Virus record (IMG/VR): IMGVR_UViG_2703718788_000009
Reading direction: 5' to 3' (one strand)
Source: a virus
Lineage: Duplodnaviria > Heunggongvirae > Uroviricota > Caudoviricetes
DNA length: 13,879 nt
The translations under genes were made by a program, and so were the position numbers. Numbering within the stretch: position 1 is the stretch's first letter; each line of letters starts with the position of its first letter. This document shows, in pieces, positions 1 to 13,879 of the stretch. The notes below the pieces were generated by a model. It was not told the DNA's origin and did not search any database. It was given only the letters and a program-made list of their open reading frames with translations.

Positions 1-120
1 AGCAAGCGCCATTATATTTTTGTGTGGTCTGTGGGGGATAAGTGCCCACTACATGGGAGTCCTTCCAGGACCTTAGCTAAAGCTAAGCCCGTTGGGTCTA
101 TGAAGCGTAAAGGTAAATGA
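1..120 (+). CDS. 3' part of a junction-spanning ORF (joins 13565..13858 if circular; 137 aa total); acidic N-terminal half, basic C-terminal tail; function unknown
   Basis: Frame of the 13565 ORF continues without a stop through positions 1..117 to TGA at 118..120, 1 nt before the ATG at 122. Not in the ORF track because it crosses the window edge. Confidence 0.4.
   Translation, partial: SKRHYIFVWSVGDKCPLHGSPSRTLAKAKPVGSMKRKGK
57..103. repeat. 47-bp repeat, copy A (two adjacent short palindromes: GTCCT-TCC-AGGAC and CTTAGCT-AA-AGCTAAG)
   Basis: About 44 of 47 nt identical to 4549..4595, including a 34-nt exact core 'gagtccttccaggaccttagctaaagctaagccc'. Confidence 0.85.
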
Positions 121-121
121 T

Positions 122-307
122 ATGAATACCTACGAAAAGATTTATCAAAAATTAAAAAGTGATAACAATGCTCCCGTCATCAAGGGCGGGGCTTCTTCCT
201 CTGGTGACCTCTCAATCGAAGAGCTTGCGGAGAAATATAATATTGATAAAGAGGCCCTGAAAAGGGCTATTTCATTATCAAAATCTTTAAGACAGGGCGA
301 GGTATAA
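122..307 (+). CDS. hypothetical 61-aa protein immediately upstream of the tape measure gene
   Basis: ORF with 'aaagg' 8 nt upstream of the ATG; its TAA stop is 1 nt before the ATG at 309, suggesting translational coupling. No recognisable motif. Confidence 0.5.
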   Translation: MNTYEKIYQKLKSDNNAPVIKGGASSSGDLSIEELAEKYNIDKEALKRAISLSKSLRQGEV

Positions 308-308
308 A

Positions 309-2438
309 ATGGCAATGAAGGAAGTCGCCAGACTAACAAACGTTATTTACTGGGATTCTGATAAATCCTCCTGGCGAAAAGAAGTTAAACGGCTTGAGGA
401 TTATAAAAAATCCTGGAAGAAAGCCACCGACGATATTGCTAAAGCTGATTTTAAGTCTAATCAGGCTGTGCTCAGAACACAAAGAACACGCGCTAAGGTG
501 GAAGAGCAGATCGCCAGAGCACAGAAGAAACAACGTGCTCAGGCTGTCAGCCGTCTGACCGGAGGCAATAATCCGGAGCTCTCCTCTATGCGCAAGTTCT
601 ATCAGCAGCAAGCCAGAGAAGCCGCCAGACAACAAAAACTGTTAGATCGTAGTGTTGGAGATGTTCAGCACAGAAAAGCACGTGTAGGGGCCAACAGTGC
701 ACGAATCAGCAGCATGTTTGATGGCTCTCTGGTTGCTCAGTTCCAATCCAGAATTCAGAGAGTTAATGCTGATTATGCTAAAGGGGCTATCAACCTGCAG
801 ACCTATAATCAGAAAATGGCCCGACTCAGAGCTGAAATGAAGATGGCATCTAGAGATGCCACCACCTTTCAAGGCAAGCTAGATAAACTGGCAGCAGGTG
901 CGAGCAAGGTGCATAACAATATCGGCAAGCTTAACAGTGCTTTAGGCAAGATAGCCATTGGCCTGACCGCTGCGGGATGGGGTATTCAGAGAGCTGTCAG
1001 CAGTGCTATGAGCGCTCAATCTGACCATAACTCAGCCTATTATGGTTTGCTTGCTCAGAACAAGGATGATAAAGCCAAGACTGACCAACAGATGGCTTTT
1101 ATCGACAGAATCTCTAACGATTATGGGATGGATCAGCGTGAGGCTGAAGGCGGCTTTATGCGCTTTGCTGCAGCCACACCGAACGTAAAAGAGGGTGATA
1201 AACAGGCTCTCTTTGAGGCTATGGCTATTAAAGGTCGCTCAGTGGGTGCTACTGCGGACCAACAGAACAGGGCTATCGTTGCACTAGGGCAGATCTATAG
1301 CAAGGGCGGTCGAGTGTATGCGGAAGAGCTTAAGGGCCAACTTTCTGAAGCCCTGGCAGGCTCTCAGGTAGATTTCACCCGTGCGGCTATCGATGCCGGA
1401 ATCATCAAGAAAGAGGAAGAATTTAATAAAGCCCTTGAAGATGGCAAGATCACCATGGACAAGCTTCTTCCCTCTCTGGTGAAAATTTGGGGTGCTGCAA
1501 AAGAAACTGACGCTTTTGCTAAATCCATGCAGCAGCCAGAGGTGGCACTGCAGAGAATGAGCAACCAGTTTTTTAAACTAAAGCAATCCTTTATGGGTGT
1601 TGTTGATCCAACTGATAACGTTATTACCCTTTCTGAATCCCTGATCTACATCTTCGAAGACTTATCATCAATTTTCAGCGGCTCAGGTGAAGATGCCAAA
1701 TCACTGGGGGTTATGCTGGGTGAGGCAATGGATACAGTTTACACCCGTGCAGTTTGGGCTATTTGGTGGATTAAGAAGATCGCTAAAGAAATCGGTGAGA
1801 TGTTCAATCTGACCGCACAGGATGCAGGAAGTTGGATAGGCACAATTGTTACCGCTATCATGGGCCTGAAGGTTGCTGGAAGCGTGGCAGGCATGGTGGG
1901 CGGCCTTATCTCTATGCTGTGGAAGCTTGGATCAGCGATCAAGGCTTTATTAGTTGGTGGCGGTGTTGGTGATATCAGCACTGGGGGCACACCAGGTAAG
2001 GGCAAACCAGGTAAAGGCGGTTTAATCGGGAAAGTAGGCAGACTGGGAAGGTTTGCAGGTCCGGCTGCAGTTATTGCTACCGGATTCGATATTGCTAATG
2101 GTCTGGATGCATACTGGCAGAATCCTGATAATCAGCGACAGGAAGGAGTTAAACACCCGGAATGGCTAACCAGCATAGTTAATGGTGCTTCTAGCTTCCT
2201 CGGCCTTGATTATCGTCTCGATGCAGGACGCTACATTACCAGACCAACACCGACGGGTGGAATGGCTATTCAGAATGGTGGCTATCAACCAGTTCAGGTA
2301 AATGTAGTTCCACAAGGTGAGATTTCCGGCAAATGGGAGATAACCATTGATGAGGGTGGAATTGCCAGGGTGATCCAGAAGGAAGTCAGCGATCAGTTGG
2401 ATTGGAAAGCCACACAGGAATCTAATCAGCTTTTCTAA
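309..2438 (+). CDS. phage tail tape measure protein (lambda gpH-like)
   Basis: 709-aa ORF with SD 'gaggt'. Charged, Ala/Gln/Lys-rich N-terminal half, two hydrophobic helices (WIGTIVTAIMGLKVAGSVAGMVGGLISMLW), then a Gly-rich segment (GGGVGDISTGGTPGKGKPGKGG). The segment EEFNKALEDGKIT resembles lambda gpH 'EELNKALKDGKIL', recalled from memory and not verified. Confidence 0.75.
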   Translation: MAMKEVARLTNVIYWDSDKSSWRKEVKRLEDYKKSWKKATDDIAKADFKSNQAVLRTQRTRAKVEEQIARAQKKQRAQAVSRLTGGNNPELSSMRKFYQQQAREAARQQKLLDRSVGDVQHRKARVGANSARISSMFDGSLVAQFQSRIQRVNADYAKGAINLQTYNQKMARLRAEMKMASRDATTFQGKLDKLAAGASKVHNNIGKLNSALGKIAIGLTAAGWGIQRAVSSAMSAQSDHNSAYYGLLAQNKDDKAKTDQQMAFIDRISNDYGMDQREAEGGFMRFAAATPNVKEGDKQALFEAMAIKGRSVGATADQQNRAIVALGQIYSKGGRVYAEELKGQLSEALAGSQVDFTRAAIDAGIIKKEEEFNKALEDGKITMDKLLPSLVKIWGAAKETDAFAKSMQQPEVALQRMSNQFFKLKQSFMGVVDPTDNVITLSESLIYIFEDLSSIFSGSGEDAKSLGVMLGEAMDTVYTRAVWAIWWIKKIAKEIGEMFNLTAQDAGSWIGTIVTAIMGLKVAGSVAGMVGGLISMLWKLGSAIKALLVGGGVGDISTGGTPGKGKPGKGGLIGKVGRLGRFAGPAAVIATGFDIANGLDAYWQNPDNQRQEGVKHPEWLTSIVNGASSFLGLDYRLDAGRYITRPTPTGGMAIQNGGYQPVQVNVVPQGEISGKWEITIDEGGIARVIQKEVSDQLDWKATQESNQLF

Positions 2439-2448
2439 TATTGTGATC

Positions 2449-2469
2449 TAAATCAATAAGTTAGCCTAA
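2449..2469. repeat. copy 1 of 20-bp repeat 'aaatcaataagttagcYtaa'
   Basis: Matches 8341..8360 at 19 of 20 positions; both copies lie downstream of the stop of a plus-strand gene. Confidence 0.7.
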
Positions 2470-2485
2470 CCGGATAAACTCCAGG

Positions 2486-2521
2486 CAAGAAAAAAGCCCC
2501 TAAGTGTTAACAAAGGGGCTC
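2486..2521. terminator. intrinsic terminator-like hairpin, strong on the minus strand, weaker on the plus strand
   Basis: Perfect 7-bp stem agcccct (2495..2501) / aggggct (2514..2520) with a 12-nt loop. The minus strand reads a U5 run after the stem; the plus strand is followed by a pyrimidine-rich 'cttctccggtatcctttt'. Confidence 0.5.
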
Positions 2522-2550
2522 TTCTCCGGTATCCTTTTGATGCGGGGCAA

Positions 2551-2598
2551 AACCTGCTAACAAAAATCAACCTCTCGCGAGACTAATGTTAGCAGGTT
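2551..2598. other. perfect 12-bp inverted repeat (aacctgctaaca / tgttagcaggtt) around a 24-nt loop that carries the 'caacctctcgc' motif
   Basis: Direct reverse-complement match within the ORF-free region between the convergent operons. Confidence 0.6.
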
Positions 2599-2939
2599 GC
2601 CGGAAGGTAAGTCAACTCCGGCCTATAAACCTTAAAGCGACTATAAAATTGCCCCGCCAATTGTGATGATCCGACCTTTGAGGCGGGTCCGGTGCCCAGG
2701 GGGTGCAGTGATGCACAAACCAGGCAACGATAAACAGGCTAACAGTGATAGCGGCGCTCAATCAGCGCACTAAATCCTAACCAGTCCGGGAAAGAGGCTG
2801 GCTCTATCGACCGCTCATGCACGGGACAATGCATACCTGATAAAGGATTCTCACAAGGGACCAATCGCGAGAAAAGAAGTGGAAAGGGGCTGATTTGTGG
2901 TGTATCACTACGGCCTCAAAAGAACACTATTGTCTTTTT

Positions 2940-3392
2940 TCAGCCTCTCCCAACATTTGACCAGTATTTGATTGCACCGATCAAATCATCATAGTGGCGC
3001 ATTGCATCATTGAAGCCTTTATAGCTTGCCCATTGTGGTGAAACTTTGTTATTGCTGAATTGCCCACTAATCAGGATAGTCTCCAAAATGTCGGCGTATC
3101 GCTTGCCAATTCGCTTTCTGACGGCCTCAGAGCTCCCACCCTTTACGATTGCATTAATCAGGGCTTTTGTGTGTCTCAGGCTCTCATAGAGCATTGCAGC
3201 GTGGGCAGATTCCATAAAGGAGCGCTTAGGCAGATCACCCCACCCCTCAGAATGGATAGCCGCCAGTGTGGCGTAATTCAGGCCGCTATAGTGTTTCCCG
3301 TCATCCCAGCCAACCGCTACACCTTCCATCTGTGAGAGCTCTTTATGCAGCTTATCCATCATGCGCTTGTCTATGGTGCAACGGACTTTCAT
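2940..3392 (-). CDS. hypothetical protein, possibly virion morphogenesis or head-tail joining
   Basis: 150-aa ORF whose ATG overlaps the upstream gene's stop in an ATGA arrangement (translational coupling). It is the last gene of the minus-strand structural operon. The functional guess rests on context only. Confidence 0.5.
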   Translation of the reverse strand: MKVRCTIDKRMMDKLHKELSQMEGVAVGWDDGKHYSGLNYATLAAIHSEGWGDLPKRSFMESAHAAMLYESLRHTKALINAIVKGGSSEAVRKRIGKRYADILETILISGQFSNNKVSPQWASYKGFNDAMRHYDDLIGAIKYWSNVGRG

Positions 3393-4168
3393 TTTGTAGC
3401 ATCCTTGGCAAACTTGGCCTGCCTTTGCTGTTTCCAGGCGCTATCAGCTGCGTCATAGTTGCCGCCGTTTTCCTCTAACAACGTGTTAAAATCTTTAGTC
3501 TTAGCCGATGGGGTGTTGGTTGAGTTCCCTACGTTGCTATTCTTCTCAGCACTGTTAACAGCACCCTTTTGCTGTGTTTTGTTCACCTTCTTGCTGTTAG
3601 TGAAGACTCCGGCATTTTCGACCATCTTCACCTTGAAGGTGCGGAATTCTTCAAAGGTGCAATCAATAGTGATGCAGTCACCAGAGGAAGAGCTACGCTT
3701 AACTTCACATTTCGTCATGATGAAGTTCTCAAGGAGTCCGGCATCTTCACTTACCAGGCTAACAAGCTGGCGCTTGTCTCTCATTTCCATAAGTGCCTGA
3801 ACAGCGGCGGCAGGGCGCATAGATTCACGGGGATTATCTGGATCAGTGTTCCGGTCAATGTAGTTCTCTTTCCGGATGATATGAGGAGAAGAGGTAACAA
3901 TACCCGTAAAGCTGACAGATTTATCTTTAATGACGGCATGGTCTGACATGGTGGTGCCATCCTCGACCGCATAGCTCGATTTCTCAACAGGGAACGAATA
4001 GCTGACATCAGAGATAGAGTCAAAGAAGATAGCCACGTTATCGGTATAGTTGAAGCCATCCATTATATTTTTGTTTTGTGAATATCCCCCACACATAACA
4101 GTGAATGCAGGAGATCTCGATTCAGCTTGTTTTGCAGCTGTCAGAGCATCACTAGCCATATTAAACAT
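3389..4168 (-). CDS. hypothetical protein, possibly a virion structural component
   Basis: 259-aa ORF. A GGAGG sits 1 nt before the first ATG and about 10 nt before the second ATG (4159), so the true start is probably 4159 (MASDALT...). Ser/Thr/Asn-rich, with a Lys/Asn-rich low-complexity C-terminus. Confidence 0.55.
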   Translation of the reverse strand: MFNMASDALTAAKQAESRSPAFTVMCGGYSQNKNIMDGFNYTDNVAIFFDSISDVSYSFPVEKSSYAVEDGTTMSDHAVIKDKSVSFTGIVTSSPHIIRKENYIDRNTDPDNPRESMRPAAAVQALMEMRDKRQLVSLVSEDAGLLENFIMTKCEVKRSSSSGDCITIDCTFEEFRTFKVKMVENAGVFTNSKKVNKTQQKGAVNSAEKNSNVGNSTNTPSAKTKDFNTLLEENGGNYDAADSAWKQQRQAKFAKDATK

Positions 4169-4264
4169 GCCTCCAAAATGAATCTTTTCGTTGCCCTGCT
4201 TAAAATCTGCAGAAAATACAGGGCAGTTATTCGTTAGAATCGCTTATAGCTCTTCCCGAGAGCG

Positions 4265-4525
4265 TTATTTTGCAAAACGATTATGGGCATTCAGGGCTTT
4301 TTTGCGGTCCTGGGCTTGTTTGCGTGCAATAAAATGTTCGAAAGTCTCGGCCCAGGTGCATTTATTATATTCACGGTATTTATGCATAGCCTGGCGGCTA
4401 ACGTCATAGCAGGCGGAAAATGTGGAGATACGCAGGAATTCCGGCAGATCCTCGTCATCGATATGGATAATATCAAAAGGCACGTCGTCACGGTCGCCGT
4501 ATAAAACAATTTTCATAAAAGACAC
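4265..4525 (-). CDS. hypothetical small acidic protein (about 83 aa from the ATG at 4516)
   Basis: The track start at 4525 is GTG; the ATG at 4516 has SD 'gaggtg' 6 nt upstream. First gene downstream of repeat copy B. Confidence 0.5.
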   Translation of the reverse strand: MSFMKIVLYGDRDDVPFDIIHIDDEDLPEFLRISTFSACYDVSRQAMHKYREYNKCTWAETFEHFIARKQAQDRKKALNAHNRFAK

Positions 4526-4548
4526 CTCAAAAACTTAAGACGGGGATT

Positions 4549-4595
4549 ATGAGTCCTTCCAGGACCTTAGCTAAAGCTAAGCCCTTTGGGTCTGT
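4549..4595. repeat. 47-bp repeat, copy B
   Basis: See copy A (57..103). Lies between the capsid-gene terminator and the next minus-strand gene. Confidence 0.85.
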
Positions 4596-4602
4596 GGATA
4601 AT

Positions 4603-4663
4603 AAAAAAGGGAAGAGGGAAAGACCTATCCCCGATCTCTCACCTCTTCCCTTTGCTTTTATTT
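4603..4663. terminator. bidirectional rho-independent terminator downstream of the capsid gene
   Basis: 9-bp stem gggaagagg (4609..4617) / cctcttccc (4642..4650) with a 24-nt loop; flanked by A6 (4603..4608, a U6 run on the minus strand) and 'tttgcttttattt' (4651..4663). Confidence 0.65.
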
Positions 4664-4679
4664 GGCCTTCGAAGAAGGT

Positions 4680-5729
4680 TTATTTAGCCTTGGCTTTTGC
4701 CAGAGCAGCGGCGGCGGCGTTTTTAACACTCACTTTAACCACAACTTCGGGCATCATGTTCATGAAAGCATAAGAGGATTCAACGAAGATTTCTCGTTTG
4801 GCTCTGGACTCTTCCATATACATGAAAGCTTCACGTGCAGCGCCGTTTGCAAGCTTCAGGTTGCGAGCGCAAGGGCCGAAAAATTGAGTATAAACGCCCA
4901 CCATATCGCCTAACGCATGCGGCTGGAACTGTGGGACCAGATAAGCAGTATTCTCTGGCAGACTATCCATTTGCACCACACGCAGAGCTAAGCCTGGAAT
5001 GCGGAAAGTCGGGAAGCCCGGCAGAATATCCTCAGGGAACATCAGACCTTTATCAGTGATATTCTGATTGCCGAACAACAGCACTTTTCGCAACAGTTCA
5101 TCAGTCTGAATTGCAGCAAAGAGCTCAGCACGGCAGAACAGGGTGAAACCACGCAGAGCGCGAACGACACCACGCTGTTTAACCTTGCTCAGCGCAACCA
5201 GGTCCTGCAGCTGTTTAAGGATATCTTTAGCTAAATCCACTTCTGAGGTGGTTTGCTGTGCGCCCAGCAGTTCGCACACATTCAGTTCTTTACCCTTGGT
5301 GAGGATAATTTTGTTCTCAAAGAGAGCAAGCTGGCGTGCTTCTTCATGGGTCTGGCGTAAGCCTTCACCAAGCTGAATAACACGACGAGCGGTTACAGAC
5401 TCTAAATTCTCTTCGGAATCTTTGCCCGGAACACGGATACCCTGCCAGTCAGAAGGATAAATAGCACTTGATGCGGCAGTGAATGCCATATCACCCGTGC
5501 CCGTTTCACGCTCATCTGCGGTAATGGTAGCCATCTGTTCACCGTAGCGCGGATACTGACCGAAAGCGGTTTGTTTCACCTGGCGAACTTTGTCATATTC
5601 AAATTTAAAGGTATTGCACAGAGCAGTAGTGTTGAAGATATCCATTGCTGAAATAATCTGGTTATCCAGCGGGATGTCTTTAATCAAGCCACACAGATCG
5701 CGGACTTCGAATTCTTTTTTCATCTCCAA
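4680..5729 (-). CDS. major capsid protein (lambda gpE-like)
   Basis: The likely start is the ATG at 5723 with AAGGAGG 6 nt upstream; the track start at 5729 is TTG. The segment SLPENTAYLV and the C-terminal 'REIFVESSYAFMNMMPEVVVKVSV' resemble lambda gpE 'FLPDNTMVLG' and 'REFTMIQSAPLMLLADPDEFVSV', recalled from memory. About 347 aa, preceded by a small beta-rich protein. Confidence 0.7.
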   Translation of the reverse strand: MEMKKEFEVRDLCGLIKDIPLDNQIISAMDIFNTTALCNTFKFEYDKVRQVKQTAFGQYPRYGEQMATITADERETGTGDMAFTAASSAIYPSDWQGIRVPGKDSEENLESVTARRVIQLGEGLRQTHEEARQLALFENKIILTKGKELNVCELLGAQQTTSEVDLAKDILKQLQDLVALSKVKQRGVVRALRGFTLFCRAELFAAIQTDELLRKVLLFGNQNITDKGLMFPEDILPGFPTFRIPGLALRVVQMDSLPENTAYLVPQFQPHALGDMVGVYTQFFGPCARNLKLANGAAREAFMYMEESRAKREIFVESSYAFMNMMPEVVVKVSVKNAAAAALAKAKAK

Positions 5730-5734
5730 CCTCC

Positions 5735-6070
5735 TTATTGTGCAACACGCAAATCGCCATTGCTGGCAGCGATAACAGCGGCTAAGCCTTCTTTATCCAC
5801 GTAGGCCGGATTGATATAACAGCCCTTGTTGGCAACAACGATAAAAGCATCACCAACCTCAGCACGTTCTACAACCAGCAGCGGAGTTTTACCGGTGTGC
5901 GTTGCTTTAACGAAGGTCTCAACCTCGCCAGCCTCAGTCACCACAACAACAGTGCCAGCCGGAATCTCAGCTTTAACTTTGTTTTTAATTTCAACGTCGC
6001 GAATACTAAATTGCTCATCTGCGGCGTATGAAATGATGTGTCCGCGTGTGCGGATAGTCATATCTCTCAT
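5735..6070 (-). CDS. putative head decoration or auxiliary capsid protein (by position)
   Basis: 111-aa ORF whose TAA stop overlaps the capsid gene's SD. Val/Thr/Gly-rich and beta-like. The assignment is positional (lambda D-E order), not from sequence identity. Confidence 0.45.
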   Translation of the reverse strand: MRDMTIRTRGHIISYAADEQFSIRDVEIKNKVKAEIPAGTVVVVTEAGEVETFVKATHTGKTPLLVVERAEVGDAFIVVANKGCYINPAYVDKEGLAAVIAASNGDLRVAQ

Positions 6071-6195
6071 TTGATCACCTGCGATTTAAATTAACTCCCC
6101 TCAAAGAGTTCCGGTATAACCTCTCAAACCACGACAGGCTCGGGCCGAAAAGTTATGCCGGAAATCTAAAGGGAAATTGATACAAGGAGAGGGAG

Positions 6196-6225
6196 ATAGC
6201 CCCGCACCGTCCAAGCGGGGGCTAT
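6196..6225. other. GC-rich stem-loop in the capsid-operon leader
   Basis: atagccccgc / gcgggggctat pairs as a roughly 10-bp stem with one bulge and a 9-nt loop. No U-tract on either strand, so not a classic terminator. Confidence 0.35.
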
Positions 6226-6548
6226 TCCACATGGGGAAACCGACAACAGTCGGATGATAGTTCACAGTATGGGTTACGGTTACTAGAGAGCACTATCACG
6301 AAAGGCACTCCCCCGAATCAGTTCAGGCTGCGGTCACATCAGCGGGGAAATACCTTTCGGGATAGCTACCCACACAGAAAACCCGCAAAAGAAAACTGTG
6401 TGGATAACTAGCCCAATAGGAGAATTAATCGACCACTCAACGATGATCAGGGTAGTGTTATTTATAAGGCGGCACCGCTACCTGGTCGCCTTTACTTTGG
6501 AGGAAAATACGGCAAATCACTTTCACCATTGATTTACGGTATATGTAT

Positions 6549-6577
6549 ATTATATCAGTATTCTCTCAAATTGTCAA
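6549..6577 (-). promoter_or_regulatory. perfect-consensus sigma70 promoter (TTGACA-N17-TATAAT) on the minus strand, directed at the capsid operon
   Basis: The reverse complement of 6549..6577 reads TTGACA atttgagagaatactga TATAAT, with an AT-rich stretch upstream. Predicted start near 6540, about 470 nt before the ATG at 6070. Confidence 0.6.
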
Positions 6578-6841
6578 CACCCTGATTATATAAATTCTAA
6601 TAATTAGCGTAGTAACGGTATTTTCAGACTGCTATCAATCCCATCAATACGTCACCCCCACCCTTTAGATGCATACATCCGACCTACTTTGTAGGCTTGG
6701 CGTACTGCCAAGGTCGAAGCTATGCGACTCATATCTATCACCACTTTATAAAGCTTGATAGATATCTTTTGATCAATATCAATGTTTTCCGGGGATTTAC
6801 CCGGCTATAGTTCGAATCAAGGAAGGGGAGCATTGATAGAG

Positions 6842-6890
6842 ACACCCAAAGGGGTGACTGAAAGTCACCTGGCATAGCCAGTGAAAGCAC
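6842..6890. repeat. 50-bp repeat, copy A (palindromes GGTGAC-N5-GTCACC and CTGGC-N3-GCCAG)
   Basis: About 42 of 49 positions match 12072..12120; lies about 45 bp upstream of the ATG at 6934. Confidence 0.8.
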
Positions 6891-6933
6891 CCAACCGAAC
6901 AAACAAATCAACTTCTCGCAAAAGGTGATAGTT

Positions 6934-7056
6934 ATGGGTATCAAGAACAGTGCCAGCGCATGGCAAAAGGCCAGGTTTCATCACCCACACATTGTTAAGG
7001 CAATTGAGGTGGTTGGAGTGTTAGCCCTGATGTTAGCTCTGTGTGTGGAGGTGTGA
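6934..7056 (+). CDS. small hydrophobic peptide (41 aa), first ORF of a plus-strand module
   Basis: ATG at 6934 with SD 'aaggtga'; MGIKNSASAWQKARFHHPHIVKAIEVVGVLALMLALCVEV, with a C-terminal transmembrane-like helix. A second 26-aa peptide (7058..7138) follows with SD GGAGG. Below the ORF-track threshold. Confidence 0.3.
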   Translation: MGIKNSASAWQKARFHHPHIVKAIEVVGVLALMLALCVEV

Positions 7057-7157
7057 GATGGGCAAAGGAGGCAAAGCATTTTTAATAGGTCTGGCAGTCT
7101 TAGATTTTGTATTAATCATCATTGAGCGGAGTTTATGAACAGCATTGAGAGGAGTTT

Positions 7158-7418
7158 ATGACGGGGGCTAAAGATATCAGGAGATTGAGGGAAGAGCTGA
7201 TAGCTGAAATTAAAGCTAAGGCAAAGCAAATGGAGATAGCCGCACAAATGGATGTAGCGGAACAGATGTACAAGATGGTTGAAGAGGGAACACCACGGCA
7301 GGTTATAGCAAAAACATTTGGTGTGGGGATCGCCACCGTGCACAGAAGGCTGAAAGCCTATGCCGACTACCACAATATCGAGAGAAAGGAGGATGGGAGA
7401 TTTAAGAAGAATAAATAG
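7158..7418 (+). CDS. small DNA-binding protein with a helix-turn-helix motif
   Basis: 86-aa ORF with SD 'gagagg'. The motif TPRQVIAKTFGVGIATVHRRLK looks like an HTH of the resolvase or IS3 OrfA type; the N-terminus looks coiled-coil. Confidence 0.6.
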   Translation: MTGAKDIRRLREELIAEIKAKAKQMEIAAQMDVAEQMYKMVEEGTPRQVIAKTFGVGIATVHRRLKAYADYHNIERKEDGRFKKNK

Positions 7419-7475
7419 TAGGAACAGTCCAACAGGTTATTAACTAAATTCAACTTCTCGCAAAGAGGTACCATT

Positions 7476-8162
7476 ATGTTTAAAGGTCTTGTTGTTACGC
7501 TATTGGCTTGCATTGTATTTGGTCCATGGGTGTTAGTAATTGCTTTACCTATATTGCTGATCATGAGCTTAGGGAATGATATTAAAAAGCTGCAAAAGCT
7601 GCATGCACAATATAAGGAGAATCCCGGCGCGTTCATGGTAAGTCTGGTTATAGTCGCGGGGCTTATTGGATGGGTGTATTTCTCCCTCCCCACAGGAAAT
7701 ACAACTGCAAATGTAGAAGAGGCCGCAGTGGTAGAGGAAAAAGCCAACAAAGGATTCAGATTTATTGTTGGTGTGGATAGCCCAGTATATGGCCCTGAAG
7801 CTGTGGATCCTGCAATGGTGCATGCCTGGTTATGGAACAGAACGGAGAAAGGTAGCTGCAATCAACTAAAAGCGAGCGCCAACATAGAAGAGGAAGGAGA
7901 TACATTTTTCGCATGGTGTAAAGATATCAAAGGCAATGATAGGTGGTTTACCATTACCAATATTGTAGGTGTTTCCCGTTCACTAATGAATCACCCTGAG
8001 GCTAAGAATCCGCTAACAGGTGTCCGATTAAAAGATGGCCCAATATGGATCGATTTATACGGAACACAAATCACTGAGGGCGTGAACAGCGATATCCAGG
8101 ATAAGCTGAAAGACATAAATAATCAGTATGGTGCGATTGTTGAAACCTCTCCTATGAAATAA
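7476..8162 (+). CDS. membrane protein with two N-terminal transmembrane helices and a roughly 150-aa C-terminal domain, possibly superinfection exclusion
   Basis: 228-aa ORF with SD 'agagg'. Hydrophobic segments at about residues 5..30 and 53..70, separated by a Lys-rich loop. Function is a hypothesis. Confidence 0.6.
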   Translation: MFKGLVVTLLACIVFGPWVLVIALPILLIMSLGNDIKKLQKLHAQYKENPGAFMVSLVIVAGLIGWVYFSLPTGNTTANVEEAAVVEEKANKGFRFIVGVDSPVYGPEAVDPAMVHAWLWNRTEKGSCNQLKASANIEEEGDTFFAWCKDIKGNDRWFTITNIVGVSRSLMNHPEAKNPLTGVRLKDGPIWIDLYGTQITEGVNSDIQDKLKDINNQYGAIVETSPMK

Positions 8163-8182
8163 CCACACCTACCCAACCTACC

Positions 8183-8216
8183 AGGGCCACCACTTAGGAT
8201 GGCCCTTTTTATTTAT
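8183..8216 (+). terminator. rho-independent terminator of the 6934..8162 module
   Basis: 7-bp stem agggcca / tggccct with a 10-nt loop, followed by 'ttttatttat', 21 nt after the stop codon. Confidence 0.7.
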
Positions 8217-8220
8217 GTGC

Positions 8221-8280
8221 TATTTAATACCCATTTATCCCCTATTTAATGCCTATTTATTGATTTAATCCGTTTTATGC
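8221..8280. repeat. phased TATTTA(A/T) repeats at roughly 11-bp spacing; possibly bent DNA or an architectural-protein site
   Basis: tatttaatacc / atttatcccc / tatttaatgcc / tatttattgat / ttaatccg / ttttatgcc in succession. Confidence 0.4.
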
Positions 8281-8340
8281 CACAACCGCCCGGTTGACAG
8301 AGTAAGAGAGAGGGTGTAACCCTTTTTCGTAATACTAATA

Positions 8341-8360
8341 AAATCAATAAGTTAGCTTAA
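8341..8360. repeat. copy 2 of 20-bp repeat 'aaatcaataagttagcYtaa'
   Basis: See 2449..2469. Confidence 0.7.
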
Positions 8361-9368
8361 TAAGCCTTTTCTCTATTTTTGTCAAATTTAACATACCCTA
8401 AAAAACTGCAAAATCTGACTGCAAGATTATCTGCAGCTGGATTTCTTACACCTCAATTTGTGGTATCACCCTGACTAGTTTGTGCATAAAATGAACAGTT
8501 TTTAACATTTCCTATTCACCTGGTAACCACACAAAAAGCTAAAAACGAGGCACAGATAATCTTAGAGGCCTGTTTTCTTGTTATCACTATGGGAACGTCG
8601 TAGAAGTGATTTTGATGAAAGATGACCTACCCTATTACACCCCCATTTTTTGTTATCACAATTGCATCCTGTGCGGTATATGGCTGTGTGCTGAAAGCGG
8701 TCTTGGGTGTGGGTGTCAGAAATATCCATTAGCGGTATTAATACCCGTCAGATGTTCGTCTGAGGTGCCAGGCAGGCGCTCCCCCACCTCCCTTTTTTCT
8801 TCTAACAATTCTCAAATATCACACCACTGCCCACCACGTTGCTATTATGTTAATTCTTAAGCTTTGCTGTATGTTGTGCACATTATTTATTCAGGTGCGT
8901 GTACGTAAATTCTGGGCCTCCTTATCATGATTTTTAAATCAGATTTTGTAGTGCGCTTTATTAGTGTAGATAAGATCTATTATGTTAAATGCAATTTTCC
9001 CAACCCTTCAAATCAATGACTTACATGTAAGCATGCACTAACACCCCACACAGCACATTAGACGTGTAGATGTCTATATCCCACATTTTTGATTGTTTTG
9101 TAGTCATTCCCCTGATCATTTAACCAGTATAGTTTGCTATCTGCAGACCACAAAATCGGAATTTACATCTGATTAACATAATCTGTTAGCATGATCACCA
9201 TTACCCACACAACAATAACCCCATGCAAGCCTCTTTAGGCAATTTATCGGCGTGTTGGTGTGAACAGTCTTTCATGTTCTTTATGTATTCATGACTGCAA
9301 GGAATGTATTCATTGGCCTGTGTGGGGGAAGGATGGACTGCCCCAGGGGCCATACTTATGATGCCCGG

Positions 9369-9404
9369 TCAACATAAGTGTTGATAAAATCAAGGGGTGT
9401 TGAT
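9369..9404. promoter_or_regulatory. pair of adjacent inverted repeats (TCAACA-N4-TGTTGA and ATCAA-N6-TTGAT); candidate operator
   Basis: Both have perfect arms; they sit just upstream of the iteron cluster. Confidence 0.4.
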
Positions 9405-9426
9405 CTGCATATTTCCCACACATGAG

Positions 9427-9456
9427 AGGAAATCAGAGCAAAGAGAGAGGAGAGAG
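9427..9456. repeat. polypurine (GA-rich) tract
   Basis: A 30-nt run of almost only A and G on the plus strand. Confidence 0.5.
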
Positions 9457-9465
9457 GTTTGTTAG

Positions 9466-9520
9466 TCAAAATCAAGTCACATTAGAGTCAAATCAAGTCA
9501 AATCAGATGCAATCAATCCC
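9466..9520. repeat. cluster of 'aatcaagtca'-type direct repeats
   Basis: gtcaaaatcaagtca, gtcaaatcaagtca, aatcagatgca, aatcaatccc in tandem. Confidence 0.6.
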
Positions 9521-9521
9521 C

Positions 9522-9586
9522 CACCTGTTGGGATTTCCCACATGTTCAACCATACACAGGAGCTAACCTGTTGGGATTTCCTACAC
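9522..9586. repeat. two copies of 'acctgttgggatttccYaca', 45 bp apart
   Basis: 9522..9541 and 9567..9586 are near-identical. Confidence 0.7.
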
Positions 9587-9639
9587 CTCTTGCACATACC
9601 CCGGAAGATTTTTCCGGTGTGCCATCTTTGCAGGCTCCA

Positions 9640-9807
9640 ACCTGTGAAGAATTTTCACACCTGTAAATCCATACAGCACGGTAAAAACTACCGCACCACC
9701 TGTCAAAATATTTTACTACCCCACCAATAATACGGCCCATACCTGTAAAATATTTTTACTACTACCTGTCAAAATCTTTTACTACTACCTGTAAAAATAT
9801 TTGACAC
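9640..9807. repeat. iteron array with ACCTGT core (part of the candidate replication origin)
   Basis: ACCTGT occurs at 9640, 9659, 9698, 9741, 9764 and 9787, plus 9523 and 9566 in the preceding repeat. The last four sit in units of about 23 bp, 'acctgt(c)aaaatattttactac', three of them directly tandem. Confidence 0.7.
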
Positions 9808-9839
9808 TAATAGATAAAGTAACAGACCACACAATAGAT

Positions 9840-9865
9840 CCCCCCCTAACCCCCCCCCCAGGGGG
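9840..9865. repeat. homopolymer tracts C7-TAA-C10-A-G5, bracketed by GATC sites
   Basis: Read directly: gatcccccccctaacccccccccaggggg, with GATC at 9837..9840 and 9876..9879. Confidence 0.8.
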
Positions 9866-9902
9866 AATGGGGAGGGATCAGAGAGTGGGGAAGGTTTATC
9901 AA

Positions 9903-10027
9903 TATATCAAATTGATATACTTAGCTAGATGTATCAATTAATACACTTAAAGGTGAGCAATGCTTAGCTAGATGTATCAATCCGATACACTTAGAATATT
10001 CTAGATGTATCAATTAATACACTTAAA
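9903..10027. repeat. 17-bp perfect palindrome followed by three direct repeats of about 30 bp
   Basis: Palindrome tatatcaa-a-ttgatata at 9903..9919; repeats 'ctagatgtatcaat..atacactta' at 9920..9951, 9963..9994 and 9999..10027. Confidence 0.75.
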
Positions 10028-10906
10028 TCACGTAACTTATTGTATTTATTAAGAAAAGTCATCTACCTATATATACTACTGATTCGCCTCCGCTCATCAT
10101 TAGTATGGTGTAACTGATTCATGCTTCGCTTACGCTCACATTCATCTACTTACACCCCCTTATCTGAATTGAACATTCCCGTCCAATCCAGCTAAGAGAA
10201 TTGATTGAACATTACCTAACATCCGTTAGCTAACATTCTAATCAATTAACTACTTAAACACTTCCACACCTTCCGGTGGTGCCAAGTAACCTGGCATGGT
10301 GGGAAAAGATTCTGCCGTTTTAGGTAGAATTGATTTCCCACAAATAGTAAGTGTCGGCCCTTCAATGTCACTCTCCTATGAGGGGAGAGATGACGGGCCT
10401 CCTGTGTGGGTGAGTATCGGAGCAGTCTGTGAAGTATGAGCAGGCTGTGAGATACGCTACTGTATATCTGCGTAGAACAGCCTCCGCTGTTTACGCTCTT
10501 TGTGTGGTCCGGCGAATGCGTCAGCATGAGGCCCACATGTGGACCGCTGCCGAAAGCTTGCCAGCGCCGGAAGGAGGCAGCAAAGAGTCTCCCGCGCTCA
10601 TGTGTGGGCGTATACGTAAGATATACATTCATAAATCCAATCCTAGGCCCCTAAATGGCCTTCTGGCTGCATTAACCTGTGTGAGTAGTGCAATTGCATT
10701 ACCTGATGCTTAAATCGCGTTGTAGGGCCTCTCATAGAGAATTTAACTATCAAGATAAAAATTGCAGATCGGTCTATTGACAATCTTATTGCATAAATGC
10801 TATAAGTTATTCTGGTTTTGACACGGTAGGGGCCATTAATAATGCTTACCCCCTTTGCTGTGGACTTGCTTGCACCTATAGCACACCTAAATGATAATAA
10901 TTCTCA

Positions 10907-10935
10907 TTGACAATTGGTTGACAATATGATAAGAT
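10907..10935 (+). promoter_or_regulatory. candidate sigma70 promoter (TTGACA-N17-TAAGAT) upstream of a small ORF
   Basis: Consensus -35 at 10907..10912, a 4-of-6 -10 at 10930..10935, and a second overlapping TTGACA at 10918. Confidence 0.35.
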
Positions 10936-10970
10936 TATAAATAGGGGGAGAAACAGATCCGGAGGTCAAT

Positions 10971-11120
10971 GTGGAAATTACTGATGCAATAGCGATCATC
11001 AACCTGGCTGTACTGTGGTGCGGTGTTGCCTACATAGCCGGAGTAACTGCAATAGACAATCTTGAAGAAAAAATGATAGATAAATACAAAAAGATTGTTG
11101 ACAATTTGACGAATGTTTGA
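10971..11120 (+). CDS. small membrane protein (49 aa, GTG start), possibly holin-like or toxin-like
   Basis: GGAGG 5 nt upstream of the GTG; VEITDAIAIINLAVLWCGVAYIAGVTAIDNLEEKMIDKYKKIVDNLTNV has one transmembrane-like helix and a charged C-terminal tail. Absent from the ORF track. Confidence 0.3.
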   Translation: MEITDAIAIINLAVLWCGVAYIAGVTAIDNLEEKMIDKYKKIVDNLTNV

Positions 11121-11126
11121 TAAAAT
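11098..11126 (+). promoter_or_regulatory. strong sigma70 promoter (TTGACA-N17-TAAAAT) for the leader and Rep operon
   Basis: -35 at 11098..11103, a 17-nt spacer, -10 at 11121..11126. Confidence 0.6.
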
Positions 11127-11176
11127 ATAAAGCATAGGGTAATTCTCAGCATGTGAATTTTCCTTAAACAGACTAG

Positions 11177-11206
11177 CGGGGCTTGTCTTGAGTCCCGTTT
11201 CTTTTT
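11177..11206 (+). terminator. intrinsic terminator or attenuator in the leader between the promoter and the first operon gene
   Basis: Stem cggggc / gtcccg (one G-U pair) with a 9-nt loop, followed by 'tttcttttt'. It lies about 45 nt after the predicted start and 44 nt before the ATG at 11250. Confidence 0.55.
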
Positions 11207-11249
11207 AAACCTACATCGCACAGGCGATGAGCTGACAGGAGATTGAATC

Positions 11250-11459
11250 ATGGCTAAAACCGGACCGATAAGCCAGCTGGTAAACTGGACTACTGACGAA
11301 ATCGTCGAGAACGTGCTTAAAGGTAACTTTCGCAAAACTTCCGTTTATGCATTTATTCGAAAACACAAAGGAGAATATCCACACATTGAAGCGGCAATAG
11401 AAAAATTAAACTTTATTAAACTTGAGCGCCAGCTTGAAAGATATAAACACCTACTTTAA
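11250..11459 (+). CDS. hypothetical small basic protein, possibly a regulator; first gene of the Rep operon
   Basis: 69-aa ORF with SD 'aggag' 8 nt upstream. Confidence 0.55.
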   Translation: MAKTGPISQLVNWTTDEIVENVLKGNFRKTSVYAFIRKHKGEYPHIEAAIEKLNFIKLERQLERYKHLL

Positions 11460-11495
11460 TAAAAGGTAACCGTAACCCGGTAAGAGGTAAACATT

Positions 11496-12410
11496 ATGAA
11501 TATTGAGTCTGTTTTTAATATAACTTTAAATGATGATCCTAGTATCCTTTTGCTGCCAATGCTCATAAATAAATCTGGACTATTAAAAAGAGGCGACGCA
11601 AGGGATATCTATATTTACATGTGGAATACTTACTATCTCCACGCTAAAAAAGAGGCCGCCAAGGTGTTCAGCAAGAAGACTAAAGGAAGAAGCCTCAGCC
11701 AGGATATGAAAAACTCCATCAGAAAAGAGTGTTTTGCTATTAAAGATAAAGATTCCTGTGTGGAGATCTCTTATAAGGATATAGAGGAAAGAATTGGAAT
11801 ACTGCGACCAAATGCAGTAAGGGCAATTAAAAAGCTGGAATCTGAAGGAATTATCACCTGCCTTAAAAAAGGCAATAAGCATAACCCTTATGCATCATGG
11901 CAAATTAATGTCGGAATCTTTGAAATGATGGAAAGAGTAGGGATTGAAAACCTCATTGGGTGGGATCTCTTAAAACCATATTGGAAGAAAGAACAGGAAG
12001 CAGCCGGAAGAGGGGAGGGGGCCAAAGCTCCACAGGAAGCTCCAAAACAAGCCGCACAGCAGCCTGAAGACACACCCGAAGGGGTGACCGTAGGTCACCT
12101 GGCTAAGCCAGCGAAAGAGTCCAAAGTGGTGCAATTCCCTTCTGTGAAAGATAAAGACGTTAGCGTAGAGCACAACTCTTATTCCGAAAGTGTGACAACG
12201 TCACCTGTTAAGGCAAACAAGAAGGAGGCATCTAAAGTGATAGATATTTCTTCTTTTATGGCAGATGAAGATGATACGCAAGATGTGTGGTATACACCTT
12301 CAGAAAATGATTATAGTGGTAGTGGTGGTTATGATCCTTATGGCTATGATGAGGATGAATACAACCCATTTGAAGATGAATATACAAATGATTCCGCTAT
12401 CCCTTATTAA
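11496..12410 (+). CDS. putative replication initiator (winged-helix, lambda-O/RepA-like N-terminal domain) with a long disordered acidic C-terminal tail
   Basis: 304-aa ORF with SD 'agagg'. The segment 'VEISYKDIEERIGILRPNAVRAIKKLESEGIITC' resembles the winged-helix DNA-binding domain of lambda O 'RITDSQLSEITKLPVKRCNEAKLELVRMNII', recalled from memory. The C-terminal 140 aa are low-complexity and end in ...EDEYTNDSAIPY. Confidence 0.55.
   Translation: MNIESVFNITLNDDPSILLLPMLINKSGLLKRGDARDIYIYMWNTYYLHAKKEAAKVFSKKTKGRSLSQDMKNSIRKECFAIKDKDSCVEISYKDIEERIGILRPNAVRAIKKLESEGIITCLKKGNKHNPYASWQINVGIFEMMERVGIENLIGWDLLKPYWKKEQEAAGRGEGAKAPQEAPKQAAQQPEDTPEGVTVGHLAKPAKESKVVQFPSVKDKDVSVEHNSYSESVTTSPVKANKKEASKVIDISSFMADEDDTQDVWYTPSENDYSGSGGYDPYGYDEDEYNPFEDEYTNDSAIPY
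12072..12120. repeat. 50-bp repeat, copy B, embedded in the Rep-like coding sequence
   Basis: Matches 6842..6890; encodes ...TPEGVTVGHLAKPAKE... in the disordered tail. Confidence 0.8.
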
Positions 12411-12498
12411 TACCCCCAAATAAACTAAATAAACTAAACATAGAATTACTAGAACTAGATTGATTGCCCTGATCTTTTAAACGTTCGGAGAATTAATC

Positions 12499-12987
12499 AT
12501 GTTCAAATCTGATCTTTCTGATTCCCAATTTGAAAAACTGGTAGCACTGCAGAAATATCTCCCCAGTGATGATCAACCAACACGACAGGCTAAACACTTA
12601 TTAGTCGAGGGCTTTACCCCTGAATTCGTGGCGGAATACACAGGCGTTAAACTTGAGAAAGTCCAAAAACTATATAATGAGTCCTGGAATCCACGGTGTC
12701 GAGTTCCCCTCAGTGTCTACAACGAAATAGACAGAGATAGAAATGTCTTCGAAGATCGCCGCCGCAAATCTCTTTTAATGTGGAATTGTGGGATGAATAT
12801 TGAAGAGATAGCAAAAGAATTAAAAGTAACCTGCTTTCATATCTGGGGCTTGTTGAGTGAAATCCTGCCACGTAAGGAGCTTAATCAACGTTTGCCTAAG
12901 CCCGGCAGTCGTGCTTATCGCGAATTTATATTCATCTACCGCCGCCATAGCAATAAAGTCCGGAAAGCAATGGCCCAGAAAGCCTAA
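12499..12987 (+). CDS. DNA-binding protein with two predicted helix-turn-helix motifs (regulator or small-terminase-like; unresolved)
   Basis: 162-aa ORF with SD 'ggag'. HTH-like segments FTPEFVAEYTGVKLEKVQKL and MNIEEIAKELKVTCFHIWGLL; basic C-terminus. Confidence 0.55.
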   Translation: MFKSDLSDSQFEKLVALQKYLPSDDQPTRQAKHLLVEGFTPEFVAEYTGVKLEKVQKLYNESWNPRCRVPLSVYNEIDRDRNVFEDRRRKSLLMWNCGMNIEEIAKELKVTCFHIWGLLSEILPRKELNQRLPKPGSRAYREFIFIYRRHSNKVRKAMAQKA

Positions 12988-13060
12988 GTTTTATCTCTTC
13001 GATTTATTTATTTTCGACTCACTTTAACCCCTTCCGGGGCTCTAATTTAAGGAATTCCAA

Positions 13061-13504
13061 ATGTCTCAAATCGCTAAATTACTATCCCAGGTTATCAAAG
13101 CTTTCGACGCTGAAGATTCAAAAGTTCGCCAGGATCTTTTAGATGGCAAGTTTACCAACACCCTGGCATTTACCCGTGACAAAGAGCACTTCTTAAAACA
13201 CAGACACCACGCTTTTGCTGAATGCAAGTCCGCTAATGGTGATGTTTTCTATGTCGATTTGGTGGTTATGGCATGTAGGCTGTGGATGATTCAGGACCTT
13301 ATGCGCCAACACGGTGATGATCCTCTTATCAGCATGTGGAACAGCGCCCAGGATGGCTTTGTGATTGCTGCCTTATCCAAATCAATGATTGAGGCAGAAG
13401 GGGCAAGCCTTCAGAACATGGCAGATCTCTTTGAAATAAGCGTAGGAATGATGCAGACCATGCTCCAAGCTGTCAAACCTCTCAAACTGGTTAATCTTGA
13501 TTAA
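13061..13504 (+). CDS. hypothetical protein (147 aa), probably alpha-helical
   Basis: ORF with SD 'aagga' 7 nt upstream; no recognisable motif. Confidence 0.5.
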   Translation: MSQIAKLLSQVIKAFDAEDSKVRQDLLDGKFTNTLAFTRDKEHFLKHRHHAFAECKSANGDVFYVDLVVMACRLWMIQDLMRQHGDDPLISMWNSAQDGFVIAALSKSMIEAEGASLQNMADLFEISVGMMQTMLQAVKPLKLVNLD

Positions 13505-13564
13505 GCTATTGATAAATAAGCACTCCCCATTTTTTGGGGGGTGCATCAATGAGAGGATATGCCT

Positions 13565-13879
13565 ATGAATATTGAAGAAATGATAGTTGAATTCGAAGAG
13601 GGTGATTTCCTGGAAGATGGGGAGTTTAAATACTCCCGTTTTAAACAGGCGTTATTTAGCAGCGATGATAAACCCCACGTTAGTGATCTTAATGACGATG
13701 ATTTATGTCGTTGGGTATGCACCCGCTTATATGAGGATGGAAAATATACAGGCCAAAACTTTCCAAATCTCTATTTCAAAGCACAAACATTTGAGGAAGG
13801 GCAAAGAGTGAAAAACCTGATCGATAAAATGCTTTCAGCCGGATATTTGCATGCTGAAAGCAAGCGCCATTATATTTTT
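13565..13879 (+). CDS. 5' part of the junction-spanning ORF (acidic protein; continues at 1..120 if circular)
   Basis: ATG at 13565 with SD 'gagagga' 7 nt upstream; open to the window end. The overlapping track ORF 13587..13811 is in another frame and looks spurious. Confidence 0.5.
   Translation, partial: MNIEEMIVEFEEGDFLEDGEFKYSRFKQALFSSDDKPHVSDLNDDDLCRWVCTRLYEDGKYTGQNFPNLYFKAQTFEEGQRVKNLIDKMLSAGYLHAESKRHYIF
13859..13879. other. 21-nt terminal redundancy identical to 1..21, marking a circular junction or assembly overlap
   Basis: 'agcaagcgccattatattttt' occurs at both ends of the window. Confidence 0.9.

Follow-up and report, generated by a model that had tools for sequence, protein, structure and literature searches.

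G+C-rich sequences are known to flank the A+T-rich regions of replication origins; a 2016 review that refers to Brendler 1991 (for P1) and to Vlijm 2015 says of their role that it "has remained unclear" (PMC5043065). In the oriV of the PromA plasmid pMOL98, iterons are accompanied by 27 bp of AT-rich and 29 bp of GC-rich sequence (PMC9499019), the oriV of IncQ (RSF1010-type) plasmids has G+C-rich and A+T-rich regions (PMC7557826), and the unwinding element of the IncP plasmid RK2 consists of 13-mers like those of oriC, with one flank that has no protein-binding site (PMC5043065). In the "GC-rich cluster plus DnaA-trios" element of bacterial oriC, the unwinding region by the initiator boxes directly adjoins a short G+C-rich sequence (PMC8034659; PMC5043065, citing Richardson 2016). 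The A+T-rich region of ori-lambda is strand-asymmetric, measures 38-40 bp and comes after four inverted-repeat iterons (PMC3349717, PMC5043065). The locus considered here is a cluster of C and G homopolymers beside initiator repeats in the predicted replication-origin region of a phage-like Escherichia coli plasmid.

As in ori-lambda, four inverted-repeat iterons are followed at this locus by an A+T-rich, asymmetric region, and the Rep proteins of the plasmid family match the PHROG "replication initiation O-like". A palindrome to the right of the A+T-rich region is a further feature of ori-lambda that has its like here. Ori-lambda lies inside the O gene, whereas the plasmid origin is found 1.6 kb upstream of rep, within 3 kb of non-coding DNA; nucleotide similarity between the two is not detectable, and we know of no homopolymer C/G block in ori-lambda. 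P1 oriR, with GATC-containing 7-bp repeats and a G+C-rich stretch by five iterons, has in common with this locus the adjacency of three parts: initiator repeats, A+T-rich DNA carrying short tandem repeats, and G+C-rich DNA. The five GATC sites of P1 oriR must be methylated for function and its G+C stretch is a spacer of precise length, whereas the window has two GATC sites only at this locus, which are not conserved among relatives, and the overall length varies by up to 8 bp within the plasmid family; the iterons of the family, moreover, are palindromic and its Rep is lambda-O-like rather than RepA-like. The likeness to pMOL98 and IncQ is that of an iteron origin in which an A+T-rich region adjoins a G+C-rich region of about 28-30 bp, but IncQ has its A+T region separated from the iterons by the G+C block. 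RK2, IncQ and pMOL98 have initiators of different families (TrfA, RepC), iterons that are direct repeats bound by monomers, unlike those of the plasmid family, and G+C-rich regions of mixed sequence in place of homopolymer runs in inverted arrangement. The likeness to the GC cluster of oriC is that of a short G+C-rich sequence abutting an unwinding region by initiator sites; the oriC trios are DnaA-based and 3-nt periodic, whereas positions 9800-9900 of the plasmid have no DnaA box with at most one mismatch and no trio periodicity.

The window, by which is meant the whole stretch of 13,879 bases that was analysed, is a complete 13.9 kb phage-like E. coli plasmid (LOFY01000001.1). Its family is common in E. 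coli and apparently has no published description, none having been found in the papers searched. Proteins of the family have exact copies in 400-660 blocks of a public assembly collection, and those encoded at 7158-7418, 12499-12987 and 13061-13504 show 94-100% identity from one family member to another. The plasmid codes for a major capsid protein, a tape measure protein, a Dit-like protein and a tail-completion protein; the nine open reading frames of the window that were scanned include neither a terminase nor a portal protein, and therefore the plasmid is probably helper-dependent. Since relatives of the capsid and tape measure proteins among the matches listed from phage records are all distant (27.5% identity or less), no helper phage can be named. 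Comparison of the origin region (in near mode) and of a 101-nt core (in distant mode) with 50,697 phage records gave zero nucleotide matches, and the core matched only plasmids of this family, and no chromosome, among 5,426 complete E. coli genomes. Scans of IMG/VR by pattern and by protein found no relatives, and in an Rfam E-value scan of the whole window the tract had no match, the only match being a sub-threshold ctRNA_p42d at 2485-2525. Three 21-nt pattern matches (L011, L012, L015) were dropped as chance occurrences in unrelated G+C-rich contigs.

The preliminary description had singled out long C and G tracts, flanked by GATC sites, as atypical for this sequence. The tracts are real: positions 9836-9880 read AGATC-C6-TAA-C10-A-G5-AAT-GGGG-A-GGG-ATC, which is laid out as GATC (9837)-C7-TAA-C10-A-G5-AAT-GGGGAGGG-GATC (9876), with C7 at 9840-9846, C10 at 9850-9859 and G5 at 9861-9865. 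The left GATC (9837-9840) shares the first C of C7, and the right GATC occupies 9876-9879. On the plus strand, the G+C-rich block can be divided into a half of pyrimidine runs that ends with the first G run (C7-TAA-C10-A-G5, 9840-9865) and a purine-rich half (AAT-GGGGAGGG-ATC-AGAGAGT-GGGG-AAGG-TTT, 9866-9897) that holds the right GATC and is near-invariant in the family. No other C or G run of at least seven occurs in the window. Simulating the window 300 times with a first-order Markov model gave, per sequence, 0.013 runs of at least ten C or G and about 1.0 of at least seven; thus C10 is atypical, but C7 by itself is not. The clustering of C7, C10, G5, G4, G3 and G4 within 56 nt is clearly non-random, and the arrangement of C runs and G runs is conserved in 31 other elements. 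Even a variant with other linkers (TATAAT, AACAA; L013, L025, L032) keeps runs of C5, C5, G5-6 and G4. Predicted duplex stability peaks at the tracts (-48.5 kcal per 30 bp; the mean for the window is -40.3, exceeded here by about 2.3 sd), with stability troughs on both flanks.

The tracts lie inside a conserved core of about 90 bp (9807-9897) that was found in 32 relatives, in every one of which it forms a conserved island with variable blocks on either side. Its order is four palindromic iterons, an A+T-rich stretch of 32-35 bp with three 13-mer-like repeats, and the C/G block. The iterons that had been noted next to the tracts are four plus-strand repeats of 23-25 nt at 9695-9808 (type D, ACCTGTCAAAATATTTTACTAC-like, each with internal dyad symmetry; copies at 9695-9719, 9738-9762, 9761-9785 and 9784-9808). 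To their left, at 9523-9696 on the same strand, are single "orphan" copies of iteron types that other family members use as fourfold arrays: type A at 9523-9542 and 9566-9585 (a tandem array in L018/L004), type B/F at 9600-9620 (array of F in L006/L030), type C/G at 9640-9659 (array of G in L008/L046) and an E-like type at 9677-9696 (array of E in L010/L019). The A+T-rich stretch, which is purine-skewed, is a candidate DNA unwinding element of the class-1 origin (9804-9840, minus strand). It contains three tandem matches to the oriC 13-mer GATCTNTTNTTTT, spaced by 12 bp and starting at 9804, 9816 and 9828 with 3, 2 and 2 mismatches; such a triple repeat is expected 0.007 times per window and was seen once, exactly between the iterons and the tracts. 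Predicted stability is low beside the iterons, where 30-bp segments that begin at 9790-9810 have -32 to -35 kcal, versus the mean of -40.3, and 9808-9839 sits in this trough. In all 30 class-1 elements (those with the Rep class described below), a G+C-rich stretch (9840-9895 in the window) abuts the A+T-rich region. Depending on the element, 62-69 bp separate the last iteron from the end of the block, a spread of up to 8 bp. In the window, a T-to-C change (AACAGA, 9822-9827) falls in a column that does not vary across the 30 class-1 relatives.

That the tracts belong to a replication-origin region, beside initiator repeats, is borne out by co-variation of iteron type with the recognition helix of Rep in 30 elements. 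Six iteron types correspond one-to-one with six recognition-helix variants of the class-1 Reps, which match the PHROGs "replication initiation protein" (5e-12) and "O-like" (1e-7), and the pairing survives where the remainder of Rep is shuffled. Type-D arrays co-occur with the helix V/FSRPTV/II in L017, L014, L021, L022, L028 and L043, and type-D iterons are thereby predicted to be the binding sites of class-1 Reps with SRPT in the recognition helix. A co-variation of iteron type with the variable 228-aa protein (7476-8162) was also considered and rejected, as the types do not track that protein. The window encodes no class-1 Rep with an SRPT helix. Its Rep (304 aa, 11496-12410, plus strand; recognition segment ILRPNAVRAIKKL) is a class-2 winged-helix initiator by alignment and by its match to the PHROG "replication initiation O-like" (E = 4e-5), and this exact Rep sequence occurs in the collection only on the window's own contig. 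The core is present in 30 of 30 class-1 elements but in only two of nine class-2 elements, the seven others lacking it while their capsid and tail genes are intact. Homology of the window to class-1 elements ends at 9897 in every class-1 relative, and a plus-strand class-2 repeat module (9897-10030) stands in place of the class-1 right-hand module. It consists of a palindrome (TATCAATATATCAAATTGATATA, 9897-9919) and three copies of CTAGATGTATCAAT..ATACACTTA (9925-9951, 9968-9994, 10001-10027), which are the likely sites of the window's own Rep. The nine class-2 elements have three recognition-helix variants, each with a different repeat type in three to four copies, and the class-2 helix co-varies with these right-hand repeats, not with the left array. 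Beyond them, an A+T-rich stretch (10030-10080, plus strand; -32 to -33 kcal per 30 bp) that is conserved in all class-2 elements beside the anchor CTGATTCGCCTCCGCTCATC is a candidate unwinding element of the class-2 origin. The window's Rep therefore probably does not use the adjacent left iterons, and the tract-bearing origin may be orphaned in the window; the helix ILRPNAVR nevertheless has R-P in common with the D-type class-1 helix (LRPN versus SRPT), and given this the left array may be used after all.

The lengths of the tracts differ among relatives, as had been proposed for homopolymers prone to slippage. Across 32 elements the lengths are C5-7, C4-10 and G4-6, with the second C run mostly 5-7, and form 23 haplotypes; eight A-type elements with identical flanks of about 90 nt have eight different haplotypes. 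Such drift is as slippage predicts and would be the expected behaviour of slippage-prone homopolymers. An impression that tract changes compensate one another, given by four A-type totals that were all 67, was dropped when eight elements gave 65-68. Also set aside as evidence of slippage was the trimeric record CP043822, in which a comparison of two copies showed 37 short indels, 36 of them of a single base, and four substitutions; the indels fall almost entirely in short base runs over the whole unit, a pattern characteristic of long-read error. The extremes of the family are the two class-2 elements in which the core persists, the window with the longest second C run (C10) and L010 with the shortest (C4), a pattern in two elements that was noticed afterwards.

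The explanation that best fits these observations, held with slightly more belief than doubt, is that the C/G tracts are a G+C-rich block bounding the A+T-rich unwinding element of an iteron-type (theta) origin of 13-14 kb phage-like E. coli plasmids. A winged-helix, lambda-O-like Rep would bind the four palindromic iterons and place the DNA under stress, upon which the A+T-rich, purine-skewed stretch of 32-35 bp would melt; the G+C block (about 55 bp, C runs and then G runs), being stiff and very stable, would confine the melting and set the right edge of the bubble. The composition of the block would seem to be more important than its exact length, so that the homopolymers would be free to drift by slippage within limits. 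In the window, recombination would have swapped everything to the right of 9897 for a second origin module and its Rep, leaving the tract-bearing origin probably orphaned or merely auxiliary, which may account for the presence there of the longest C run in the family. A simple G+C clamp leaves unexplained the kept order of C, C, then G, G, G, G, and likewise the near-invariant sequence of the purine-rich half.

Other functions of the tracts have to be weighed against a melting boundary. The preliminary description suggested a slipped-strand, Dam-sensitive switch, in which tract length would toggle a nearby gene or the firing of the origin, or would adjust copy number. The tracts are indeed hypermutable compared with their flanks (23 haplotypes in 32 elements, eight of eight among A-type elements), and the block is flanked in the window by two GATC sites. 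Poly-C/G of 7-10 nt that varies among close relatives is a likeness to the contingency loci of Neisseria, Haemophilus and Campylobacter. Contingency tracts lie in reading frames or in the spacer between -35 and -10 elements, however, and the plasmid tract lies in neither: a 46-aa open reading frame (9801-9941) is broken by the length differences and by the break in homology at 9897, so no conserved reading frame crosses the tract; a consensus scan found no promoter-like site at the tract and three in the region, against 3.1 expected by chance; and the closest genes called lie about 1.1 kb away on the right (a 49-aa open reading frame, 10971-11120) and 1.7 kb away on the left. With neither a conserved reading frame nor a promoter to toggle, with an "off" origin that would be expected to lead to plasmid loss rather than to reversible switching, and with the variation inside CP043822 attributable to sequencing error, a switch is very unlikely. 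Nor does Dam sensitivity gain from the GATC sites, genuine as they are: the two lie 39 bp from each other, GATC occurs 50 times in the window where base composition predicts 52.5, and the left site is kept in 14 of 32 relatives (absent in 18) and the right in 26 (absent in six). A related speculation, to which little probability is attached, is that slippage changes the length of an inverted repeat of C and G runs and so tunes the ease of unwinding, and with it copy number or competitive strength; together with the iteron "library" carried by every family member, this would be part of an arms race among co-resident phage-like plasmids. It is also possible, but rather improbable, that the selected feature is a structure, namely a "slippery" inverted repeat of C and G runs that forms a hairpin or cruciform in many registers, and so tolerates changes of length, and that signals helicase loading or priming or blocks forks in one direction, or else a G-quadruplex or i-motif in the unwound strand. 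All 32 elements preserve the order C-C-G-G, even the TATAAT/AACAA variant, whose C5-AACAA-G5-6 would make a clean stem of 5-7 bp with a normal loop; the predicted hairpin of the window runs from GATC to GATC; length variation is tolerated; and the plus strand has four G runs of at least three at 9861-9893 (G5-AAT-G4-A-G3-N10-G4), a G-quadruplex-type motif that is conserved in most elements. The fold-back that had been foreseen for C10 and G5 exists on paper, with a minimum free energy of -14.2 kcal/mol as single-stranded DNA, but is no stronger than that of dinucleotide shuffles (z = -0.41), 67 of 200 of which fold at least as stably, and z ranges from -1.06 to +0.55 over five elements. Stem pairs that are all C:G can yield no covariation signal, cruciform extrusion is disfavoured for an imperfect repeat with a 3x3 internal loop, the last loop of the quadruplex motif is 10 nt long, C runs on the same strand compete with G-quadruplex folding, and in the H-type elements (L020, L029, L045, L047) the third and fourth of the G runs are missing.

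The tight conservation of the purine-rich half (GGGGAGGGATCAGAGAGTGGGGAAGG, including AGAGAGTGGGG), far greater in sequence than that of the C runs or the A+T stretch, would be accounted for if it were the binding site of a protein, either a host factor or the conserved 86-aa HTH, 162-aa or 147-aa protein of the plasmid, the C runs being incidental. The 94-100% identity of these plasmid proteins is as expected of partners to an invariant site, but seven class-2 elements have the proteins and not the site, the sequence differs at the same position in H-type elements, and no known motif was recognised in it, neither a DnaA box (at most one mismatch) nor an IHF consensus being present in 9800-9900; a protein site is unlikely. 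A packaging signal (cos or pac), read by the terminase of a helper phage that packages the capsid-encoding plasmid, would suit an element that has structural genes and no terminase or portal among its nine scanned open reading frames, and G+C-rich cohesive-end sites are common in cos phages. Such a signal is most improbable: the core follows the class of Rep and not the structural genes, its absence from seven of nine class-2 elements that retain capsid and tail genes argues against a packaging site, and it matches none of the phage records and, in E. coli, family plasmids only and no chromosome. Finally, the block might be an intrinsic terminator or insulator of leftward (minus-strand) transcription that shields the iterons from read-through. 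The consensus scan found one minus-strand terminator-like site (9867-9840, tail ATCTATTGTG), against 1.5 expected by chance; only five of its ten stem pairs are G-C (the scan allows G-T), its U tract is poor, and the hairpin has no T run after it on the plus strand. A far better minus-strand hairpin (GCCTAAAGAG-loop-CTCTTTAGGC, then TTTCATTTG) lies about 60 bp further right in class-1 relatives and would make a second terminator redundant, so that termination is a highly doubtful function for the tracts.

Most simply, then, the tracts are a further example of a known feature of iteron origins, the G+C-rich flank of an unwinding element, and their context, a common plasmid family that codes for capsid and tail proteins, is of greater interest than the tracts themselves. 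For the role of G+C-rich flanks the family offers an unusually clean natural experiment, with dozens of near-identical origins that differ almost solely in tract length, natural variants that have no block at all, and two classes of Rep and origin on one backbone.

At 9836-9880, the window reads AGATC-C6-TAA-C10-A-G5-AAT-GGGG-A-GGG-ATC-A, with C7 at 9840-9846, C10 at 9850-9859, G5 at 9861-9865 and GATC sites at 9837 and 9876, and the preliminary description of these C and G tracts and their GATC flanks is confirmed. In a scan of the whole window, no C or G run other than C7 and C10 reaches a length of seven. When the window was simulated 300 times with a first-order Markov model, the sequences contained an average of 0.013 runs of at least ten and approximately one run of at least seven; thus, C10 and the clustering are atypical, but C7 alone is not. 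The nearest-neighbor stability profile has a peak over the tracts, of -48.5 kcal per 30 bp (window mean -40.3, standard deviation 3.5), with troughs on either side.

NCBI contig LOFY01000001.1 (assembly GCA_001608235.1) has the same sequence as the window, which represents an entire plasmid from a common E. coli family of 13-14 kb. The members are circular and 13.2-13.9 kb in length, and approximately 45 of them were retrieved for comparison. The genes of the window encode a tape measure protein (309-2438), a tail-completion protein (2940-3392), a Dit-like protein (3389-4168), a major capsid protein (4680-5729), the winged-helix initiator Rep (11496-12410) and several small conserved proteins, and the family also encodes a 111-aa protein; a scan of nine ORFs revealed neither a terminase nor a portal, and known phages are only remotely similar, with at most 27.5% amino acid identity among the matches listed. 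In the assembly collection, the exact 147-aa, 150-aa and 86-aa proteins of the window are indexed in 658, 403 and 655 blocks, respectively, mostly on 10-20 kb contigs, and the exact Rep sequence is on no other contig in a collection of 15 billion proteins. No relatives were found in IMG/VR or in phage records, and a literature search found no description of the family, which may represent either a phage satellite carried on a plasmid or a phage-plasmid that has become defective. Some relatives are located on larger contigs (L031/L042 on NTNY01000053.1, L041 on DAYHIJ010000020.1, L022 on JAWROW010000003.1) as neighbors of aph, a Tn3-type transposase, tetR/MFS, beta-lactamase or a microcin B17-like operon (McbB, YcaO), and the tape measure gene is truncated in L041 and L042. 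Just downstream of this gene in the window, an Rfam match to ctRNA_p42d on the minus strand (2485-2525; 23.6 bits versus a gathering score of 50, E = 0.25) is probably due to chance.

The tracts lie in a region (8163-11249) where the longest ORF is at most 128 aa and a single short gene is called (49 aa, 10971-11120). Comparison with relatives divides this region into a conserved block of approximately 1.3 kb (8243-9542), a variable repeat block (9543-9806), a conserved core that includes the tracts (9807-9897), a variable block (9898 to approximately 10500) and conserved sequence that resumes from approximately 10500. Adjoining the core on the left in each element is a palindromic repeat of approximately 20 bp in four tandem copies (9695-9808 in the window). 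The core begins with the invariant TAATAGATAAA, followed by an A+T-rich, purine-skewed stretch of 32-35 bp in which the oriC 13-mer GATCTNTTNTTTT has three minus-strand matches with 12-bp spacing (9804, 9816, 9828), a triple that is expected 0.007 times per window and seen once; then come the C runs and a nearly invariant purine-rich half, GGGGAGGGATCAGAGAGTGGGGAAGG. The 8243-9542 block, which has 88-97% identity across the family, no consistent ORF and no Rfam match, contains purine-rich GAGAGG runs (9425-9457) and short repeats of the AGTCAAAT type (9465-9515), and may act as a centromere-like site or encode an RNA. In every family member, single orphan copies of the iteron types found in the four-copy arrays of other members precede its own array (9523-9696 in the window). 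The cumulative GC skew of the window has its minimum at approximately 10,000-10,400 (the 10001-10400 bin), a few hundred bases to the right of the tracts, which is consistent with an origin nearby, although gene orientation confounds this signal.

Rep is mosaic: its N-terminal, recognition-helix and C-terminal modules are exchangeable, and there are at least nine helix variants and two classes of the protein. Class-1 Reps (288-306 aa) match the PHROG families "replication initiation protein" (5e-12) and "replication initiation O-like" (1e-7). Across 30 class-1 elements, there is a one-to-one correspondence between recognition-helix segment and type of four-copy left array, even where the C-terminal half of Rep differs: KDRGKI with type A, SRPT with D, TEKT with E, SDRKIRD with F, SDRKIIE with G and TPKT with H. 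None of the 30 lacks the core or the short conserved right-hand module, and the homology of the window to every class-1 relative ends exactly at 9897. The nine class-2 Reps (those of the window and the relatives L010, L024, L026, L031, L036, L040, L048 and L049) are unlike class 1 in N-terminus and helix, and their right-hand module is always different too, in which a single repeat type, matched to the helix, is present three or four times: three copies of TATCAAYATATCAANNNGATATA with ILQPNIAR, four of GTGTGCGRTWRCAGCACA with IARTDALK, and three of CTAGATGTATCAAT..ATACACTTA (9925-10027) with ILRPNAVR, which is unique to the window. L010 and L026 have a common helix and unlike left arrays, which suggests that the left arrays are not used by class-2 Reps. 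The core is missing from seven of the nine class-2 elements, where the left repeats are joined straight to the class-2 module. The pairing of helix with array, together with the presence of the core in all class-1 elements and its loss from most class-2 elements, argues that the core, including the C/G tracts, is a component of the class-1 origin, in support of the suggested connection to origin function. The window and L010 are recombinants that keep the core beside a class-2 module. Class-2 modules likewise carry single orphan copies of repeat types; in general, orphan copies could be decoys or handcuffing sites in the competition of co-resident relatives, or recombination scars. Class-1 relatives have an invariant hairpin with a 10-bp stem, GCCTAAAGAG-(variable loop)-CTCTTTAGGC, approximately 60-110 bp to the right of the G block (for example, 4830-4860 of the relative L017), with TTTCATTTG next on the minus strand, which resembles a terminator of leftward transcription; this hairpin and the conserved AGGGAAAAGCTTAACC..CACAAATG are absent from the window, where the class-2 module, within or beside which the GC skew minimum falls, takes their place.

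The tracts were predicted to be prone to slippage, and their lengths do differ among the 32 core-bearing elements compared: 5-7 for the first C run, 4-10 for the second (4 in one element, 5 in six, 6 in fifteen, 7 in six, 8 in two, 9 in one and 10 in one) and 4-6 for the first G run, making 23 distinct haplotypes, with the caveat that the data are mostly from NCBI, ENA and Logan assemblies and some length calls may be assembly error. No two of the eight A-type elements whose flanks of approximately 90 nt are identical have a haplotype in common. Such diversity beside identical flanks indicates that the tracts are far more mutable than their surroundings, as homopolymers should be, and that an exact length is not required. 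The G block ends 62-69 bp from the last iteron, or 72 bp from it in a variant whose linkers are TATAAT and AACAA. Variation within the RefSeq "plasmid" NZ_CP043822.1 (39.6 kb, a head-to-tail trimer of a 13.5 kb unit with some genes broken) was attributed to long-read error and not to slippage. Between the two copies compared there are four substitutions and 37 short indels, of which 36 involve one base; nearly all the indels fall in short base runs across the unit. The trimer is either a multimer that was read through or an artefact of long-read assembly, and is unfit for homopolymer comparisons. The extremes of the second C run, C10 in the window and C4 in L010, belong to the two core-retaining class-2 elements, and in the window a column of the A+T-rich stretch that is invariant in 30 of 30 class-1 elements carries a T-to-C change; these observations, post hoc and from two elements, fit relaxed constraint on an origin without its Rep. 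The proposal that length variation operates a phase-variable switch fared less well: the sole ORF that spans the tract (46 aa, 9801-9941) is not conserved, no promoter-like site is located at the tract (the region has three in total, versus 3.1 expected by chance), and an origin switched off should result in plasmid loss, not reversible switching. Nor was the suggested Dam sensitivity upheld, as the left GATC is present in 14 and the right in 26 of 32 relatives, without clustering of sites; the window contains 50 GATC versus 52.5 expected.

The tracts are best interpreted as a G+C-rich flank beside the unwinding element in a class-1 iteron origin, with moderate confidence because the function rests on comparative inference. 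The iteron origin of pMOL98 has 19-bp iterons, 27 bp of AT-rich sequence and 29 bp of GC-rich sequence (PMC9499019); a G+C-rich stretch adjoins the A+T-rich region of the iteron origin in IncQ (PMC7557826) and, by the account of Brendler 1991 given in PMC5043065, that of P1; and an analogous sequence adjoins the DnaA-trios of oriC (PMC8034659). G+C-rich flanks promote supercoiling-driven melting of the A+T region according to Vlijm 2015 as cited in a review (PMC5043065), which states that their role in origins "has remained unclear." With four palindromic iterons ahead of an A+T-rich, strand-asymmetric stretch of approximately 35 bp, and with an O-like initiator, the origin of the plasmid family is closest to ori-lambda (PMC3349717, PMC5043065). 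Its distinguishing features are a block made of homopolymer runs in an inverted arrangement and of no fixed length, dispensable GATC sites, and a location far from rep.

The order C, C, G, G, which is retained even in the variant with TATAAT and AACAA linkers, would also be accounted for by a structural element, either a register-tolerant hairpin or cruciform or a plus-strand G-quadruplex. The fold-back envisaged in the preliminary description is possible (-14.2 and -14.9 kcal/mol for the two strands as single-stranded DNA), but it is no stronger than in dinucleotide shuffles (z = -0.41 and -0.53) and so is indistinguishable from an effect of composition; a structural role is considered unlikely. 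A putative protein-binding site in the invariant purine-rich half would account for the conservation of that sequence, and is thought quite unlikely. A terminator is disfavored, as is a packaging site: the core has been lost from elements that retain all structural genes, is in no phage record, and among E. coli replicons is found only on these plasmids. As the G+C-rich flank of an unwinding element, the tracts of this plasmid would probably belong to an origin without its cognate initiator, and the origin region of the plasmid family is modular and "iteron-collecting."

Follow-up and report, generated by a model that had tools for sequence, protein, structure and literature searches.

A block of DNA that folds, that is richer in GC than everything around it and that lies beside a replication origin may be a gene, an RNA, a part of the origin or a nest of repeats. 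This question is raised by the region around positions 10260-10720 of the 13,879-nt viral sequence analyzed here (the whole stretch is referred to below as the window). The first-pass annotation had proposed a structured non-coding RNA or a decayed gene in a GC-rich, ORF-poor block. The contrast in composition that it noticed is real. GC content in 200-nt windows is 0.49 at 10301-10500, 0.575 at 10401-10600 and 0.535 at 10501-10700, against 0.29-0.41 upstream (9901-10300) and 0.38-0.395 downstream, so that 10300-10700 stands at 49-58% GC between flanks of 29-41%. All the hairpins that had been named can also be read directly in the sequence: the stem GTGGGAAA (10298-10305) pairs with TTTCCCAC (10334-10341), CTCTCC (10371-10376) with GGAGAG (10384-10389) and AGGCC (10645-10649) with GGCCT (10657-10661), and the 10-nt palindrome CCACATGTGG is located at 10533-10542. 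While the block itself stands, its limits have to be adjusted, the structured part covering about 10262-10730 and the conserved units being 10348-10402, 10411-10500 and 10501-10600. The cassette architecture, the homology with phages and the position of the true origin iterons (9695-9808) had escaped the first-pass annotation.

The window resembles a family of circular E. coli plasmids of 13.2-13.9 kb. It encodes tape measure, tail-completion, baseplate/tail-fibre-like and major head proteins, as well as small HTH proteins and an O-like replication initiator; no terminase or portal was found among the ten largest ORFs scanned. Two of its tail proteins share 48-55% identity with proteins of an rV5-like phage. 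About 4 kb of the window are non-coding (6070-7158 and 8162-10970).

Does the block encode a protein, or did it once do so? Overlapping ORFs are indeed present on both strands (128 aa on the minus strand; 94, 50 and 47 aa on the plus strand), and over the homologous phage element described below, "hypothetical proteins" of 31-56 aa are annotated in rV5 and some of its relatives. Nevertheless, none of the four ORFs matches a Pfam family. In the aligned columns of the block, NZ_CP020521.1, the closest relative, reaches about 95% identity, yet within 10263-10623 it differs by indels of 1, 1, 51, 1, 8 and 1 nt, which break every frame, and no CDS is annotated under the matching stretch in any plasmid relative. 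On these three grounds the block is not a gene, and the idea of a pseudogenised remnant is abandoned. Moreover, substitutions sit in compensatory pairs and not at codon positions. We therefore consider the block securely non-coding and give next to no credence to a decayed gene or to one or more small protein-coding genes. A small peptide translated from a Shine-Dalgarno-like motif in cassette M3 (see below) was also considered and rejected, its frame being truncated in the divergent phage L019 and lacking a start codon in the window. ARAGORN detected no tRNA or tmRNA gene in the window.

The proposed link of the block to a nearby origin holds as physical adjacency: the block lies directly to the right of a lambda/P22-type ori (9695-9895). 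From left to right, the locus is organized as follows.

9695-9808, no strand assigned: four iterons of about 22 bp (ACCTGTCAAAATATTTTACTAC-like; direct-repeat family D1) of a lambda/P22-type origin
9809-9895, no strand assigned: AT-rich spacer and GC-rich C-tract/G-tract palindrome (CCCCCCCTAACCCCCCCCCCAGGGGGAATGGGGAGGG; palindrome at 9836-9895)
9900-10085, no strand assigned: second origin-like module, in which three to four palindromic repeats (GATGTATCAATTAATACAC) lead into the stretch with the highest AT content of the window
10085-10260, plus strand: C-rich, G-poor, weakly structured leader (GC skew -0.32 to -0.36) between the AT-rich stretch and the hairpins
10262-10343, plus strand: three local hairpins shared by the window and NZ_CP020521.1 alone, one of them the GTGGGAAA/TTTCCCAC stem
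10348-10402, plus strand: cassette M1, a long hairpin (10356-10399) with a CCUCC tail
10403-10410, plus strand: linker TGTGTGGG, the cassette boundary in all relatives
10411-10500, plus strand: cassette M2, about 90 nt of hairpins, found only in the window, NZ_CP020521.1 and CP148565.1
10501-10600, plus strand: cassette M3, with a 5' TGTGTGG (10501-10507), the palindrome CCACATGTGG (10533-10542) and a 3' CCCGCGC (10591-10597)
10601-10730, plus strand: third TGTGTGGG linker and conserved tail, with the AGGCC/GGCCT hairpin (10645-10661) and the palindrome GTAGTGCAATTGCATTAC (10685-10702)
10777-10935, plus strand: promoter-like sites after the array, facing a 49-aa ORF, a 69-aa ORF and rep, conserved in relatives

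The stretch 9695-9895 combines four iterons, an AT-rich region and a GC-rich palindrome, and the window encodes an O-like initiator, as is found for lambdoid-type origins. The iteron layout is the same as in the P22 ori, and the relative L008 has P22-like CGGTAAAA..TTTACC iterons. The L008 equivalent of the AT-rich and palindromic stretch is 80-83% identical to the P22/lambdoid ori (97 phage records). The C-tract/G-tract palindrome is terminator-like on the minus strand. Rep (11496-12410) matches "replication initiation O-like" PHROGs, albeit weakly (E = 4e-5). The second origin-like module comprises repeat families D2 and D3, with palindromic repeats at 9900-10030 and a GC content of 0.29 at 9901-10100. 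It is present only in the window and NZ_CP020521.1, where M1 co-occurs with it, and is absent from the other relatives. Beyond the array, the first promoter-like site (TTGACA-18-TATAAG, about 10777-10806) was recognized by eye and the second (TTGACA-17-TAAGAT, 10907-10935) by a promoter scan.

The block consists of three hairpin cassettes, M1, M2 and M3, each bounded by TGTGTGG(G); upstream of M1, CCCACA (10337-10342) is complementary to the TGTGGG linker. In all 12 plasmid loci compared, an array of cassettes preceded by YTGTGTG(TG)GG lies between the origin and the rep promoters, built from a leader hairpin (H0), a three-hairpin unit of about 45 nt (T3), a nested hairpin (Tb), M2 of about 90 nt and M3 of about 100 nt or an alternative M3', and closed by a conserved tail. 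Every plasmid relative has the tail that the window carries at 10601-10730, and the phages have part of it (GGCCCCTAAAT). Cassette number and order vary among plasmids with flanks that are 90-97% identical: NZ_CP020521.1 has an additional T3 between M2 and M3, M1 is present in two of the 12 loci, and M3 is swapped for M3' in four. The array is thus modular. Since no single cassette is universal among the 12 loci, none can be essential for plasmid replication. C(UUCG)G loops are present in sister cassettes. When 10200-10780 was compared by blastn with 5,426 complete E. coli genomes, nine plasmid places and not a single chromosomal one were recovered.

Parts of this array are also found outside the plasmids. 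Sensitive blastn with 10240-10740 against 50,697 phage records retrieved 121 records that megablast had missed, all of them rV5-like (Vequintavirus), and each matches the same two blocks, about 10344/10350-10402 and 10537-10597, at 83-91% identity. These matches make it secure that the block is shared with rV5-like phages. The whole phage element of about 280 nt is recovered from 119 records at 84-100% identity, at one place per genome; a 137-kb "plasmid" that also matches, CP057073.1, is itself an rV5-like phage genome. In rV5 the element lies between gp075 and gp073, and tblastn with gp073 confined the locus to the genus Vequintavirus. No homologue of either protein was found in the window. 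Searches for more distant homologues returned one true and five chance hits in a 17-mer scan of viral contigs, and six hits, all close relatives, in a 25-mer scan of metagenomes; a pattern for the M3 framework gave no hit in viral contigs and five chance hits, in unrelated taxa, among genome contigs. Within the collections searched, the cassette elements are therefore private to these plasmids and rV5-like phages. We take M1 and the core of M3 to have been either exchanged with these phages or inherited from them.

Plasmid and phage copies differ in a way that bears on function. M1 is 86% identical to the rV5 element, and its hairpin reads GGCCC / bulge / GTCA-CTCTCC / loop UAUGAGG / GGAGAG-A-TGAC / GGGCC. 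All 15 pairs are kept in 11 sequences, two of them being G-C on one side of the plasmid-phage divide and U-A on the other, with both partners changed, whereas slid-control pairings never exceed 48%. In M3, the core (10537-10597) is 84-85% identical to about 120 Vequintavirus genomes. Its 6-bp apex stem (10546-10551/10576-10581) closes a conserved GAAAGCUUGCCAGCGCC-GNAA-GGAG segment (10552-10576), in which 24 of 25 positions match the phages and the sole variable site is the N of a GNRA tetraloop (GGAA or GUAA). Three of the six apex pairs are compensatory between plasmid and phage, and they account for six of the ten differences between the window and rV5 in the 61-nt M3 block. One of these pairs occurs as A-U, G.U and G-C, the G.U intermediate, found in two phages, being possible on the plus strand only. 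The comparative alignment proposed as a check thus yielded compensatory substitutions, in two pairs of M1 and three of six in the M3 apex stem, and because of these substitutions we regard selection on the base pairing of the block as secure at the level of aligned sequences. M2 has no phage homologue and no convincing covariation. Within the phages alone there is too little variation to fix a global fold (RNAalifold covariation term +1.14, two pairs).

Further pairings extend M3. In most of the 15 M3/M3' sequences, the minimum free energy structure joins the 5' UGUGUGG(GAG) to the 3' (CUC)CCGCGC through two to three G.U pairs, and CCGCGCG can pair instead with the next downstream UGUGUGG. A long-range pairing of 10269-10286 with 10557-10574 (inverted repeat I4) was rejected on two grounds: its duplex energy of -29.7 kcal/mol is equalled by chance sites elsewhere in the plasmids, and the partner is missing from most relatives and from the phages.

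Could the M3 apex belong to a known RNA family? Against Rfam 15 at gathering thresholds, the whole window, and with it the block, gave no hit. In E-value mode, 8100-11000 returned two hits, both below threshold, the better of which aligns 10528-10615 to the bacterial small SRP RNA (RF00169). This alignment takes in CCGGAAGGAGGCAGC, which resembles the domain IV apex, and the window agrees at 17 of 21 positions with E. coli 4.5S RNA. A mimic or relative of bacterial SRP RNA is nevertheless extremely improbable. The hit scores 20.8 bits where 40 are needed (E = 0.51), and the rV5 homologue matches no family at all, SRP RNA included. The phage homologues are mostly unlike SRP RNA, with a GUAA loop and UCGGUU in place of GCAGC, and retain the pairing: the "AGCAGC" side becomes UCGGUU with a compensating change opposite, as in an ordinary stem. 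Because the SRP-like positions covary in this manner, we take the resemblance to be coincidental.

If pairing is selected, on which strand does it act? In the window, the plus strand of 10330-10730 folds at -155.6 kcal/mol as RNA, against -130.8 +/- 6.1 for 100 dinucleotide shuffles (z = -4.06), none of which folds as well, whereas the minus strand reaches z = -1.92; with DNA parameters the values are -3.24 (plus) and -2.40 (minus). In the comparison with relatives, the minimum free energies of the window are -148.6 (plus) and -125.4 kcal/mol (minus), with 19 and 5 G.U pairs, respectively. However, both strands beat shuffles in the arrays of all relatives, and in the phages and several plasmids they fold about equally well, so that the plus-strand advantage of the window is absent from the phages. 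Assigning the strand from folding energies was consequently rejected as inconsistent from relative to relative. Near the block, the promoter scan found a single weak promoter-like site (10049-10077). No convincing promoter/terminator pair surrounds the block, nor is there a plus-strand terminator. The structured non-coding RNA initially proposed thus survives as a non-coding element with selected pairing; a known family, clear transcript ends and a single folding strand do not go with it.

A transcribed RNA may still be considered. The plus strand could be transcribed within an operon (gp075-gp073 in the phage, upstream of rep in the plasmid) and play a non-replicative role. It might work as an intercistronic element (RNA processing or stability, antitermination, attenuation) or, once released, as a small RNA that is stable, and a satellite-like plasmid might copy the phage RNA to sense or manipulate its helper. 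In line with this, the element is co-oriented with its flanking genes in both replicons, and no terminator-like site occurs from the rV5 promoter P76 to gp073. The covarying stem around the 25-nt segment, the GNRA variation in its loop, the plus-strand-only G.U intermediate and a UGUGUGG/CCGCGCG closing helix that depends on G.U pairs are all features expected of RNA under this reading, as are the C(UUCG)G loops of the sister cassettes; the choice of CCGCGCG between an upstream and a downstream UGUGUGG is switch-like. We nonetheless judge this role rather unlikely. The block matches no Rfam family, our literature search found no transcript described for rV5-like phages, the phages alone show almost no covariation, their plus strand folds no better than the minus strand, and near-identical plasmids gain and lose cassettes freely.

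This mobility suggests another explanation, which is best judged from T3. A covariance model of this cassette (R1) finds copies in the window at 56-99 and 4550-4594 on the plus strand and at 6842-6884 and 12071-12114 on the minus strand, the last one embedded in frame in the rep ORF, within its linker. There is one inverted copy in L008, one in a 2.6-kb non-coding region of rV5, and at least 39 Vequintavirus records carry T3. Its stems are 97.2% paired, with 13 of 17 pairs changed on both sides and none of 500 shuffles as good, a count biased by the choice of the sequences by eye. As no G.U pair occurs in 180 cells, each T3 unit is a perfect palindrome on either strand. No other 7-mer of the window exceeds its expected count as strongly as TGTGTGG (20 copies, 2.7 expected; 26 copies against 2.85 for the degenerate TGTGKGG). 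With respect to the origin, this motif shows no significant polarity (16/22, p = 0.05; 13-14 of 20-21 in relatives).

The block might accordingly be a selfish or neutral mosaic of palindromic repeats, BIME/REP- or MITE-like, settled at a tolerant non-coding spot beside the origin, whose units spread or recombine at TGTGTGG and whose effects are generic at most, for instance as terminators, in protecting transcript ends or as hot spots of recombination. The dispersal of T3, its strand-symmetric covariation, the abundance of TGTGTGG and the changes in cassette presence and order between flanks of 90-97% identity, whose breakpoints fall on the repeated motif, all fit such a mosaic. On the other hand, M1 and M3 are single-copy and fixed at one locus in about 120 phage genomes, and they keep a long sequence-conserved unpaired segment, unlike a mere palindrome. 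Moreover, the window encodes no transposase, RAYT or integrase, and the 5,426 E. coli chromosomes hold no copy. As an account of the whole block, the mosaic is unlikely in our view. M1 and M3 look like functional modules and T3 like a dispersed repeat.

The surroundings of the element in rV5 point to replication. There, gp075 is a 116-aa wHTH protein that matches several "replication initiation protein" PHROGs and narrowly misses the HTH_36 cut-off. Next come four palindromes spaced by 21 bp (iterons), an AT-rich run of about 50 nt and M1, the same order of iterons, AT-rich stretch and M1 as in the second module of the window. In both replicons, the GC-rich structured element lies on the same side of the iteron and AT-rich unit, and its adjacency to an origin-type architecture is, from this gene and repeat order, secure in both. 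The gp075, iteron and AT-rich locus is probably the phage origin. The rV5 paper could not define an origin (PMC3606486). The separate 2.6-kb ORF-free region of rV5 at 104-106.6 kb, with its many ACTGTTYAC repeats, is an equally good origin candidate.

The reading that we favor is that the block is a cis-acting accessory flanking the origin, folded on the plus strand either as a transcript or as a displaced single strand. We hold it tentatively, at somewhat less than an even chance, and rank it before the non-replicative RNA, with the repeat mosaic third; the three are not mutually exclusive. The array, which adjoins the lambda/P22-type origin on its right side and precedes the promoters of the O-like rep operon, would act in cis as a folded nucleic acid in replication initiation or its control. 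The plus strand would be both the sense strand toward rep and the displaced strand (lagging-strand template) of a rightward fork, and the array could provide either a structured transcript, acting as a primer or prone to R-loops, or several hairpin signals on the single strand. Several observations weigh against an origin accessory: the lack of a convincing promoter/terminator pair around the block, the near-equal folding of both strands in phages and several plasmids, and the absence of any universal cassette. In addition, the leader hairpin of canonical relatives looks like a minus-strand terminator. T3 is scattered in both orientations, even inside the rep ORF, as would be expected of a repeat family more than of a part dedicated to the origin, and the rV5 origin is itself an inferred one with a rival candidate in the 2.6-kb region.

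A further reading concerns the relationship between the two replicons. The plasmids have genes for a tape measure, a capsid protein and tail proteins of the rV5 type, whereas no terminase or portal was found among the ORFs scanned; they may therefore represent a satellite of a virulent coliphage that is carried on a plasmid and has not been described. M1/M3 could then be an undescribed structured module marking the origin of the virulent rV5-like phages, captured together with sister cassettes by the satellites for helper recognition, amplification or induction, and the shuffling of cassettes would track helper variants. We regard such a capture of an origin mark as distinctly improbable. Neither the element, nor an rV5 transcriptome, nor satellites of rV5 turned up in our literature search.

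Whichever reading prevails, the element is unannotated and common to a virus and its possible parasite. Therapy and biocontrol cocktails make wide use of rV5-like phages, though the origin and early control regions of these phages are undefined, and gp075, its iterons and M1-M3 give the study of rV5 replication a concrete locus to test. To hijack the replication of its helper or to sense infection, a satellite would moreover need just such a shared cis element. Should the cassettes be only a private family of palindromic repeats, they would still constitute a clean, small system for studying hairpin-cassette gain, loss and in-frame insertion into a gene.

Comparison with known systems helps to place the block. 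The single-strand initiation (ssi) signals of plasmids and of phage G4 are primase- or PriA-dependent hairpin sites near origins. Like them, the array is a cluster of stable hairpins on one strand near an origin, its plus strand being the lagging-strand template of a rightward fork, and the sister cassettes consist of three consecutive hairpins followed by a CTG-containing linker. It differs in having no sequence similarity to known ssi and in units that are much shorter (about 45 nt) and dispersed in both orientations; its hairpins as single-stranded DNA are predicted from the folding energies given above. ColE1 RNA II and the origin transcripts of T4 and T7 are structured or R-loop-forming primer RNAs. 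The block, GC-richer than its surroundings, G-skewed, hairpin-rich and with G clusters beside an origin, is reminiscent of them, and a primer RNA was among the possibilities raised by the first-pass annotation; however, the origin here is of the iteron/O type, and the window contains no Rfam match to ColE1-type RNA I/RNA II, no defined promoter and no antisense partner. The SRP RNA shares with the M3 apex a GNRA cap and a purine-rich 3' side, a likeness that scores below threshold and is lost in the phage homologues.

The REP/BIME elements of E. coli are comparable in architecture, as the cassette maps of the 12 plasmids and the T3 covariation indicate: short palindromic units are assembled in mosaic combinations with conserved linkers, are extragenic and strain-variable in number, and have covarying stems. 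The many chromosomal copies that characterize REP/BIME are not found for the cassettes (0 of 5,426 E. coli chromosomes), their sequence is unrelated, no RAYT transposase accompanies them and M3 has its long conserved unpaired segment. By position, the array can be set beside lambda/P22-type origins: it takes over at the point where the lambdoid ori stops, the Rep that adjoins it is of the O-like type, and in canonical relatives the iterons, AT-rich stretch and palindrome run directly into the first hairpin. Lambdoid origins, however, are embedded in the O gene and contain one palindrome only, whereas here about 1.6 kb separate the origin from the rep gene downstream, and 300-600 nt of variable hairpin cassettes come after the origin. 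No homologue of these cassettes was found in lambdoid phages. Taken together, these comparisons make the element kin to origin-flanking or mosaic structured non-coding DNA and not a new category.

The window carries a lambda/P22-type origin at 9695-9895, in which an AT-rich spacer separates four iterons from a C-tract/G-tract palindrome. With its four G-tracts, the G-rich arm of the palindrome, GGGGGAATGGGGAGGGATCAGAGAGTGGGG, could fold into a G-quadruplex. A second origin-like module is found at 9900-10085, where three to four palindromic repeats of the GATGTATCAATTAATACAC type precede the part of the window with the highest AT content; this module is common only to the window and its closest plasmid relative, NZ_CP020521.1. 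The canonical plasmids among the ~13-kb E. coli relatives carry a leader hairpin (H0, GCCTAAAGAG...CTCTTTAGGC, at 1364-1392 in L003 and at equivalent positions) followed by a T-run on the minus strand. H0 looks like an intrinsic terminator that would stop transcripts running leftward to the origin. The window has, in place of H0, the insertion at 9897-10343 and M1, the first cassette of the GC-rich hairpin array.

Directly before the hairpins, the region 10085-10260 is C-rich, G-poor and little structured (GC skew of -0.32 to -0.36), and as a plus-strand transcript it would resemble a Rho-utilization site. On the other side of the origin, 1.5 kb without ORFs (8162-9690) is 84 to 98% conserved across the plasmids. 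Further repeat families (8211-8254, 9469-9510 and 9523-9585) lie within it, as do long inverted repeats, and partition or other cis-acting sites may be located here. Two strong sigma-70-like promoters are predicted in the window:

10777-10860, region of the first predicted promoter and the hairpin after it
10907-11120, region of the second predicted promoter

Downstream of the first lies a small hairpin, GGTAGGGG...CTTACCCCC, which could be a short RNA, while the second would drive a conserved 49-amino-acid ORF located ahead of rep (WP_157794903.1 in relatives).

Repeated elements are also dispersed over the replicon. The T3 cassette, a ~45-nt three-hairpin sister of the array cassettes, is present in four scattered copies, detected with its covariance model R1 at 46 to 52 bits:

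56-99, plus strand, T3 copy
4550-4594, plus strand, T3 copy
6842-6884, minus strand, T3 copy
12071-12114, minus strand, T3 copy within the rep ORF

The last copy keeps the reading frame and encodes part of a low-complexity linker. Rep length varies among relatives by about 16 amino acids, a difference that fits the presence or absence of a T3 insert. By far the most overrepresented 7-mer of the window is TGTGTGG/CCACACA (20 copies versus 2.7 expected; 26 versus 2.85 for TGTGKGG). Copies are also located in coding regions, and the enrichment of the motif extends to the related plasmids (1.0 to 1.4 per kb) and to the surroundings of the phage element, the ~280-nt M1/M3 homolog of rV5-like phages. 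Its polarity relative to the origin (16/22) is not significant in the window:

21, 2410, 4087, 5689, 6370, 6397, 9827, 10403, 10501, 10601, 11757 and 12284, among 22 loci, both strands, TGTGTGG/CCACACA

In rV5 and some BASEL phages, small "hypothetical protein" coding sequences are annotated over the phage element (rV5 gp074, L012 3089-3259; L013 2002-2271). As they overlap the conserved hairpins and their frames are not conserved, these annotations are probably spurious. The window has no homolog of gp075, the initiator-like gene preceding this element. In the 2.6-kb ORF-free region of rV5, within L030 (NC_011041.1 103500-107200), ACTGTTYAC repeats are densely clustered at about L030 1960-2130. 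This cluster, a candidate alternative origin, is followed by a T3 cassette (L030 2191-2234) and short stretches resembling the noncoding regions of the plasmid. The 137.6-kb E. coli "plasmid" pRHB39-C03_2 (CP057073.1) is a complete rV5-like phage genome, and 18 rV5-like coliphage genomes are filed as Campylobacter phages (MG0656xx).

As a whole, the window (1-13879) seems to be one entire plasmid of ~13.9 kb that belongs to a family of small circular replicons of E. coli. Its ORFs include a tape measure, a tail-completion protein, a baseplate-like protein and a major head protein; neither terminase nor portal was found among the ten ORFs scanned. We found no description in the literature of a plasmid-borne satellite of rV5-like phages. 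Two of the window's tail proteins share 48 to 55% identity with rV5-like phage proteins, and the window may represent such a satellite, so far undescribed, of these virulent phages.

Follow-up and report, generated by a model that had tools for sequence, protein, structure and literature searches.

The locus described here lies in a viral DNA record of 13,879 nt (IMGVR_UViG_2703718788_000009; the whole of this stretch is hereafter termed the window), which has a 21-bp terminal overlap. It comprises two tandem promoter sequences, P1 and P2, a small open reading frame (ORF49), a hairpin followed by a U-tract and, shortly beyond it, the first genes of a putative replication operon (Table 1). Its conservation was examined among 34 related circular elements of ~13.5 kb from E. 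coli and Shigella, which contain 26 distinct sequences between P2 and the downstream ATG and 15 distinct leaders. Among 5426 complete E. coli genomes, relatives occur in 7, always on plasmids and never on chromosomes. Being circular plasmids that are stably carried, these elements must have some basal expression of their replication functions. Their gene content is satellite-like, with recognizable capsid, tape-measure, Dit, and neck genes, and neither a terminase nor a portal was recognized among the ORFs of the element. Searches of 50,697 phage records returned no DNA match and no match to the putative Rep protein, and no relatives were encountered in IMG/VR or among GTDB representative genomes; the family appears to be confined to E. 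coli and Shigella. We found no description of this plasmid/satellite family in the literature and know of no helper phage for it; large myoviruses related to its distant capsid matches are candidates for mobilizing the element.

Table 1. Features of the promoter–terminator locus and its surroundings, in window coordinates.
Feature	Position	Strand	Remarks
P2 twin promoter	6549–6577	−	TTGACA-17-TATAAT, 12/12, TG
P1, σ70 promoter	10907–10935	+	TTGACA-17-TAAGAT with TG, 10/12
ORF49, conserved small membrane peptide, 49 aa	10971–11120	+	GTG start, RBS GGAGG 5 nt upstream
ORF49 stretch without synonymous variation, codons 33–45	11067–11105	+	0/13 third positions vary
P2, σ70 promoter	11098–11126	+	TTGACA-17-TAAAAT, extended −10 TG
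SL1, 5′ stem-loop of leader RNA	11135–11166	+	predicted in all 15 leader variants
A/U-rich single-stranded linker between hairpins	11167–11174	+	most variable leader part, at least 5 versions
Intrinsic terminator	11175–11206	+	10-bp stem, 5-nt loop, U-tract TTTCTTTTT 11198–11206
42-nt gap, terminator to ATG 11250	11207–11249	+	SD AGGAGA 11237–11242; 3 types among relatives
ORF69, small four-helix protein, first gene past terminator	11250–11459	+	AlphaFold model pLDDT 88.7
304-aa winged-HTH protein, putative replication initiator 'Rep'	11496–12410	+	PHROG O-like, weak

ORF49 is annotated as a CDS in relatives and occurs as 22 nucleotide alleles encoding 14 proteins, the changes being mostly synonymous. 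It has no family match in Pfam, NCBIfam, or PADLOC. Presumably, it is driven by P1, the hexamers of which, unlike its spacer, do not vary among 13 aligned relatives; P1 and P2 both lie 5′ of the terminator. The first examination of this DNA, a sequence-only reading, had overlooked P1, which may be called an equally strong promoter, and the ORF49 context. Synonymous variation within ORF49 is distributed unevenly: 14 of 24 third positions vary in codons 1–24 versus none in the invariant stretch, which corresponds to P2 positions −66 to −28 and contains an A-rich, UP-element-like tract in addition to the −35 hexamer. The cause of this constraint is ambiguous, because a weak minus-strand site (TCAACA-17-TATCAT, 9/12, at 11101–11073) falls within this stretch as well. 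We also considered ORF49 as part of a type I toxin–antitoxin pair of the hok/sok kind, for which there was no toxin-family match and, on the minus strand, only the 9/12 site and no visible terminator.

P2 is intimately interwoven with the end of ORF49. Its −35 hexamer (11098–11103) lies within codons 43–44, and the ORF49 stop codon TGA, directly before the −10 hexamer (11121–11126), supplies the TG of the extended −10. The promoter scan of the window assigned P2 a consensus score of 11/12 plus TG, and the only other site scoring at least 11/12 is its minus-strand twin at 6577–6549. Sites of this quality arise by chance at a rate of 0.31 per dinucleotide shuffle, whereas the combination of such a promoter with a hairpin of at least 8 pairs plus a T-tract located 20–120 nt beyond it was obtained in 0 of 150 shuffles. 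In 34/34 related records, neither the P2 hexamers nor the 17-nt length of the spacer nor TTCTTTTT changes, while the spacer, linker, and 5′UTR sequences vary. Likewise, hexamers and spacing are unchanged across the 26 distinct variants, with the spacer differing at 8 or more positions; the −10 takes the improved form TATAAT in two variants. Hexamers 17 ± 1 nt apart, conserved across a drifting spacer, are characteristic of a σ70 promoter, and with its upstream A-tract P2 is predicted to be a very strong one. The twin region shares 72% identity over 46 nt with 11084–11129 (repeat I1) and heads the capsid operon through a leader of ~470 nt that contains no terminator. We considered TTGACAAT as a repeated operator as well, but its 14 matches with at most one mismatch compare with 17.6 expected, and its second copy, located within the P2 spacer, is missing from relatives.

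From a predicted start at ~11133, P2 transcripts ending at the terminator are predicted to be 72–75 nt long (~74 nt). In every leader variant (15/15), the predicted fold has a 5′ hairpin that an A/U-rich linker connects to the terminator hairpin. The inner helix of SL1 is exchanged for a different helix in two variants (L017/L018), and a G.U pair has become A-U in another (L016). The 5′ arm of SL1 also includes a −10-like TAGGGT at 11135–11140 (~+3 to +8), which is found in most variants and is absent from the CP134895-type leader. The terminator exhibits all of the canonical features of intrinsic termination in its sequence, namely a G+C-rich stem, a short loop, and an immediate U-tract. Its arms (11175–11184 and 11190–11199) form 10 pairs, of which 3 are G.U and, by the count of the scan, 5 are G-C; the hairpin at 11175–11199, followed by UUUCUUUUU, is the top-ranked terminator-like site of the window scan. 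Folding places this hairpin at −13 to −15 kcal/mol, and the terminator hairpins of all leaders at −10 to −15 kcal/mol. The three G.U pairs would become C.A mismatches if read on the minus strand, so the structure belongs to the plus-strand RNA. Four versions of the hairpin occur among relatives, all followed by one identical U-tract: one has a paired indel, with an added G in the 5′ arm plus a U in the 3′ arm, another has a G.U pair changed to A-U, and in CP134895/L019 the stem is completely replaced by the unrelated GCUGGG/CCCAGC. It is the structure of the terminator, rather than its sequence, that is conserved. The d'Aubenton-Carafa terminator score, which lacks calibration for modern energy parameters, was discarded as evidence. 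No terminator intervenes from the end of ORF49 to 11175; the ORF49 and P2 transcripts have the terminator in common. The structure and its conservation indicate a real, promoter-proximal terminator, which is presumably active. The near-consensus promoter proposed in the sequence-only reading is thereby confirmed, as is the hairpin with its U-tract, except that the latter starts 49 nt past the −10 rather than ~45 nt past the promoter; the proposed 75-nt leader falls within the predicted range, its exact length being contingent upon the predicted start site.

The region between the terminator and ORF69 is highly variable among relatives, and neither its length nor its matches suffice for a σ70 promoter. 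This 42-nt 5′UTR is exchanged as a module along with the ORF69 alleles. A weak promoter-like site, TTGTCT-16-TTAAAC, is found at 11183–11210. Across the 1.5 kb past the terminator, the window contains no σ70-like site of 9/12 or better, and the same is true of five relatives (L001, L011, L012, L015, and L033); some relatives have 9–10/12 sites near the end of ORF69. Consequently, the downstream operon has no visible means of access other than read-through of the terminator; it extends over ~5 kb from Rep to tail genes, up to the tape-measure gene. ORF69 has no sequence family match, and its model has no fold match in the PDB. The 304-aa protein encoded next matches the PHROG 'replication initiation O-like' family (E=4e-5 and 1.8e-4), has sub-threshold matches to MarR/CodY HTH domains and, in relatives, weak matches to HTH_36. 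No relative was found in the PDB, and its identification as Rep is weak. The two Rep families show no obvious correspondence with the types of repeat at the putative origin. Much of what had been anticipated for this region was borne out, including a short gap to the first ATG and the lack of room for a second promoter. The reliance of the operon upon read-through is suggested by the absence of σ70-like sites, and 'Rep operon' is a tentative name, which the O-like match and the winged-HTH hint support weakly.

The same reading had suggested attenuation or antisense control of copy number, or a resemblance to the immunity circuits of satellite phages, and neither suggestion was upheld. When the terminator helix was forbidden in folding for five leader types, both arms remained unpaired and found no alternative partner, at a cost of 10.4–14.9 kcal/mol; there is thus no counterpart of the pT181/pIP501 pre-emptor, the default partner of the terminator's 5′ arm. 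Nor is there an antisense RNA promoter of the kind located within those rep leaders: the best promoter-like site on the minus strand of 11170–11500 scores 7/12, and a relaxed scan of both strands over 10850–11500 yielded neither a countertranscript promoter nor an internal plus-strand promoter, an outcome repeated in relatives. The leader has no conserved ORF. Its sole candidate, AUG-UGA at 11151–11156, has no SD sequence and is missing from most relatives, so there is no translated ORF overlapping alternative hairpins as in trp-type leaders. An Rfam scan of the whole window, which included the C4/CI-type phage immunity RNAs and IsrK, gave no match in the region at E<=1; the Rfam C4 family covers the P4 CI/P1 c4-type immunity RNAs. 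A permissive local scan returned only sub-threshold, terminator-driven matches of at most 17 bits versus gathering scores of at least 41. No Rfam covariance model of a riboswitch, T-box, or other curated cis-regulatory leader matched. The only Rfam match in the window, ctRNA_p42d at 2485–2525, is sub-threshold and represents simply a terminator hairpin.

Potential RNA targets within the element were similarly elusive. When the leaders of the window and of the divergent L019 type were compared to both strands of the whole element, only chance-level complementarity of 9–11-mers was evident. By a rough estimate, ~7 matches of 9 nt would be expected in the window, and about 9 distinct ones were observed. 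The top matches lie on strands that are not transcribed or at positions that are not homologous, and none of the best matches of the CP134895-type leader is homologous in position to any match of the window leader. Likewise, no conserved pairing was found between the leader and the downstream translation start regions. Several candidates were set aside individually. A strong RNAduplex match of 6181–6240 to the leader reflects an unrelated GC hairpin; a 9-nt match between the linker AAACAGACU and 11506–11514 (Rep codons 4–6) is at chance level and has no equivalent in the majority Rep family; and as for an IsrK-like mechanism, the leader occluded the ORF69 SD no more strongly than shuffled leaders did across 22 variants. 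As to potential trans-acting factors, comparison of all ORFs to Pfam, PHROGs, and NCBIfam revealed nothing resembling Q, N, RfaH, or LoaP, a weak negative given that several ORFs have no assigned family. As for phage regulatory sites, the P2/P4 late-promoter dyad TGT-N12-ACA occurs in the window only with N13 and is absent from relatives, an RfaH ops-like GGCGGT past the terminator is not conserved and lies on the wrong side of it, and the T4-late motif TATAAATA is present in 2 copies versus 0.81 expected and is not conserved in relatives.

Given the lack of a competing fold, a leader peptide, or a countertranscript promoter, the unit can be viewed as a fixed attenuator, and the terminator is 'default-on', i.e. 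permanently on. The explanation we favor, with moderate confidence, is a passive attenuation of two strong promoters, which also yields an sRNA-like by-product. To judge from their consensus and conservation, P1 and P2 would both fire toward the terminator, and transcripts from both would encounter its hairpin and U-tract. P2 would produce an abundant 72–75-nt RNA and P1 a peptide mRNA of ~265 nt with an identical 3′ end, whereas ORF69, the putative Rep, and the further tail genes would be supplied only by the minority of P1 and P2 transcripts that escape termination. The downstream operon would have no σ70 promoter of its own, as suggested by the absence of promoter-like sites. In this manner, a fixed attenuator could keep the supply of replication protein low during plasmid carriage despite very strong promoters. 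The point at which transcription starts, the efficiency of termination, and the fraction of read-through are predictions. Any boost in expression, such as upon helper-phage infection, would presumably need a trans-acting factor that either renders RNA polymerase terminator-resistant or masks the 5′ arm of the hairpin, which is speculative. Several considerations weigh against passive attenuation: an activator-dependent or non-σ70 promoter is conceivable within 11160–11250, some relatives have the 9–10/12 sites near the end of ORF69, the Rep assignment is weak, the terminator may serve mainly to end the ORF49 unit, and the conserved two-hairpin short RNA suggests a function of its own, which a passive attenuator leaves unexplained.

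This unit is reminiscent of several known systems. In phage lambda, the strong promoter PR′ produces a short terminated transcript, the 6S RNA ending at tR′, ahead of a long operon under Q antitermination, while in the PR-cro-tR1-O-P arrangement of lambda and lambda-dv an O-like initiator gene lies behind the Rho-dependent terminator tR1. In the present locus, too, a strong promoter gives a short terminated transcript with a long operon beyond it, and an O-like gene lies behind the terminator, but the locus differs from lambda in having an intrinsic terminator and no recognizable Q/N homologue, nut, or qut, and a plasmid must express Rep uninduced. A second parallel is provided by the 3′-UTR sRNAs DapZ and MicL, which are transcribed from promoters at or inside the end of an upstream CDS and have a terminator in common with the parental mRNA (PMC9438474). 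With its −35 inside ORF49 and a terminator in common with the ORF49 mRNA, P2 has the same arrangement, and the resulting RNA is comparable in size (~75–80 nt) and in its terminator hairpin and U-tail. It follows that the 74-nt RNA also has the architecture of a DapZ-type 3′-UTR sRNA, or of IsrK. In contrast to DapZ and MicL, the P2 RNA is a candidate sRNA, and an operon with no visible promoter of its own begins 42 nt past its terminator, so that the terminator region doubles as a 5′ leader. IsrK of the Salmonella prophage Gifsy-1 is likewise a short sRNA, made from a promoter and ended by a Rho-independent terminator of its own, with a subset of transcripts reading on into a small ORF and mobile-element genes; the leader sequesters the downstream RBS, which the short form opens in trans (PMC4825925). 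Here, RBS occlusion by the leader does not surpass that of shuffled controls, there is no Rfam match, and no Q-like gene lies nearby. In pT181 and pIP501, a terminator-like hairpin with poly-U just 5′ of the rep start also limits Rep at the level of transcription, yet those leaders encode an antisense RNA promoter and a pre-emptor that prevents the terminator from forming by default (PMC5703833); both were sought here and not found, and the leader is ~75 nt rather than several hundred. Lastly, the P4 CI, P1 c4, and N15 CA immunity RNAs are also sense-strand small RNAs from the leader of a replication or anti-repressor operon in a satellite or phage-plasmid, but they are processed, pair with complementary seqA/seqC sequences on their own transcript, and control premature termination (PMC4825925), whereas neither an Rfam match nor complementary sites on the transcript were found in the present case.

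These parallels suggest several other explanations, of which one is compatible with passive attenuation. The P2 transcript could be primarily a stand-alone, trans-acting sRNA, a DapZ-type 3′-UTR RNA of ORF49 that probably binds Hfq and targets host, helper-phage, or plasmid mRNAs, and read-through into the Rep operon would then be of secondary importance. Hfq-dependent sRNAs have a 5′ hairpin and a terminator hairpin, joined by an A/U-rich linker and followed by a long U-tail, and all 15 leader variants keep these elements, even where the inner helix of SL1 has been replaced by another. The predicted strength of P2 (11/12, TG, upstream A-tract) also fits, as does its DapZ- and MicL-like position; in keeping with the suggestion in the sequence-only reading, the terminated transcript is shaped like a small RNA. 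However, no target was found within the element, where complementarity is at chance level, the divergent CP134895-type leader shares no homologous best match with the window leader, and the linker, which would be the likely seed, is the least conserved part of the RNA. We regard a primary sRNA function as a possibility to be taken seriously, albeit a doubtful one. A regulated antitermination switch of the lambda PR′-6S RNA-tR′ kind, in which the Rep-to-tail operon stays nearly silent until a factor encoded by the element or a helper modifies RNA polymerase at or near P2, seems unlikely. In its favor are the strong promoter with a short terminated RNA, beyond which lies a 5-kb operon ending in tail genes, the satellite-like gene content with no recognized terminase or portal, and the −10-like TAGGGT just past the start site, which might be a σ-dependent pause element; moreover, a terminator with no intrinsic switch would imply that regulation, if any, occurs in trans. 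On the other hand, no antiterminator-like protein was recognized in any ORF, the CP134895-type leader has no TAGGGT, no helper phage is known to us and none of the phage records searched has a DNA match, and Rep is needed for plasmid maintenance in the absence of a helper. An even bolder scenario combines both ideas: the ~74-nt RNA would be the master regulator of an undescribed family of plasmid-borne phage satellites with their own capsid and tape-measure genes, produced constitutively from the end of ORF49 and acting in trans upon transcripts of the plasmid, the host, or a helper, while the terminator would keep expression of the replication-to-tail operon very low until the arrival of a helper-phage antiterminator. 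Such an sRNA and terminator 'quiescence' switch would be distinct from P4 CI, IsrK, and pT181, and we consider it quite improbable.

Several simpler or more classical alternatives fare no better. The terminator might merely end and insulate a 'moron-like' unit consisting of P1 and ORF49, with the downstream operon having its own unrecognized activator-dependent or weak promoter in or just past the hairpin. ORF49 with its own promoter and terminator would indeed form a self-contained unit, the 42-nt 5′UTR is swapped together with the ORF69 alleles, and weak sites such as the one at 11183–11210 do exist. Yet, this leaves unexplained why a conserved, stronger promoter should be present only 49 nt 5′ of the hairpin, and the candidate sites are poor and located in sequence that is variable among relatives; thus, we deem insulation alone distinctly unlikely. 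It is very improbable that the short RNA acts upon its own read-through mRNA in the manner of IsrK or P4 CI, either opening a translationally closed ORF69 start or promoting termination. The architecture of isrK, an sRNA with its own terminator and a subset of read-through into a small ORF and downstream genes, is the same (PMC4825925), and in several variants AAUUUCCU of the leader can pair with the SD region AGGAGAUU, but the shuffled-leader comparison, the chance-level match of AAACAGACU to Rep codons, the lack of conserved complementarity to downstream sequence, and the lack of a C4/IsrK match in Rfam all argue against it. Least credible of all, to our minds, is attenuation driven by a countertranscript or a leader peptide (pT181/pIP501 or trp type). 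Its principal attraction is that, as in pT181 and pIP501 (PMC5703833), the terminator directly precedes the first gene of a putative rep operon, whereas there is no pre-emptor or other alternative pairing, the best antisense site is far from consensus, and the only leader 'ORF' is a start codon followed directly by a stop. In the absence of an alternative partner, a leader peptide, a credible antisense promoter, or an Rfam match, attenuation of this type is unsupported.

Taken on its own, the promoter–terminator unit is nothing out of the ordinary as bacterial control elements go, and the type of control that it would exert is familiar. If passive attenuation is correct, the unit would set the level of the replication protein as well as that of the downstream tail proteins in a cryptic, phage-like E. 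coli plasmid while it is being carried, and deletion of the hairpin should raise plasmid copy number or burden. In compact form, a single RNA segment would serve in three roles, closing one gene at its 3′ end, possibly acting as an sRNA, and forming the 5′ leader of the operon that follows. Together with the twin promoter at 6577, P1 and P2 would further provide a handle on how this uncharacterized family of elements gets switched on.

By every in-silico criterion available, promoter P2 and the terminator downstream of it are real features of the element, and all of the components that the sequence-only reading had described here are present: the promoter itself, a hairpin with its U-tract, and a short gap ahead of the first ATG, that of ORF69. 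Given a predicted start near 11133, the terminated P2 RNA would be 72-75 nt long. A generic promoter scan performs at chance level when taken as a whole (23 sites in the window vs 26 in shuffles); sites matching at least 11 of 12 positions are rare (0.31 per shuffle), and none of 150 dinucleotide shuffles placed a terminator-like hairpin (at least 8 pairs plus a T-tract) 20-120 nt downstream of such a site. Among 34 related records, whose P2-to-ATG stretch comes in 26 distinct sequences with 15 different leaders, the P2 hexamers and their 17-nt spacing are invariant across the 26 variants, the spacer differs at 8 or more positions, and two variants carry a consensus TATAAT -10. The -35 sequence of P2 lies within the coding sequence of ORF49, a gene for a 49-aa membrane peptide. 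Among 22 alleles of this gene, codons 33-45 (11067-11105, -66 to -28 of P2) exhibit no synonymous change, vs 14 of 24 variable third positions in codons 1-24. This lack of synonymous change points to constraint at the nucleotide level on the A-rich, UP-like tract and the -35 sequence of P2. The same invariant 3' part of ORF49 is also overlapped by a weak antisense promoter-like site on the minus strand (TCAACA-17-TATCAT, 11101-11073), and the cause of the constraint is thus not unique.

Coordinates of the principal features (window positions)
Feature	Position	Strand	Details
P2	11098-11126	+	TTGACA (11098-11103), 17-nt spacer, TAAAAT (11121-11126); preceded by TGA, giving an extended -10
Terminator hairpin	11175-11199	+	10 pairs, 5-nt loop; then TTTCTTTTT, ending 11206
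Terminator-to-ATG gap	up to ATG 11250	+	42 nt; contains SD AGGAGA 11237-11242
P1	10907-10935	+	TTGACA-17-TAAGAT with TG; as good as P2; hexamers invariant
ORF49	10971-11120	+	GTG start, GGAGG RBS; downstream of P1
P2 twin	6577-6549	-	perfect consensus, 12/12 with TG; paralogous to P2
~23-nt repeat	9695-9808		ACTACCTGTCAAAAT.TTTTACT, 4 copies
Repeat units	9917-10027		CTAGATGTATCAAT, 3 copies
Repeat	9523-9585		ACCTGTTGGGATTTCC.ACA, 2 copies
C/G-run	9840-9880		
CCCACAC	4088, 6369, 6984, 7321(-), 8707(-), 9045, 9204, 9320(-), 9415, 10404(-), 10602(-)		
Tape-measure protein gene	309-2438	+	
Neck/tail-completion, Dit-like and major head protein genes	2940-5729	-	
Several small HTH proteins			encoded by the element
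Rep-like gene	11496-12410	+	304-aa winged-HTH protein; weak similarity to lambda-O-like initiators

The U-tract is invariant among the relatives and the terminator stem occurs in four versions. In one of these, an extra G in the 5' arm is paired with an extra U in the 3' arm; in another, a G.U pair has become A-U and the loop is shorter; and in CP134895 and L019, an unrelated stem (GCUGGG/CCCAGC) precedes the identical U-tract. The window's own stem contains three G.U pairs; on the opposite strand these would become C.A mismatches, so the structure is selected as plus-strand RNA rather than as a DNA palindrome. The same architecture is predicted for each of the 15 leaders: a 5' hairpin named SL1 (11135-11166), then a single-stranded A/U-rich linker, and last the terminator hairpin, at -10 to -15 kcal/mol. 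In L017 and L018 a different helix takes the place of the inner helix of SL1.

Upstream of P2, ORF49 is clearly under purifying selection among the 22 alleles and encodes one hydrophobic helix followed by a charged tail; its TGA stop codon supplies the TG of the P2 extended -10. The peptide matched no known family in Pfam, NCBIfam or PADLOC; one possibility is a type I toxin-like peptide, another an exclusion peptide. No terminator separates ORF49 from 11175, so transcripts from P1, the second promoter upstream, should stop at the same terminator as those of P2. P2 also has a twin that heads the capsid operon, with GTTGACAATTTGA...TGATA.AATATA in common (repeat I1). The twin is followed by an untranslated leader of ~470 nt (6071-6548, minus strand) that lacks a terminator. 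A GC hairpin, AGCCCCGC...GCGGGGCT, occurs in this leader at about 6196-6220 and has no U-tract.

The plus-strand genes run from ORF69 through the Rep-like gene and small ORFs, across the circle junction and into the tape-measure gene. It had been proposed that there is no room for a second promoter ahead of the replication operon, which must then be fed by read-through. The first part is borne out insofar as no sigma-70-like site of at least 9/12 occurs within 1.5 kb past the terminator, either in the window or in relatives L001, L011, L012, L015 and L033; 9-10/12 sites are found near the end of ORF69 in some relatives. Stable carriage of the plasmids requires some expression of replication functions, and terminator read-through would be the only visible source, a reading that derives from the absence of promoter-like sites; an activator-dependent promoter may serve the operon instead. 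Past the leader, L002-L034 are strongly mosaic downstream of ORF69. The Rep-like protein has two unrelated-looking N-termini (MNIESVF... and MA[NSG]N..FTP.F....), and some elements include an additional 128-166-aa gene separating ORF69 from Rep. Recombination joints occur directly after the terminator, and the window itself is pieced together at about 11207-11214 and near 11460.

How, then, might the unit work? The sequence-only reading had favored attenuation or antisense control, which found no support. When the terminator helix was forbidden in five leader types, both arms were left unpaired at a loss of the full 10.4-14.9 kcal/mol, so none of the five has an antiterminator or pre-emptor. 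The sole candidate leader ORF, AUG-UGA at 11151, lacks an SD and is missing in most relatives. No Rfam family was matched here, relaxed local scanning returning only terminator-driven matches far under threshold, and any countertranscript from the opposite strand would have to start from a promoter-like site of 7/12 at best (11170-11500). A pT181/pIP501-type attenuator depends on an antisense RNA as well as a pre-emptor (PMC5703833), and was rejected, as the leader offers neither a pre-emptor fold nor a credible antisense promoter. The best-supported mechanism, which we favor with moderate confidence, is instead that a fixed, default-on terminator would passively attenuate two strong promoters, P1 and P2, ahead of a putative replication operon, the sRNA-like 74-nt RNA being a by-product.

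The two main rival explanations are both compatible with passive attenuation. That the short RNA is the purpose of the unit, acting in trans as an sRNA, is a less likely possibility. We found no evidence for its action within the element: complementarity of the leader to other parts of the element does not exceed chance, and the best matches of the window's leader and those of the L019 leader, which is unrelated to it, never fall at homologous positions. A 9-nt pairing of the linker with Rep codons 4-6 was not significant and has no counterpart in the majority Rep family, and IsrK-like occlusion of the ORF69 SD found no support, since shuffled leaders leave the SD no more accessible than the real ones do (22 variants). 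Induction of read-through by a trans-acting antiterminator is slightly less probable than a trans-acting sRNA. The lambda PR'-6S-tR' arrangement is functionally similar to this unit, although no Q-like protein was detected in the element (Pfam, PHROGs, NCBIfam). The closest architecture is that of IsrK of Gifsy-1, an sRNA that stops at its own terminator, while a subset of transcripts continues past it into a small ORF and the genes beyond (PMC4825925). Viewed from ORF49, the nearest match is a 3'-UTR sRNA of the DapZ type, whose promoter lies just ahead of the parental gene's stop codon (PMC9438474). By sequence, the unit belongs to none of these three families.

Elsewhere, 8163-10906 is a repeat-dense 2.7 kb without an annotated ORF in any relative and is probably an origin and/or packaging region; its repeat type varies among relatives with no obvious tracking of Rep family. 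The heptamer CCCACAC, a candidate protein-binding motif, occurs 11 times in the window vs 1.18 +/- 1.07 in shuffles, with 7 of the 11 copies inside the ORF-free region. Two longer direct repeats were also encountered. One of 57 nt (repeat D3; 6838-6894 and 12068-12124, 81% identity) is rich in short palindromes (GGTGAC..GTCACC, CTGGC..GCCAG), and one of its copies falls in the low-complexity central part of the Rep-like gene. The other, of 55 nt (repeat D2; GAGTCCTTCCAGGACCTTAGCTAAAGCTAAGCCC.TTGGGTCT, 57-111 and 4551-4605, 89% identity), has one copy just 5' of a 61-aa HTH ORF and the tape-measure gene, while the second separates the capsid gene from the next minus-strand ORF. At 2485-2525 on the minus strand, where the tape-measure and neck genes converge, there is a hairpin with a U-tract whose simplest reading is a terminator for the minus-strand operon; it gave a sub-threshold match to Rfam ctRNA_p42d (23.6 bits vs 50).

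Bases 1-21 of the window are identical to 13859-13879 (repeat D10), which shows that the window is a complete circle, 13,858 bp in length. Its near relatives are circular E. coli "plasmids" of 13.2-13.9 kb, found in 7 of 5426 complete genomes and in every case plasmid-borne rather than chromosomal; CP043822, 39.6 kb long and matching in three places, is apparently a trimer. Wider collections hold hundreds of E. coli and Shigella contigs of ~13-14 kb, and a DNA search of 50,697 phage records gave no match. The capsid protein shares only ~22-25% identity with its counterparts in myoviruses of 133-150 kb, Serratia phage Kashira and Acinetobacter phage ABPH49 among them. We found no published description of this element family in the literature. 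Its gene content, comprising tape-measure, neck, Dit-like and major head proteins, a putative Rep and iterons, with no terminase, portal or integrase recognized, suggests a plasmid-borne phage satellite of E. coli and Shigella, and the element itself is more unusual than its promoter-terminator control region.

Follow-up and report, generated by a model that had tools for sequence, protein, structure and literature searches.

A 49-codon gene for a predicted membrane protein shares its 3′ end with the promoter of a replication operon in a family of phage-related plasmids

The 13,879-nt viral DNA analysed here (the window) carries on its plus strand a 49-codon open reading frame, ORF49 (10971-11120), that can with high confidence be regarded as a genuine protein-coding gene, as comparison of its alleles points to purifying selection on the encoded amino acids. 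The last third of the gene is constrained a second time, as part of P2, the predicted promoter of the neighboring replication operon. The reading that we favor, with a probability of about 0.6, is that ORF49 is driven by a promoter of its own, P1, and encodes a bitopic inner-membrane accessory protein of the carried state, the coding sequence of its tail doubling as P2 DNA.

ORF49 begins with GTG, ends with TGA and encodes MEITDAIAIINLAVLWCGVAYIAGVTAIDNLEEKMIDKYKKIVDNLTNV. A Shine-Dalgarno sequence, GGAGG (10961-10965), is separated from the GTG by a 5-nt spacer (TCAAT) and is invariant across alleles save for one that carries TGAGG. The GTG start, the GGAGG and the 49-aa frame all lie where the initial annotation had placed them. 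The same annotation described the gene as unannotated, which is accurate for this window only, since NCBI records name the same protein. PGAP calls ORF49 in every RefSeq relative (WP_157794903.1, WP_157909277.1 and WP_159042952.1), and 784 contigs carry the exact protein under the label ‘hypothetical protein’. It is already in the public records, as an uncharacterized orphan without known function. Two minus-strand frames had been dismissed as spurious, a judgement that is borne out by their poor conservation among alleles: the 66-aa frame (10935-11135) is interrupted by a stop codon in one allele (L002), has lost its ATG in many others and varies in length, and the 101-aa frame (11030-11335) is found only in this window.

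The coding status of ORF49 emerges from a comparison of the window with 33 related loci that contain the full ORF, drawn from RefSeq plasmids, NCBI and Logan assemblies, and metagenomes. These 34 loci resolve into 18 distinct DNA alleles, every one of which has 49 codons, with GTG or ATG as start codon depending on the allele. Variable sites fall at codon positions 1, 2 and 3 in the ratio 11:7:25 (chi-square p=0.002). Nei-Gojobori dN/dS ranges from 0.05 to 0.33 in the ORF49 frame, versus values that are mostly about 1 or above (range 0.10-4.85) in the two other forward frames. Between the window and the most divergent allele (L010), 16.5 synonymous differences at 31.7 sites and 10.5 non-synonymous differences at 112.3 sites are counted in the ORF49 frame (Fisher p=8e-7, dN/dS 0.11). 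Selection at the protein level is strongest in the region of the predicted membrane helix. Here, codons 2-31 differ from L010 with a pS of 0.67 and a pN of 0.08, and across the alleles 7 of 30 first positions, 4 of 30 second positions and 21 of 30 third positions vary. This third-position and synonymous excess, which comes from a shallow allele set (at least 84% amino-acid identity) of one plasmid family and amounts to a modest number of substitutions, indicates selection on the amino-acid sequence, since constraint on promoter DNA would leave a different pattern.

Past codon 31 the pattern of variation changes. Codons 32-45 (11064-11105; GAA GAA AAA ATG ATA GAT AAA TAC AAA AAG ATT GTT GAC AAT), which encode EEKMIDKYKKIVDN, are invariant in all alleles with the exception of two rare changes, I36T and D37E. 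One third position in 14 varies within this block, compared with the 21 in 30 of codons 2-31 (Fisher p=0.0002), and synonymous differences are absent from every allele pair tested. The block covers the -35 of P2 and the A-rich region upstream of it, with the lysine codons of the protein's tail forming the A-tract directly upstream of the -35. Codons 32-45 thus appear to serve P2 as DNA in addition to coding, and protein-level constraint is inseparable there. Their position and composition are suggestive of a role like that of an UP element. The promoter constraint on the last third of ORF49 also means that the composition of the protein's tail is partly dictated by P2. An overlap of the 3′ end of the ORF with the -35 and spacer of P2 had been pointed out before; it is confirmed here and extends to the stop codon, which lies inside the extended -10, the TGA (11118-11120) supplying the TG of that element. 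Gene 3′ ends that hold the promoter of the next operon are a common bacterial and phage arrangement. ORF49 resembles them in having the P2 -35, spacer and A-tract inside codons 32-49, and stands apart in showing the double constraint directly, through the loss of synonymous variation in codons 32-45. The further suggestion that ORF49 expression could be coupled to replication control had this overlap as its sole basis. ORF49 is kept beside at least three non-homologous leader/Rep modules, and its constancy beside them, with alleles recombining freely, argues against a role specific to one Rep. Transcriptional interplay between P1 and P2 is possible.

P1, the predicted sigma-70 promoter of ORF49 (10907-10935, plus strand), consists of TTGACA (10907-10912), a 17-nt spacer and the extended -10 TG-A-TAAGAT, and matches the consensus at 10 of 12 positions with the TG in addition. 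Its -35 (TTGACA(AT)), TG and -10 are kept in all aligned alleles. The predicted transcription start, near 10942, would leave a 5′ UTR of about 29 nt, and there is no terminator between P1 and ORF49. P2 (11098-11126, plus strand) would drive the operon of the leader, the 69-aa gene and Rep; it combines TTGACA (11098-11103), a 17-nt spacer and TG-A-TAAAAT (TAAAAT at 11121-11126), matching at 11 of 12 positions with the TG. P3 (6577-6549, minus strand), a 12/12 match, precedes the capsid operon by about 480 nt. The window as a whole holds 23 promoter-like matches, with 26 expected from shuffles and so no excess, and P1, P2 and P3 are the three best of them. All three share TTGACAAT, the 17-nt spacer and an extended -10 of the form TGnTAxxAT. 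P1 is paralogous to P2 and P3, and with P2 it has in common both TTGACAAT and an ATAGGG start region. Five copies of TTGACAAT occur in the window where 0.7 would be expected, and the recurrence of TTGACAAT / ATTGNCAAT at these promoters could mark an operator. Repeats of GACAATCTT inside ORF49 were considered as operators as well; the copy at 11054 was rejected, as its third codon positions vary freely.

Transcription from P1 most likely yields a monocistronic ORF49 mRNA of about 265 nt that ends at an intrinsic terminator (11175-11208, plus strand). This site, an 11-pair hairpin (11175-11199) followed by the T run TTTCTTTTT, is the top-listed terminator-like site of the window, has the most stem pairs and appears in the computed folds. 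It lies between P2 and the 69-aa gene, 55 nt past the ORF49 stop and 42 nt past the predicted P2 start at about 11133. Its stem pairs survive G-C, G-U and A-U changes among alleles, and the non-homologous leader of the L025 group has a hairpin and T run at the same position. The terminator is also a probable attenuator between P2 and the 69-aa gene (11250-11459, plus strand), which lies downstream of the P2 leader. The 304-aa protein encoded next (11496-12410, plus strand) is labeled Rep for a weak similarity to replication initiators (phrog_678, E=4e-5). The presence of iteron-like repeats at 9464-9802 follows the Rep type, which further backs this label.

The protein itself probably contains a single transmembrane helix. 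Hydropathy, an AlphaFold2 helix and invariant alignment columns place it at codons 6-28 (10986-11054), encoding AIAIINLAVLWCGVAYIAGVTAI. The 19-residue Kyte-Doolittle maximum is 2.18, at residues 7-25, and residues 6-28 include no charged residue; on the Hessa scale their additive energy is about +0.4 to +0.5 kcal/mol, a borderline value for insertion into the membrane. An AlphaFold2 model from an eight-sequence alignment predicts one continuous helix over residues 2-48 (mean pLDDT 82). The initial proposal of a single transmembrane helix is therefore probably right. Equal hydrophobicity is reached by about 6% of the window's stop-to-stop segments of 40-80 codons, which makes hydropathy weak evidence by itself. 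Five helix residues, N11, C17, G18, Y21 and G24, are invariant. Patterns of polar and small residues of this kind drive helix-helix association, and their conservation suggests that ORF49 may associate with itself or with a partner. The C-terminus had been called Lys-rich, and four lysines are indeed present in the tail (residues 29-49); with five Asp/Glu and a net charge of -1, it is not basic. A lipoprotein reading was rejected, as a basic n-region is absent and a Trp precedes Cys17.

ORF49 is, by homology searches, restricted to its plasmid family. Profile searches of Pfam, PHROGs, NCBIfam, PADLOC and PDB gave no family match. A word-indexed search of 5.8 billion proteins returned ORF49 alleles of at least 84% identity and one chimera, and 1.84 billion representatives, searched exhaustively with an HMM, yielded only the cluster of ORF49 itself, the same chimera (P0008) and two giant repetitive proteins. 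The latter match the EEK/KYKK tail and were taken as low-complexity noise. The 82-aa P0008 was likewise rejected as a distant homologue: it is a recombinant that joins a gene of an rV5-like phage (Murica gp20 family, phrog_12604) in frame, across the 7-nt microhomology TAACTGC, with the final 24 codons of ORF49. Rfam gave no match in the window at the gathering threshold, and a relaxed scan of 8100-11300 gave two matches far below gathering scores, neither of them in or adjoining ORF49. The capsid protein of the plasmid, followed for distant elements in which ORF49 might have a positional analogue, has no relative below 81% identity among the 5.8 billion proteins, none in 185,579 species genomes or IMG/VR, and no tblastn match in 50,697 phage genomes. 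In the literature searched, the plasmids and their proteins came up only in one accession listing.

The window is a circular contig whose ends overlap directly by 21 nt, for a unit of about 13,858 bp. It is one of a family of circular plasmids from E. coli/Shigella, 13.2-14.3 kb in size, for which one RefSeq record is a 39,610-bp trimer. All 33 related loci have the ORF49 region. To its left (about 10770-10873) and to its right, in the module of leader, first gene and Rep, several non-homologous versions of the DNA recombine with ORF49 alleles. Nucleotide diversity is 0.076 in ORF49 and 0.23-0.35 in the flanks; in a control region of mosaic make-up, ORF49 is the best-conserved unit. The swapping of flanks and Rep modules around a constant ORF49 implies that the gene serves the plasmid whatever its Rep.

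The plasmid genes include those for a major head protein (phrog_29, E=3e-22), a tape-measure protein (phrog_5255, E=6e-131), a tail-completion protein (phrog_222) and a Dit-like baseplate protein. No terminase or portal was found among the five ORFs of the window that exceed 200 aa. Possessing head and tail genes without these two, the plasmid looks like a satellite or defective mini-phage that is maintained as a plasmid. Three independent links join the family to the lytic rV5-like phages (Vequintavirinae). An rV5-like contig, recovered from two sequencing runs, contains an insert of 1.41 kb with 96% identity to pE275a_13, a plasmid of the family with accession NZ_CP035869. The insert begins within ORF49 (window position 11044) and comprises P2, the leader, the 69-aa gene, a 121-aa gene and the N-terminal two thirds of Rep; the phage has captured P2 and the replication genes without the membrane helix of ORF49. 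Positions 10344-10597 of the window match, at 86% identity, an intergenic spot without annotation in 119 rV5-like genomes; the shared blocks look structured and include one compensatory pair. The tape-measure protein, too, has its nearest phage relatives among the rV5-like group, at 24% identity.

From these elements we infer the expression, topology, oligomerization and function of ORF49 as follows. P1 would transcribe the gene, and the short unstructured leader and strong Shine-Dalgarno sequence would promote its translation. The product would be a 49-residue bitopic inner-membrane protein with an acidic N-terminus of five residues, probably periplasmic, and an amphipathic, mixed-charge tail of 21 residues, probably cytoplasmic. 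Its helix may self-associate or bind a partner through the invariant polar and small residues. Only three units of the plasmid, ORF49 among them, have a near-consensus promoter. The leader of the replication operon contains a terminator and that of the capsid operon is about 480 nt long; ORF49 alone of the three directly follows its promoter, which points to continuous production in plasmid-carrying cells. To judge by the promoter consensus, the protein would then be made throughout plasmid carriage. Translation of the full-length mRNA could be damped by pairing of the Shine-Dalgarno sequence with UUUCC at about 11152-11165, a predicted helix with z = -1.6. At the membrane, ORF49 might act as an exclusion or immunity factor, or as a modulator of phage entry or lysis. 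This assignment of an accessory function at the membrane is made with low confidence and draws on no homology.

Two alternatives would deny the peptide any function of its own. The frame could be open by accident and its conservation be that of promoter or regulatory DNA. Such a reading accommodates the conservation of codons 32-45 as DNA, independent of coding, the lack of homologues beyond the plasmid family, a hydrophobicity matched by about 6% of random open segments, and the retention, by the rV5-like phage with the P2 module, of only the last 24 codons fused to another gene. It is nevertheless very unlikely, as codons 2-31 lie outside the promoter block and vary at third positions (21/30 vs 4-7/30 elsewhere in the codon; pS 0.67, pN 0.08), and as the start codon toggles between GTG and ATG in a frame that never departs from 49 codons and retains its Shine-Dalgarno sequence. 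Alternatively, it could be the act of transcribing or translating through P2 that matters, by occlusion or by modulation of the attenuator, with ORF49 a regulatory upstream ORF. P1 does stand in tandem with P2 and reads through it to the same terminator, and the two promoters are paralogous, each with TTGACAAT and the ATAGGG start region. Yet 55 nt separate the stop codon from the hairpin, which puts the latter beyond the influence of a terminating ribosome, amino-acid-level selection on the hydrophobic helix is left unexplained, and ORF49 persists unchanged beside non-homologous leaders and Rep types. We consider this the least credible of the readings discussed.

Other alternatives accept the protein and assign it another role. 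The initial annotation likened its architecture to that of holins, antiholins and type I toxins, a comparison that finds no support here: the tail is not basic, and no lysis cassette, antisense RNA gene or toxin-type leader was found. A lysis-timing protein (holin, antiholin or lysis-inhibition disruptor) would form oligomers that make holes or upset the holin/antiholin balance of a helper, timing lysis in favor of the plasmid or satellite. A small single-helix protein with invariant Asn and Gly residues within the helix would suit such a role, and manipulation of a helper is plausible for plasmids with genes for capsid and tail parts and ties to lytic rV5-like phages. Single-helix, class III-like holins and antiholins share with ORF49 the succession of one transmembrane helix and a charged tail. 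They differ in that the ORF49 tail (4 K, 5 D/E), at net -1, is not strongly basic, and in that ORF49 lacks both a lysis cassette and a family match. The dual-start motif is absent, Pfam, PHROGs, NCBIfam and PDB contain no matching holin family, and no endolysin or spanin adjoins the gene, the neighbors of which are non-coding DNA and the 69-aa/Rep operon. For no scanned ORF is the best match an endolysin family; the sole ‘endolysin’ PHROG match in the window is a weak secondary one (E=6e-10) of a 259-aa Dit-like tail protein, about 7 kb from ORF49 on the other strand. A consensus promoter without attenuator would also be odd for a lethal hole-former, and a lysis-timing role is on the whole unlikely. 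The V. cholerae satellite PLE reportedly encodes a small membrane protein, LidI, with a role in lysis timing. ORF49 is likewise a small, predicted membrane protein, and the phage-parasitic element of LidI depends on a lytic myovirus; LidI differs in being induced by infection, whereas ORF49 stands behind an apparently constitutive-type promoter, and no homology was detected between them. In this comparison the satellite status of the ORF49 plasmid is itself only presumed.

More doubtful again is a type I toxin for post-segregational killing, in which a stable ORF49 mRNA would be silenced by a short-lived RNA, either an antisense RNA arising within the gene or the short leader RNA from P2 to the terminator, which would pair with the ribosome-binding site, and plasmid loss would release a membrane-depolarizing peptide. 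ORF49 has fewer than 60 residues and one hydrophobic helix, and the plasmid has no recognizable partition or toxin-antitoxin genes. Minimum free energy and consensus folds pair the Shine-Dalgarno and start region with the UUUCC at about 11152-11165, which is also part of the P2 leader RNA; the L025-type leader has about 13 bp of complementarity to the start region (duplex z -2.3 to -2.9), and an antisense promoter-like site (11101-11073) falls exactly in the invariant block. However, that site matches at 9 of 12 positions, a score with no excess over shuffles in the window, and the minus strand has no terminator between 10700 and 11100. For most alleles the duplex and fold scores fall short of significance (z -0.05 to -1.6), and the long-range helix between the Shine-Dalgarno sequence and UUUCC is without two-sided covariation and is not kept in all alleles. 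Hok-type mRNAs have long processed leaders, unlike the predicted 5′ UTR of about 29 nt, and the tail is acidic to neutral. The plasmid type I toxins (Hok/Sok and Fst/RNAII, and the Ldr, Ibs and TisB types) are similar to ORF49 in having fewer than 60 residues and one helix, in being plasmid-borne and in lying near a replication region. They differ from ORF49, for which no antitoxin RNA gene was found, whose predicted leader is short and tail non-basic, and which matches neither a toxin family in Pfam nor an antitoxin RNA in Rfam. We consider both the lysis holin and the classical type I toxin less likely than the accessory factor proposed above. For an accessory factor, superinfection-exclusion proteins offer a parallel: HK97 gp15, for example, is a small prophage-encoded inner-membrane protein of this function. 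These proteins are, like the predicted ORF49 product, very small, have one membrane helix, and come from mobile elements with a tape-measure gene; they form stand-alone units with a promoter of their own and are expressed in the carried state, and ORF49, with its near-consensus P1 and no attenuator ahead of it, may be a unit of the same kind. They differ in sequence, no similarity being found in PHROGs, Pfam or PADLOC.

Orphan small membrane proteins are common on mobile elements; most escape gene calling or stay ‘hypothetical’, and few are ever validated. ORF49 offers a clear computational demonstration that a frame of 49 codons truly codes, and one in which a third of the gene is doubly constrained, as protein and as promoter. 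As the most conserved part of the mosaic region, present in 33 of 33 loci, it would probably repay a knockout. The plasmid family, apparently unstudied in the literature searched, is of more interest than ORF49 itself. A bolder proposal, which we hold only tentatively and think improbable as a whole, is that ORF49 is the always-on membrane effector of an undescribed, plasmid-borne rV5-like (Vequintavirinae) satellite with capsid and tail parts of its own, and that it controls the entry of helper DNA or the timing of lysis, or excludes rivals. ORF49 and the replication promoter would then have co-evolved as an inseparable core, around which the rest of the plasmid has been shuffled.

The ends of the window (1-13879) share a 21-nt terminal overlap, and the element is a complete circle of ~13,858 bp. 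Together with other non-mobilizable plasmids of E. coli/Shigella, 13.2-14.3 kb in size, it forms a family, and it carries genes for a major head protein, a tape measure, a tail-completion protein and a Dit-like protein. No ORF in the window is large enough to encode a terminase or portal, nor does any match either, and no relatives of the capsid protein below 81% identity were found in any collection searched. The element looks like a plasmid-borne satellite or mini-phage that is so far undescribed. In NZ_CP043822.1 (p3RM10740, 39,610 bp; labeled "plasmid" in RefSeq), a 13.2-kb version is present in three copies, which may be a real trimer, joined head to tail, or may have arisen during assembly of the reads.

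Approximately 2.8 kb of the window (8163-10970) contains no credible gene, and the relatives also lack any gene call there. Within this region, positions 8200-9500 are ~90% conserved across nearly all relatives, and iteron-like repeats ACCTGTnAAAATATTTTTACTAC at 9464-9507 and 9690-9805 differ according to the type of Rep, the 304-aa protein with weak replication-initiator similarity. They are followed by a C/G-run hairpin (9840-9867) and three palindrome-containing repeats of ~30 nt each, TAGATGTATCAATTAATACACTTA (9920-10030). Further downstream, a non-coding stretch (10344-10660) contains three conserved blocks that recur, at 86% identity, in 119 genomes of rV5-like phages, lytic members of the Vequintavirinae; there they lie in an intergenic region of 660 nt that carries no annotation. 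Block 1 forms a hairpin bearing a compensatory change from T-A to G-C, and block 2 overlaps a weak, sub-threshold (20.8 bits) SRP-like Rfam match. The cassette containing these blocks occurs in only a few related plasmids. The blocks could constitute a structured RNA or a DNA site common to the plasmid and rV5-like phages.

A second link to these phages involves the replication operon. A 38-kb rV5-like (Vequintavirinae) phage contig (locus L008, Logan ERR13318355) harbors a 1.41-kb insert at 6173-7583 that is 96% identical to the related plasmid pE275a_13 and matches the window from 11044-11463 onward; the insert is also present in a second locus, L009. It comprises the last 77 nt of ORF49 (the 49-aa single-helix membrane protein gene), the predicted promoter P2 (11098-11126, plus strand) with its leader and terminator, the 69-aa gene, a second gene of 121 aa and the N-terminal part of Rep (~198 residues). 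The junction between the insert and a phage gene is in frame and lies at the microhomology TAACTGC.

The sequence of P2 is nearly identical to that of P3, the predicted capsid-operon promoter (6577-6549, minus strand). P3 is a sigma-70 promoter with an extended -10 element, TTGACAATTTGAGAGAATACTGATATAAT, and a perfect score of 12/12; a leader of ~480 nt (6070-6548, minus strand) separates it from the 111-aa/capsid operon. The motif TTGACAAT (five copies vs 0.7 expected) is common to all three of the element's strong promoters. It includes the palindrome ATTGNCAAT and is a candidate operator.

The leader of P2 (11133-11249) contains a predicted strong intrinsic terminator ahead of the operon's first replication gene, so that, unless termination is overcome, transcription from P2 alone would yield an RNA of ~75 nt. 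In plasmids with a non-homologous leader the layout is identical. A lytic phage seems to have captured a plasmid replication-control module, whose leader could act as an attenuator or encode a small regulatory RNA common to the plasmid and the capturing phage.

Follow-up and report, generated by a model that had tools for sequence, protein, structure and literature searches.

An initiator-like protein of a phage-like Escherichia coli plasmid family ends in a portable acidic module that resembles the C-terminal tip of SSB

Initiators bound at a replication origin have to pass it on to a helicase, which they are known to do through DnaA, through a dedicated loader (lambda P and the DnaC-like proteins) or through a folded recruitment domain, and in the iteron plasmid RK2 the Rep protein TrfA recruits a host factor by means of a short clamp-binding motif. 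Short C-terminal peptides serve as docking sites in other replication proteins. In particular, chi, ExoI and RecQ have a hydrophobic pocket, ringed by basic residues, that takes up P176 and F177 of SSB, and a single Gly added after F177 is enough to abolish binding to chi (PMC3045619). In phage T7 the gp4 tail peptide DTDF is seen in the replisome structure 6P7E, which has been the template for positioning the tail of gp2.5 on the polymerase gp5 (PMC12339929). Our literature search found no earlier example of an initiator that mimics the SSB tip, nor a precedent for the family of elements described here.

The window (the whole 13,879-nt stretch of DNA that was analysed) is a member of a ~13.7-kb phage-like plasmid family of E. 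coli. This populous and apparently undescribed family has 13–14-kb members in E. coli, E. albertii and Shigella, and the element was not found in IMG/VR or in species-representative genomes. The ORF at 11496–12410 (+) starts with an ATG that has AAGAGG 8 nt upstream, and encodes a 304-aa initiator-like protein composed of a winged helix, a linker and an acidic module; its C-terminus is ...YDPYGYDEDEYNPFEDEYTNDSAIPY, the last residues being NDSAIPY. There are 44 full-length homologues, every one of them on a 9–15-kb E. coli contig, and codon analysis of seven genes indicates purifying selection. Immediately upstream, and in the same operon in all elements, is a 69-aa gene (11250–11459, +) without a match in family searches; a promoter-like site at 11098–11126 (+; TTGACA-17-TAAAAT with TG, a pattern match to 11 of 12 consensus positions) precedes both genes.

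The N-terminal DNA-binding domain (residues 1–165, 11496–11990, +) has its winged helix-turn-helix (wHTH) core at about residues 74–131, carries a charge of +9 and evolves under constraint (pN/pS 0.22, seven genes). It gives weak matches to MarR and CodY HTH families, its direct Pfam match being below threshold, aligns with wHTH structures in the PDB, and weakly matches PHROGs of O-like replication initiation (678, 391 and 428; E 4e-5 to 1.5e-3). A single wHTH was detected in the 304-aa protein, and no Pfam or NCBIfam match to Rep_3 or a related signature was found. An exhaustive HMMER search of 1.84 billion representatives with this domain returned just two matches, both from its own family, and no distant homologues that could deepen the alignment; the AlphaFold2 model built on a 24-sequence alignment has a pLDDT of 35 throughout, folded domain included, and does not discriminate between fold and disorder.

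The Rep-B initiators of sister elements provide a comparison. Two of the three Rep-B members scanned pass the Pfam HTH_36 threshold and the family matches many "replication initiation" PHROGs, while a fold search with a Rep-B model recovers phage "replication initiator" proteins, the N-terminal domain of plasmid RepA and generic winged helices. The 304-aa protein is aligned by hhalign to Rep-B (residues 79–223, probability 98.1%, E 6.7e-14), an alignment that covers both the winged helix and the linker. The Rep-B C-terminal domain, which has a pLDDT of 75–93 and no match in fold searches, is missing from the 304-aa protein and the acidic module stands in its place.

Three iterons of the form CTAGATGTATCAAT(TA/CCG)ATACACTTA lie at 9925–9949, 9968–9993 and 10001–10025 (repeat families D2 and D4), and we propose that they are the binding sites of the 304-aa protein. 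They are followed directly by an AT-rich stretch (10026–10085; GC 0.33–0.34 for 9751–10200), a putative DNA-unwinding element, and are preceded by a single iteron copy of the LQPNIARA-variant type, TATCAATATATCAAATTGATATACTTA, at 9897–9923. Among seven elements, three recognition-helix variants match three iteron sequences, LRPN and LRPH corresponding to GTATCAATTAATAC and GTACGTAATTGGTAC, respectively. The protein gene and the iterons are 1.5 kb apart, and their co-variation may partly reflect linkage. The AT-rich stretch is part of a segment (9897–10497) that is confined to elements in which the acidic module is fused to the initiator, the iteron/AT-rich segment being present in seven of seven such fused-type elements and in none of eight Rep-B-type elements. 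No DnaA box with one mismatch or fewer occurs in 9388–11374. Two other features of this region were considered and set aside: a palindrome array at 9469–9808, rejected as the initiator's iterons because the same array is found in L002 (Rep-B type) and L013 (fused type), and an ORF at 10246–10632 (−), rejected as a hidden replication gene because it is broken in relatives and has no third-codon-position bias.

The original prediction of a Rep-like protein is thus supported by the O-like PHROG matches, by profile homology to the HTH_36 initiator Rep-B and by the cognate iterons beside an AT-rich stretch, and we regard the 304-aa protein as an O-like, origin-binding initiator on these grounds. 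The same winged helix could instead belong to a transcriptional repressor whose tail is a degradation or regulatory signal. The Pfam matches are indeed to generic regulator wHTH families, some homologues are named MarR or Lrp/AsnC regulators by NCBI, and certain elements carry a stand-alone winged-helix protein of 166–172 aa beside a full Rep-B. But the profile homology extends into the initiator linker, every PHROG match is a replication initiator, and the cognate repeats lie in a segment that genetically replaces the Rep-B C-terminal domain; fused-type elements, moreover, have no other initiator candidate. A repressor therefore seems to us very improbable.

The 140-aa C-terminal part of the protein, originally described as low-complexity and acidic/aromatic, falls into two different segments. 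The linker (residues 166–248, 11991–12239, +; recognised by composition, indels in homologues and alignment with the Rep-B linker) gives way to an acidic/aromatic module, IDISSFMADEDD...NDSAIPY (residues 249–304, 12240–12407, +). Residues 166–250 are near-neutral (net −2) and abundant in Pro, Glu, Lys, Gln and Ala, and the linkers of the 304-aa protein and of Rep-B initiators have the motifs QEAPKQAxQQ and VVQ[FL]P in common; composition and indels fit a disordered linker, and the disorder of the tail is suggested by its composition. The 54 residues from 251 to 304 include 10 Asp, 6 Glu and 11 Tyr/Phe/Trp and no Lys or Arg, for a net charge of −16.

The module ends in the most conserved 26 residues, YDPYGYDEDEY[NS]PFEDEY[TI]NDSAIPY (12330–12407, +), with the tip DSAIPY at 12390–12407 (+). 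These residues are fixed save for the N/S and T/I alternatives in 23 full-length homologues of 71–95% identity, and the IPY end that was first noticed is real, while the linker of the same 23 homologues accumulates indels and has a pN/pS of 0.38 (seven genes). Over the final 26 codons pN/pS is 0.11 and pS 0.16, with 4 synonymous against 2 non-synonymous variable sites; this estimate comes from seven genes and six variable sites, and a binomial comparison with neutrality gives p ~0.01. The invariance of the tip beside an indel-rich linker, together with this low pN/pS, supports the view that the tail has a function and is under selection. An alternative-frame ORF at 12265–12423 (+) was rejected as the cause of the conservation, since relatives carry truncated or altered forms of it and it is the main frame that is under purifying selection.

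The likeness of the tip to that of SSB also stands in part. The position at the extreme C-terminus, the Ile-Pro-aromatic end with its free carboxylate, the acidity and the long linker all agree, and the stop codon follows directly upon Tyr304 here as it follows the final Tyr in all 16 elements with an IPY tip. The terminal residue does not agree, being Phe in SSB and Tyr in all of the 20 elements. Nor does the Asp triplet of SSB (D172–D174), which is reduced to D-S-A (fused and 62-aa forms) or D-S-D (48-aa form), with more acidic residues upstream. The SSB type of tip has Ile or Leu before the penultimate Pro; Ile-Pro precedes the last residue in 16 of 20 elements and is missing from the four that end in ...YYDEDY. 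Versions of the tip include EDEYTNDSAIPY, EENDSDIPY and FDDDDYYDEDY. Neither tail nor microprotein sequences gave a meaningful match in the PDB.

Such a tail could also act on the protein that bears it, as an autoregulatory DNA mimic that folds onto the basic winged-helix domain, or acts on the initiator in trans when free, and competes with DNA so as to set copy number or prevent non-specific binding. The tails of SSB and of T7 gp2.5 behave in this way towards their own cores, the gp2.5 tail occluding that protein's nucleic-acid site. For Hfq, occlusion of the nucleic-acid site by the protein's own acidic tail is established (PMC5606850). The charges of residues 1–165 (+9) and 251–304 (−16) are complementary, and a generic electrostatic target would explain how one peptide can serve very different initiators. 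Pure electrostatics, however, has no need of an invariant ...NDSAIPY at the exact C-terminus, and the pattern of constraint runs the wrong way: the proximal acidic part, which holds most of the charge, is the fastest evolving (pN/pS 1.84, seven genes), and the tip is the most constrained. We therefore consider a DNA mimic unlikely.

The module is not always attached to an initiator. In all 20 related elements examined an acidic peptide with a terminal Tyr is encoded just upstream of the same conserved 162-aa gene, which served as a positional anchor for the comparison (12499–12987 in the window, +; 97–100% identity in relatives, with a weak HTH_40 match) and which lies 84–162 nt downstream of the module in every element. 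In seven of the 20 the module is fused, and in the other 13 it is a free microprotein of 48–62 aa, ending in DS[A/D]IPY in nine cases and in DEDY in four. DS[A/D]IPY followed by a stop codon ends three reading frames of sister elements that have no other relationship. The free 48-, 62- and 54-aa peptides align with the fused module, of which they represent the whole, and the terminal Tyr is common to all. Free and fused forms begin with the motif [IL]D[IL][ST]x-aromatic (M in the 54-aa form), all four versions are strongly acidic, and at the DNA level the free 48-aa gene ends in a stretch homologous to the last eight codons of the fused module. By these comparisons the tail is a portable module that occurs fused or free, and the fusion of two adjacent genes argues that their products act together. 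The 162-aa protein is a candidate partner of the module.

The junction in the window retains what looks like the start of a separate gene, namely a Shine-Dalgarno sequence, AAGGAGG (12222–12228, +), 8 nt from an in-frame GTG (12237, +; the whole site spans 12222–12239) and placed exactly where the free module would begin. This site is weaker in L001 and L014 and absent from L011 and L015. It may be left over from the fusion or else serve as an internal start. The 48-aa microprotein has no homologues outside its own family that our homologue search could find. Its invariance beside diverged initiators was rejected as proof of selection because the DNA of the 48-aa gene is itself almost identical among elements (pS 0.029). 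The original prediction took account of the fused form and missed the free microprotein of most sister elements, which bears on whether the tip would recruit partners or compete with SSB. It weighs against recruitment that a free microprotein would bring a partner to the origin only if it also bound the initiator.

Competition is the core of a further reading, in which the module works mainly as a free, diffusible decoy that blocks a host protein, be it a defence protein or a nuclease or helicase that binds the SSB tip (ExoI, RecJ, RecQ). The fusion would then be a recombination accident that left the decoy active. Its separate existence in 13 of the 20 elements fits this, as do the strong Shine-Dalgarno and GTG at the module start in the window, from which a free form may still be made, and the rampant recombination in the linker of the initiator gene family. 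Yet the fused lineage is of long standing and has diversified into 44 clusters at 71–95% identity that preserve both frame and tip, part of it lacks the internal Shine-Dalgarno and GTG, and the module is always found in the replication operon beside the initiator. Short peptides also bind SSB partners at only micromolar affinity, which counts against a decoy. On balance we think this reading quite unlikely.

The interpretation that we tentatively prefer, at a little short of an even chance, is that one replicon variant has the 304-aa protein as its origin-binding initiator and that the tail of this protein is a docking peptide. The winged-helix domain would bind the three iterons at 9925–10025 beside the AT-rich stretch, and a long flexible linker would bear the ~56-residue acidic/aromatic module, probably once a separate gene, whose conserved end ...NDS[A/D]IPY-COOH would be the docking peptide proper. 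Its terminal aromatic residue and free carboxylate would fit into a hydrophobic pocket, rimmed with basic residues, on a conserved replication protein, in the manner of the SSB tip and of the tails of T7 gp2.5 and gp4, and docking would concentrate that partner at the origin. Both the docking onto a protein and the identity of the partner are drawn by analogy, and we infer them from the systems just named; recruitment of SSB-tip-binding proteins, as originally suggested, is plausible. Family searches recognised no helicase, loader or primase genes in the element, and for this reason the partner would most likely be a host factor, the leading candidates being PriA, PriC, DnaG and chi, SSB-tip binders able to start a replisome. 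The terminal Tyr in place of Phe and the reduced Asp triplet speak against this interpretation, and so do the four ...YYDEDY elements, which either use another partner or can dispense with Ile-Pro.

Supposing the element to be a phage satellite, the partner could alternatively come from a helper phage, and the tail would dock on one of its replication or packaging proteins and not on a host protein. The element has capsid, tape-measure, Dit and tail-completion genes and no recognisable terminase, portal or replisome genes, one homologue (P0101) is annotated from a Caudoviricetes virome assembly, and the gp4 and gp2.5 tails, which act on the T7 polymerase, provide a precedent. No related phage was found in the phage collection, though, by DNA match or by capsid match; the tape-measure protein is just 24% identical to those of ~131–139-kb (FV3-like) phages, and no helper was identified. 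Sequenced isolates maintain the element as a plasmid with no identified helper, so its replication must work with host proteins alone. We accordingly judge a helper-directed tail to be decidedly improbable.

A more specific form of the docking interpretation, which we hold to be possible but on the unlikely side, is that an initiator built on the plan of SSB, with a DNA-binding core, a disordered linker and an acidic ...IPY tip, plugs the origin into the host SSB interactome: PriA or PriC (and DnaG, chi) would be recruited and DnaB loaded without DnaA boxes or a dedicated loader, and sister elements would deliver the tip as a 48–62-aa adaptor microprotein. If this is true, a plasmid or phage origin would have a previously undescribed way of assembling a replisome, and the initiator would be the first found in nature to mimic the SSB tip. 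A recruitment domain would then be replaced by an SSB-like acidic peptide that is short, portable and naturally fused or split, and the SSB-tip docking code could be borrowed by proteins other than SSB. The family offers a genetic system for such questions, with a mini-replicon of ~2.5 kb and natural fused/split and IPY/DEDY variants. Should the tail prove dispensable or purely autoregulatory, the finding would come down to an orphan initiator with an ordinary acidic tail.

Among known systems the closest in plan is the SSB C-terminus (E. coli ...MDFDDDIPF), which likewise lies at the extreme end of the protein, joined by a long and, in the 304-aa protein, probably flexible linker to a DNA-binding core, is acidic, has an Ile-Pro-aromatic end with a free carboxylate and is far better conserved than the linker. 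The core differs, being an OB fold on single-stranded DNA in SSB and here a winged helix predicted to bind double-stranded DNA at iterons, and so do the details of the tip, which is Tyr-rich with a Tyr end and D-S-A or D-S-D here, whereas SSB has a Phe end and D-D-D; the module described here also occurs as a free microprotein and in a version ending in DEDY. The T7 SSB, gp2.5, and the helicase-primase gp4 have tails that, like the module, are strongly acidic and finish with an aromatic residue, Phe in their case; tails of this type dock on a basic patch of a cognate polymerase or helicase. gp4 (...DTDF) is in addition a replication protein other than an SSB whose SSB-like tail docks on a replisome partner, with no Ile-Pro, like the DEDY version. 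These tails have no sequence homology with the module, and T7 encodes both tail and partner (the gp5 polymerase), whereas the element, which has no polymerase, helicase or primase of its own, would have to find the partner in the host or a helper.

The likeness to lambda O-type and HTH_36 initiators lies in the N-terminal winged helix, in the iterons beside an AT-rich region (which the 304-aa protein is predicted to bind) and in the linker that follows, a probably flexible one in the 304-aa protein. O-type and Rep-B proteins then continue into a folded domain of ~120 aa at the C-terminus, the part of lambda O that binds the P loader, where the 304-aa protein has the acidic module; and the origin is inside the gene in the O type, whereas the putative origin here is 1.5 kb upstream. 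Like the Rep proteins of iteron plasmids, the 304-aa protein would bind iterons and draw a component of the host replisome to the origin through a short linear motif, but it has neither the Rep_3/RepA double winged helix nor a clamp-binding motif, the proposed motif being instead the acidic tip at its C-terminus.

The open reading frame at 11496-12410 (+) stands as predicted: it encodes 304 aa from an ATG start with AAGAGG 8 nt upstream, and its product ends in ...YDPYGYDEDEYNPFEDEYTNDSAIPY. Residues 74-131 form a winged helix-turn-helix, in agreement with alignments to PDB winged-helix structures. Pfam matches to the MarR and CodY HTH domains are below threshold, and every PHROG match is to "replication initiation O-like" (best E 4e-5). 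In profile-profile comparison, residues 79-223 align (probability 98.1%, E 6.7e-14) with Rep-B, a different HTH_36/O-like initiator allele carried by sister elements, across its winged helix and linker. These similarities, together with upstream repeats that co-vary with the recognition helix (below), bear out the description of the protein as Rep-like, and we consider it very improbable that it is a repressor and not an initiator. The 44 full-length homologs all lie on ~13.7 kb E. coli contigs, and a set of 1.84 billion proteins contains no more than two representatives of the family.

The original prediction described a low-complexity, acidic C-terminal part of 140 aa, which in fact comprises two regions. 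Residues 251-304 are indeed acidic and aromatic (16 acidic, 0 basic and 11 aromatic residues; net charge -16), but residues 166-250 make up a linker of nearly neutral charge in which Pro, Glu, Lys, Gln and Ala abound. Among 23 full-length sequences (71-95% identity) the linker carries indels of 4, 8 and 17 residues, and the last 26 residues vary at two positions only (N/S and T/I). Codon analysis of seven genes gave pN/pS values of 0.22 for the DNA-binding domain, 0.38 for the linker, 1.84 for the proximal acidic part and 0.11 (pS 0.16) for the last 26 codons. The numbers for those codons are small (variable sites: 4 synonymous, 2 non-synonymous), yet no other part of the gene is as constrained as the tip. 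That the tail serves as an autoregulatory DNA mimic seems rather unlikely.

What is new is that the tail forms a portable module. Each of the 20 related elements examined encodes an acidic peptide with a terminal Tyr, 84-162 nt upstream of the same conserved 162-aa gene (12499-12987, +, in the window). It is fused to the winged-helix protein in seven elements including the window (...EDEY[TI]NDSAIPY), and is free as a 48-aa protein in eight (...EENDSDIPY), a 62-aa protein in one (...TERDSAIPY) and a 52-54-aa protein in four (...FDDD(D)Y(Y)DEDY). Homology at DNA level between the fused and 48-aa forms covers the final eight codons and the spacer that follows; their upstream parts are unrelated. 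Residues 249-304 and the free peptides also open alike, their shared start motif being [IL]D[IL][ST]x-aromatic (with M in the 54-aa form). Exactly at this motif the window has an in-frame GTG (12237), and 8 nt before it a perfect Shine-Dalgarno sequence, AAGGAGG (12222-12228); the pair is not present in every fused gene. In our reading, the 304-aa gene arose when an initiator, comprising winged helix and linker, was fused to the microprotein gene next to it and the Rep-B-type C-terminal domain was lost. Such fusion of adjacent genes argues that module and initiator act together. A diffusible decoy directed against a host protein is an unlikely role for the tail. The constancy of the 48-aa peptide beside diverged initiators is no sign of selection, because its DNA is also almost invariant (pS 0.029).

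The Rep-B proteins match many replication-initiator PHROGs, and two of three members scanned reach the Pfam HTH_36 threshold. Their C-terminal domain of ~120 aa, folded in the predicted model (pLDDT 75-93), is absent from the 304-aa protein. The Rep-B genes (L002-L020, alignment A3) are mosaics of at least four winged-helix types and three C-terminal-domain types joined at a shared linker motif, QEAPKQATQQ; recombination uses the linker as its joint. The DEDY peptide is the constant companion of the C-terminal-domain type ending ...MVLLDK (4/4), and the other two types go with IPY peptides (9/9). In some elements the window protein's winged-helix domain is a stand-alone gene of 166-172 aa preceding a complete Rep-B (L005 8001-8501, L017 2132-2632, L019 5383-5901 and L004 127-645), with neither tail nor cognate iteron segment.

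A 600-bp segment upstream (~9897-10497) is present in 7/7 fused-type and 0/8 Rep-B-type elements. It begins with three repeats (9925-9949, 9968-9993 and 10001-10025), directly followed by an AT-rich stretch (10026-10085). Across the seven elements the repeat occurs in three variants that co-vary with the recognition helix: CTAGATGTATCAATTAATACAC with LRPN in the window, CTAGATGTACGTAATTGGTACAC with LRPH in L012 and L013, and TATCAACATATCAATnTGATATAC with LQPNIARA in L001, L011, L014 and L015. This co-variation, which may in part reflect linkage, is the best available support for binding of the repeats by the 304-aa protein and suggests that it occurs. No DnaA box with at most one mismatch lies between 9388 and 11374, the region of the proposed origin; in the whole window such 9-mers are enriched (15, ~4 expected, two of them perfect), at 4593-4601 (-), 6399-6407 (-) and 13 further sites.

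A larger array of palindromic units (ACC-N-xxxAAnnnTTxxx, several with 23-bp spacing) at 9469-9808 is hypervariable among elements. It was rejected as the initiator's binding site, being independent of Rep type (L002 and L013 have the same array and different initiators), and is probably bound by something other than the 304-aa protein. Between the two repeat arrays, a C run followed by a G run (9842-9877, CCCCCCCTAACCCCCCCCCCAGGGGGAATGGGGAGGGA) is kept in most relatives examined and absent in L011, L014 and L015. No conserved ORF was found in the ~3 kb from 8163 to 11249, and the ORF at 10246-10632 (-) is broken in relatives. The GC-rich stretch 10100-10660 shows much stronger folding than column-shuffled alignments of seven elements (z -6 to -10 on either strand) and has no Rfam match; a structured RNA or DNA element may lie here. 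A terminator-like hairpin and T run (11175-11208, +), which may be an attenuator, separates a promoter-like site (11098-11126) from the replication operon's first gene.

The window is an entire circular element of ~13.9 kb, matching five E. coli "plasmids" of 13.2-13.7 kb and a 39,610-bp plasmid record, NZ_CP043822.1, that contains the element three times, either as a natural trimer/concatemer or as an assembly artefact. It encodes tape-measure (309-2438, +), tail-completion (2940-3392, -), Dit-like (3389-4168, -) and major capsid (4680-5729, -) proteins; no terminase, portal, integrase, helicase, loader or primase was recognized among its genes. The initiator clusters number >140, all on 13.3-14.4-kb contigs from E. 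coli, E. albertii and Shigella. No relative turned up in a collection of 50,697 phage records. The family is apparently undescribed, with no account of it in the literature searched; it could represent either a minimal phage-plasmid or a phage satellite carried on a plasmid. That the tail is directed at a helper phage seems quite unlikely. The cargo position at 7476-8162 (+) holds three unrelated alleles across the elements (173, 195 and 228-233 aa), all membrane- or secreted-protein-like, and may house an exclusion gene or a moron. Upstream of it, the 86-aa HTH_7 protein (7158-7418) hardly varies.

We favor, tentatively and at somewhat less than even confidence, a docking role for the tail. 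Initiator molecules bound to the iterons would display several flexible tails and, through docking of the tips, concentrate a conserved replication protein at the AT-rich region. The element lacks replisome genes of its own, so a host protein is the probable partner; the leading candidates, named with considerable reserve, are SSB-tip binders capable of initiating replisome assembly (PriA, PriC, DnaG and chi). This role is readily testable.

The observation of an acidic ...IPY tail on a Rep-like protein is confirmed and strengthened; its interpretation as SSB-like has partial support. In SSB, P176, F177 and the free carboxylate bind a hydrophobic pocket with a basic rim, and one added Gly abolishes chi binding (PMC3045619). 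Like the SSB tip, that of the 304-aa protein is C-terminal, acidic, ends in Ile-Pro-aromatic-COOH, lies behind a long linker and is better conserved than that linker. Unlike SSB, every element has a terminal Tyr in place of Phe, the Asp triplet is reduced to D-S-A or D-S-D, one module version lacks Ile-Pro, and the core is a winged helix and not an OB fold. Acidic C-terminal docking tails are a known kind; the one proposed here sits on an orphan initiator. The closest precedent on a non-SSB protein is T7 gp4, whose C-terminal DTDF peptide is seen in the T7 replisome structure 6P7E, which served as template when the tail of gp2.5 was positioned on gp5 polymerase (PMC12339929).
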